A model generated the notes under the pieces. That model was not told the DNA's origin. It saw only the letters and a program-made list of their open reading frames with translations, and did not search any database. A stretch of DNA of 63,162 nucleotides, filler included, from Reticulomyxa filosa (lineage: Eukaryota > Protista > Foraminifera), in the NCBI GenBank assembly GCA_000512085.1. It is 20 parts of 20 records of this genome, joined end to end, with 100 filler letters (N's around TTAATTAATTAA, not from the genome) between each part and the next. Parts side by side here need not be neighbours in the genome. Positions count along the whole stretch, not along the records: positions 29,664 to 36,343 come from ASPP01023564.1; 19 more parts are not named here. One strand, given 5' to 3'. The position numbers were made by a program, and so were the translations under genes. Below are positions 1-63,162 of the stretch, piece after piece. Position 1 is the first letter of the stretch. Each line of letters begins with the position of its first letter.

Positions 1-153
1 AAAAATGAATTGTATATGATTGAAGGAGATAAGAAAGAAGATAAGGAAATAATTTGTCTTAAATTTATTGAATTGAAAAAGAAAGAGAAGACAAAGAATG
101 ATTTGAATTTGTGTTATGGTTCACGCAAAGGTCTAATTCGTATTTGGGGATAA
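1..153 (+). CDS. 3' end of a WD40-repeat protein (partial)
   Basis: Frame +1 reads KNELYMIEGDKKEDKEIICLKFIELKKKEKTKNDLNLCYGSRKGLIRIWG*, a terminal WD-like blade (LCYGSxxGxIRIW). The same tail occurs at 9657. Confidence 0.7.
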   Translation, partial: KNELYMIEGDKKEDKEIICLKFIELKKKEKTKNDLNLCYGSRKGLIRIWG

Positions 154-1209
154 TTTACTGTTTTGTCGAATAAGAAATGAAAGTGTTTTTTTTTTTAAAC
201 GTTTGATTAAAGAAAAGTAAGGTGAATCAAACTTGTTTGATTTGATTAAGTGCAAGCATTGAAGGACTTGTTTTATTTTACTTTGTTGTTTAAAAACATT
301 GAAAAAGTTGCATTAAATGTTTTTTAAAGAGCATAATAAATAAGACTTGTATCAAATATCAAAATAAGTTGCAAAATATTTAAGTATTGCATTTTCTTCA
401 CTACTAATTTTTTAAATTGTTTTTTTAATGCTATTTACTATTGTTTTTTGTATAGTATTGACACTCAAAATAGGATAAAATAAAGGACAACAGTGTAAAT
501 TATCAAAACAACATCTTTTCCTGAAGCAGGATATGAATGATCAATAATTCAAAAGAATGCAATCAGATAAAAGGATTCTTTATCAATTTTTTTTGAAAAG
601 ACATTGACAAAAGTTTGTTTTAATTTCCATTTCATTTTGGTTTTTTATTAAGTATTTACATTTTTTCAAAAATTTTGATCTTTCATTTGATTTAGTAAAA
701 TTTCTTAAAAAAAGTTGACAATCGTGTTTTTCTCGTAGTCATGAAACTTGACAATCTTTTTTTAAACAATTTTTGATATTGATTTTTGTCATTTTGATTA
801 TTTTGTTGCCGAAATATTGATTGATAACTATTAGATGAAAATTCCATAACAAGAATAGCAAAATTTAGTGCCATTTTTTTCTTGTTGTTTTGTTTTCATT
901 TAAACAAGCAAACGAACAAACATATTCAATAATCCTCGGGAAAATAGGCAAAAAATTACAACGGGCTCAGATTGAAATATGTGTTTGACGTGCTTATCAT
1001 TGACAACATCTTGATGGTTGTTGTCAGTCATTCTAAAATCTGACTCATCACATTTCAAATCGTCTTTTTTTTTTTGTCTCGCACTATCATTAGATTTGAG
1101 TGTCTCATTCAATTCCTTTAGAAGACTTTCCATGGCCAAAGAAGAGAGTGTTACTTCATAAAGATTTTTTTTTGAAAAAGGACTTGCTAGAACACTTTTT
1201 GTTCTTGGT

Positions 1210-1309
1210 NNNNNNNNNNNNNNNNNNNNNNNNNNNNNNNNNNNNNNNNNNNNTTAATTAATTAANNNNNNNNNNNNNNNNNNNNNNNNNNNNNNNNNNN
1301 NNNNNNNNN
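1210..1309. other. Artificial contig-joining linker (44N + TTAATTAATTAA + 44N); first of 19 copies
   Basis: Identical 100-bp linkers at 1210, 3719, 6511, 7900, 9557, 10934, 14022, 24802, 28105, 29564, 36344, 37701, 42212, 46230, 56269, 58220, 59320, 60472 and 62001. TTAATTAATTAA puts stops in all six frames, so neighbourhood across linkers carries no information. Confidence 0.98.
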
Positions 1310-1511
1310 ACTTTGGATCTTGCCATTCTCTGATGAAGGAAGAAATGAATAGATGAATAGAAGATTTAAAAGATTTAAAAGATTTCAGTTTTTTTTTCAA
1401 CTTTTTTTTTACCCCTTTTTTTGTTTAAGTTTGGACGTCGACAAAACGTTTCTTCATTTAATAAAAAAAATGAAAATTTGGGTAATCGGAAAATTATTTT
1501 CTTTGAGGCAT

Positions 1512-3191
1512 TCATACAGTTGCAAAATCCAAAGATAGAAAAGAGTCTGTCAGAACAGAAGTCGAAGACTCAAATATGACACAGAGGTCATCCAAGAAGA
1601 CTTTAAAGTCATCAAAAAAAAAGGTGGAGTATGTAAAATTACAAGTATCAATTCGACAGAAAGTACTATTAATTTCAGTCTGGAGGTACCAAAGATAATC
1701 TTGCACACATATTTTAATGTTGTAAATTGACAAAAAAAAGAAAAAACATTTTTTTGCTGTTGGGTAAAATACTTTTACAGAACTATCCACAAGTAAGCTT
1801 GTCGCTGCAAGACAAGCGATGGAAACATTTGCCATTGAAACAAGATGACGAAATTAAGTGTACGTACATGTTAAACGACGAAGCAAAGTATTGGAATAAA
1901 AGGTTTTTGTTCAAACAGTATCAACGTGACCGACTCCAATGCATCATCTTCTTTGTGGTTTCCCTTTTACAGCGAGATAGACGATTGAGTGATGGCATTG
2001 CCCAAAGAAAAGAATCTGGGACTGTGTATGGGTGCAGTGTTAGTAGTTGAATGATCGTTGTAATCCAAAGTATCGGAACACGAGCGAATGTTAAGAACAT
2101 AGGATTGCATCCATGTCACAAAAGCGACTAGTGAAAGTGATGAACTGGTAATGCCTACAATGTCGGGCTCAAAGTATTGGTAGGCATAATAATATTCACT
2201 GGAAGAATTTCGCTTGCCTCGCAATGCCTGCCTTTCAATGGTTAGCACATGTTCTATTTCTAATTCAAACGGTGAACATGTGTTGTACTGTTATTGATGG
2301 CACTGTTGCCTTTCCACATGCTCATAAGCCTCGCAGTCACAGACTCCAAGCGCATCAATTGACTGTTTCAACAATACAACAACTTTACATACATAAGCCA
2401 ACAAGAACTGATTCAAGTTCTTTTTTTTTTATATCAAAAATAGTACCTTCCGACTTGGTTCTTGTTTTTTTTTCATTCCAACATCGATCTTTCTCATCTT
2501 GTAACAATTGAGCTATATTTTCAAAAGATATTTTCGTATGATCATTTTTTTGTAAAGAAACAAAAAAAAAAATCACCAGATCTGGAAAATATTATTCATC
2601 TTCAAAGTAAAAGTCTTGTTGAACCTGCTAACCCTAAACAATGGCAGAGCTCGTGTCTCTGTATAATGTTCTCAATCTTGGTGCTCATGATGATAGTGCT
2701 TGTGAACGTCCATATGTATATAAGGCCTTCAGGAGTTGAAGAACAAGTATGGTTATCGAATCAAATCACAAAATCGATTGCGATTGTTTATAGCTGCTGA
2801 AGCTTTGCTGTTTTTGGCTTTGAAGAAGTGGACTCAAAATGGAAAGTTACAAGGAAAAGCAAACACAACACCAAAAAAGCGAACCAAGCACGAGTGCAGA
2901 GCAAAATTTACGAATAAGAGAGTGTCTGTAAGATCGACAATTTTTGTTGAAGAAAGCAATTTCAACAATGTTTGGTTGGTCAAGCATGAACATAATCAAT
3001 AAATGCATTGCAGTCTTTCTCACAAAAAATGATAAAAAGAAAAATTTTATAAGACAGCCAAAACTTTTCATCAAAATGTCATCAATACATTGGATCAATG
3101 CCAAATGATCAAACGTTGCTTTGTTACCTCTACAAAGCGTGTACAGCAACAAAATAGTGAGTAGTAACAAAAATTTTACAAGCAAAGGCAT
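1512..3191 (-). pseudogene. Degraded gene relic, possibly a membrane protein
   Basis: Several short hydrophobic ORF fragments on the minus strand in shifting frames (2847-3191, 1967-2248, 1512-1835); no family recognised. Confidence 0.2.
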
Positions 3192-4423
3192 GGCAGACTT
3201 TATTAAGAAAAGGATATTTTATACACGAGAATTGATTCAGGTATAATTGTTTATTTTCTCAGTGAATTTGAAAAAAAAATTCATTAATTCACAACTTTCA
3301 TTTGTTCTATGTGACCAAGCACCAATCAACATTTAATAATAAAACAAGTTTATAAAAATGTTACTACTTGAATGATGCCATCGTTCTTGAAATAATTTTG
3401 CAACGGCTCCAACGCTTTAAAGGCTTTGTAAAAGCGTGTTAATTCTGGAAATTTTTCATACACAATTTCGAAGTTTGCTTAATGAATTCAAACAATAAGA
3501 AATCTGCATAGCGTAAATTTTTCTGCCCAACCTTTTATAAATCAAAACAAATATACGAAATTTTTTTGAAAGGATTTTCACTCAAGTTTTTTTTAATAAT
3601 AATAATAAAAAAATACCGTTTTCTTGGGATATGATCATCCTTTAACCATTTTTCCAAGGGACAAACCAAATCTGGTTACAAGTTTATGTAGTTTATGTTA
3701 TTTGTCAAATTAGTGTGCNNNNNNNNNNNNNNNNNNNNNNNNNNNNNNNNNNNNNNNNNNNNTTAATTAATTAANNNNNNNNNNNNNNNNNNNNNNNNNN
3801 NNNNNNNNNNNNNNNNNNTTTCACTTACTGCCATTGTGCCAGTGCTGCTACTTCTGCTTTTTTTTTTTTGTTGTTGTTTTTTTGTTTTTTTTTTTTTTTT
3901 TTACTTGGAAAAACGTTTTTCTCTTTTCTCAAAAGAAAAGGAAAGGAACAAGGCTTTGAACCGATATAAATTTAAAATACCTGACAAAAAAATACTCAAA
4001 AACTACAAACACGAATGATTTGGAAACGAAGTTGTTCCACAGACAACAGAATTCAGATGCGCGAAAACTAGTTGAATACAGACCCTTTTAAGAATTTTTA
4101 ACATTATTTAAGCTTAAGTTCATTGGCTTGTTGATGAGGAGAAACAACTTTTCTTTTTTTTTTTTTAAAAAAAAGAAAAAGTAACGCTATGCAGAAGCAA
4201 CATTCTTTCTAGTATGATTTACTTCAAGCAAATTTTTTTTTCACTTTTGAATCTTCACGCAAAAAAAAAAAAAAAAACTTCAAAGAAGAGGACAAGGACA
4301 TAAAAAAATAAAAAAAACTAAAAAACGAATTTGGTGACATTAATAAACAAGCAAGCAAAAAAGAAGATTTTTTAGAGGTTCAACGACGTTCGCAGAGAAA
4401 AGGGTAAAAAGTTGTGATTTCGA

Positions 4424-6277
4424 ATGAAATTAACGACGCTTGCCGAGCATGCGCAACGCAAAACATGCGCATTGTTCGCCGTTTGGTTCTTCTTGGGTTG
4501 CTTTTTTTTTGTGTTGGGTTGGGTATTGAGCGACAGTATGTTGCAAACCAAGTTGTTGATATCGGAAACGGTCCATCCTCAATCCCCAGGTGGTTTTCCG
4601 TTGGATAAAGAAGGTGATCACAGACACGGGCAAGAGCAAACACAAGAGTACATGTACAAGGAAAGTGGCAGGTCTGACAAAGACAAACAAGCGCGAAAAA
4701 AGGAGCAGAAAAAAGAGAGCCAAGGATATGCCTCCAAAGATTGGTTAAAATTGGAGCCAGAGCGCAAGCAACAAATGGGACAAGTGAGCGAGAACTGTCC
4801 AAGTTGGGAAGATATCTGTGTATATAACGGACATTTTTACGTACACAACGAGTCGGAAGCGTTTGAATTGCGAATGCATTACTGGGGAATGTTGGGACAA
4901 TTAGTGGAGCTTGGATCGATCGTGGAAAAAACAAACAACATATATCAAGAGTTTTTTAAAGCACAGTCATGGAGTCGAACGTATACGTCGGACGAATACA
5001 AAGAAGCCAAGTGTACGTACCATCCAATTGTAAACCACATGATTTTGGAGGCCAAGTATATGACGATGTTGGGCGAGTTTTTCATCCGCGTAATGCGATT
5101 CTTGCACTACCATTTCGAATTCAACTCGACGTCCATTTTCTTTGACAAGGACATCCAACTCTGGATTGTCATGCAAGATCAGAGTCCGTTGTATACGTTC
5201 CACCATCTGTTTTTGGAAAAGTTTACGCATTGGCATGTTCAACATATCACCGATATGTTGAACCCTATTGGATGCAGGTGTTTTCGTCGCTTGTTTTTTT
5301 GCGGCTTTGGACGCGACATGTCACACTTTGTAGAAAATTCCACAAGACATCCCCTGCGACCCAAAGACTTGCCCACGTTTGGACCCTTGGGACTCTATCC
5401 TGCTATCATCGCCTCTTTGAATCGTTATGTCGACTCTGTCGACATTCACTTGCAACGTGATACCTTGCTCTTTAAACAGAGTCGATTGACACATATTTTG
5501 ACGTCGATGAATCCTCTATCTTTTTCTTCTTCTTCTTCTTCTTCTTCTTTGGTGCCATTGGCTCAGATCTCCAAATGGAAATTCATCGGCTTTTATCAAC
5601 GCATTGTGAGGAGGCGATGGGTCAATTTGGACGACATTCTTCGCGAATGCAATGCCAAGTATAATCCTTACTTCATTGCTTGTGACTCCATTTTGTTGGA
5701 GGGATTTCTTCATTCCAGAGATGTTGTCATCAAACACCGTATTTTCGACCTTGTTTTTGGCATTCACGGTATGTATACGTATACGTATACATATATATAT
5801 ATATACAAATATATGTATGTATACGTATGTACCATGTTTGCAATAGGTGCACATTTGCAAGATGCAATATGGATGAAACAAAATGGCTCATTTATTGTGG
5901 AGTTGATGCCGGCCATGGCGGAGCCATGGGCAAGTAGTTTGAATGAACCCACTTTGGTTGGGTACACCTTTTGGAATACACAGTTCAACTATTTCGGATT
6001 AAAATTGCCAAATGACAGTGTTGTGTGGCTGAAAGATATCCCACATGAAGACCAAGAGTGGTCCAATAGGAATTTCCAAGTCCAATGGGATATGTTGGTC
6101 AATATTATCAATTTTTTGATCATCGATGGAGGAGGGTATTGCAATACCTTCAAAACTGGAAAAAATGTTGTTGTCCCAGCACATATTCGAAATTATGGAT
6201 TTGCCGTCTTCAATGCCTTTTGTCCTGGCGATACTAAATCGTATCATTATACAAAGCCAAAGGGAGATTATTTATAA
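4424..6277 (+). CDS. Glycosyltransferase family 61 (DUF563/EOGT/xylosyltransferase-like), type II membrane protein; one intron at 5769-5846
   Basis: N-terminal TM anchor (ALFAVWFFLGCFFFVLGWVL) followed by a stem. Contains RRRWVNLDDIL, and removing a 78-nt GTATGT..AATAG intron restores DLVFGIHG|AHLQDAIWM..FIVELMP, matching the GT61 GxHGAxLxxxxFM..VIEL motif. Confidence 0.8.
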   Translation: MKLTTLAEHAQRKTCALFAVWFFLGCFFFVLGWVLSDSMLQTKLLISETVHPQSPGGFPLDKEGDHRHGQEQTQEYMYKESGRSDKDKQARKKEQKKESQGYASKDWLKLEPERKQQMGQVSENCPSWEDICVYNGHFYVHNESEAFELRMHYWGMLGQLVELGSIVEKTNNIYQEFFKAQSWSRTYTSDEYKEAKCTYHPIVNHMILEAKYMTMLGEFFIRVMRFLHYHFEFNSTSIFFDKDIQLWIVMQDQSPLYTFHHLFLEKFTHWHVQHITDMLNPIGCRCFRRLFFCGFGRDMSHFVENSTRHPLRPKDLPTFGPLGLYPAIIASLNRYVDSVDIHLQRDTLLFKQSRLTHILTSMNPLSFSSSSSSSSLVPLAQISKWKFIGFYQRIVRRRWVNLDDILRECNAKYNPYFIACDSILLEGFLHSRDVVIKHRIFDLVFGIHGMYTYTYTYIYIYKYMYVYVCTMFAIGAHLQDAIWMKQNGSFIVELMPAMAEPWASSLNEPTLVGYTFWNTQFNYFGLKLPNDSVVWLKDIPHEDQEWSNRNFQVQWDMLVNIINFLIIDGGGYCNTFKTGKNVVVPAHIRNYGFAVFNAFCPGDTKSYHYTKPKGDYL

Positions 6278-6689
6278 TCTTTTCAAAAAAAAAAATATAT
6301 ATTTCTACAATATCTTATCAATTTCAAAATCGCAACAAATCTTTATCCTCTCCTTGTCATAATTTTGCGTTTTTGATATAAAAAAAAAAAAAAGAGTTGC
6401 AATGTTTTTTATTGAAATAATCATAATCATTTATTAACATGCAAAAAAAAAAAATTCCCCAAAATGAACTGACACAAAAAAATTACAATAAAATTTATGA
6501 AAAAAAAACTNNNNNNNNNNNNNNNNNNNNNNNNNNNNNNNNNNNNNNNNNNNNTTAATTAATTAANNNNNNNNNNNNNNNNNNNNNNNNNNNNNNNNNN
6601 NNNNNNNNNNCTAATATCTGGTTTCCACACTCGATCCCCAATAATGAATTGTTTCATCGACAGGGACAATACATTGATATCTGGAAGCA

Positions 6690-7899
6690 ATGTCTGTGAA
6701 AAGCATTATGAAATGAAATTAAATGCAGTGTTGCAATATCTAAACCATTGAAATTTGATGATAATTATGTTTGTTCATTTGATACATTTGTCCCCGTACA
6801 GGCTCAGTCAAGGTCCTGATATCATTCATAATCAAATGCTAAAGAATGGTGGCAATGCAATGATTGATTCACTGTTATTCCTATTTGGATGGAGTTTCCG
6901 AATGACTGAGACCATCCACAAGTCATTCGATTGCAATTCAGTGACTTATTGGATATCTCTGCGCATATGATAGTATTTGGAGAAATGGATTGAGATATAA
7001 AATGGGAAATGAATTTAAATTAGATCGATAGCCTCTTATCGGATCGACTTGGTATTGAATAGAATTCAATACTGGAGTCGCTCAAGGATCTGATTTATCC
7101 CCTGTATTATTTCTATTATTATTAATGATTTGCCAACATTTATCCAACAACCTATTCAATGTCAATGCATTGAACAATAAAATATGCATTATTCCAGCAT
7201 TGTGAACAAGGAGACAAGTTTAGTTGCAAGATCAGATATTGATAAAGCATATCTGTTGGCAAAGACATTTGCAGAACCTCCTCAGCCGCCAAAAGATGTT
7301 GATGAAAAACATTATGAAATGATTGAAGATGATACCAGATTTAAAGTGGCGATATCTAAACCATTGGAATTGAATAATGATTTTATTGTGAGTGATATCC
7401 ATCAGAGTAATATCACAAAAGAAGAAGGTCCTGATAACATCCACAATCAAATGTTAAAGAATGGTAGCAATGCAATGATTGAATCATTGCCTATTGCATG
7501 AAAAAAGGCAAACATTGTGCATATTCCTAAGCTAACAGAAATCATAGTTAGTGCAAGAATTGCATTGTTATCAAGTGTTGGTAAATTGATTGAAAGAATT
7601 ATCACAAGGAGATTAATGTGGTGGTTGAATGACAAACAATTATTGCATCAGACACAAGCAGGATTCCAATCATGGCATAACACAGATTAGCTGTTATTGA
7701 GATTGACTATAAAATGATTGATCAATTGCGATCATTGCAGCAAAGTCTGAATGAAGTATCCATTTGGTCGAATAAATGGAAGGTGTTACTTGCAGCTGAT
7801 AAGACGCATTGCATCACATTCAGACATCAAAACAAGATGAAATTTCCAAAGATGCAATTGACATTGCATCACTCAAACCTGAAGGAATGCGATCATGTT
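6690..7899 (+). mobile_element. Degenerate non-LTR (LINE, APE-type) retrotransposon reverse transcriptase; two internally deleted copies
   Basis: QGPDIIHNQMLK and EGPDNIHNQMLK; KKANIVHIPK..IALLSSVGKLIERII..LHQTQAGFQ; GVAQGSDLSPVLFLLFINDL; LQQSLNEVSIWSNKWKVLLAADKT. Stops and frameshifts throughout; no YADD motif seen. Confidence 0.9.
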
Positions 7900-8029
7900 N
7901 NNNNNNNNNNNNNNNNNNNNNNNNNNNNNNNNNNNNNNNNNNNTTAATTAATTAANNNNNNNNNNNNNNNNNNNNNNNNNNNNNNNNNNNNNNNNNNNNT
8001 ATATATATATATATATATATGTGTATAAT

Positions 8030-8468
8030 ATAAACAAAACTGAAAGTAATTGACATTATCTCGCGTATTCAAATAATTGGAATTTGTGTCAGAATGTGGT
8101 GCTACTTTTTGATTGGTTCTCTGATTGTTATAATTTGCTTCTCTGCTGTCGTTGTGATATGGATTTGAATGATGACGTCGCCTCTCTGTTTGATTCCTTG
8201 TCACTGACAAATGCTCTCTCGTTGCGTGCCTGTTGCGTTTGAAAGGCTTATCTGGCTTGCGATCTCGAGAACGAGATCTTGAACGAACCCTACTTGTTCT
8301 CATCGCCCTTTCCGACGGCGTCACTTTAGTCCTTGCCGGTTGATATGTATCTGCTCCTGCTTCACTTATACGCTCTGCATTATTATTATTATGTTTATTC
8401 GGCTTTTTTTCATGTTTCTGCTTGTATGCAGTCCATAGCGGTCGGAGATTAAATCCTGAACTCGTCAT
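8030..8468 (-). CDS. First exon of an Arg/Ser-rich protein of unknown function (partial)
   Basis: ATG-initiated ORF containing RSRSRSRDR, running into a (TA)n intron-like tract at the contig end; divergent from the gene at 8783. Confidence 0.5.
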
Positions 8469-8782
8469 ATTTTTGTAAAAAATAAAAATTCTTTTTCTGT
8501 TTTTAACGATTGCTTTACCTTACGGTCATTTTATTCATACTTTCGCAATTGCTTAAAAAATTCTGCTATTAACAAATTATGTGTACAGTGTATTTTCAAA
8601 ATTAAAGTGCTATTAAGTCCTTTTTTATTCTGCAATCTACACATAAAAAAAACACGAATTTCTTAGTATATCTCGTTCACAGCTTCTTCAAAAAAAAACG
8701 CTATTTAAAATTTTATTTGTAAGTGTTAGTTTCTGTTGAACGTTCAAGTTCGTTGTTTTGGAGGGAAAAAGTTGATTTGTAT

Positions 8783-9556
8783 ATGATCAATCCGGCACGA
8801 AAAATGCCCGCCATAAGTGTAGAAGAGCAACAGTCAATGGATAAAGTGAAGAATGAGCGCACTAAGCTTCAGAATTTGGCGACGCGCTTGAAGAGCATAG
8901 ATAAGGGTAATGTCGGTTTGTCTAGTGTGAACGAAGCGAACTAACTTTGGACACAACCCCTTTTTTTTTTTTTTTTTAAAAAAAAGATATCGAACAGAAC
9001 GATAAAATTCTGCGAGAGACAATAAGGTTGCGAATAAACCAGTTGCGCAATGATTTGGACGATAGAGAACAAAAGTTATATAAAGAGTGCGATACGATAA
9101 AAAGCAAGCATTTCAAAGAGATAACAAACAAACAAAAAGAAATTGCGGAATACATGCAAATAATTGAGCAAGCAGTAAAGTTACAAGATGACATAGTGGA
9201 AGACGAACCATTGTCAACGCGAGAAGGTGGTCGCGGCACGGTGGTAAGTGGACTGAGCAGCCTCAACTTTGGCGGGGACAGTCCCATCACGTCGCAGCAC
9301 TCGAAAAACCCCGTGGAAAATCGCAAGCACCTGATACTGTCCATTGAAGAGGGGTACTTGAACGAAAACTTTAGTTTCAACGTGCCAATTAAGCCACGCG
9401 AACTGACGTGTTCGACCTTGGAAGACATCCGGTCTGCCATCCAGAACTTTGGCGAATTAAACGTGTCGCAGAAAGACTTTGACGCCATTCACCGTATGGC
9501 CAACATGCCAGGCGGCGTCCAAAGCAGAAAAGTGTCCATTCTTAATGTCAACAGAA
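8783..9556 (+). CDS. Coiled-coil protein (B-box C-terminal/TRIM-like coil), partial; intron at 8907-8986
   Basis: A GTAATG..(T17)(A8)G intron containing CTAAC joins LKSIDK to DIEQNDKILRETIRLRINQLRNDLDDREQKL, giving a continuous heptad pattern. Confidence 0.6.
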
Positions 9557-9656
9557 NNNNNNNNNNNNNNNNNNNNNNNNNNNNNNNNNNNNNNNNNNNN
9601 TTAATTAATTAANNNNNNNNNNNNNNNNNNNNNNNNNNNNNNNNNNNNNNNNNNNN

Positions 9657-9722
9657 TGTTACGGTTCATTTGGGGGTTTTATTCGTATTTGGGGTAGTGA
9701 AGATACCTTGTTTGCTGATTAA
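9657..9722 (+). CDS. 3' end of a WD40-repeat protein (partial), paralogue of 1-153
   Basis: Reads CYGSFGGFIRIWGSEDTLFAD*. Confidence 0.6.
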   Translation, partial: CYGSFGGFIRIWGSEDTLFAD

Positions 9723-11149
9723 CTTTAAGTAAACTGAGCTTTTTCAGTCTTTTTTTTCAAAAAAAAATTAAAATAAAAGTGATATTGATGCAACTCCAAT
9801 TTAAAAGTAACTTTCAATTGAAGAGGATAACTTATTTTTTTGATGGAATGAAAAGAAGGAAAATTATGATGATCAACATTTTCATTTCACTCTTAATCAC
9901 CGTGTTGACTATTCACTTTCAAAATTGACTTTGATGACAAACTGCATTAAACAAGCTGTTGAGACAAAAATCATACAACTGTGGTTATTGAAATTCAAAT
10001 ACCTCCAAATGGATGTTCAATAATTTACAATTTAAGAAATATGATACAAAGAAGGGATGACTTGACAATGAAATATATTAGCGTCAAAATAAAATCAAAC
10101 CCATTTCTTATCAATTTCTTTGAAATCTTTAATAAGTTTTGAAAATTTGGACTTATAAAATCGATAAAATGGACTCGTTCTGTTGAACTAAGACACAATT
10201 GAAAATATGTTTGGTTAGTGGATGCATCACGACGATAAAATGCTCCTGTTTAAATGGTGTGTATATTTGCTTTTGCGATAAATGCTTGTTCAAATGCTCT
10301 ACCATTCATTAAGTATACAGTATGTTGCAAAAAAAACCGCCATACCTAAATGACACTATATGAAGATGATAATTATAATAATATGATGAAAATTTCACAC
10401 AATTTATATAACCTGAATATTCATTGAATGGTTGAATCTGTTTATTTTTATTTATATTCCATACACGAACTGTATTATCAGATGATCCAGATCAAATGTT
10501 GAATAGTCAATACTATTCACTATGTCGGTATGTCCAGTGAATGTATTTATTAATTTGGATGATGAACGAAATATGTCAAATATAAAGAAGGTAGTTGCCT
10601 GTGTTAACAGAGATGATAATAAATAATAAATATATTTATATATTTTTATTTAAATTAAATGAAAAAAAAATAAAAAAACGTAACATAAATGCAACCAATT
10701 TATCGAAATTATTTATTTATCCATCCTAATTTAATGTGTGATATTCGAATCCAATGCTGGATAATGATCTGAATCTTGTTTTCCTGGCTAATTCAATCAC
10801 AAGCCACATACAATAAAAACTTTTTTGCCTTCATTAATTTGATTTTTTAATTGAATATCTTTTTTGAATTTTTCAAATTCGATGTTTAAATTATTCTAAT
10901 GTATATAATTTATGAGTTGTTTGTGGTGAAATGNNNNNNNNNNNNNNNNNNNNNNNNNNNNNNNNNNNNNNNNNNNNTTAATTAATTAANNNNNNNNNNN
11001 NNNNNNNNNNNNNNNNNNNNNNNNNNNNNNNNNAAAAAAAAAAGGTTGGTGATCACATATACCATACACACATAAAAAAACAACAACAACACATGCCCAC
11101 ACGAAGTAAATACAAAACACACGACATACACATACAACACCCCGTGCAA

Positions 11150-12030
11150 CCTGTTGTTGTGAAGTAGCAGTGTCACCTGCATCGGCACTGTCGGTAGCAT
11201 CTGGTTGACCTTTGATGCTTCCAAATCAGTCACACGCGATACCAGTTCATCCACCAATATTTGAGACACTACTGGTGCGAAATCAGCACTAATTGCCGAC
11301 GACGCCACTCGAGTTGGCACCTTTTATGATCAAAAAATAATTTATTTTTTTTGGATATTATCAGTTGTACACACATAGCATACAAATAATATATATGTAT
11401 AACATATATAATAAATATCATATTTATGATTACATATTCGTGAAAGTAACGTTTTGCAAATGTTGGATAGACTCTTTACAAGCTATATTTTCATGGGCCA
11501 ACTTGATTTGCATATTATTGACGACAACTACCTTTTCTTCAGTATGCATTGAGATTTGCACAAGGATGGGGAGCAAAGGCATCTGTTCGATTACGATCAC
11601 TTTTGGCGATAATACGGTTGAGCTATCCAATTCTTGCTGGACGGCATCGTTGCGCTGTTTGTTTTTGGAAACAATGCGATCCAACTCAGTCGCTGGTTTT
11701 TCATTCTTCGGTACACTGATGGTAGTCTGTAAATCTTCCTTCTGGTCTTTCATTTCGGTCAACATATCCTTTTTCACAAAGGCGACAATGTGCACCATTT
11801 TGAAGATTTAGTCTCTTTGGTCGGAAAAGAAGTTTGGCGATGCCAGCTTCTGTAAATTGAACAAAAAATCATTGTTATGTGATATCACATCATCCAACAA
11901 TTCGTGTCTTGTGTCACTGGATTTCTCAGTGTTGCTTTCGCTTTCGTTCTCGCTTCGTTTCGTCACTTGTTTGTAAAACAGTTCGTTCAAGTCACACGTT
12001 CGGACGTTGAACTCATTTAGTAATTGGCTT
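11150..12030 (-). pseudogene. Unknown gene with an in-frame TAA
   Basis: ORFs 11808-11990 and 11430-11798 share a frame and are separated by a single TAA; a further exon follows an AT-rich intron (about 11320-11450). Confidence 0.35.
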
Positions 12031-12332
12031 ATACTTTCTTCTGATGTCTAAATCAGCAAAGATAAACTTCTTTTTATGGAAAAGAAAACAATGGATACAA
12101 CAAAGATATTACCATGATTATCATTTAATATTTCGTATTTGTTTTGAACTACGAAAAACTACCCCGTCCCAAAAAAACGAAGGAATTTGTAATCTTTCAA
12201 CATACTTAAAAATCTAATCCAAAATTTTTGAAATAGCCAAAGCCACGTAATTTTCATTTGATGTACACCTACAGTCGAATAACACGCAAGTTTTCGAGGG
12301 GTCTATTCTGTCAAAAAAAAGACGTCATACAA

Positions 12333-13710
12333 AATGTATTATGAACGAGATTATTCTGATAGTTCAGATTTTGATGTACCTCTTCGTATCGAACCAGTTG
12401 GTCACAAAGCGGTGATGCAGAAATTGAGTTGGCTATATGATTTATTGAACGCATTGATTTCAGTGGCAGACGTATCAGTAACATATCAATTTTATGTGAA
12501 AGAAGGAAGGTAATTTTGTACTTGCTTCAACCATTTTAGCTTTCACGCACATATGCGGTAAAGTTTTCATAGCTAGAGAGTGATGAAGACAAGATAGAAT
12601 AGTGACAAGATAGAGAGGAAAAAAAAAGATTAAATGAAATTACTCCAAACAAAACAAAACAAAGCAAATAAAACAAATGACAGCCATTTCCCCTTTTCAA
12701 ATACAAGGCATTTTATTTTCAGTTATTTTTGGAATTGGCTGCACCACAAGGTTATTGAAATGGATATGTTTTGTGGCATTCATTGGGTGATATTTTTGGT
12801 ATGATCCCAGCGCCGACTATTGGAGACCGGAATACTGGTTCCATTCGAACGTAACGTGGTTCGGATATTTGTATTTATACAAAGTCGTGCTCACCACATA
12901 TCCGTTGGCGCTGCTGTCCGCCATAGTAATGTCTTGGCTTGGATCGGAATCGTTTATAAAGATATTGCACCCCGTCAAGGTGCGCCGCTGCTTCGCAGTG
13001 CTTGCAATTAGTTATTTATCCTTCCAATTGTTGGCCGCATTCGGCGTTTCCTCCGCTTTTATCTTCCTCTTATTCAATCTGTGTTTGGAAGTGGCTATAT
13101 TCATCTGGATAACTTTTTTTTTGCTGTTTACAGGCATGCTTTTTTTTTTCTTATTTCTATAAAAAAAGGATTGATCCAAAGAAGATATACGTATGTGCAT
13201 GTATACATATATATACATATATGTATGTGTGTACGTACGTGACAGTAAATCAAAATTTAATAGATGAGTGTTTAGTCAAGCACTCGATGATTTTTGGAAT
13301 GGATTTTAGATACTGATCAAAGCTCTTGCACGCATTGCTATGAGTGGCTCTGTTGTTATCTCAATTGCTGCTGTTGGCACTCGAATTGAAACACGAAATT
13401 CTGCCATTCCGATCACTGTTGCTTTCATTGCATTGGCTGTTGCTACTTGTGCAATGGCAGTCATCAGTCTTTGTTTACGCGATTTGGACGCACTTTGACC
13501 ATCAAACTCATGTTCTTTCATTACGCACGTCTGTATCAAAGTAAAAATCGCAATGCCAGTACCTGTTCACTTAAATGCTTGATCCAATTTCATTACTTGC
13601 ACGCTGATCAATCCCGCAGACTTCCTCAACATATACACCAAAGAAGGCCCACTGTGTCAAACAATCAATTGTTGTCCGTGAACTCTGTTCAAACTAGTCT
13701 TCTTTAATTT
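12333..13710 (+). pseudogene. Disrupted multi-pass membrane protein gene
   Basis: Hydrophobic segments (WLYDLLNALISVADVSVTYQFY; YLYKVVLTTYPLALLSAIV; FAVLAISYLSFQLL) with intron-like gaps and in-frame stops. Confidence 0.35.
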
Positions 13711-14121
13711 GAACAAGATGAAGGTATTTATATAGTTGTTTATTCACTATCCTCTTATCTAATATATATATATTTTTTTTGTTTGAAAAAAACAAAAAAT
13801 ACATTTACGTAAAAAAGAAAAAGGAAGGAAATAAATTGTACGTATACTTTGTCAGAAGCATAGTAGAATTAAGTGAAGATATTTAAATCCGGATGTTTTG
13901 CAGCAAATGTGATGAATATTTGGGGGTAATCGTAAATCATCATCTCTTGTGATGCGATTGTTTATGGTATAATGGGACTATACAATATTGGAAAGAAGCG
14001 ATGCAACGTGAAAGAGGTTGCNNNNNNNNNNNNNNNNNNNNNNNNNNNNNNNNNNNNNNNNNNNNTTAATTAATTAANNNNNNNNNNNNNNNNNNNNNNN
14101 NNNNNNNNNNNNNNNNNNNNN

Positions 14122-14161
<40 letters not shown>

Positions 14162-14248
14162 ATTTGTATGTTTGGTATACTTATGTGTTGTTGTGTCCGT
14201 CGTCCATGGTGGAACGGGAGAAGAAAAAAAAAAAAAAAAAAAAAAAAC

Positions 14249-15136
14249 CTGTTTCATCTCTTCTTCCGTCAAAGTATTATTGTTATCATCGTCGTCGTCA
14301 TCGGATGACGATACATGCTTGCTACGGGCGGGTCGTCCACGTGCACGTTTTTTTGTGTCCTTTGCCGGGTCTTTGAACTCTTCCTCTTCTTTGTCCGCTT
14401 CTTTTGTGTCTTTGCTTGAGCCGTCCTCAACACGCTGACGCTTGAGCGCTGGCGGCTTTGGATCTGTAGCGCTTTCGCTTTCGCCCTTGTCGTCACTCTT
14501 TGGCGCTGTGGCGCTTTCTCCTTTGTCGTCACTTTTTGGATCTGTCGCACTTCCCCCTTTCTTGTCGTCATCCTCGACTTTTTTGTATCCTTCCTCTTCT
14601 TTTGTCTTCGTTTTACAATTTTTTTTTTTTAAAAAAAAAGTAGATTAAAAATTCAATTGCACCAATTTGGCTATTCATTTTCTTTTTTTTTTTTTTAAAA
14701 AAAATTTACTTTAATTGCTTCTAAAGCGGCCTTTTTGCACAATTCCTCATCGGGAAACTCTTTCACGCAAGTTCGTCCTTTTCCGCTGCCCTGTGTACAA
14801 TGTAGTTGTGTTATTGGAGGCTGATCAGATTGTCGCAAGATAATTTGTCATTTATTCGTCTCTAATTAACTTGGCCGAATCGAATTGAATATGATTTGTC
14901 GTTTGTCGTTATTTCCCAATATCTGACACTGGTTCCCTTTCCCTTTCAAGTCATGTCACAACAACAACAAATTAATGTGAAAAGAAAGCAACAAGCGTTT
15001 TTTCCAAAGTTATAACCAAACTGGTATTTCGAGTCGCACTTCACCCAAGTTTCGTTTGTTCGGACAGTCCAAGAACATTCCCAGAAATTGTTTCACAAGA
15101 GAGAATTGTTAAAAAACAATAAAACGTACCTTTCAT
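14249..15136 (-). CDS. WGR-domain protein, 5' part (continues off the contig)
   Basis: Spliced product: MK|VRLEIP|GKGTSVRYWEITTNDKSYSIRFGQ|GSGKGRTCVKEFPDEELCKKAALEAIK|TKEEEGYKK, a WGR fold (W-E-I, R-F-G, K..GY). It is followed by SATDPKSDDKGE repeats and an acidic/basic linker. Confidence 0.8.
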
Positions 15137-15731
15137 GTTCTTTACACTGGATCTACAAAATTATCAAAATTAGAAGTAAGATGGAAGCAAAGATCGATCT
15201 TTTTTACAGATTCGTTCCGGGGCTTGTTTTGAGTTCTTTTTCCGTAGTCTTGTAAATATTTTTTTGTGGCATTTTTCGATCGAAACGAGTAATTCTGTGG
15301 TAAGACGTACATTGTCGAATCGTAAACATATAATCTATTTTAGTAATTGACAAAAACAAATCTTTATTGCTTGTTGGTTCTTGCAGAACGAATGAAAACT
15401 TATAGTAAGTTTTACCATCTTTTTCCTGAACAATTGTTTTAAAAATTATATTCATAGAACAATGCTAAATTCAATACATTGAAAGTAAAAAACTAATATA
15501 CGCACAAAAAAAGCTATGAAAAAGGGTGTGCAACTATGTTGCTAAGAAAGATGATGTGACCGTCCTCCTTTATCATATGAAAATTGAAACAATGATAAAA
15601 AGATACCTTGCAAGTAAAAACTTTGCATTTCGTGGACAAAAACCCCACGTATACAACAACAACAACAACAATTAAAAAAAAAAGCGGATATTATAGTGCA
15701 AACAAAAAGATAATGAAGAAAAGGATAGATG

Positions 15732-16873
15732 CTAATCAGCCTCAATCGTGCATCCAGTAATTCCACACAAGAGAGCAAGCCATTGATCTCTAGTTTCCAA
15801 TTTCTTACACACAAACTTCCAAGTCCTTTCATCAGTGATGATATCAAAGTCAAGTTTTTTTCCAGACCTGATCTTGCGACAATTTTGTAAGTCGACATAT
15901 CCTTTGTAATATTTGCTTTTATCGTTTTCGAAATAGTACAATTTTCCATCACTTTGCAACATACAAAAGCGCTGTTTCCACGTCTTTAGTTTGGCCCCTT
16001 GCTTTAAAAGCCAGCCTTGTTTCAACACTTGTGGCGCGTTTGGTGTTTGCTCTTTTTTTTCTTCCACTTCTTTGTTTACAGACTGAACAGATGCATTGTT
16101 ATTACCAGCAGTGACCCCTTCTTGTTCCTCTTTCTCGTCCTCGTCCTCGTTCCCGTTCCCCCCATCGTCAGTGGTCCCGTACGAGGTGACCACATTTACC
16201 TTTGTCTCCGGGGTTGAGTATTTCCTGTTCGCTTGCGCGTTATACGTAACGTTGGTTGCACTTGTTTTTGGGTTCACTTGGACTGTTATGTTCAATTGTG
16301 CTGGTGCGGATACACGTGCTTTCTAAAAAAAATAAAATAAAGTTAGTATACGTATTTTTAAAAGTTTGAAACTTATAAAAAAATTTTTGTATATGAAAGT
16401 TTGCGTTTGCTAGTTGTTTTGTCTTTTTGTAACTTTTTTTTTTTTTTTACATTCCCATATATGTATATAAGTACCTTTGCCGCGGAATACTCTCTGACAC
16501 ACTTGTCACATAGCACAAATCCTGGTCCAAGCTCGGTGCTTCGCCAACAAGGCAGTGGGTAGTTGGAGTACTTGCCATATACTGTGTACTTACATTTTTG
16601 ATTGTCGCAATACCATTCCTCATGTGACTCAAGCAAATAGTGCGGTCCTTCCAACGGGTAAGGGTGAAGTGTTGTCATCACACGGAACCATCTTGTCGAT
16701 TTTCTTTCTACCGGTATTTTCACTGTTTCTTGTGTCCTACTTTTTTGGTGACGAAGCTGAGGGGGTTTTTTTTCTTGACTTGAAGAGGTGCCTCCACTTT
16801 GATGCGCTTGATTCACAAGCGTCGTTTGCGTAATGTTATCATAGAGGATCTTATTTGATTTATGAAAAGGCAT
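15732..16873 (-). CDS. PH-domain protein with an N-terminal ZZ/C1-like Cys motif; intron at 16323-16474
   Basis: KQGWLLKQGAKLKTWKQRFCML..LYYF..RTWKF..RDQWL is a canonical PH domain; exon 1 has WYCDNQKC..CWR..FVLCDKC. Confidence 0.85.
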
Positions 16874-17809
16874 GGTATTGACAATTCAGCTATTTACCAT
16901 TCCCAAATTACTTCTCCCCCCCACCAGCTTCTTGTGGACTCAATCTGCAAATTTCAGCCTAATGGTTAGTACTTTTTCGTGCATTCTGATCAAATCTGAA
17001 ATTGCAATTAAAAGATCCAGTTTTTAGATTAGAATTCTTTTCCGAATTTGAAAGATAAATATTACCAAAAAAAAATTACAACTTTGAAATACATAGTACT
17101 AAAAATATTACATAATAATGAACTTCCTTTCAAACGACAAAAATTTTTTTTTTTTTGTAAGCCAACGAAATGTTAGGGTTTCATGAACGTCATAGTAGGA
17201 AGTTTAAGAACCCTTTTTTAAAGTTTGGTTGTCAACAGTTAATTTGTGAAAATTTATGACTCATTTAAAAAAAAATAAATGAAATTGATACCACACCAGC
17301 ACACAACAGAAATGTAAATGATGAAAAAAAAAAAAAGAAGAAAAAACAGAAACAAAATAACAGCGTAAATCTAGTCTCGAAGCAAATACATTTCAATTTA
17401 ATGAAGATATTGCTAAATTAAGGAAGTATTTTTTTTAAGTTATATATACACGTTTTTTTTATGCGAGCTATTCGCATAAAGACATTTTTAAAAAGTATAT
17501 ACGTACAACAGAAAAAAAAACATAAATATGACTAAAAAATATTTTAGTCATTAATGATACTTACCCAAATAAAGAAATTTTTTTGCGATAGTTAACATCG
17601 AATGACAGTAATTCGCTTGACAAAATAAGACTAGTATTATTAACAAACACTGAAGTGTTAGAGAAGAAGGACTGACAGTTGATAATAAGTAATATTGTGA
17701 TCGAAATGACTAAATAAGATTTTGTAAACAACATTGATTGCACAAAAAGTTGTTAAACTCGCAATTCAAGTCCCGATCAAAGAAAAAGAAAAGGCTGATG
17801 CGATATTTA

Positions 17810-18980
17810 TTTGTTTTTGGATATAGTGTTGAATGCGTAGCTTTCAGAGTTGAAAGTCAGTTGGCTATATATGCATTGTTATTTGTCAAAGAACGCAAAT
17901 TCGACATGTTTGAATTAACGAAAAATAACAACAACATTAAACTATTCGTTCGAAGAGTTTTTATTATTTGTTGTTGCAAAGATCTTTGACACAATATCTA
18001 TCGTTTATTCATGGTGTGGTGGACAGCGAATATTTACCATTGAACATTAGCCGATAGTCGTTGAAGCAAAATCTTAAAAATCGTCCAGAAGAGTATAGTC
18101 AAAAAGCATTTAGAATTATTCGCGAAATTGCGGAAAATAATGCTAACTTCAGACGTCTTATGAAGTTCCACAAGGACATCGAACTGTGAATTAACGAAAG
18201 CTCAAAGAAGATAGCTGAACTGTTGCGAGATCATTGAACAAAATAAGGTGAAAAACTTATGTCGCTGAAAGATAGGTCAGTATAATGAAAGAAAATGAAA
18301 TGTAAATATACTGTATCACTGGATAATCACAATCAAATGTTGGATAGTCACCATTTTTGGAAGATTGAATAATATATACTTGGAAGTCCTGTTTTTAGTT
18401 GATTCAATCGACAAATACTCGATCCAACAGTTAGAATACGATTGAAGAAATTTGTTTGCGTAACCAAAGATATTTGTATTTTACTCTTTACAAAGAAGAA
18501 AAAAAGTTAGTTTTTTTAAGTATACTTCTTTAAAAAAAACTAAAAACGTTTTAGATTCATTAGTCAATTTTCTTCTTGTTTCTATAAAACACGTACAAAC
18601 AATTATACGTAAACGAAAAAAATGAAAATTTTGGAAAACAAGATCGAAAAATCATTTTGATATATCGAATTGTTGACTATATGTTATCATTGATTACATG
18701 ATAATACGATTGTGTAAGAATTATGAAGGCTCAAGCATTAAGAGTCAACTCGATGACTCAATACATACGATCAAAGAAGATAATGGGAATAAACCAAACA
18801 ATGTGATTATTAGTAATTGGAAAGAAAAATTTGCGGCATATCCATCCGATTGGACAATCGAAGATTTAGTATGGCTGTTATTTGAAACAGCTTTATTTAT
18901 CAGTGGATTTAGTTTGGAGGAGACAGTAAAATTTGATGGACGTATCCACAAATTGATCAAATTGGGTCTCGCGTTTTTAG
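17810..18980 (+). pseudogene. HSP90: Cytosolic HSP90 pseudogene (middle and C-terminal domains)
   Basis: [32 protein letters not shown]; SKILKIVQKSIVKKHLELF; YCITG; [31 protein letters not shown]. Many stops and frameshifts. Confidence 0.9.
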
Positions 18981-19818
18981 TGACAGATATGATGAGCCTC
19001 AAGAAGAAGATAAAGCGTGTTGTTTTTCCTGCTGCTGAAAGAGGTGCGCAAACTCTAACAAGAAAGGTTTTCGCTCTTTTGAGCAATTTAAAACAAAAGA
19101 TTAATGATTTAAATAAAAGAGAAAATAAACAACAAGATTCAACAAGTGAAAGAGGAAAGACAAGTCTTTAAAGTTAGTAGTGTGTTGTTAGAATAAAGGG
19201 TTCCAAAGTTCACTTGTAGTGCGAGAATTACTTATTACGACATCATGAGTACAAGCGAAAAACGCAGACAAACCTGATACCAGAGCAGAAAACGCAGACT
19301 GGAAAAGGAAGATACTTCAGCAATTGGTGAAGTTTGTTAACAAAAATTTTTTGTGTTATAAGAAAGGGGGACAAAGAATTGCGAGTCGTCTTTGCTTATC
19401 ACCACTTTGTTTTTTTCTTTGTTTAATTTTAAAATTTGTTTTTTTTCGTGACCAAGAATTTTCAACAAGTCTTTTGTGAAAGTGGCTGTCAACTTTTATT
19501 GTGATTACTTTTATCTTATGTAAAATTTCTAAACCAAAATGGCAAGTTAAAAATTGTAACGTTTTTTATTTGTTAATAATTTTTGCCTTTTACTGATTGA
19601 TTAAAGCATAACATTCCTAATTTATTGGAGATGATAGTATTCTTCAGGTTGTGTTGGTTTATGCATTATTGCTTGAATGTTTATGACAAAAAACAATAAG
19701 AATATTATCAAAGGCCAAGACAAACAATCTGGGAAAAAAAAAAGACGATAAAAACAACAGTTTTTCCTTTTCCAGTAAAATGAGACGTATTCACAAATAA
19801 GAAAAGGTGTTTAGTTGT

Positions 19819-22800
19819 TTATATCGATTTATTTTCATTCTCCGGGAGTGTTTCAATATTATCGTGCTGCTGATCTTCAACATCACTTAACGATACTGAC
19901 CCCCGTGATTGCGTTCCCATCACATTGACCACAAGTGTATCCTTTGGTTGGTTGTCAGTGGACAATTTATTTTTTTCTTCAAATCTTGAGATAGAAGGCT
20001 GCGCTTCAATAGTATCGCGAGGAGATATCATTTGTTCCTCAGTGGCACTGGATTTATTATTTTTGGAATTTTTATGTTTGCTCTTTGGTGTGTTCCTGAC
20101 AGAGAGCTGTTCTACGTCGGCCATTTTGGCTTCACTATCAAGATCGACGAGAAATATGTCATCGTGTTCATCTCGAGTTCCCTTGTATCTCACCGTACCT
20201 TCATGGCTGACATCCGTATCTACCCTTTTGATTGCTAACTTTTGTTCTTCAACCAAACGTACTTCCTCGCTTTCATTTGCAAATTTTTTTTTCTTTTTCT
20301 GGCTACCGCTTGATTGTCCAGACAACGAAGGTGATGGAGACAAACCAAGTTTTTCATGAAGATGCAAACTGGCATTTCGAAATTTTATCAGCTTTGGATG
20401 GACCGGTGTTTGTGATGTGGGCAATTTAGATTTTTTGGAAACTTTTTATTGTTTTGTCATGTTTTATATGTTATATTTGCACATCATGCGAGATAGCAAT
20501 ACAACCAAAAAAAAAAATTAAACACCTACCGCGTTGTTCAATAATAAGATCCGGAATTTCTTGCAAGATTCGAAATTTGCCACAATTGTTCAAATGTTCG
20601 TTTTCCATTCGAAATACATTCCAAATACATCGACGAATAACCTCTAAAGCCGCAAAGGGCAATCTCGCATATGGTTCCTTCAGTGGTATTTCTAAACGCC
20701 ACGCGATATCATTTTTTTGTGTGCATATGTGATAACGTTTCGTTTCAAAGACCAATAAAAAATAAAAAATAAAAAAATTGGACATAACGAAAAATAGCAG
20801 GGAAGAGAGCAAAGGCCCACGCAATTCGCAAGAAGAAGTTAAGTATCATAACAATGTAATATACAATCGGCGGAAATCGCATTTTTTTGCGCAGGAACAT
20901 GTGATGAACGTCACGTTGCATCAATCCCCAATCACAAAAAATATCCCAGCTATAGGAATACAACGTAGTGCAGGCCCCAGTCACGATTCTCAAAATCAAC
21001 AACCCTGTCGACGGCGCACTCGCATAGGAAATAGAGATCATTGTAACTATTAATGCAACCAGGTACTTGCACGCGTTCAAAATGTGGTTCCCTCGTGAAA
21101 AGAGATTGTTGACTTGTTGATGCACTCCATTGTCACGTGTCCGACGCACACACTGCCAAAAGCGAATCCAATCTTTGTATTTATTTATTTATTTTTTTTT
21201 TGCGTTATCATCTTTGATAATGTATGTGCACGTATACGTGTATATGTATGCGGATAAACAACGAACAGGGTATGACAACCAACGCCGAAATTCCAGCTTT
21301 AAGATTTTTCGCATCACACACCGGGGATTGTTTGTTAGCCCACAAATCTCCACTGTTTATCTCCAATTCAGAAGACAAGCAAAGCAAACAAATTGCAAGT
21401 GAAAATGAACAGATGAAGAGTATCCGTGTACTTAAATTACACATGAAGATAAAAAAAAAAAAAAGGTTTAAACTTGAATAAGTAACAAAAAGTAAAGCTC
21501 AAATCAACAATAATGGTGAAAAGACTGGTCCATTGATCGGCCAAAAAGAAGTCAATGAAATACACAGGCTGCGACGGGGCCAGGATTTGCCGAATCCAAC
21601 TGCGAAGTAAATACTTGCGACTGGCCAAAGTGGTTTGCCAAGGGAAGAAAAGGCCAATGCCCCACAGGATCATCCACGATACGCAAACGTAACTCGGACT
21701 CCAATCCACAAGGCTGTAATCATAAGCAATGAACGACAGCAGTCCCACCAGCACAAACAGCGAGACCATCGCAGCTAAGCGGAAGATATCCCGAGACCTC
21801 ATTACCGACGCTGGATCTGCTTCCATGATGAAAGGATGATTAAATTTTTTTTTTTCAAAGTAGTATACGTCGAATCCCCAAAGCCATAAGTATAAGCATA
21901 ACAACGACGTAGCCTCCAAACTGTACCATGAATGCTTTACCACGTGATTGTCCCAAAACCCTTCTGACACTCCCCCCCATAGTAATAGACACACGATTAG
22001 CAACGTCACGCTCACGCCTCCATATACACCCACCAAGCAACTGCTTACATCCAATTCATCTTGTGCCGCAGGCGTTCGCAAATGGTCCACCGTCTGTTGA
22101 TCCTTGTCCACCAGTACTTCTTCATACACATCTTCCAGGCGCTTCAACAAGTAATCCTCAAAATATCCGCTGCCAAAGTTGCTCTCTTTAATCAAATCCA
22201 CCACTATGTTTTTCAGATCTTTCCATAGCCAAGAACATTTATCGTGCTACGTATACACACATACAAAAAATTCTTAAAAAACAAAAAAAAAAAAACATAA
22301 ACACAAAACTTTTTTAGAAATTTTGATAAAAGCAACAGCGTTTAAAATGCGATATTTGGATAATTCCCCAATTGCGTGATAAAGTTGTTTAAAATATCTT
22401 TGCAGCTTCGACTTTTCATTGGACAGATTCATCGGCTTGAGTGCGTTCTTTCCAATATCGTTTTTTTTTTGAGTTTCATGGTAGAAATTAAATTACCGGC
22501 ACTGCTGGCCTTTGCTTTCTTGCGATCTAATTTGCTCACCGCTGCTGGTTGTTCGACCTCAGTATCGATTGCATCGGTAGGTATTTCTTCTGTTGTCGTT
22601 GATGTCGCTGCTGCTATTACTGCAGCTTCCGCTTCTGCTGTTGCCGTCGCTTCAGTCTTTGGCGTTGTTACGTTTGACACGTCCTCTTTTTGCTTGCTGT
22701 TTGGTTTCGTCCCACTTTTCCGATCCTTCGGCAAGTTAGGTTCACTGGCATTACCCCAGTCTTGTTCCTGGGGCATTGACCCTTGCATCTTTGCTTTTTC

Positions 22801-23596
22801 GTACTCGCGAACGCGCGCCAGCAGTCGGTCGGTCTTTTTTTTAAAGTTACAACCCCTCAAAATAATCATTATGTGACAACATCTCAAAAAAAAAAAAAAG
22901 GGAAGGAAAAAACTCAATGAGTTTCGTGATTACATGTTTTGCAAAGAGTTTACATTGCTTGGCATAGAACGACGACACATGGATCAACTCAAAGGTCAAG
23001 TGCTGCACAAACTGAGACTCGATCGCTTTGATCATTGGCACGTCAATAGCAGGCATAAACTGGTCCAGTTGTGGATCGATTACTTTCGTCACTTCCACTT
23101 TGGTACTCGCGTTGTGCTCCAATCCAACCATTTTCATCGCATTGCCTTGAGACAACCGACCGTATTTCTCGTCGTTCTCTTTCATTGCACGCGTCACAAC
23201 TGATTGTCGTGTTTCTGCTTTCCCTTTTGCCTCTTCAATCTATTGTGGTATTTTTTTTAAAAAAATATTTTTGTAAACATGTTTATACTAGGTATCCCAC
23301 TTTTGTTGTTTTGATTCTCCATCCCCACATTTTTTAAAAATAAAACATAAGGGGGGTTTTGTCTCTTGCTTTTATTTGTTGGCATAGTTTTCATACACTT
23401 TTTTTTTTTAAACTGATACTGGACGTAAAATGTCACTCTTGTCATGGTGTACGTGCTTATCTCGCTTTAACTGGTGCGAATACTGCTTATAAATGTTTTG
23501 CAACTTCTTCAACACGATTTTTAACCCGGCGAAATCACAATACTGTTCTGACCATTCCAAAATTTTATTTGCTTCAAAATATAGTCCAAACTTCAT
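19819..23596 (-). CDS. XPR1: SPX-EXS phosphate exporter (XPR1/SYG1/PHO1 family), multi-exon
   Basis: Starts MKFG..EW..YCDF..LK; SPX tail [12 protein letters not shown]|HDK. EXS motifs: [69 protein letters not shown]. Confidence 0.92.
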
Positions 23597-24266
23597 CGAT
23601 CCAAGGCACTTAAATCCGCCTATGGCGCAAAAAGAAAAAAAGAGAGAAAAAAAAAAGGAAAAAGGGTCCCAAGAAACGCCTTACCCCTTTCAACAGTTAT
23701 ATATCAACATATAGTGCAATTTCAAGAAACCTCAGCTGGTTAAAATATACGGCTAATGATAAGCCTATGGCAATTAAAACAATTGTTGATTTTTATTAGC
23801 GCATGTAGTAAAATAAGGACAAACAGGGAATATACAAAAACTTGTGCATAAAGAGTCTTAACATAACAGTCAGAGTTGATTGAAATTGAAGAAGGAATCA
23901 AAGCCACGTGATTATCAAAGTCGCATGTTATAAAAATGTAAGAATTTGGACAATAATTACAATGAAGGTTATATAGAGCTCAAAAGAAAAACTTAAAAAA
24001 TGACTTAATGTTAAAAAATTTGGAAGTGTCATTTTTCATGGGAATAACAATACGCTCATAGAACAGCATTTTATCTAATTTTTTCTTATCCTACTGTACA
24101 TCAACTAATTTGAAGAAAGTTACACGCAGTACAAATCCTTTCCGTTTGAAAAAAGAGGTCATTCAACAAAAACAACAAAGAAATCCTAAAAAAAGACAGA
24201 GTGCTGGAGAGAAAATTAAAAAGGGTTCTCCATCGGTTCATTTTTACAAAAAAAATCATTAACAAC

Positions 24267-24801
24267 ATGTCTAACATTGTTGTGGAGAAGTTGAGTGCGT
24301 TTTTAGCAAAGATCATCAAAGACTATAGCAAAAAGCAATTGGATGTCTCACTATTGAAAGGCAGCGTTCAGCTGAAAGATTTTGGTAAGGAGTTGGTTTG
24401 AAAAAGACTTGATGTGTTAGTGAAAGTGATTTGAACAACCAAACAAATGAATAAAACAATAGAGATCGATGTGAACGTAGTGAACATGTATATGGAGACA
24501 TATTTTCCATTTTTGGAAGTGGTAAAATTGAAGATATCAGACGTGACACTGCAGTTGCCAAATTACGTGTTGATAAAGAAGAACGCGACGCAAGTGAAGA
24601 TCGGGCAAGTAGAAATGGAATGTTCTCAGAGGGATTTTTCGAAGCGCCGTGAAGTGGAGACAAGTAGTCAAGATATGTCCTTCCTATCAGGAGCTTCGCA
24701 AGAGGAGGCAACGTAATGTATATATTTTTATATATCAATTCTCTCTGCAATACAAATACGTATTCATTCTAACTAATATGCATATATATATATATATATA
24801 T
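24267..24801 (+). CDS. Chorein_N (VPS13/ATG2/BLTP3-type) bridge-like lipid transfer protein, 5' part; intron at 24385-24462
   Basis: MSNIVVEKLSAFLAKIIKDYSKKQLDVSLLKGSVQLKDF|EID..FPFLEVVKLKISDVTLQLP matches the Chorein_N pattern. Confidence 0.8.
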
Positions 24802-24901
24802 NNNNNNNNNNNNNNNNNNNNNNNNNNNNNNNNNNNNNNNNNNNNTTAATTAATTAANNNNNNNNNNNNNNNNNNNNNNNNNNNNNNNNNNNNNNNNNNN
24901 N

Positions 24902-27900
24902 TCCACCAATTTACGAACATCACCTCCATCATTAATGATTCTTTCGCAAAGTTTTTTGAAAGTACCATAATGAATGTGATCAGTGATACCCAAAGCACTA
25001 AACAATGGTTCAAAACTCTTAAAGTCTCTGCCACTCAAATAATCACTGTATGATGCACAACTCACATCAAATCCTAACAATGCCAACACACAAGAAACAA
25101 CTGCCAATGTCACAGATTTGCCCTCTCCAGTCCCAATCTGCACCAAATTATTGATTAGTCCTGGTTTGTTTTCATCAACTCCCAACATTCGAAATATTGA
25201 AATGACTTGAGCTGCATGTGGTTGTAATAAATAAGAGCTTTGATTTTCAACACCTTTTGCATCAAAATAAAATTGTGCATTTTGGAGTGTCCATAATGCA
25301 AAAATGTGTGCAATTAAACTAGGTACATTATTTCGAATTTTTGCATCCCAGATGACGTCGTCCGGTTTTTGTTCAATACTATGAGTATTCAATTTTGTGT
25401 TGTTTACTATTGTAGCAAAATTAATTTTGTCTTCTTGAAGATTATCTTTTATCAATTTCCGATATATCGAATCAAATTCATCATATCTTTTCCGCAATTT
25501 TTCAAATATTTTTTCTTCCTGAGTTGTCTCTATTTTTTGCAGGACATACTCAATTCCGTGTGACTTAGTGTTCATATTGAATAAAGACACGAAATATCCT
25601 TTAAATAAATTGTGCTCAGCAACAATTATTTTACCAATTCTATTTGAGTTTTTTTCCAGTTGCAAAGCGAGTTGTGAAATACTCATGCCACTCTTGTGTT
25701 GTCTTTTATAGGCGCCAAGTATCTCATCGATGCGTTTGTCCACTACACTTTTGAAACTGAAAATATGAATGGACATTTGCTTCATTGCCAATAACAAAGG
25801 TATGATTTTTTCAATACTCAAATTACTCATGGCCTCTTCTTCGAGTTTTTCTATTCTGTCATTCACAATATCCTCAATCACTTCAATTTGAACTTGTACA
25901 GCATTCGAAAGAACTCCATTTTTTTGCATAGAAATGAAACAATTGTAATACAAATTGACTTGCTCACAATTAATTGAATTCGATTTCGAGACAACCTTGA
26001 TTTGTTTAACAAGTAATTGCATTTGTGATTCCAATTTTTTCGAACAATTATCAAATATTTTGCTGTTGATATGTTCATTTAAAGATAATCGCCTCAAAAA
26101 ATCAAGTTTATTTTTGAGATGATTAAAATATTGATCTCGCTCCATGTCATTTGCCTTTGTTTTGTCATTTATTATGCCACTACTAACCATTTCTTCTATC
26201 ATCTTTTCCAAATGCGTATTAAGTTCACTCATTGCCTCAGGATAGGTCCAGATTTGGACAGCAGGATCACCGGAAATGTCGCAGCCCTGTTTTAACATAA
26301 ATGAAAAATTGTGCAAAAATTTGCACTCCTCGCTCACAGTTTTCATCACTCTCAGTACAGATTGTATCTCTTCAGTATTCATTGCTTCAATATTCTTTTT
26401 ATATCTTTGTCTATGCGAATCAAAAAACTCGGAAATTGTATTATTCAATTTTTTAATATTTTCATTGAAGTTGTGTGGCAGCAATTCATCTGGATCAATA
26501 CTATCAGTTGAATTTGTTTTAAACTCCAAGCAGACAAAAATAAAGTCAAATGCTTTTTTCATTTGTGCTATTGCACTGGCACTACGAGCAAAATTAGTAA
26601 CAATGTTTGCATGGTACTTATTAAACGCACTTGTCAGATTTTCACGAACTCTAGCAAAGTGTTGATCAAGGCCTACTATTTTCTGCTTCAAAGTTTTGAA
26701 ATGACATAATTTAATTAGACTTTTATGCATCTCTGCCATCTCCCCATTTGCCATTTGTTCAGATATACATGCGACAATCTCTCGAGCCATTTTATTCACA
26801 CCAGAATTGATAGTGATCCTTGCTCGACCACTGTTGTAACGGTCAAGTAATTCACTGATATCTTGGATATCCTTATTTTGTATGACTTGTTCCACTTCTT
26901 TTAATGCATTTTCGATTTCATATTTGATATCTTCTCGGCATTGTTGGATTTCATCCTTTAGGATTCCTTGCACACGTTCAGGCAAAGAATTGAGTACTGA
27001 TTCACAAAGACGAATACAAGCTTCGCTCTCTCGTGAATTTGAATTGCTTACTTTTCCACGGGCATCAAGCAATAGATCTCGAACTTTTTTGATGATGTCT
27101 TCTTCAATTTCTGTCCATGCCTCTTTGTAATTCGATGTGGTAACTGATTCCATCACCTTGTTCAACTTAGCATAAAGGTCTTTTGGTGAGTTGGAAACAT
27201 ATGGGTTGAATTGACAATCACTCAATTTTATTTTTTTGTATTTGTTTACAACGCCTTTCAACACAACTTCCACTTGTTTTTCAAGCGAATCAACGTTGTT
27301 GACAATCTTGCTGGTCCCTTCTTTTATATTTTCTTCCTTGTTGTTATCAAAGGAGATTTGCTCAAATCGGCTGCCCAAAATACGGGTAAACTTTTGAACG
27401 AGTTGGATCTTCTCTTCTGCTTCTCGAAAGTTGCAAGAATTAATTGCAACCTTGATTTTTTCCACAATCTTTAATATCCATTTTTCAATTGATGCTTTTG
27501 TTTCATACTCCATTTTTTCAATATCTTGTTGAGTCTTTTTATCCACATACTCAAACACAAAATTCTTTGCATCTTCGATCCATTGCAATTGTTCTTCCAA
27601 TTTTATCACATTTTTCAAGTCTACTTCACTTTCTCCAAGCAGGAAAACCTTCATCATTGTATTTTTAGTCAAGGCTTTCAAAGAACGTGCAAGAGAGCCT
27701 TTCACTTCTTCAAATGCTTTCTCCACTTGTCCATCACCATCTCTTCGTTGATTGAGTTTAGACATTTCTGCAGCCACTTCCGTGTAGAGATGCTCTTCAA
27801 TGGCTTTCAACACTTTAGAAGTATCAATGACATCATTACATAGAATTTCTTGATATTTCATAAACAAATCACGAAATTTACAATTGGGTTTGGTATATTC

Positions 27901-28104
27901 ATCTAATGCGCTTAATACTTTAGTTACAAAAATTTTACTTTTTAATGCTTGTAAATTATTTCTTGCTAATTTCATCATTTCATCAGATAAATCCAACCAA
28001 CATTTTTCAAGTTTACCAATTAATTGTTTCATCATATCTTGTGGAAAGAATGAAAATATAACTGGATGATTCTTTTCTAATTTTGATATTTCATTTAATC
28101 GATT
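24902..28104 (-). CDS. Large intronless protein with a SecA DEAD-like NTPase domain (partial at both ends)
   Basis: ORF open across the whole contig. About 930 aa of helical sequence precede QPHAAQ, LVQIGTGEGKS, SYSDYLSGRD and IHYGTF, paralleling SecA Q-motif/TGEGKT/NDYLAxRD/ITYGT. Confidence 0.85.
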
Positions 28105-28289
28105 NNNNNNNNNNNNNNNNNNNNNNNNNNNNNNNNNNNNNNNNNNNNTTAATTAATTAANNNNNNNNNNNNNNNNNNNNNNNNNNNNNNNNNNNNNNNN
28201 NNNNAATACTGTTACTAGTCAGTAATTAAGGATGGGGATAGATTACAATACCATCATTTTTTTTAATAAATAAAATTATTCAAATATTA

Positions 28290-29470
28290 GATTTATTATC
28301 AGGTCAACAAATTCAAATATTAGAAGGACATGCTGATAATATAAATGTAATTCAATTTTCAAAAGATGGTTCAAAAAATTATCATATTCACTGTACTACT
28401 ATTCGATTATGGAATCTGTTGTCTAAAAAGAACTTCAAGTATTAGAAGGGCACACACACTTGGTAATAATGCTACAATTTTAGAACTATCAGATGAAAAC
28501 GTGATAGATTCTTCTGATAATATAATCCGACTATGGGACGCGTCATCTGGAAAACAAATTCAAGTATTAAAAAAAAATTAAGTCAAATAACTGGTCTGAA
28601 ATTTTTTTCAAATGAATACAAAATATTGTCATGCTAATCCGACGTCACTCTTCGAGTATGGGATATAGTTTTTTAAAAAAACCCAACAGGGGAGATTCAG
28701 GTATCACATGATACGTAAAATTTTAAAATAATAAGACAATGGCGCACTCCGCCATTTCTGGCATGTAATACTTTTCGTAATAAGGCTTTATTTGAGACCA
28801 TGCTGTCGTCGCACGCTCCGATGCAATCGCCCAATAAGGCAAAATCAAAGCGTACAGCTTTAGCAAGGTTTCCGTCAGTGGCTTCACTTTTTCCAGCAAT
28901 TGAGTCGAGTTCGAGCCATTCGAACCGTTACTACCTGACTCGCTTTCTGTTTCGTTTTTGTTTTTTTTAAATATTTTTAGTTTTTGGTTTTTCGACTCTG
29001 CTTTCGCTCTCAAAAAAAGTGCAAGAAATGAACACAAAAATATGCCCAGCTACTTGAAGACATTATCCTTTGAATTTATTTGAAACTAATTTTTAAATGA
29101 AAATCTTGACAAAAAAATGGACTCTTCAACTTTATGCTTTTTTTGGAAAAAACCAGTCTTAATCGCACGTTTATTTTTGTTCATCAGCGCCAACTTCTTA
29201 AAAAAAATTGGTCATTTCATATAATTCAAATATGGATATATTATCTATAAATCAATAACAAAAAATTTATTATTTGAAATAATGGACAATTTTCTTCAGA
29301 TCCTACTAAAATTATATCTTGTTCAGATGATAAACAATTCGATTATGAATTTATTAAATGTATTCTGATATAGTAATAAAAATACAATTTTATCAAATGA
29401 TTCTCAAAAGATAATACTATTCGAATATGGAATGTATATTCAGGAAAATGAATACAATTATTAGACATTT
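28290..29470 (+). pseudogene. WD40-repeat pseudogene interrupted by an unrelated insert
   Basis: SGQQIQILEGHADNINVIQFSKDG; TIRLWN; IIRLWDASSGKQIQVL; QFSSDPTKIISCSDDK; TIRIWNVYSGK. Frameshifts and stops present. Confidence 0.85.
28723..29040 (-). pseudogene. Fragment of an unrelated gene nested in the WD40 pseudogene
   Basis: Coding-like segment with higher GC (TQLLEKVKPLTETLLKLYALILPYWAIASERATTAWSQIKPYYEKYY) on the opposite strand. Confidence 0.45.
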
Positions 29471-29793
29471 AAAAACATAAATATTCTATCATCTTCAATA
29501 ACAAATTTGCATTATTTTATAAAATAAATTGTAAAGACACAACAAATTGATCACAAGATAAACNNNNNNNNNNNNNNNNNNNNNNNNNNNNNNNNNNNNN
29601 NNNNNNNTTAATTAATTAANNNNNNNNNNNNNNNNNNNNNNNNNNNNNNNNNNNNNNNNNNNNGGGGGGGAGGGGGGGGGGGGAAAAAAAAAAAAAAAAA
29701 AAAAAAAGGGACATAATTTTTACATGCAAATTATAAACCCACCCCCCCCCTTTTTTTTTAAAAAATAAATAAATAAATAAACGCATGAAACAG

Positions 29794-30416
29794 AGAATGG
29801 ATGCAATTCGAAACTTGGATTACATTGACTGGCATAGCATTGAAGGCGACGAGGAAAGCACTGATGAGATGGCGACAATGGACAAAGACGAAGAGAAGAA
29901 GAAAACGGAGACGAAGAAGAAAAAGAAGATAAAGGGCAAGTTGGAAATGACGCCTTGTTCGGAGGAAATGGTGAAAGACTTTTGCGAAAAGATTGGGTGT
30001 TACTATGAGTACAACAAGCAAACGAACACGTTTGAAAGCAGGCCGGTGAGCGAGTGGAAAATGAAATGTCCGATTCGCCAGCAGCTGCAGCCATTAAGCG
30101 GGGGTGAGTCCGGAGACCGCTGTGGAGTGTACCAGGCCATATTGTTTGCGAGAGACAAGGAAAGCCTGTCCGTGCTCGACTACTGGAAACAAGGCCGAAG
30201 TGAGCTCCATCGAGAGCTGCAACAACATATCGGCAGCAGACAAGTGCTGAAGTGGATCGACCAAGATCTCATTGAGGAACACATCGATCCCATTGTCAAT
30301 GAACTCATCCGAAATTTAGCTTACATGAAACCTTTGTATGGGGCTGACACTTTGGGATCCATTATGCATCCAAACCAAGTCTGTTTTCATAAGATTTTAA
30401 CATATACATACATATA

Positions 30417-30448
<32 letters not shown>

Positions 30449-31556
30449 TTTTGAAAGGGGATGGACATGTCTGTTCATTTTCACATTTCAAACAACTTTT
30501 TCCTTTTTGTTTTTTTTCCCCCCCCCCTCCCCTCCTCATTGTCATGCTCCATTACTTAGGTTTGGAATTTAACTGCATTGGATTCCGTTTTGAATTTAAT
30601 GGACAGTCCCATTGAAGGTGTCAATTATCCTTATCTGTATTTTGGACGGTGGCGTGCCTTGTTCTCGTGGCATATTGAAGACAAGGGGCTTTACAGCATC
30701 AACATGCTACACTTTGGAAAGGTTTTTTTTTTTGTTCATACCCCCTTTTTTTTTTTTTTTGGTTATCCTAAAAGTACTTTGTCTGTGGTAAACTGTTTGC
30801 AACTTATCAAACTTTGATCGGGTCGACGAAATCGACACTTGATACGTATCTTACGACAAACCTTGTCAGCCCAAGCGTTGAGTCCTTCACTTTGCATTTC
30901 TTTTCATTTTATTTAATTTGATTTGATTTGGTTTTGACTTGTCTGTCTGTATACTACAGTATGGCTCGGTGTGTCGTACTACGATTACAACAAAATGGAA
31001 AGCACATTGCAAACGTTGTATAAACAACAGTACCAGAAATGCCCTGTCTTTACTCGACATAAAGAGTCCTTTGTCACGCCAAGAGTTTTGCTCTTTTCAT
31101 TTTCCGCTCAATCTTATCTTTTTTTTTTTTCCCCTGTGCATGTTGCATGAAACAGACCTTAGAGCGATATGGGATCAAAATGTGCATGGCAATCCAAAGG
31201 GCAGGTGAAATCATTGTTACATGCCCAAAGTAAGTTTGTTTTTTTTTTTTTTTTTTGAGTTGGGTTTTGTTGTCTGACTCATTTGTTTGTATTGAATTAA
31301 AAATAAGATATAAAATAAAAAAAAAATAAAAAAAAATAAAAAATAAAACTCGACAATTGGAAATCAAAACAGAGGCTATCATTGTGGATTTAATCTTGGC
31401 TTCAATTGTGCGGAAGCTGTAAACTTCGCTACACCCCACTGGATTCCCGTAGGCAGAAGCTCAGCTGCGTGCCAATGCGGACTTCTTCCTGGTGCCGTAC
31501 ACTTTGACGTCGATAGCATCATCAAAAAAATAGTCGACCAGTTTCCATACTGTTAA
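29794..31556 (+). CDS. KDM4: JmjC histone demethylase, KDM4/JHDM3-like (5'-partial, multi-exon; may extend into the ORF at 31783-32429)
   Basis: [51 protein letters not shown]|PK|[46 protein letters not shown]. The HxE..H Fe triad and the KDM4-type C/H/C/C Zn ligands are present. Confidence 0.92.
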
Positions 31557-33105
31557 ACTCAAAATAACAAAAAAACAAAACAAAAATGTAAATATATAAA
31601 TATATATATATATATGTGTATATTATATATATATGTATATGTATATATTCATATGAAACGCACCATCTTTGATCATTCGTGAGAGAAGCTTGGAATGCAA
31701 TTCCAAACGCTCATCTCACTTTGTTGTGTTTACTCCTCTCCTTCAACGTATTTTTGAATTGCTATGGATTACAACACAGAAGTGATTCCTCAATTAAGTC
31801 TGATTCCCCATTTGTATGAACGTTTGCTTCGAGTGAAGCGATTCGATGACGAACATCAACTCTCGCTTTTAAGTCGTTGGAAAACTATGGACCCCAAGGA
31901 ATTGACCGTCATTTTGTCAAACATGATGAACAAGATCGATGTTGATGCCAGTACCAATGTCGATATCGATGTCAATGTCAATACCAATGTCAATTCTGTT
32001 GTTGCCTCCTCTGATGTTGATGCTGATACTAATGCTGGTGAAATTATCGCCGAGGGGAAAGAACTCCACAAACAGAAAAAAAAACGCACAATAAGTTTGC
32101 CAAATAAACGCAAGTTGAAAAAGAGAGCCATTTTGGAAATGGATCACAATGTATTCCCACAAGACTCAATCCAACAAATGACACGTGCTTTTCTTGTATT
32201 GATAAAAATTTCTTTGTCCATCTCGAACACACACCGACTCAACGTAAGAGACGAAGAACATAAGAGAACAAGAATAATGATAAGGGAAAAACATTGTCGC
32301 TCGATGCACAACTCGTGGCCAAAAAACAGATTTTTTTTTTGTGTTGTCATTGTAATGGCTTTTTTTTTATTTGGAAAGCCTACTTCGTTGTTTTGGTCAT
32401 TAGTTTTAATGTTTGAACTCGTACAATGATTGAATGTATTACAAGTCAATCTTCTTTGATTGGCTCTACTGTTCTAAACACATCATTCCTTAGAGGAAAG
32501 TATAATGGCAAATAGATGTTGACAAACATTTTAAAATGGAAAAAAAATAAATAAAAGATTTTATAATTGTAAGCGCCATCGGGCACATATTGTCGAATAT
32601 CAGTCTCACTAGGCCTTGAACAGAAAGAGGCAGTATATGCAAACGACATGACTTGCAACCTGCCTGTTTATAGGTAGTTGAAAATATCATTATTGTCTTG
32701 ATCTATATACCATATATAAATTATCATTATCACACTTTGTAGTAAGAGAACAACTGCCAAAAACAGTTTAATTGGGATCCTCGAATTGATCCAACATCTC
32801 TCAGATATAGTTTTTTAACAATAATTCGCTATAATATGCATATAAAAGAATTCTTAGTTGTAATAATTCAATCAAAAGTTATAAAGTACAACATGTTCGT
32901 TTAGGACAGTTTTTTTAAGTGCGAAATTGGGCATTATGTTTTTTTAATTAAAATAGTGCTGTGCATTAAAATTCTGAATATTCTTGATATACACCAAATT
33001 GGACCCGCTAAAAGAATAGAAGCCATTTGCCATTTTGTATTCATAGCTGCTTTTTACTTCCAAATGTAATACCCTTTTTGGAGAAAGAAAAATACGTGTG
33101 ATAAG

Positions 33106-34439
33106 ATGCCTTGTGAAAAGTTAAAATCGATCATAGACAAGTCGATACCCGGCATATTCAAGTTTCTCATTCGATATACGCCTACTCATATCACGGAGGT
33201 GTAAATTTTTTGAAAAATGCTTGTGTTCACCCTCAACAAGTAAAAAAAGAAACACAATTTGCTGAAAATGGTGCACAAAATAGAATAGGTATTGTTGGTG
33301 TAATTCATTAGTATATATTATCGTAGCTATGTTCAGTAGTGCAGAAATAGTAATATATTCGTATTTTTTGGATCTATCAATCCCTGGAGCATTGTCGGCA
33401 TTGTTATTTAACCTAGTGAAAACTGGGGTTGGGGCACTCTTGTGTGGGGCCCAACTTTTTTTTTTTAAGTATGGCGAGGATGTGCTACAATTATTTACGA
33501 AAACCTATGGCAACCTGTATTTATTGTTCATTTTTCCATTTTTAATATCTTATGTTGCAAGTGTATACAGCTTTCCAATATTTGTCAATTTCATTGTAAT
33601 TTAAAAAAAAAAAAGAGTCTCTTTGTCTCTAGACCACTCCGTTTTTTTTTAAAAAAATGCACATCCAAGCCCTCTTCTATCTTTTTTGACAAAAGATGCA
33701 AATGTGAATAGGATATGAGCTCAAAATCGCGCCTAACGTTAGCAGTTGTGTACGCGATATTGAAGGCATATTTCTTGGTGATACCAGAGTTGCTTATGGG
33801 ATTGGCATGTTTTTTTGCGTTTAAAGAAACTGTTGAGAAAGTGGATGATTTTCATAAGAAAGTGAAGATCTTCAACGATCCACATCGGAATGACTTTCAA
33901 AGGAAAGTAAGAGCTTCCTGCTTTCTATCTTCAGATGATGATATTTGCAAACAGTACAAAGACTTTTTATTAATGATCATACAAGCATGGCCACAGCGGA
34001 TTTCTTGGTGGCTCTCAACTTTTGTGTTGAGACTAGTACTTGAAACTTGGTTTGTAGTGTCCTTAATCATATATTGGAATACGCAAAAAAAACCAGGACC
34101 GAAATGGCATTTTTCCTCATGTGTCTCATTTCGGACATTATGTTATTTCTTCTTATCATAATCCCTGCAATAAGACTAAATACACAGTGGATGGACTTAA
34201 AAGCAACAATCACCAATCAATTGCGTGAAGCCATACGCAACAAAACTCATATCGAGTCTGACCAAAATAATATGTTACTGATTCTGAACTTGGCTCGATT
34301 GAATGGACTGACAATTGAAAACCCTTGTACATTTGCCATATTGGGAATTCCTGTCACTTTTACCAGTATAGGCAAAATTCTTTTCACTTTTGTTTTAGGC
34401 AAAGCCTTGTCCGTCACGAATGTGGAAGACGTTTTGTGA
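33106..34439 (+). CDS. Seven-TM protein, candidate gustatory-receptor-like (GRL/DUF3537, 7TM ion channel); introns at 33199-33283 and 33596-33711; 1-nt frameshift at A8 (34085-34092)
   Basis: About 377 aa with seven hydrophobic segments and long loops between TM4-5 and TM6-7; C-terminus LARLNGLTIENPCTFAILGIPVTFTSIGKILFTFVLGKAL. Confidence 0.6.
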
Positions 34440-35070
34440 TTGTTTTGTAACTGTGACATAATGTTGCGTGTACCGTGTGATTTTTTTTTTTGGATACTTA
34501 TGTCTATACAAACACAACTTTCTTCTATTTTCATCTGGTTGACAGTTCCAACTAAAGAAAATGTTCCTCCCTCCGTTTATTTCTCATTGCATATTTGTCC
34601 ATTTTTCCTCTTTTTTTTTCTCTTTAAAAAACTCATACACATATGGAAATTACATTTAATGTAAACTAAACTAAAGCCAAGCCAAACAAAATAAAAGTAT
34701 AACCCTGTCCCCCCTCCGTTCATTTGTTTTGTTTTAGTCACTTTATGAATCCAAATGATTTTATTTGGAGCTGTATGTTAGATATGCCATTTTTATTTTT
34801 ATTTTTTTTTTGCAAACAAGCTTCCAAAAAAAAAAATGAAAAGTTCACATTACTCTTCTAACAAACAAAGTGACAAAAACTAAACTAAAATCTTTAGAAC
34901 ATTTTGTTATAATAATAATATTTTTTATTGTTATTATTTCCTCGTAAGAGTAAGAAAGCAATCACACACAAAACTAACGAAGGGAAAATAAAGCAAGCAA
35001 ATCAACAAACAAACAAAGATTCCTTCTTTAAAAAAAAAAAAAAAAAAAAGTAGACGGAGGAGAGAGATAT

Positions 35071-35599
35071 TCATTTGAATTGACGATCCTGAAATCCAAA
35101 CGTCGCAGCTAAATGGTCAATTCTTTGATTGAGTTGATGCATTTGTTTGTCCAAATAATCTTTGGCGACTTGCCTTCCAATGAGCTCTCTTTCGACGGCC
35201 CACATTTCCGTGTGTTTTTTGTCCATCAAGCCAGGGATGCTCGCTTGCGGTGCCATCCCTTTGAACTGGACAAAGCAACAGCAGAAATGCTTGCAAAACC
35301 GAAAGCCTCTCTCACTGCCGCAGCAAAGAAGGCGGAATTCATTTTCAAAGTCGTACCCACTTCCCAGATATATCACCAGTATGGTCAGCACTCCGTTGAT
35401 CGATGAAAAAAACCCACCGACGCTGGCAATGATACTCGTCCATGTAATACGCTGTTCATGGACATAATCTACTTGAATTATGTTCCAATCCGGATACATC
35501 AATACTGCTGTTGTGTATTGAGTTTGATTCGTTGCTGTACTTTGGTAGAGCATCGAGTCATCATAATACCCACTTGCCTTATTATTACCATTACAGTTA

Positions 35600-35631
<32 letters not shown>

Positions 35632-36299
35632 GTTAAAATTTTGTATGAGGAAAAAAAAAAAAAACAAAAAAACGAAACAGAAGTGGTGGTATAAAATAAT
35701 TGCCATGGTGTGACAATGGGTCTTTGTAATTGCTAAAATCGAAAGTTCGATATTGAATGCTTCCCCAAGGTAGCAACTCCGCAGATCCCTTCTTCAATGA
35801 AAATGTATTGTCCTCAATATCATGTACGGATGCCAATCCTTCAAATTCATTACATTACATATATAAAAAATATAATATAAACATATATGTATATATATAT
35901 ATATATATTTGCTATTGTTATGAGAAAACGAACCCCAATAGAATTGATAGTCAAATCCTTTGTCGCAGATGTAAGTGATATGTTCGACCGAGTTGTTTTG
36001 GACAAAGAGCTGATCGTCTTCCAAGGCCTGGACCTTGAGCACGATCATGTCCAATTGGGCGCTGTTGTTGCCATTCAGCGTTTGTCCAATTGTCTCCTGT
36101 TCCGGCTGAATGATTATATTTTCGTCGAGGATAAAGCGAACTTGCACGCTATTATTGGTATACGTTTCACCGAGCAAGTTGTTGTCAAACCCGTAGCGAC
36201 GATGGATCACTACCCATTTGTCACTATAAGCCGTCTGGTTTCTTTTGTACTCGCTCACTGAATCTACATATACAATATCGCCATTGCTTTGGTTGGCGA

Positions 36300-36303
<4 letters not shown>
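35071..36303 (-). CDS. Membrane protein with a beta-rich ectodomain and a DEG/ENaC- or PAC-like final TM helix (5'-partial, multi-exon)
   Basis: TAVLMYPDWNIIQVDYVHEQRITWTSIIASVGGFFSSINGVLTILVIYLG follows an N-glycosylation-rich region; Cys-rich cytosolic tail. Confidence 0.45.
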
Positions 36304-36339
<36 letters not shown>

Positions 36340-36699
36340 TTAANNNNNNNNNNNNNNNNNNNNNNNNNNNNNNNNNNNNNNNNNNNNTTAATTAATTAAN
36401 NNNNNNNNNNNNNNNNNNNNNNNNNNNNNNNNNNNNNNNNNNNCACAAAAATCCAACTACTATAAAAAAATTTTTTAATCAATATAAAAATTAATTTTAC
36501 TAGTAAAAAAAAAATTCGGACTTTGACTTGAGGATTCTTGTTGTGTTGAAACAACTTGACTTTTTCGACGATTTTGAGATATATCGATTATCTACTTGTT
36601 CTTAGTTTACTTGAAGTGATCTCGAGATAATATTGAAGATTTTTCACGATAATCGTTAATGATGATAATATAAATTTAATTTATTATTTTTTAAATATT

Positions 36700-37700
36700 C
36701 GGATTATTTAAAAGATATAACCAGAAAAACGAAAAAGAAGTTGTAATGACGAATGCTGGAAATGTGGAGGTCATTGTCATAAACAAAAGGATTGTATTAA
36801 AGACAAAGAATAGAATGAAGTAAACGTGATTGAAGAACAAACTAATAATGATAGAAAACTTGCGAGCTACATACTATCTGTAGTTAGTTTAGACAGTGCA
36901 CTAAAATCACCAGATGGAATGCAAATACAAGTTCAAACAAAGAATTGGGTATAATACATGCATTAGCGGACACTGGAGCTTCAATTTGTGCTATGAAAGA
37001 TTCTATTGCGCAAAAATTTAAAAATCTCATAAAAAAAGATGCCAGCCATTTTTGGTTGCATATGCAGTTGGTATCATTAAATTGATAGAAAAATTAGAAC
37101 TTACTTTAAGTAATCCAAAAAATACATTAGTAAAAATATTTAAAGAAAATTTTTATTTAATTCCAAATTTACCTCACGACTTTCTCTTATCTCGAAGTGT
37201 TTTCCGAAACTTGGCTAAAAATTATCCAAAGATTGGAAAACCAAATGATCAAATTACGATAAAAATACTGAAAAAATTGATCAAAGGAAATCAAAGGCTA
37301 GTAGCAAATATTAGTTTTGATATTGGCAAGTTGAAATGAAAATAAATCTTAAACCAGGCACAAAACCAATAAAACAAAGGCCATATCCACTTAATATCAA
37401 ACACCAAGAAGAAGTCAAAAAACAAGTAAAAGAACTCGAGATTGCTGGCATTATCAGGAAAAGCTCGTCTCAATTTGCAGCTCCTGTGGTATTAGTAAAA
37501 AAAGAAAGGAGGTTCCTTAAGAATGTGTATGGATTACAGAAAATTGAATCAATTCACAATACGAGATGAATGGCCAATACCAAATATAAATGATTTGTTA
37601 AAGAAGTTGTCAGATAAAAGGTATTTTCAAAGCTCGATATTCGATCAGGATATTGTCATGTTCCAATTAGGGAAAGTGATCGCAATAAAACTGCTTTCAT
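36700..37700 (+). mobile_element. Degenerate Ty3/Gypsy LTR retrotransposon (gag Zn knuckle, protease, start of RT)
   Basis: CWKCGGHCHKQKDC (CCHC, 36754-36795); ALADTGASIC; PIKQRPYPL..IIRKSSSQFAAPVVLVKK; MCMDYRKLNQFTIRDEWPIPNI; KLDIRSGY..KTAF. Frameshifted. Confidence 0.93.
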
Positions 37701-37814
37701 NNNNNNNNNNNNNNNNNNNNNNNNNNNNNNNNNNNNNNNNNNNNTTAATTAATTAANNNNNNNNNNNNNNNNNNNNNNNNNNNNNNNNNNNNNNNNNNNN
37801 AAAAAAACAAAAAG

Positions 37815-38557
37815 GTGTTAGGGATCAAACCAAATGTCGGTGGTAGACACTTACAATGGGGAACGCACAATGCCTTATTTTCGCTAGGCCCTGGGACTTA
37901 TTTTGGCAAGTGATGCTCTGTGTTCTTGAAAGAAATTGAAAAGGAAGAGAGAAGAGAAAGAGAAAAATAAATGAACAGTCACACTGTTTACGAACACACA
38001 CATGCATAAAAAAGAGATAATGTCATTGGATCCAAAAGGGACAGCCACCCCTCCAAGTTACTTCCCAGTGACATTTGAAAGTGAAGGATTGAAAACATGG
38101 TGTGCCAAAATGCCAGACGCATATAGTTGAGAAAAATAGAACAAAACTCATGTGTATATGCATTATGTGACGTATACGATGTTTGTGTTGATCAGAATCG
38201 ATGAACACATGGAAAACACATTTGCACGGCCAACAATATGCGTTAGATGAAATAATTGAGGGAAAACGTGGCGACCTAACATTCACTGTTGGGTTCAAAA
38301 GTGCCACGCACAATGAGAATGGATTATTACCATTTTTCATTGATTGGGGCTCTGTTCCAATTTCTCTTCATCCAAGTACCACTTCCACACAAGGTTGCAA
38401 GCTAAAAAAAATCATTGCACAACACCCTAACGCTGACAAAATTAATCACATTTTGAAGCATGTTATCCAATGTAACGACCTTTTTGTTCAACCTGGCCCA
38501 AATAGACGACTTGCCTTACAAGTTGAATGTCACAATGGAACTGTCACTATTCAGTGA
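37815..38557 (+). CDS. Glyoxalase-like VOC protein (Glyoxalase_3 family), 5'-partial, two introns
   Basis: VLGIKPNVGGRHLQWGTHNALFSLGPGTYF|EIMSLDP..LKTWCAK..GLLPFFIDWG..HPS..GCKLKKIIAQHP. Confidence 0.85.
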
Positions 38558-40775
38558 CATTTTTTTACCCTTTTTTAATTAAAATAAGAAAAATATTCAA
38601 CTGAACAATATTAAAAAAAATGCTTGCATATCTTTGAAACTCAACAACGCCGTAACCATTTAATACTAATGTTTAATACATGCTGTTTTGTAAATATGAA
38701 ATGAAAGTGTTGTGATCTCCACAAGAAAAAACTGAAAAAAAATTTAATAAGAAATATGTGTAATTGAATGAAGTCATCTAATGTTGTGTAGGAAATCTGG
38801 AGTAGAAAAGTGAATGTTGTTGGAATAGAGAAGATAAATTTTAAGTAGTTTATACATTGACGTCCAAAAAAAAAGTGAAACTCCGAAAAATCAAGTTATT
38901 AAAAAAGTTATTATTTTTTCTCTTAGTTTACTTAAGTTAAAAGTTTGTAATTTTACATACTATTGAACTTATACTGTTGTTCAATTGACTAAAATTCGAA
39001 AGTTATATCTTTGTTGGTTTAGAGTATGCAGTAGAATGCAAAGTAAAGTTGGCACATAAAACGGCACATTATAGATATTATTGATTTTCTTCATGAAAAA
39101 CAACACATAACTTTTTAAAAATATACAAATAGTGTAGTTTTTAAATATCTTTTGTTTTTTTATTAAATCTTTCCGAGTTATTTCAACATTTCGTTCTTTA
39201 TTTTGTTAGATTAGTATTTGTGTTTTTCAATTATTATTTTTTTTGAAATAGAAAAAATAATAACTTTTTAAATAACCTGATTTTTCATGTTGTTCACTTT
39301 TTTTGGACGCTACTGTATAAAAAGATATATTATCATTATAACACGTTCTGACATATGAGTTATACATAGCTGATGTAATACAGTAGAACAAAAAAGAAAC
39401 CTGACACATAAAACTATACATTATAAAGCTGATTGATTCTATTAATGAAAAAACAACATTTTAGCATAATTGTTTAAAAACTACGAAAGATAAAATAATA
39501 ATTTTTAAAAGTATATGTATGACTTAAAAATTCGTAAAAAAGAAACAAAAAGATTTAAAAATTTCATCTTGGTGATATAAATTTGATTTATATTCATTCA
39601 TACGAAATTTTGAAAATCATATGAAAAAACGTTGATTTTAACGAATATGTGGGGAGTCTACTGTGAAGAGCTACACTAATGTAATACGAAAAGGTTTTAC
39701 TCGAATTAGAGTGACTTTCAGTAAATTAATAATAAATCAAAATGACAAAAGGAAAGTAAGAAAAGCAAGGAAGTAAGAAGTAGTTGGTTGATGAAGTTTA
39801 GCATACTGGGGATTCCTCAGTTCCATTTGTGTTCAAGTATTTATAGTAGGGACTTGTCCTACATGTATATAAAAGTTATTGTAAAACCAATTTCATATCT
39901 AAAAACTACGCTTATGCAATTTATGTATGCTAATTTTTTGGTCATATAATGTAGTTGCAAATATTTGGCTTTTTATCATATCTTTCATAATTTTAATATT
40001 GTTATTTATGATAACTTTTTTGATTTAAATTTTTTGAAAATGTTTCGTGTTTTTAAGTGTTAACTTTCTTTTGAATTCTACTTTATATTATGTATGCACA
40101 TATTGTATCTATTAATATTTTTTGTAAGCAATACCAAACAATTTCTTTTTTTAGAAAGCGATGTATAGTTAATCAAATATGTTGTGTCCAGAAAGTGATA
40201 GAGTAAATGTTTATTTGTTAAAATTAAACTAGATTGTCATTAGAATATTATTCACCAACCAGTTTCACAAACTTACGTTACTAAGTTTGTGTCATAACAA
40301 CATTCGTCGTTACTGTTTGTACGTAATAAAAAAACTGCTACTGTTTTCCAATGAGTACACTTATTCCATTGATTCAAATGGACATTCGACTGCTATATCC
40401 AACATCGCCAAAAGTACTTCGTTTTTTTTTGAAAAAGGGGTATGACTTACTCACAATCTTCAGTACACAAGAGCAGACCGTCACAACTGATAATACTGAC
40501 CATTTCCACTCTTTTAATTAGCTCTTGTTTTATTTTTAAAAAATAGACTATTAGGAAGGCAACGTCTTTCAATAAAGTTTTATTTTTTTGTTGATGTTGA
40601 AAGCGTGATAGCTAATATTATAGTCAGTTTTTAAAGTGGTCCACATAATTTCATTCTCACTCTTTGTTGAAACTTGCCAGAATTTTTATAAATAAATTGT
40701 TTTACCGGCCTGATCTGAAAACTTTACTTGAAAAGGACCGTCAAGGAAGAAAATTGAAACTCACGCCCTGAAATC

Positions 40776-42211
40776 ATGGATTTTGGAATCTCGTTATTTG
40801 CCTTTTTTGTGAGCATTGTACAGATTATATTGTATTGTTGTTGCATGTATTGGCTGTATAAATTTTCCAAACTTCGGTGGAATTTCATGATGAGAAAAAG
40901 GTACGCGCAAGTATCAATGATAACGAGTATGTGTTGGGGACATACAATATTGAATGGAGCAATAACGACATTGCGTTATTCGTTCGTATTGCCCGACAAA
41001 GATAGAGTATATAATAATTTTGTGCACTACCTGTTGATTTGGGGTGGTTTGTGTGCCTTATTTGCACGAGTGTGGCTGGTAAAAGCACTTAATTGAATTA
41101 CATAAAGACACATGTGTCTATGTAGCATGTGTATATGTAACATGTGTATATGCGTATGTATAGATGAATATATATGGATATATTTGTGTTGGAACATAGG
41201 TATTCTACGATATCAAATGGACCAATTCGAACAAGAGGTGTGACTGGCAAGTGCAATTGAACCCAAAGATGAGTTCGAAAGATTGGTTTGTGCGTCACAA
41301 AAGAACCTACGGAAATGAAACCTGGATAAAATATAGACTTTTAGGATATTTTGCATTTTCTATATTGTTGATCGCTCTGACGCTTACCATTCAGTTAGCA
41401 CATTACATTTACATATATGTATATGTGTGTATATATGCATATATGTATGTATATATATGTATATATATGTATATATATGTATATATATATGTATGTATAT
41501 GTTTGTATATGTATGTATATGTTTGTATATAGGTATGCTTCTGGAACTGCCGTGCCGGTGATATCGATATTTTTGGTAACGTTTTTTGCGCCATTATTTG
41601 TGGTTCTGGTAACGATCTACGTGCGAACACCACGATTTCTGGACATGCTGTTTGTGCGGAATGAGCTGCGGTACATAATGAAAACGATGACTAGCTATAG
41701 TGTGATGTATTCGTTGTTTGTCGGTGCACTGTACGTGTGTGCGGTGCGAGATAAGGGATCGTACAGACACCGCGATTTACCCATTTTGGCGTGCCTAATG
41801 TACTTGTGCTTGTCGGGCCATATGACCGTGGTGATATTGGTCCATTCGGTATACGTAGAAAGAAAGATGAGCATTTACTTTGCATCCCATATCCATCACG
41901 TGAACGACAACGACGACGACCAAGTGACGATGACGATGACGATGACGACACAAAGTAATCCGTCAATGGGAATGCATTCCACTATGACCGGCGCTGTTGT
42001 GGACCACTCCATTACGGAGAAGAGCAAAGACCAAAGCCATTTGCAAACCCCGTTGGTATTGTTGATCGATGACAAGCACGAGACAACAAATACAAATATA
42101 AATATAAATACAAATATAAATACAAATACAAATATAAATACCAATACCAATACCAATATCAATACCACTGTTACGACAAATGCAGCTACAATTGCAACTA
42201 CAGCTGCAACT
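40776..42211 (+). CDS. Seven-TM protein of the 7TM-RGS (AtRGS1-like) type, 3'-partial
   Basis: Multiple TM segments with MMRKRY after TM1, ARVWL|VFYDIKW and FLDMLFVRNEL (D-x-F/L-x-I/V-R-x-E-L). The expected RGS box would lie beyond the contig end, so it is inferred only. Confidence 0.6.
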
Positions 42212-42709
42212 NNNNNNNNNNNNNNNNNNNNNNNNNNNNNNNNNNNNNNNNNNNNTTAATTAATTAANNNNNNNNNNNNNNNNNNNNNNNNNNNNNNNNN
42301 NNNNNNNNNNNTCGTTGAGTTGTTTCCATTTGTTATGTTTTTTTTGAAGATTCGCGCTACCAAGGATAATCACTGATTACCAGGAAAATACACAAATACA
42401 CATACGCACACCTTTTTCAAAATTCTTCCAGTCAAAGCAAAATAGTTTTCTGTCAAATCTTTTTGACATTTTTTCAACACTATCTTTTCTTTTTCTTTTT
42501 CAATTTCTTTGTTATCATTCTACGACATTGGTGAGAGGCTTTATTTTTTTTTTTTTTTGATAAAACGCGTGTAATAAACTTGCAACTTTACTTTTGTTTA
42601 CTTGGTTTTATTACAGAAACAAGCTAAGAAGAAAAAAGATGAACTTGAATTGTTGCCTTATTTTGTCAGTTGTCACTGGCTAAAATAATTTTATGATCAA
42701 TTATAAACA

Positions 42710-42759
42710 GACCAGATCCCTTTTTGTTCTAGACCAGATCCCTTTTTGTTCTTGACCAG
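42710..42759. repeat. 22-bp tandem repeat, about 2.3 copies
   Basis: GACCAGATCCCTTTTTGTTCT(A/T) twice, then GACCAG. Confidence 0.85.
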
Positions 42760-43797
42760 CAGTAGCGCTTTTTTCAAGTATAAAGTTTTCTCGAATTTAC
42801 ACAAGTGTGAATGTGGAAACTTTGTCCAACAAAAAAATTCCGACAAGCCAAAAAACAATGTGCTTTAGATGTTACCCTTCGTAAAGCTAATATTCAATCA
42901 TTGAAGAAAACTTTTAGGGATATTGATAATATGGCAATGCTTATTTCGGTAACATTCTAAAAGGATTTGTCGATGATTTCAATGAACTTGTCTCTACTCT
43001 GTTTTCATAATTACTTTCACTTTTTATGAAATTTGCTAACAAATGTCTATCAAATATCTGTCCAAATAAGTTTTGGATGACAAAACATCAAGTAATACAA
43101 CAAATACTTATCAAAAAGTATATTAAGAGATCATGCTAAGAACAAAACATTACATTAAATTTATCACAGTAACGTACTTTTTTGTTGTACGCGTAAAGTT
43201 TTACAAGTGATTATAATATTTTTTTGTATGATGTACAGTTCTACTAAAATAGGGCTTGATACACACAAATTTTATTGTTAGAACTAAAAGTAAAAACCTG
43301 TAAAATTATTTCAATAACGCTAATTGTGCACATGTCAATGGAATCGATATCATAGTGAGTCCGATCCAAATCTGTTTTATTCTTTTTCCACAATTTTAAC
43401 AGTTTCTGCCATAGTATTGTTGAACGCACAAAAAGGAAGGAAAAATTGCTTTTGCTTTATATTCCGTTTCTCATAATTTCTTTTTCCTAAATAATTTTTA
43501 CAAAAATACAAATATTTGTCAGCCTATTTATTAAAAATGCAACAAATGTTATGTTTTCTTTTTTAATCTTTGCAAGAAGCTTTGAGTTTGAACTAATGTT
43601 TACTTTGTAGAAATCATGAAAAATATAACCTCATAGATTGTAGTCGATATACTTTTTATAAAGATGTATGTTTTGAAAAAAAATTTGAACCAATGTAAAT
43701 TCTTGGCATAATTTTAAGAGGAAACAATTTTTTGAAACATGATCAAAACAAAAGATTTATATTGTAACCAAAAGCAATTACTTGATTAAAGTATAAA

Positions 43798-45420
43798 TTA
43801 TTTCTGTTGCTGATACCCCATCTTCGACTCAGTGGCATCCAGAACAAAACTAGTTTTGAGTTTTTTATCATAGTAATGTAATGTGACAGGCTCCCAGTGC
43901 TTGGTTGACATAATATCGGCATGTTTTTCGACAGGGACGTTGGCCAATCGTTTTGTGCGAATGTCCACGACAATATCAACCATTTCCTCGAGCAGGTCTT
44001 CCATTATTCGTTTGACGGTGGGTGTTCCGGTCAAAGACAATAAGGGTTGTCGGTTGTACTTGAGAACCCAGGGTTGTCCATATTTGTCAGAGAGTATATC
44101 TCTGCCCCAGAATGCAAATTGTCCTGACCTGCCTAGCTCGATCGTCTTTGCATTGAATTGTTGGACGACACTTTCCAAAGACATCCCTGCAAGGCGCTTT
44201 AGCTTTTCGCGAACCAACTCATCGCACTGTTCCAGTGTCAGCTGTATACATATTACGCGTGACAAATACAACCAAGCCGATCCCCATTTCCAATACAAAT
44301 GAATGTAACATATACACATATACAAATGTATATATGCATGCACAAACATTGTCGCGATCATAGTGTTCAAATCACTGATCTGGAAAGTGCTCTTTGGAAT
44401 GTTCGTACAGCCAAGTCATAAACTCGGGCTAATTGAAAACAATGTCATTGCCACCGACGATATACTGTTTCAAATCAAACTCGGTGTGAAGTTTTTGGCA
44501 TGACGATTTTGGTAATGTACCCAAAGCTTTGTTCTAAAAGCTCTCCAGTGATCGCATTGAATTGGAATCGCTTCAGCAGGTCTTGCAAATGATATTCCAC
44601 CACGCTTACGCGAATCTTATCCACATGAAAGTACATCACGCATGGGTTCGTGTTTTCGCAATCAGTATATACACTTTTAAATCATTTTTGAACTTATTTT
44701 TGTAGATCAATGGGTATCTTGCAAATACACATCAAACACGTATTTACGTGTTATCATCATTCATTACAGATCAATTTTTTTTTAAAAGATACAAATTGTA
44801 AAATCCAAAATCAAACTTGATATATTTGGAAACAACCAGCGTCATTTCCATTTCTCTTTGTGCGGGATAATCCAACCACGCATAAAGGTTGATTCGTTCC
44901 AACAAAAAGTCTTACAGCTCGTCCAAGTTGTTTCCTAAATATAAGTATACGTTCTTCCCTTGAAAACCATAAGAAGACTTACAAATCCATGGCATTACTT
45001 TTTTTTTTTATTTCGTTGTTTATTTGATAACGAGAGAAAGTGATTATTTTGAATTTTTTTTTTTTTTTCAAAGTACGCATACATTGATCGACTTTGGTTG
45101 AAAGAATGTCTTTGATAAAGTTAGGATCGTTAAATATAAATTTATGATTTTCGTAATCAAAACTAATGACATATGACTTTGGAATAACTTGCTCATACAC
45201 TTGGTTGATGTTATCTCTGTAGTACGTCAAAAACGTCCTTATCATCATATCTTTGTCACAGAGTAAACATTGTTTGTAAATGTGTTAATGAATTTGTCGT
45301 CGTATTTCCATTGATTGTTCACAAAAAAATACCACGTTCGGACTTGGCATTTCACTCAAGTGAATTCGATGCAATCCGTATTTATTCACTGCACATTTGC
45401 GAATATGTATTCTTCCCATC
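43798..45420 (-). pseudogene. Tubulin-tyrosine-ligase-like (TTLL) pseudogene
   Basis: YPLIYKNKFKNDLKVYILIAKT resembles PLLxxxxKFDLRVY, and GQFAFWGRDILSDKYGQPWVLKYNRQP resembles FxxFGxDxxxDxxxxPWLLEVNxxP. Frameshifts and stops lie between them. Confidence 0.75.
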
Positions 45421-45965
45421 ACCCGAGAGCATTGATCGGGATCACCAACAAACACGTTCTTGGCCAGATTGAAATTTAGGCAAAGTCGACGAAAAACTAC
45501 CCGAAGTTAGTGAAGGAGAGAGTGATGGAAGGGCTGAAGCTAACACGGGCAATGGTGTGGTCATGTTGGCAGCTTTACACTATGCAGTTTTTTTTTCGCT
45601 CCCCCTTGAAAGGTCGTTCAAGAGTTGTTCGAAACTCAAGTAACGATAAAATTTTCGTACATATTAAAAAAAAAATTGAATTGACTAAAACAAGAGATAA
45701 TTACAGAACAGAAGTGATATCGTTACTAATTTTTTTCAGAAGAATACATTTCTGTCATATGCTTACCAAACATATTATTTTTATCATTACAGTTTTGAAG
45801 GAGAATCCGCAGTTAAAGGGTTTTTCTGGTTTTTGCAATAATTTTTTTAAACCGAACATGTTGAGCCAAATCAGACGTGTCCATTGCCAAATCTGGAACT
45901 GAATATTGTTTTTTCCTCTCCAAATCAGGTTTTTGAACTGAACAACCACCGAAACGGGGCGTTGT

Positions 45966-46229
45966 GTGTCTTTCGTACGGTTGCCTAACATTCCAAGAGG
46001 ACAGAATACTTCTAGGCATGCGAAAAGTGGGTTTACACTAACAAAATTTGAGCGGGAGATAGTTGTTGAACACTTGGCAAGATCGGTGGGCTATACTTTT
46101 TTTCCTACCGACTTAGTGCGACTATGTGTCCACTTTGGGTACACAATATATCCGTCCCGATTTGACTTTGTTGTGTTGGACGATTCCTACCAATGTATGT
46201 CCATCCTAAAGCAAGGGACATCTTTTGTG
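45966..46229 (+). CDS. Hypothetical protein, partial
   Basis: Coding-like ORF open to the contig end (EIVVEHLARS..FPTDLVRLCVHF); no family assigned. Confidence 0.35.
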
Positions 46230-49153
46230 NNNNNNNNNNNNNNNNNNNNNNNNNNNNNNNNNNNNNNNNNNNNTTAATTAATTAANNNNNNNNNNNNNNN
46301 NNNNNNNNNNNNNNNNNNNNNNNNNNNNNAATAAAATTTGTGATAGTGTTAAAGTCAACAGCGTTTTCCTTCTTTTTTTATAATTATGGTTGTGTTTAAC
46401 TTGAAATATAACCAAAAAAAGAAAAACTTACTAATATTTGAAAAATAAAAGAGCACTTTCATGTGTCAATTTGATTACGTGCCAGAATATCTACACTTTA
46501 AAGTAGATCACTTAATTTAGAATAGCACTTTTTTCGTTACATTTAGTCCTTCAAAGCAGGTTGTTATTATTTGCGTTTTAAAGTAGTAAATTATATCGTT
46601 ACATTTATATAATTTTGTTCAATTACTAATTCCGTGATATAATTTAAAATCTAAGTTTATGCTGTGTTGCAGAAAGCTCAAAACAGAAAAGAATTAAGAA
46701 AATAGTTTTTGTGTTTCAGACAGTCTCATTCCATACATTTCTGATGGAATTTTGATAACTTGAATTGTTGTATCTTTTTGATAAAAGTTAATATGTGGAA
46801 CAAAAGGTATGTGATTATATTTATTGAAATTGGTGGAATTTCTTAGTTTGTATTCCTTTCCTTCACCATTTTCTGTTACCTCTTTCCATTTCAATTCTTT
46901 TGTTTCCATATTCACATACCTGTCAAATCGAGTGTGAACAATTGTCCAAGGAAAACATTCAAATCAACGAATGTGAGTTTTTAAAGAATTTCAAAGAAGT
47001 TTTTCATAACTTTTTTTGGAAAAAGTATTTGTGATTTTCGTTTGTGTTATTAATAATAATAATTTTTTTTAAAACAGCAAGACGACATCGGTGAAGCAGC
47101 ATTGTCGGAAGAACAAGTGACATCGTTCTGCAAGTGTACAAAACAATAATACGACAATTCGCAGCTTGCGAAGCGAAAATGAGAAGCTGACGAAAGAGCT
47201 TGTCCATTTCTATGGATATTGTCTCATTTGTGTACCAATGCGACCAGATACCAGTCATGCCAACATCAATTGAATTTATATACATTACGACCTGGGCACC
47301 AGTGCGCAAACAAAAGTACTCGAAATCATCAATTCACTGAACGACAACTCTTGAACAAAGACTTTATTTAAAATAAACTTTTACTTTCTAATTTGTTTTA
47401 ATTCAATGTTATGTATGTACATAAATATATACTTTTTTAATCAACGAATAACATACATAATATTGTTATGATCAAGTGGAACAAGACAATTAACAATTGA
47501 TTGTTTACAAAATCGTCGTTGTCTGAAACAGCAAGCACATTTTGTTCGACGAAGTATATATCGTAAAACGAATCTTTGCGCAAACATAAAACAAGTTTCA
47601 AGACTTGCTAAATGAACTAACATAGCAGCTGCAACTGCATCAGTCATGAAAATTATACAGCAAAAACATATTGATTTAATCAACAGTTTTTCCATGTAAC
47701 AAAAGAAAAGTGTCAATATACTTGGAGTAGTTATTATATATTATGATCAGTTATAAATTATAATGCTGCATTGAAAATCTTCGTTACAAAGTCCAATAAG
47801 TTTACATTTAAATAAAATGAAACTTTTCAAATTTAATTATATTTATATTAACCCAAATGCATAATGATATAAAATGAAGTTTTCAACTTGATTTGTTAGA
47901 TTTAAGCAACTAGTTTTATATTATTACTTTGGAAAAAACTGCGCGAATTGAAATAATTTGAATGGTGATTATGAGCTTGTATTTTTTCACAATAATCTTA
48001 ACTCGAATGTTAATAACAACAAATAAGCCAACGACTCAACATTTCAATATTGCAATTGACACAAATTGCAATTTCAGAAGTAATAACAAGTTGTTCTAAT
48101 GTATCATCACCAAGCGATTTGCATACATTCAAAGCTTGCGGCTGTAACATCTTTGCATAGTTTAGTATAAATAAATAATTGGTTATTTTAAAAAATGTTG
48201 AATGAAACTCTCGGTGGTAACTTAATGTAAAGCACGCACCGATATTATTGTCTGTGTGTCATAATCCCATGCAATGCCCTGGTAGAGATGCCAGTGTGGT
48301 ACTGTGAATATTGCATACAGTAAACTTGCATATTATGATTTACATGTTAGCTTCAACTATTATGTTGTAGCTACTACGATTGTTGCAATATACACTGCCT
48401 CTGTATGATCACATGTCCTTTGGTGCATGTTTTGCTCTAATGTATACGTTGGCTGGTGCCATAAATTGTGTGGTTTGCACATGCAATTGTCTCTGCAGTG
48501 ATGCGGGTTCGAATCCAGCAGCCATCTATACAATCTTTTTTTTTAAAAGCAATATTTGAATAGTTTTTGATATATTCACTGTTCGCGAACATGTGAGAAA
48601 CGCTGATGACTGATGAAATTCCTTGATCTAACTCTCGCAAAGTTTTCTTTTAAAAGAACATAGAAATGTTGAATTCTTTCAAGTTATCATGGCCACACTT
48701 GAATTTGTTTTGTTGAAAAATATTTGTTGATTGTCATAATACCAAAATTGTTGAATATATTGACGTTTTGATGTATAAATTTTTTATTTATTTTGTGGCA
48801 AGCAAAAAAATCAGTTGATTGCACTGATCCAATTAAAATTTTATGTGTGCTCATTCTTTTGTGGGCCTTGCTCAAAGTTTTCATTAATTTGTTGTTGGAT
48901 TGTGCACACAAGTTAACAATAGTTGGGAACAAAGGCTACACAAAAAAAAGATTTGACTCCGCAAGGAAAAATACATTGATGTTCACAACAAGTTTATTTT
49001 GTTCTGGTTTTCGTTGTAAAGAAGGGAGGAAGGAAAAAAACTCAATGGCCTCACAAACGAAATAAAGGCGATTCAGGAGGACCAGTTTGTTGCAAGCACT
49101 AGTATAGTATGAGGACTGGAGAGAAAAAAAAAGGAAATAAAACAAAAGTAAAA

Positions 49154-50788
49154 TTAAATGACTCCTTGTCGTTTTAATTGTTCGAAAGTGCATTTATTGA
49201 AGACGTTGCCGTCATTGTCCTCAAATTCCTCTTCTTCAGAGGGATTCCATGACAATTGTACTTTTTCTCGTTTGAGTTTATCACACAGAGCTTTGGCATC
49301 CTCACGTTCAGTGATCATGTGATAATCCTTTGTGTTAGGTATGCCCAATTTCCTCATGTTATGTGCATGGCGCCATTCACGAAAATGTCTTTCAAAAGCC
49401 CTAGGACCACGATATTCCACTCCTCCACAAACATTGCAGCGAAAGGATCTATTCAACTGACGAAATTTGAAGAGCCAATAAGGGATGGGTTTGCCATCAA
49501 AATCCAAAGGGACATTTTTGGGATTTAAGTTTTCGATGGCATCTTCATCGTTTTCTGGGAATTCCATGGTTTCGGTAATGATCTGTTCATTGGTACTTTC
49601 GAACATTTCCCTGCGAATTTCGGCGTATGTCATCGTCTGTTTTTTGTCAAGGTAGTCTCGCGTCGCATTGATATTGTCCTCCAAAAGCTCCGCAAACAGC
49701 TGCACCTTAGTTTCCAACAGTGCTATCGGCTTTTTGTCCACACACTTTTTCGACAACATGTGATACTTCAACACATTTGCATTGTCAAAGGCTCTATCGC
49801 ACATGAAGCAGAAAGCTTTGGGTTCTTTTTCTTTTTCACTTTCTTTTTCTTTGCCATTGGTATTATTCGCATTTATATTTGTATTTATATTTGTATCTGC
49901 ATTTGCATTTGCATTTGCATTTGCATTTATATTCGCATTTGCATTTGTATTTGCATTTGCATTTGCATTGCCTCCGGTATTTTTTTTATTCACTTTTTTT
50001 TTTTCGACCGATGTGATGCCAACCGACATTGTTGCATTTGCGGCAGAGTCGGATCCATTACCACCGCCATCAACGCCACCTTTTTCGACATTTTCATTTG
50101 CGGACAAAGCGGCAACGGGCAACTCGTTGGTCCACTTTTTCTTGGTATCCTCCGTCCAAGGTCGTTGCCATCCCTCCACTTTTCTTTCTTTCCATTTCTG
50201 CTCGAAAATCTCCTCGCATTTCGACAAGATCTTGTCCGTTGGTGCCAAAGGCCGGGTGCGTTTGAAAAATGAGACCAAGTAATCCAACACTTTTTCATAA
50301 AATCTTTACCCATTTTTTTTTAAATTTTTAAAAAATTAAAAAAAAAAAAAAAATGGGTAGAGATAATAAATAATGTTTATTGAAAAAATTCCAAACTGTT
50401 GGTATGGCTTTGCTTTTTTGCTATTGGAGATGCGCCAAAACTCTTGGAAGCGAAACAAAAATGTTTTGTAATCCAAAGGGACTGTTTCTTCGACAATGCG
50501 CTCGACCATTTTGACGTTGCCAATGTTGCGGGCAATCTCGTAGGGCGTGCACTTGGCCAACTCGATCGGGTCGGGTTCCATCACTTGGATCTTGCGCTTC
50601 ATCATACTCACGCCTCGGAATACTGCCAAGTTTATGTACTGTGTGTACAATCCATTCATGTCAACGTACCGACCATGCCATTCTTCTCCGGTGAATTCGA
50701 CCTCGGCTAATTTCATATGTTTTTTTTTTTTTTTTTTTTTTTTTTGTGGTGTTTTGTCAGTTCTTTTTCTTTTCAATTTTGCACCCCC

Positions 50789-50824
<36 letters not shown>

Positions 50825-51210
50825 GGGGGGTGCAAAAGTTTTTTTTTTTTTTGGACAATGCCGACTTAACGTTCCAATGGCAAAATTTCACGTGGGACAA
50901 AAATATTCGGGTTTGCTTTGTGGTACCTGCGGATATCCGACAACCGAGAATAAAACACATTCAGATAGCTGCGACATGACATATCCTCGATTTCGTCTCG
51001 CAGCTTTTTGTCCTTGTCCTCATACAGAAGTGCTATCTCTTTCGCGTAAGTCACCACGTTCGTTAGCCCTTCTTGCATTCGGTGGTCTTGGTGCAGTTGC
51101 TGGCGGCTATTTGCTACTTCCTCTGATTGTAAGTCTCCTACTACATCTTCTTTGGCTGCTTCTATTGCTGAGTGCAGCCAGCGGAGTCTCTCCAATCTCG
51201 AATTAGACAT
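49154..51210 (-). CDS. SF3A3: Splicing factor 3A subunit 3 (SF3a60/PRP9); introns at 50707-50870 and 50304-50396
   Basis: FYSRLSDIRRYH; EP|EVEFTGEEWHGRYVD; LDYLVSFFKRTRPL; NPKNVPLDFDGKPIPYWLFK; C-terminal Zn finger CNVCGGVEYRGPRAFERHFREWRH; EEEFEDNDGNV..LKRQG. Confidence 0.95.
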
Positions 51211-51524
51211 AATCAAAGATAATGTGGAGAAAAAAGCCCCTATAATAAAAAATGAACGTTACTTGTCTTTTAAGTGATTTCCATTATCTTGAGGTTGCCG
51301 ATGCATAAAAAAGAGCCTGCATGTGGCAACTAGCCTTTTTCGTGGATTCTTGCACAGAAAAATTGAAATACTCTGTATGCAAGCAGCAAACTTTTTTAAA
51401 ATCTGTGTTTGTAGCAGTAAAATCATTTTTGTTTTTTTTGTGTTTTTATTGAAAAAAATTTGGACAACATATTTTTTTCGACAAACAAGTAAGCAGTTTT
51501 CGCTGCTTCTTTGATTCTCGAAAT

Positions 51525-52416
51525 ATGAGCCAGGATTTTTTGTATAAGGACGATACCATCAACAAAGAAGCTATGACTGACTATAGTTGTGCAGCAACGG
51601 ATTTCCTCTTAATGTCGTCAGCATGGTATTGCAGTATTTTGGTAAAGAATTTTGCAAGGTCAGGTACTCATCGTGTACTACACAATGACGAACTGCGCTA
51701 TATTCAGACCCATTTTTTTGTTTGTTTGTGTGTGTAAGTATTTTTTTTTATTATTTGACTCGTTTGATAAATAGACAAACAAACAAAAATAATACTAATG
51801 CAGTGAACATAAAGTTCAATTTCAACCAATGTCGCAAACGTGGACCTATTTGATGCTAGCATCATTTTTAGGAACGTTACGATTTAGTGGATTGCAACAC
51901 GTAAAATTGATACCATTATTGCATCGAATAGCAACCGTGATATCGGGGCAAGTGGGCTTGTCTTTGTTGGGCGTTCAATATATATTGTTGTCATTTCCGC
52001 AGTCGTATATAACGAACAAGCTGTTTGGGCTGCACTTAGACTCGACGATACATCGCATAGAAGTGAGTTTATGGATATTGGTAATATGCTGCTATTGTTT
52101 GAACATTCAAATGGTAGATATTTTAATTCCATTAATATTTGGGTTTGTTCCGATCTTGGCTTGTATTTTCATTTGCGGAAAATGGAACGTATTTATTCTC
52201 GGTGCCATTGGCATATCTTTAGTTTTATCTTCGGTCATCATTGTTCGAGACGACCCCAAACATCGCAATACCTTATGTGGCATTCGGTCCATTCATTGGT
52301 TCCATTTGTTATTGTCTTTAAGTATTTATGTCCACACTATCACTTTAATCAATTTGTCTTTGGGTGGAGAGGTTTCCGTCTGGGATTCGATTGCTTTTAA
52401 GTTTTTAAATAAGTGA
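51525..52416 (+). CDS. Multi-pass membrane protein of unknown function, one intron
   Basis: Exon 1 SCAATDFLLMSSAW; exon 2 LASFLGTLRFSG..IHWFHLLLS; about 7 hydrophobic segments with conserved-looking His residues. Confidence 0.6.
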
Positions 52417-53103
52417 TCAATACTTTCCATATTTTTTTTTTTTTCTTTCTATCTTTTTTAAAAAAAAAGATGGCACCAACAACAAAAGATTTTCTGTTCT
52501 CGAAACATTATTTTTTTTTCTTTTGTAATTAGCTTGTTGAATTTTTGTACGGACTACTTGGTTTTTTTTTTTTGTGGTTTTTATTATTATTATTAAATTT
52601 TGAATTAGCCCGTTGCAACGTTTGCCGTTTTAAGGGCTTGTATTTTTTTTGTTGTTGTTTTTGTTGTTAGTGTTTCTTTTTCATCCTGCGCCATTCAGTT
52701 TTGCTCTTTAAGCTGGGTGGCCGTTGCGAGACGCACTAAACTAAATTGCATATTTCATCAACGGGGCTTGGTGTGAATATATACATAATGCCCTTGTCAA
52801 TTCATAATAAAAAATTAAAATAACCGGTTTTGGCTTTGCCATTTTTAAAAAAATTAATTATAAATCGAAAGAAAGCGTTTCTTATGGAGGAGTGCAAATA
52901 CCCTCAAAGTAATGTATTTTCAAAGGCTGTTTCAACAATGTTTTGTGTCAATTTTTTTTGCGGATTTTCTTCTTAAGATATAAAAGAAAACATCCTATAA
53001 AAAAAGAGAGGATTTCAAATATTGAGACATATTTTATTGTGGTTATTTTTTTTAAAGATTTATGTGACAATCGGTTGAAGTTTTCCTTTCCAACAAGGCC
53101 AAA

Positions 53104-54347
53104 TCAATGTGAATCTGTTGAACTGGAATTTGCTGTTTTGTTAATCAATTTGTACGCGCAGTGAGGTGAACCTGTTGCCAATGAGCCCTGTTTATTAACA
53201 TCCATATTAGCCGCTGCTGCTGAGCCTCGAATGAGACATTCTCCGAGTTTGCAACATCCATTCAATCGTTCATTTTCCATTTCTTTTGCTAAGTCTCGGA
53301 ATGCACATTTCTTCACCTCAAATGTCAGATTATGTCTGAACACATCTTTTTGAACCCAATTAATTTTAAATACACCCATTTCCGCAGCTCTTTTTTTTTT
53401 TTTTTTTTTTTTTTTGCAAGAGATATGCTTCACGATTTGGTTTGTATAACCACTTTTACAAGACAAAGAGAACGAAACAAGTGAGCAATAGTTTTTTCAA
53501 AATGATCTGAACTACAACAGGTTTCAAATGATCAGGAACACTTTCATTCAAAAACGTAGTCATATGTTGTTGCCATTCTTTTTCTACATTTTCGAATACT
53601 TTCGTTAGTACTTGTTCACTTTTTTCTGTCCCTAGCATTTCGAGTAGAGCCTTGTTATGATTGTATTTTTTTTTTTTTTTTGGTTTAAATTTTTTTTATG
53701 TTTAAGTTTTTTAAACGTTCTTCTAACTTTGTGAACACTTAAAAAAGTGATCATGCTTTTTGCAACATCGGGGTCTTGATGATTGAATACAGATGTTTTA
53801 CGTTGCGCTTTCACCGAGGCAAGAATTATCGAAGCCGCTTTGCCCGTGAAGCGCATTTTTTGAAATAATGACATTTTAGCTTCAGCAGATATTTCATAAA
53901 AAATACTGTGTGCAAACTTTGGATTTTGTCGATTCAATGCATTTCCAGATCTGAGTCCTCCGTGTGTAATTACATCTCCAAAGCTCCAAGTAAAACATGA
54001 ATGCTACATTGTTCTCACAATTTTATACATTTTAGGTTTACATTACACATTCCAAAGTTTGGACAAGTATAATCGTTTTGCCCAGCAGCCAAAGGAAGAT
54101 ACATATATATACGTAATTCTGTTCGTCTATATACCTCAGCAGCTACTTCCACTGCAAACATTTTTTCCTCTTCGGACAAGCCCTGCTGCGCTTTTCCGGC
54201 ATCAATCTTTTGAGCACAAAACTGGAGAGCTGAAACACGGTTAATACGATTATTCAATGATATCTTCCCAAGGATGTCAAAACGATTATAGCAATTACTT
54301 CTTAAAACTCGTTTCGACCCATAGTGCAACATTGCCGCACTGTACAT
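53104..54347 (-). CDS. L-2-amino-thiazoline-4-carboxylic acid hydrolase family (V4R-like) protein with a basic N-terminal extension, multi-exon
   Basis: VHK|ALLEMLGTEKSEQVL; FEVKKCAFRDLAKEM..GCCKLG..KQGSLATGSPHCAYKL parallels the family pattern VTRCPYAE..C..D..RTQTIAxGAxxCDF. Confidence 0.65.
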
Positions 54348-54973
54348 ATTTTAATTTTACTAACCCTTCACCTTTAATTAGCCACCTCCTTTTTTTTTTA
54401 CTTTACAATTTTAAAAATGAATTGCATGTTGAGCAAGTGATAACTTGTAAATTTAAACGTCTGTGCAATGTTATCTTTATTTATGATTTCTTATAATACA
54501 GGTAGGCAAGAAATGTTTTCTCTTACAAGCAAGCTTCTAAAAAATAGGATTGATATGAAAAATGGTGACGAAATCAAAATGTTGTGATTGCAGAAAAAGT
54601 TGTTAGTTTGGTGCGAATTTATGTCATGTCGAACAATTTGTGAAAAAAAATTTTTGGAGCGATACAATGGCGAACAACAGAAAAAAAGAATGCAATACGT
54701 AAATACTTAAACAATTGTGTTGGTCAGTGATTTTTTTTTTGTGATCAATTTTTTTGCATTTTTTTTACACTTCTTACGAGCAAACTAAAAACTCTTTTTA
54801 TGCTGAACATCTAAATTTGAATCAAAATCGTAACATTGAAAGTAAGAGGCACGTAAATAGACATTTTCAATTGTACGAAGTGAAAACAACAACCTTTCTT
54901 TCCTCTTAAAAAAAAAAACAAAAAAACAAACGGAAAACGCACGGAGATTAATGTTCATTGAATGTAATGGTCC

Positions 54974-56110
54974 TTAGCTTTGAGGGATTGTGAGTATTTG
55001 TTCTCCTTCCCCTTGTTGGTTTGGAGTGGAGCTATTTTCATTGGATTTGACGTCAGGGATTGAGCCTCCAGGTTCGACTTGGGGCTCCAAAGTTACGGAT
55101 GGAGATTCAGACGCATTTTGTTGCGTAGTGTCAGTGCTTGTTTTACATTGATCTTTCTTGTTGTTTATATCCGCCAGCGTCAATGTTGCAGTTATGTCAA
55201 CATGTTCTCCTGGCGTGTACGCTACAGTTTTAGGTTGGATAAGCAAGTGATCAAACGCTGAAGCCTGATCTTCGTTGGTTATTTCTATTTTCATTTCTTT
55301 GTCTTTCTCTTTGGGCGGCTCCTTGTGGTGTCCTTGTTTTGTTTCTGCTGTCAGACGAATTTGTTCCCAACGAGCTAACCGTCGAAGATTCTTTTATGAT
55401 TTGTGTTTGGATTAAAAAATGTTAGCAATTATATTAAATAATACCAACAAAATATAATATATATATATATGTATATATAACCTTTCGTTCGCGTGAGATA
55501 TTAAGTTGTCTTTGATCAAATTCACGGACCAAAGAAACTTGCCTTGCAAACTTGTCATCAGACGGAACCAAATTTGCATGATCATGCAAGGAGAGTGATG
55601 GAGTTGATTCACCGATTGGAGTGGACATTTGTTCTAGAGTTTGTAAATCTTCATTCAACAGCTTGCTCTTTGCACGAAATTCAGAGTCCAACATCTGCCA
55701 ATACACACCATCCACTCCTTCATAAAAGTGAGCCAATTCTTGGGACATTTGAATGATCGACGCGTTCCAATGTCCTCGAATATTCTATTTGTTTTGTATA
55801 AATATAGTTATAAAGGCATATACGTATATGTACATATACATATATATATTTTATTGAGATAATCTGTATTTTCAATAAGTATCCACACAACTTCTTTGAG
55901 CAAAGCAAATAGTTTTCTCCAAATATAGTCTTTTTCCAGCTTTGACAGATAGACAATGACTGTGTCTTTCCAAAGTGTCAAAGCAGTATCGGCGACTTGG
56001 AAATGCGTCGATCCCACGCACTCCAACATTTTGTCCAACGTCGACATCTGTCACATCCAACATGACACACAACAAACATATACTTCCAACACTTTGACCA
56101 CAACGTAGCT
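54974..56110 (-). CDS. PPP2R5: PP2A regulatory subunit B' (B56), 3' part
   Basis: ECVGSTHFQVADTALTLWKD matches CVSSPHFQVAERALxxWNN; also E|NIRGHWNASI and RLARWEQI. Confidence 0.85.
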
Positions 56111-56836
56111 AGCATTCTGTCGGCACATTTTCCGAACGTTTTTTTTTTTTTTTTTTTTTTTTGTGTATATTGAATATTTCAAAGTTTGCTTGGTTGGACT
56201 CGTTTGTTTTACCAAGAAAGATTCTCAGATAAGTAAACAAATAAATGAATTGAATTAAAAAAAAGTTTNNNNNNNNNNNNNNNNNNNNNNNNNNNNNNNN
56301 NNNNNNNNNNNNTTAATTAATTAANNNNNNNNNNNNNNNNNNNNNNNNNNNNNNNNNNNNNNNNNNNNAAAATGGATAAAAAGGGGGGGTGGGTGCATAA
56401 GATAGGGGAAAAAAAGTAAGAATAAAAAAGTATGAGGAAAAAAAGAAAAAATTTAGAAAAATTATTGTTATTATTAGAAAAGGAAAAAATGAAAAAAAAA
56501 ATTGATTGAAATAATAAATGAAAAAAAGGGAAAAAAAAGTGATTGAAAAAATATAGAAGAAAATAAATTAAAAAAGATAGAAAAAAAAAATTATACAAAA
56601 AAGAAAAAAACAATTGAAAGTTTTATTTTTTTTTAAATGATGGAGCTATTACTCCAAAAATTATTTTAGCGGGATATCAACAATTGCCAGTTAAGTAAAA
56701 TAAACAGCTATATCCCTTTTTATGTTTGACTTGTTTAAAATAAAAAATAGGCTGGAAACCAACAATAGCAGCAAATCATCAATGCAAGTTCAATATACAA
56801 AAAAAGTCTTTTCACATTCCACATTATTTTCATTTA

Positions 56837-58219
56837 TCATAATACACTTGTGTGGTTCCATATTTTTGTTTGTAACACTACAATAAGTGATTTTATATAT
56901 ATATAGACTTGGAGAACTTGGCCGAAGCGGTACGTGTATGGATAGCAACGCATATCAGGAGGAAAGTCTTCATGTGCACCAAAAAGTATTTCACATGGAG
57001 GAATAAATGCAACAAATTTGTCATACAATGTCGTCAAAGAATGTGTTGCAATATAAGCACTCGATGTGGATTGGATTTTAAGAACACTTTGACAACGACG
57101 GCCCGTTCTATTTATGCACAAGTTGAATCGCTTCAAATGGTCAGTCCAATGTAACAAATTTCAACACTTACTCTTTCAACAAATTTTTGTGCTGAGAGAT
57201 TGTTTGGATAGACATTGGAAAGGTGATTTGTGGTGGAATCTTGATGTAAAGGAACCAAGTATCAAATCGTCATACAAAAACATTGTGGATGTATGATAAA
57301 TCAAAGAATCGTTTCAAAATATGGAAGTCTCAATAACGTCGTCAAAAACAAAGAGTCGCGCTTGTTCGGCTATTTGAAAGGTTTCATGTGGGGAAAGCAT
57401 ACCGAAATTATTTGTCACACATTCGAGAAATCTTGTGAGCAGAAGTTACAAAACACCAGAGATATTAAAAAAAGATTGTGGATGATATTCAGTATATTTC
57501 ACGTTGTAATAAAGCTCGCACATTGGGCTGCAATAGAGCAAGAGACATAATAATTGCTAAATCCAAACCTCTTTGCTGTTCTAAATGGCATGAACGTATA
57601 CAAACGCCACAACCAATCATATCCATCACTAATTCTCTCCTCCGCATTTCTCGGCAAGAGTTTCAGCTTTGATGCCAACACTAGATCAAACGGTATATCT
57701 CTCTATATCCATATATGTACATATGTATTCCCAACAATATATCATATAATATCTCCCTATGCCTTTGCACTACAGTTGTTATGAAGTCGTCTTGTGTTTT
57801 TTCGGATTGCACTGGTTGGATTAATTGCATCGACAGTGAAAAACAAGAGCGTGGTCTTACAAGTGGCTTTAAGTGCTGAACACAATGTCGCAGTGACAAA
57901 GATCCCCGTCTACAATGTAGATGACTATTAAACAGAACCAACGAGTAGCAAGATGAATTGAAGTTGGACAGTTCATTTATATTGCACAATAATTGCGGTG
58001 TCATAGTGCATAATACGATCGATTGTGGCGTGTGTTGTTCATCGCCAATTTTTTTATCGAGTGTAGCGAAGGATGTGATTGGACAATATTGATTTATGAA
58101 AATTTGATTAGTACATCTCTCGGATGGATGGAGGATACAAATTATTTGGTTGTGGACACGAAACGACACCAAACAGCAAAGCGAATGTTGTGTGATGAGT
58201 GGGCTTGAATATCATGGTG
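56837..58219 (-). pseudogene. Heavily degraded gene relic, family not identified
   Basis: Coding-like composition with short ORF pieces in changing frames. Confidence 0.2.
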
Positions 58220-59419
58220 NNNNNNNNNNNNNNNNNNNNNNNNNNNNNNNNNNNNNNNNNNNNTTAATTAATTAANNNNNNNNNNNNNNNNNNNNNNNNN
58301 NNNNNNNNNNNNNNNNNNNCATTCTAAATTCTTTATTTTTAAGTTCAAATTTTTTTCCTTTTTTAAAATAGTTTACATATATTGATGATATTGCATTTTT
58401 TTCAGTTAATTATATTATTGCATTATAATCTTTTAATCATGTTTCATATTTTAATCTTAGATTCTCCAGCTCTTTTTCTTATTTAAGTTCGTTCTTTTTC
58501 CATTTTTTTTCGTTGATTAACTAATTCTTTTGTTAATTTACAAATGTTCTGCTTTAATTCTTTATTTTATTCCATTAAATAAGTATTTATTTTTTTCAAA
58601 TGTTAGTTATAAGATTCTTTATATTGTTGTTATTACTTTGAAGTTCAGGTATTTATCGCAATAAACATACTCAAACAAGAAATGCAAAAATTTCTGATTG
58701 TTTTAAATGCAAAGTGTAAAGATAATGACATCGTTGACAAAACAATGATTAGAAAAATTGTTGTACTGATACACATAAATTGACATCAGCTACCAAATTT
58801 CTAATGAATTTGTTATATCGTCAATATGTTTCCTTTTTCTAGATTCATGTGCCAATCTACAACAAGTGCTAATTATATTTACTAAACGTTTATATCTGTC
58901 AACGATTTCATTTAATTCTTCAATTTTGTAATACAATGTATTTTTTCTTTATTGTAATCAATGTAATACCTGGATCCTGAGTTTTATTTTATCACAATAA
59001 ATATTTAAAACAAAAGTGCTTTTAAGGATCTGTATACAAATTATTATTACTATATCGGAAAAAAATGAAAATAAACTAAATTATAGTTTTTAATAAGATT
59101 TTTCATATTGAAAAAGAAACTTGACAAATAACATCATGTTATAGATATGACTAATTCTCTTCATTAATTGATTGTAATACATTATAAATAATTGTTCTAA
59201 TGTTGTTTAAAGAGTTATCACAATAACTAAAATTAGTATATTATATTGTCATCAGAACAAATTGGATTAATAGATTTTATTGTAAGAAACAAAATTCATG
59301 ATTTAGATAAAACTATTGTNNNNNNNNNNNNNNNNNNNNNNNNNNNNNNNNNNNNNNNNNNNNTTAATTAATTAANNNNNNNNNNNNNNNNNNNNNNNNN
59401 NNNNNNNNNNNNNNNNNNN

Positions 59420-59458
<39 letters not shown>

Positions 59459-59459
<1 letters not shown>

Positions 59460-60410
59460 TTGTTTTTTTCCATTAAGCGAAGCTGAAACAATTGAGAGAT
59501 GAGCAGCCACAGATCTTTTTCGCTCATCGATTGGACATGCTCAAGAGTCAACTTTTCAAACGAGTCCATTATTGAATTCAAGGTGGATGTCGGCATTAAA
59601 CTCGTTTGTGATGTGGCGGATGCTTTCAATGTTCCCTTTTCATCCGGCAATTCGTCTTCATTCTCCTCACTTCCAACCGTTCCGTTTTCATTGCGTTTCT
59701 TCCCTTCTGTTTTTGTATTTCCTTTTCTATTTATTATTATTATTATTGTTGTTTTTTCAGAATTATGCAATATCAATCAAATAAGCCATTGTACTTTTTT
59801 TTTCCATCACAAGAAACATAAATGATATACGACATACATACATAATATTTACGTATTTATATTGATATGTATGTATATACACTATATAAAGAAATAATTA
59901 CTTTGAATTGGAAGCACTGTCCGAAGATTGGAACAGAGACTTGGCAAACTCAAAAAATTTAGAACGATCGATAATGGGCCGTGCATGTGGACCAATAATA
60001 ACTTGCGATGAAGAACTCGCTATTTCAATTTCTCCATTTGGCCCTTGTTGGATGGATGCATCTGATTGTATTCCATTGGCCGCGACCACATTATCCAAAA
60101 ACGATTGGAATTCGGTTGCATTCCAATTTTCATCTTCGTCCAAATCAAATAAATTAAATAGCACTGTTTTGTCATTGTATTTTGTTGTTGTTTTTTGGTT
60201 TATGTAAACATACTATCAATGTATACGTTTTTTGTTTTTTGTTTTTTGTTTTATAGTATGTTGTTCGTTTGTCCTATTAATTACATTTGGCTTTTTCTTT
60301 TTCATTTCCCCGACAAGCGATCTCCAAGATGGTGACAAAGGATGGAAATGATAAATATTTGTCATTCAATGATCCATTTGTAAATATTCCAAAAACTCGC
60401 TTCTGCCATT
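59459..60410 (-). CDS. EF-hand protein (NCS/calcineurin-B-type pair), internal exons
   Basis: LSFPSFVTILEIACRGNEKEKAK|xLFNLFDLDEDENWNATEFQSFL. Confidence 0.65.
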
Positions 60411-60431
60411 TCTATTTTAAAAAATCATTTA

Positions 60432-60471
<40 letters not shown>

Positions 60472-60819
60472 NNNNNNNNNNNNNNNNNNNNNNNNNNNNN
60501 NNNNNNNNNNNNNNNTTAATTAATTAANNNNNNNNNNNNNNNNNNNNNNNNNNNNNNNNNNNNNNNNNNNNTTCTTCATATTTTCTAAGTTTTTCTATTT
60601 TCTTTTTTAGCGCATTAATTATTCCGCACGTTTGCCATTACCTGTTGATAGCTTGCTTCAGTCTGTTCCTGATTTGTTAAAACTCTTCTTATATTTCACT
60701 TTTTATTCTATCGCACATTTTTCTTTACTGTACTATTTTTCAACTTTCCACGCCATCCTCTTTTTCCAGTTATCATTGGCTGTAAAATTCTCAAATGCGC
60801 TATAAATAAAAATTATAAA

Positions 60820-60930
60820 AAATTTGCTTGACAACAAAAGGTTTGAAAAAAACAGGAATTAAAGCAAACCAATTCCGCCGGCACCATGTTAGTTCGGTTT
60901 TTTTCAAACCTTTTGTTGTCAAGAAAATTT
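60820..60930. repeat. 34-bp near-perfect inverted repeat with a 43-bp spacer
   Basis: AAATTTGCTTGACAACAAAAGGTTTGAAAAAAAC (60820-60853) versus GTTTTTTTCAAACCTTTTGTTGTCAAGAAAATTT (60897-60930); one mismatch. Confidence 0.9.
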
Positions 60931-61392
60931 TGGTCCTGTTTCGTATATAAAAAAACCTAAAACTGCTTTGGACTAACTTTGCTTTCTGACCGCTTTTTCT
61001 CACGTTAAGTGTTTTTTTACCAATTCGCTTCGTTTTTGGGTTCACTTCGTCATAACAAAAAAATGATAACCTTGTTAAACTTCACTAAGAGTGACTCTAT
61101 CAAAACTACTAAACTTTTGTTCTATATTTTGATAATAAAAAAAAGTTCACGTATCATCTCCCGTAGGGTGGAGGTAAATAGTTTCCCAGTTTAAAAACGG
61201 AAAAGGAATATCAAAACTTACCCAAAAATGAAAAAAATAATTTTAAATAAATTGATATTTGCCCTATTTTGGGAAAAATGAACAAAAAAATTTGATTTAA
61301 GAACATTTTATTTTTGTGAACGGGGTCTATGGAAAAATAGGATCTTTAATCTGAACTCGAACTTTCATCATGGTGATCATGCCCATGTTCAT

Positions 61393-62000
61393 TTATCTGT
61401 GCCCCTTGCTATGCGCAATGGGAGTTAAGTAATCGTCATTCCATTTTTGAAGCTGAATGCTTAATGTATTGTATACTTGCTCCTTGATTTTGAATAGATC
61501 ATCATAATCTTTGTCGGAAATCACTTGGGCCAGTTTGTCGAAGAAATCTCTGGCATCTTGTTGCCATCCACCTGTGGCCTCCGCAATAAGTAGGGTGAAC
61601 GACTTGTTCGCCTGCTCGCACCGAAGTCTGTGTTTCGAGATCTTTATACGTCGGTACCTCTCTAATGCCCAATTGTCTGTGTTGTTTCCTCTGTGTACTT
61701 GTTGATTGACAATGTTTTGATGTGTGATACCAATATCCAGGTATTTCTCTTCAAACTCATCTCCAAACCATCTCAGACAGATGTCAACAGGCCTGTGGTT
61801 TGTTTCGTGGTTGGCACGAACTTCCTTCTAGTGTGGGATAGCTGCACGCTTCAATAGGTTGGCAATGCATGCGACTATTCCATCATGGCGGGCTACTCGG
61901 CCTTTTCCGAAGGGCAAGATAACGCGTGGTTACCCAGGATATCCATGGGTGTCAAGCAGGCGGTGTTCGCTTTGTGCTGAATGTTTGTTTTTGCACTAGC
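61393..62000 (-). mobile_element. 3' end of an RLE-type (CRE/R2-group) non-LTR retrotransposon: Zn knuckle plus restriction-like endonuclease, degenerate
   Basis: C..MDILGNHALSC/PFGKGRVARHDG..KEV..RPVDI..LDIGITH..IKISKH..FTLLIAEATGGW. One frameshift and one TAG. Confidence 0.85.
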
Positions 62001-62405
62001 NNNNNNNNNNNNNNNNNNNNNNNNNNNNNNNNNNNNNNNNNNNNTTAATTAATTAANNNNNNNNNNNNNNNNNNNNNNNNNNNNNNNNNNNNNNNNNNNN
62101 GACTGTCGTGAATATAGATGGAAGGAGCACTTATGTCGTTGTCCTGGAGACAATCATGACTCTGACTCCGTTGTTTTAGCAACTCCACTTGGATTTCAAC
62201 ATCGAGCCGATATGTCATTGTCCTCACTAGCTGTGTTCTCTGATTTGTTGCCTCTGTCCCCCACTACTTATCAAAAGTCAGCAAAGTGTATTTACTTATT
62301 ATTATTTTTTTTTTTTGATTATTGACATATACTCTCCCTTTTTTTTTTTTTTGACAATAATTGGCTGTATGTGTGAACAAATGTCGACTTTTTTAAAGCA
62401 AAAGA

Positions 62406-63110
62406 ATGTCGTCGCTTCACAAAAAAATGGACAAAGAAGTTTTTTGTCCCTTACATTCGGCAGCAAAACCTGAAAAGACTCGAGTTTGCCGAGGAGGGAC
62501 TACTTCCCCAATGTCCAAGTCGAGTTGCAATATCTCATGGACAAACTCGACTTATAATGACTTAAATGGCCCACAAATCACCCCGAAGCGGAGGTGTCCC
62601 ACTACTAGATTCTACTATCAAAAACAACCGCACACTCCAAACAGTGCTTTGAAAACGTATCACACACGCTCGCCAACAACACACTTGCTGTTCAAAGTGG
62701 AGCCAACGCAAGGTTACAATGATCTTGGCTCCGACAAACAAAAGAACAAAAAAAAGGAGCAGAAAATGAATAAGCAATGTAAAATGAGTGCCATCAAGTC
62801 AGTTGCAAACAAGCGATTGTCTTGGAATACGTACAAATTTTCTTTGGCCAATACTCCTCTTCCCAGTCTGTGTGTTTTTGGAGCATTTCGTTGAGTCAGT
62901 TTCTGTTTATATCTAACCATCTGTGATGGCTCTTAAACATATATATATATATATACATATATATATTGTTATGATTTTAATAATATAGGATCTTCATCGC
63001 ATAAAGGTGCGCCTTTCCCAGCGCAGATTCAGAGCCAAAGACAAAATCTAGTGGATGACTCAAAAGTTAAAATAGAGCCAAATTGGACTGAACACTACAC
63101 GACAAAATGA
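62406..63110 (+). CDS. Hypothetical protein with a probable intron (about 62890-62989)
   Basis: A 162-aa ORF ends at a GTTGAG donor followed by a (TA)n intron and an AATATAG acceptor; the frame stays open afterwards. Confidence 0.35.
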
Positions 63111-63162
63111 TAGCGCAAGCAGGCCTTTCGATTACATTGCTGAGGGAATGGATGTGTTGATT

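What the first reader, a model, noticed from the sequence alone, without database searches (positions are those of the whole stretch)
33106..34439. Candidate gustatory/odorant-receptor-like 7TM ion channel in a protist
Seen: three exons plus one homopolymer frameshift give about 377 aa with seven TM segments, a long loop between TM4 and TM5, IIIPAIRLN ending TM6, a long loop 3, and a bipartite last segment LARLNGLTIENPCTFAILGIPVT/FTSIGKILFTFVLGKAL. Known: this layout and a C-terminal 'L....NP..F.I.G..(V/I)....L.K' signature typify the 7TM ion-channel superfamily (insect Gr/Or, GRLs, plant DUF3537), not GPCRs. Inference: a ligand-gated chemosensory channel. The ORF track breaks it into three anonymous pieces, so it is easy to miss.
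Basis: partly seen in the sequence, partly recalled or inferred. Interest (0 to 1): 0.78.

Follow-up and report, generated by a model that had tools for sequence, protein, structure and literature searches.

The report
Insect-chemoreceptor-fold channel gene in foraminiferan
A predicted three-exon gene of a foraminiferan amoeba, interrupted by a one-letter slip in a run of A's and cut short in the public annotation, encodes a seven-helix membrane protein predicted to have the fold of insect smell and taste receptor channels, so it is likely a new, untested member of a family already known from many single-celled eukaryotes.

The parts
33106..33200 (+). Predicted exon 1 (start codon, cytosolic N-terminus; absent from the public model)
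   Evidence: First ATG after an in-frame stop; GTAAAT donor in phase 2 matches exon 2. No homologue covers it.
33201..33288 (+). Predicted intron 1, 88 nt, GTAAAT..AATAG
   Evidence: GC 0.295 against 0.34-0.40 in flanking exons; mean intron length of this species 87 bp (table in PMC13746701).
33289..33595 (+). Exon 2: helices 1-3, short first cytosolic loop (23 aa); holds a T11 run that keeps the frame
   Evidence: Open frame, 4 and 7 stops in the other frames; public model P0001 covers 33329-33595.
33596..33711 (+). Intron 2, 116 nt, GTAATT..AATAG (public model extends it to 33765)
   Evidence: The disputed 54 nt (33712-33765) are open, GC 0.44, and supply the short loop and the start of helix 4.
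33712..34084 (+). Exon 3, 5' part: helix 4, long cytosolic loop (60 aa), helix 5
   Evidence: Aligns to paralogue P0002 (25% identity over 104 columns); long helices in models.
34085..34092 (+). A8 homopolymer at which the frame breaks by one base; lies inside the 47-nt stretch (34050-34096) that the public model calls an intron
   Evidence: Best frame-switch point against P0002; the paralogue has exactly 16 residues (48 nt) where P0001 has a gap.
34093..34439 (+). Exon 3, 3' part: helix 6 running into the cytosol, helix 7a, hairpin, helix 7b, stop
   Evidence: about 30% identity to P0002 over 113 columns.
34263..34424 (+). Split helix 7: 7a (34263-34310), NPxxFxxxG turn and beta-hairpin (34320-34358), predicted pore helix 7b (34359-34424)
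   Evidence: DSSP of model m1becf390e9a3: H240-255, E262-265, E268-271, H272-287; same in paralogue model: H148-166, E172-179, H181-205; mapping.

Best explanation
This is a predicted three-exon foraminiferan gene for a seven-helix membrane protein predicted to have the Class-A 7TMIC (insect Gr/Or, DUF3537) fold, which likely assembles as a tetramer and likely works as a ligand-gated cation channel, and whose single frame break is likely a homopolymer error of the assembly. Shown by sequence: open frames, splice consensus, seven hydrophobic segments, short loops on one side and long basic loops on the other, one paralogue, a one-base deficit at the A run. Predicted: N-terminus in the cytosol; helices 4-6 and 7a extend into the cytosol as an anchor domain; helix 7b is the pore helix; fold shared with Or/Gr. 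Inferred from insect proteins only (BmGr9 passages, PMC11100771): four subunits meet at the anchor and at helix 7b; a small molecule binds between helices 1-6 from outside, helix 5 moves helix 7b, the hydrophobic gate opens and cations, including Ca2+, enter. In this organism that would couple a dissolved cue (food, prey or metabolite) to depolarisation or Ca2+ signals in the pseudopodial network. Odds: fold about 0.92; gene intact in the organism about 0.7; gated ion channel, given the fold, about 0.75; external chemosensing in particular about 0.5.
Confidence: 0.6

Rival explanations
1. Same fold, but the break is real: a young pseudogene (or null allele) of a 7TMIC. The message would stop at 34159-34161 after 283 residues, without helices 6-7 and so without a pore.
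For: The assembly as given has A8; uncorrected translation ends there; no reads could be laid; poly-A runs also slip in living genomes (general knowledge).
Against: No other lesion in 375 codons; both halves align to the paralogue without a gap at the break and keep the conserved C-terminal residues; the break sits exactly on a homopolymer in a fragmented assembly (N50 3609) whose 6.7-kb contig holds 24 A/T runs of 8 or more.
Confidence: 0.2
2. The public annotation is right: 34050-34096 is a real 47-nt intron and the protein lacks 16 residues at the helix 5-helix 6 turn.
For: GT..AG ends in the right phase with an A-rich 3' end; GC 0.32, between intron and exon values; the spliced frame is open.
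Against: The paralogue has exactly 16 residues there and the alignment score falls from 245 to 214 (most of the difference is the gap cost); the seventh hydrophobic segment disappears (6 segments); donor GTTTGT differs from GTAA(A/T)T of the two other introns; 47 nt is about half the species mean of 87.
Confidence: 0.07
3. A 7TMIC-fold protein that is not a sensor of outside chemicals: an intracellular or constitutive channel, a non-conducting or regulatory subunit, or a partner of its paralogue in a heteromer.
For: Only 2 of 4 TM7 motif positions are kept and the gate-equivalent residue is small (Ala) in this protein but Phe in the paralogue (register inferred from the pairwise alignment); function outside insects is essentially unknown.
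Against: Divergence from the motif is common in unicellular members and in insect tuning Ors and is said to be compatible with channel function (PMC7746228); anchor and pore regions are the best conserved parts between the two paralogues.
Confidence: 0.25
4. An unrelated polytopic membrane protein (GPCR-like, transporter or orphan) whose long helices match Or/Gr only as a generic three-helix bundle.
For: Soluble bundles lead both VIA lists; Foldseek not significant; no HMM hit.
Against: N-in charge and loop pattern; split helix 7 with hairpin in two models; Atlas TM 0.72-0.73 over 270-284 of 297 residues to Gr-like and DUF3537 clusters, and a clear drop to the first unrelated family (0.45).
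Confidence: 0.06

Closest known systems
Class-A eukaryotic 7TMICs of unicellular eukaryotes ('GRLs'; Benton, Dessimoz and Moi 2020, PMC7746228; Himmel, Moi and Benton 2023, 10.1101/2023.08.30.555482)
   Same: Seven helices, N-in, short outer loops, long helices 4-6, split helix 7, short first cytosolic loop, partial TM7 motif, little or no pairwise sequence similarity, small paralogue set.
   Different: From a foraminiferan (Rhizaria), a group not named in the text I read of these papers; no sequence hit to any described member; phylogenetic placement not tested.
Insect gustatory and odorant receptors with solved structures (BmGr9 8vc1/8vc2, DmGr43a 8jm9, DmGr64a 8jme, ApOR5-Orco 8z9a/8z9z, AaegOR10 8v02, AgamOR28 8v3d, MhOR5 7lic)
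   Different: 5-14% identity in structural alignments; TYhhhhhQF motif not kept; ligand, gating and oligomer unknown; helices 1-3 poorly modelled here.
Plant and algal DUF3537 proteins (PF12056)
   Same: Atlas TM 0.72 over 284 residues (P0001) and 0.75 over 197 (P0002); feature score 0.93; TM7 motif also largely unrecognisable in them.
   Different: No PF12056 HMM hit; third cytosolic loop of about 60 residues rather than the longer loop described for DUF3537.
PHTF-like Class-B 7TMICs
   Same: Core fold, Atlas TM 0.61.
   Different: Class-B has a long first intracellular loop; here it is 23 residues.

Membership tests
7TMIC superfamily (criteria of Himmel 2023) | Seven predicted transmembrane helices | tested here: met
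   7 Kyte-Doolittle segments in the frame-bridged model; DeepTMHMM itself was not available.
7TMIC superfamily | Extracellular loops shorter than intracellular loops | tested here: met
   7, 7, 10 residues against 23, 60, 64.
7TMIC superfamily | N-terminus inside, C-terminus outside | tested here: met
   Indirect: K+R 25 on the N-terminal side, 4 on the other. No experiment.
7TMIC superfamily | Long TM4, TM5 and TM6 forming a cytosolic anchor | tested here: met
   Helices of 43, 34 (shortened by the annotation gap) and 46 residues in P0001; 33 (cut), 51 and 49 in P0002.
7TMIC superfamily | Split TM7 (7a cytosolic, 7b membrane) | tested here: met
   Helix-hairpin-helix in both models.
7TMIC superfamily | Connection to known members by iterative sequence profile | tested here: inconclusive
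   Only one homologue found, so no real profile; no Pfam hit; language-model features point to 7tm_7 and DUF3537.
7TMIC superfamily | N-terminal re-entrant helix (TM0; not used as a criterion by the authors) | not tested
   Exon 1 is missing from both folded sequences.
Class-A Euk7TMIC | Or-like fold with short first intracellular loop | tested here: met
   IL1 23 residues; best Atlas rows are Gr-like and DUF3537 clusters.
Class-A Euk7TMIC | Falls in the Class-A clade of a phylogeny | not testable with these tools
   No alignable reference members among the sequences fetched.
Class-B (PHTF-like) 7TMIC | Long first intracellular loop | tested here: not met
   23 residues.
Animal Gr/Grl family | TM7 motif (T/S)Yhhhhh(Q/K/E)(F/L/M) | tested here: not met
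   2 of 4 positions in the homologous register in each paralogue; one other register scores 3 of 4 but lies at the start of helix 7b with only 3 of 5 hydrophobic.
Pfam 7tm_7 / 7tm_6 / DUF3537 | HMM score above the curated cut-off | tested here: not met
   None listed for three exon pieces, P0001 or P0002.
Insect Or/Gr channels (works-like claim) | Tetramer around helix 7b | not testable with these tools
Insect Or/Gr channels (works-like claim) | Ligand-gated cation conductance | not testable with these tools
   Needs expression and recording.
G protein-coupled receptors | N-out, C-in topology with a cytosolic tail | tested here: not met
   Long basic loops follow helices 2, 4 and 6 and only 4 residues follow helix 7b.

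The most novel reading that the evidence does not exclude
This gene and its paralogue are the first foraminiferan (possibly first rhizarian) members of the insect chemoreceptor channel superfamily: a sequence-orphan family, hidden by broken gene models, that gives the giant pseudopodial network a direct ligand-gated channel for tasting its surroundings, and whose nearest look-alikes are uncharacterised giant-virus proteins, hinting at exchange of these channels between amoeboid hosts and their viruses.
Probability: 0.15. Interest if true: 0.65.

Novelty: new member of a known kind. Interest (0 to 1): 0.4.

Why it matters
7TMICs outside insects are known almost only as predicted structures, so each new lineage adds to the question of what the ancestral protein did. 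A foraminiferan pair would fill a taxonomic gap in the texts I could read and offers a candidate sensor for a cell that forages with a large pseudopodial network. It also shows how members are lost from screens: the public model drops helix 1 and the helix 5-6 turn, leaving fewer than seven segments (6 with the 47-nt intron even when exon 1 is kept), which a topology filter like that of the 2023 screen would likely reject. It does not change the picture of the superfamily, which already spans unicellular eukaryotes, bacteria and archaea.

Tried and rejected
Pfam scans of three exon pieces, P0001 and P0002: only unrelated sub-threshold hits. PDB sequence searches with P0001 and with the two-sequence profile: nothing below E 0.1. 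Word-seeded homologue searches: only P0001 among 703 and 1289 candidates, only P0001 and P0002 among 5731. Full phmmer over 1.84 billion representatives: 2 hits at E up to 0.001, self and P0002. DNA pattern scans: 0 of 191 metagenome and 0 of 255 viral candidates confirmed. Foldseek of the paralogue model against viral structures: no match at E up to 0.001; two giant-virus proteins of 440-449 aa reach TM 0.55-0.56 at E 0.8-1.0, so a viral link is not shown. No GPCR, rhodopsin or adiponectin-receptor chain is among the 50 rows shown in either VIA list; absence there does not exclude them. Four alternative introns using the acceptor at 34096 were tried: three leave six segments, one a weak seventh (1.27), and the two scored align worse to P0002. 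No whole genome is held, so paralogues could not be counted; tblastn finds no second copy in the window. No reads were laid and no tetramer was folded (tools not available). Literature searches without a foraminiferan or Reticulomyxa 7TMIC: (listings), text finds, supplement searches (12 of 53 files; 8 of 8 files).

Full report
Setting. The window is a chain of 20 short contigs joined by N-spacers; the finding lies on the 6680-base piece 29664-36343. The first protein search returned the public model of this very gene, P0001, 297 aa, on a 6680-base contig, labelled by its source 'hypothetical protein RFI_27112 [Reticulomyxa filosa]' (X6M9E8), a foraminiferan (PMC13746701 passage). No whole genome is held for the window.

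Gene structure. ATG 33106 is the first after an in-frame stop. Introns 33201-33288 (88 nt) and 33596-33711 (116 nt) both begin GTAA(A/T)T and end AATAG, and join three open frames. The spliced frame is open for 260 codons to an A8 run at 34085-34092; another frame then runs 115 codons to the stop at 34439. With X at the break the product is 376 residues with seven hydrophobic segments. The other two + frames carry 4-13 stops in each stretch. The public model starts later (33329), uses a later acceptor (33765) and removes 34050-34096 as a 47-nt intron.

The break. A full phmmer scan of 1.84 billion representatives gave two hits, P0001 itself and P0002 (206 aa, E 2.6e-10), labelled RFI_22257 of the same species on another contig. 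P0002 covers helices 4-7 without a break and has exactly 16 residues where P0001 has a gap; 47 nt plus one base is 16 codons. Sliding the frame switch along the region, the best score falls on the A run, gap-free with one base added: 245, against 235 (two bases removed), 222 (38-nt intron) and 214 (annotated intron); nearby switch points score 238-243, so the site is fixed only to within about ten codons by this test. The alignment itself is far above chance (500 shuffles: mean 36, maximum 73). Whether the missing base is an assembly error or a real lesion could not be tested, as no reads were available; I put error at about 0.7 because there is no second lesion and the assembly is fragmented and rich in homopolymers. 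Exon 1 and the acceptor at 33711 have no homologue to confirm them.

Topology. With helix limits set from hydropathy, the soluble stretches are 35, 7, 23, 7, 60, 10, 64 and 4 residues; K+R number 25 on the long side and 4 on the short side. This is N-in, C-out, with short outer loops, as listed for 7TMICs (10.1101/2023.08.30.555482) and the reverse of a GPCR. Of 3000 shuffles, 32 gave seven or more segments and none this spacing (rule set after seeing the pattern).

Sequence signature. No Pfam or PDB sequence hit. The published TM7 motif (PMC7746228 passage) is kept at 2 of 4 positions in each paralogue, within the range of 1-3 reported for unicellular members.

Mechanism. By analogy with BmGr9 and Orco: a tetramer held by the cytosolic anchor (helices 4-6, 7a) and the pore helix 7b; ligand in a pocket between helices 1-6; helix 5 moves 7b; cations enter. 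All of this is inferred. The best-conserved stretch between the paralogues is helix 6 to 7b, as reported for the superfamily. The complex predictor was not available, so the tetramer is untested.

Known and new. Himmel 2023 reports thousands of 7TMICs in unicellular eukaryotes, bacteria and archaea and divides eukaryotic ones into Class-A (Or/Gr/DUF3537-like) and Class-B (PHTF-like, long first loop). With a 23-residue first loop this is Class-A-like; the clade itself was not tested. Reticulomyxa, Foraminifera and Rhizaria occur 0 times in that preprint's main text, 0 times in the 2020 paper's text for Reticulomyxa and Rhizaria and in its 8 supplements for the organism and four accessions, and Rhizaria once, only to spell out SAR, in the 2023 eLife paper (12 of 53 supplementary files searched). 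Six library searches found no paper on a foraminiferan or viral member. The taxon cladogram, the preprint's supplements and the Dryad tables were not visible and may well hold rhizarian entries. What I saw of each paper: Himmel 2023 preprint, parts 1-4 of 6 and passages; PMC9998090, PMC7746228, PMC11100771, PMC13746701 and PMC11069148, passages only; the journal version of Himmel 2023 and the genome paper, nothing. Earlier notes of this scan describe the same kind of gene in other protists, a marine bacterium and a giant virus; none matches these sequences.

A loose end. The two best feature hits of P0001 are unnamed clusters with 56% and 68% viral members (Nucleocytoviricota), and one such cluster has TM 0.72 over 270 residues. 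No sequence relative was found in viral contigs or among the representatives, and the viral fold search was not significant, so this is a lead only; the gene has ordinary introns.

Verdict. Observation confirmed, interpretation supported: a predicted Class-A-type 7TMIC, new member of a known kind, function untested. Interest 0.40.

Noticed in passing
window 1-63162: The window is 20 contigs (1.0-10.7 kb) joined by N44-TTAATTAATTAA-N44 spacers, so neighbours across spacers are not linked.
   Followed up: yes
ESM Atlas rows for P0001; BFVD rows 26 and 36: Unnamed clusters dominated by giant viruses (389-420 aa and 313 aa) are the nearest feature look-alikes; Catovirus A0A1V0SCD1 and Mimivirus A0A4D5XEV6 reach TM 0.55-0.56 at non-significant E. 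Possible viral 7TMICs.
   Followed up: partly
window 35074-36343, - strand: Tail-to-tail neighbour, cut by the contig end: spliced gene with a large soluble part and one C-terminal hydrophobic segment with a GG motif that recalls the last helix of DEG/ENaC-like or Erv41/46 proteins (recalled). No Pfam or PDB sequence hit.
   Followed up: partly
window 20474-22246, - strand: EXS-domain gene (XPR1/SYG1-like), PF03124 E 2e-25.
   Followed up: partly
window 24902-28104, - strand: Open frame of 1067 codons filling a whole contig, helical repeats with a SecA DEAD-like match at its end (PF07517 E 9e-11).
   Followed up: partly
window 36888-37756, + strand: Broken frames that resemble retrotransposon protease and reverse transcriptase (resemblance recalled, not tested).
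   Followed up: no
window 18677-19168, + strand: Frame resembling the C-terminal part of HSP90 but looking degraded, possibly a pseudogene fragment (recalled, not tested).
   Followed up: no
window 49157-51258, - strand: Spliced gene resembling splicing factor SF3A3/Prp9 (recalled, not tested).
   Followed up: no
window 51799-52413 +, 40758-42211 +, 12791-13159 +: Further multi-helix membrane-protein frames; the three pieces scanned have no Pfam hit at E up to 0.01.
   Followed up: partly
   Followed up: no
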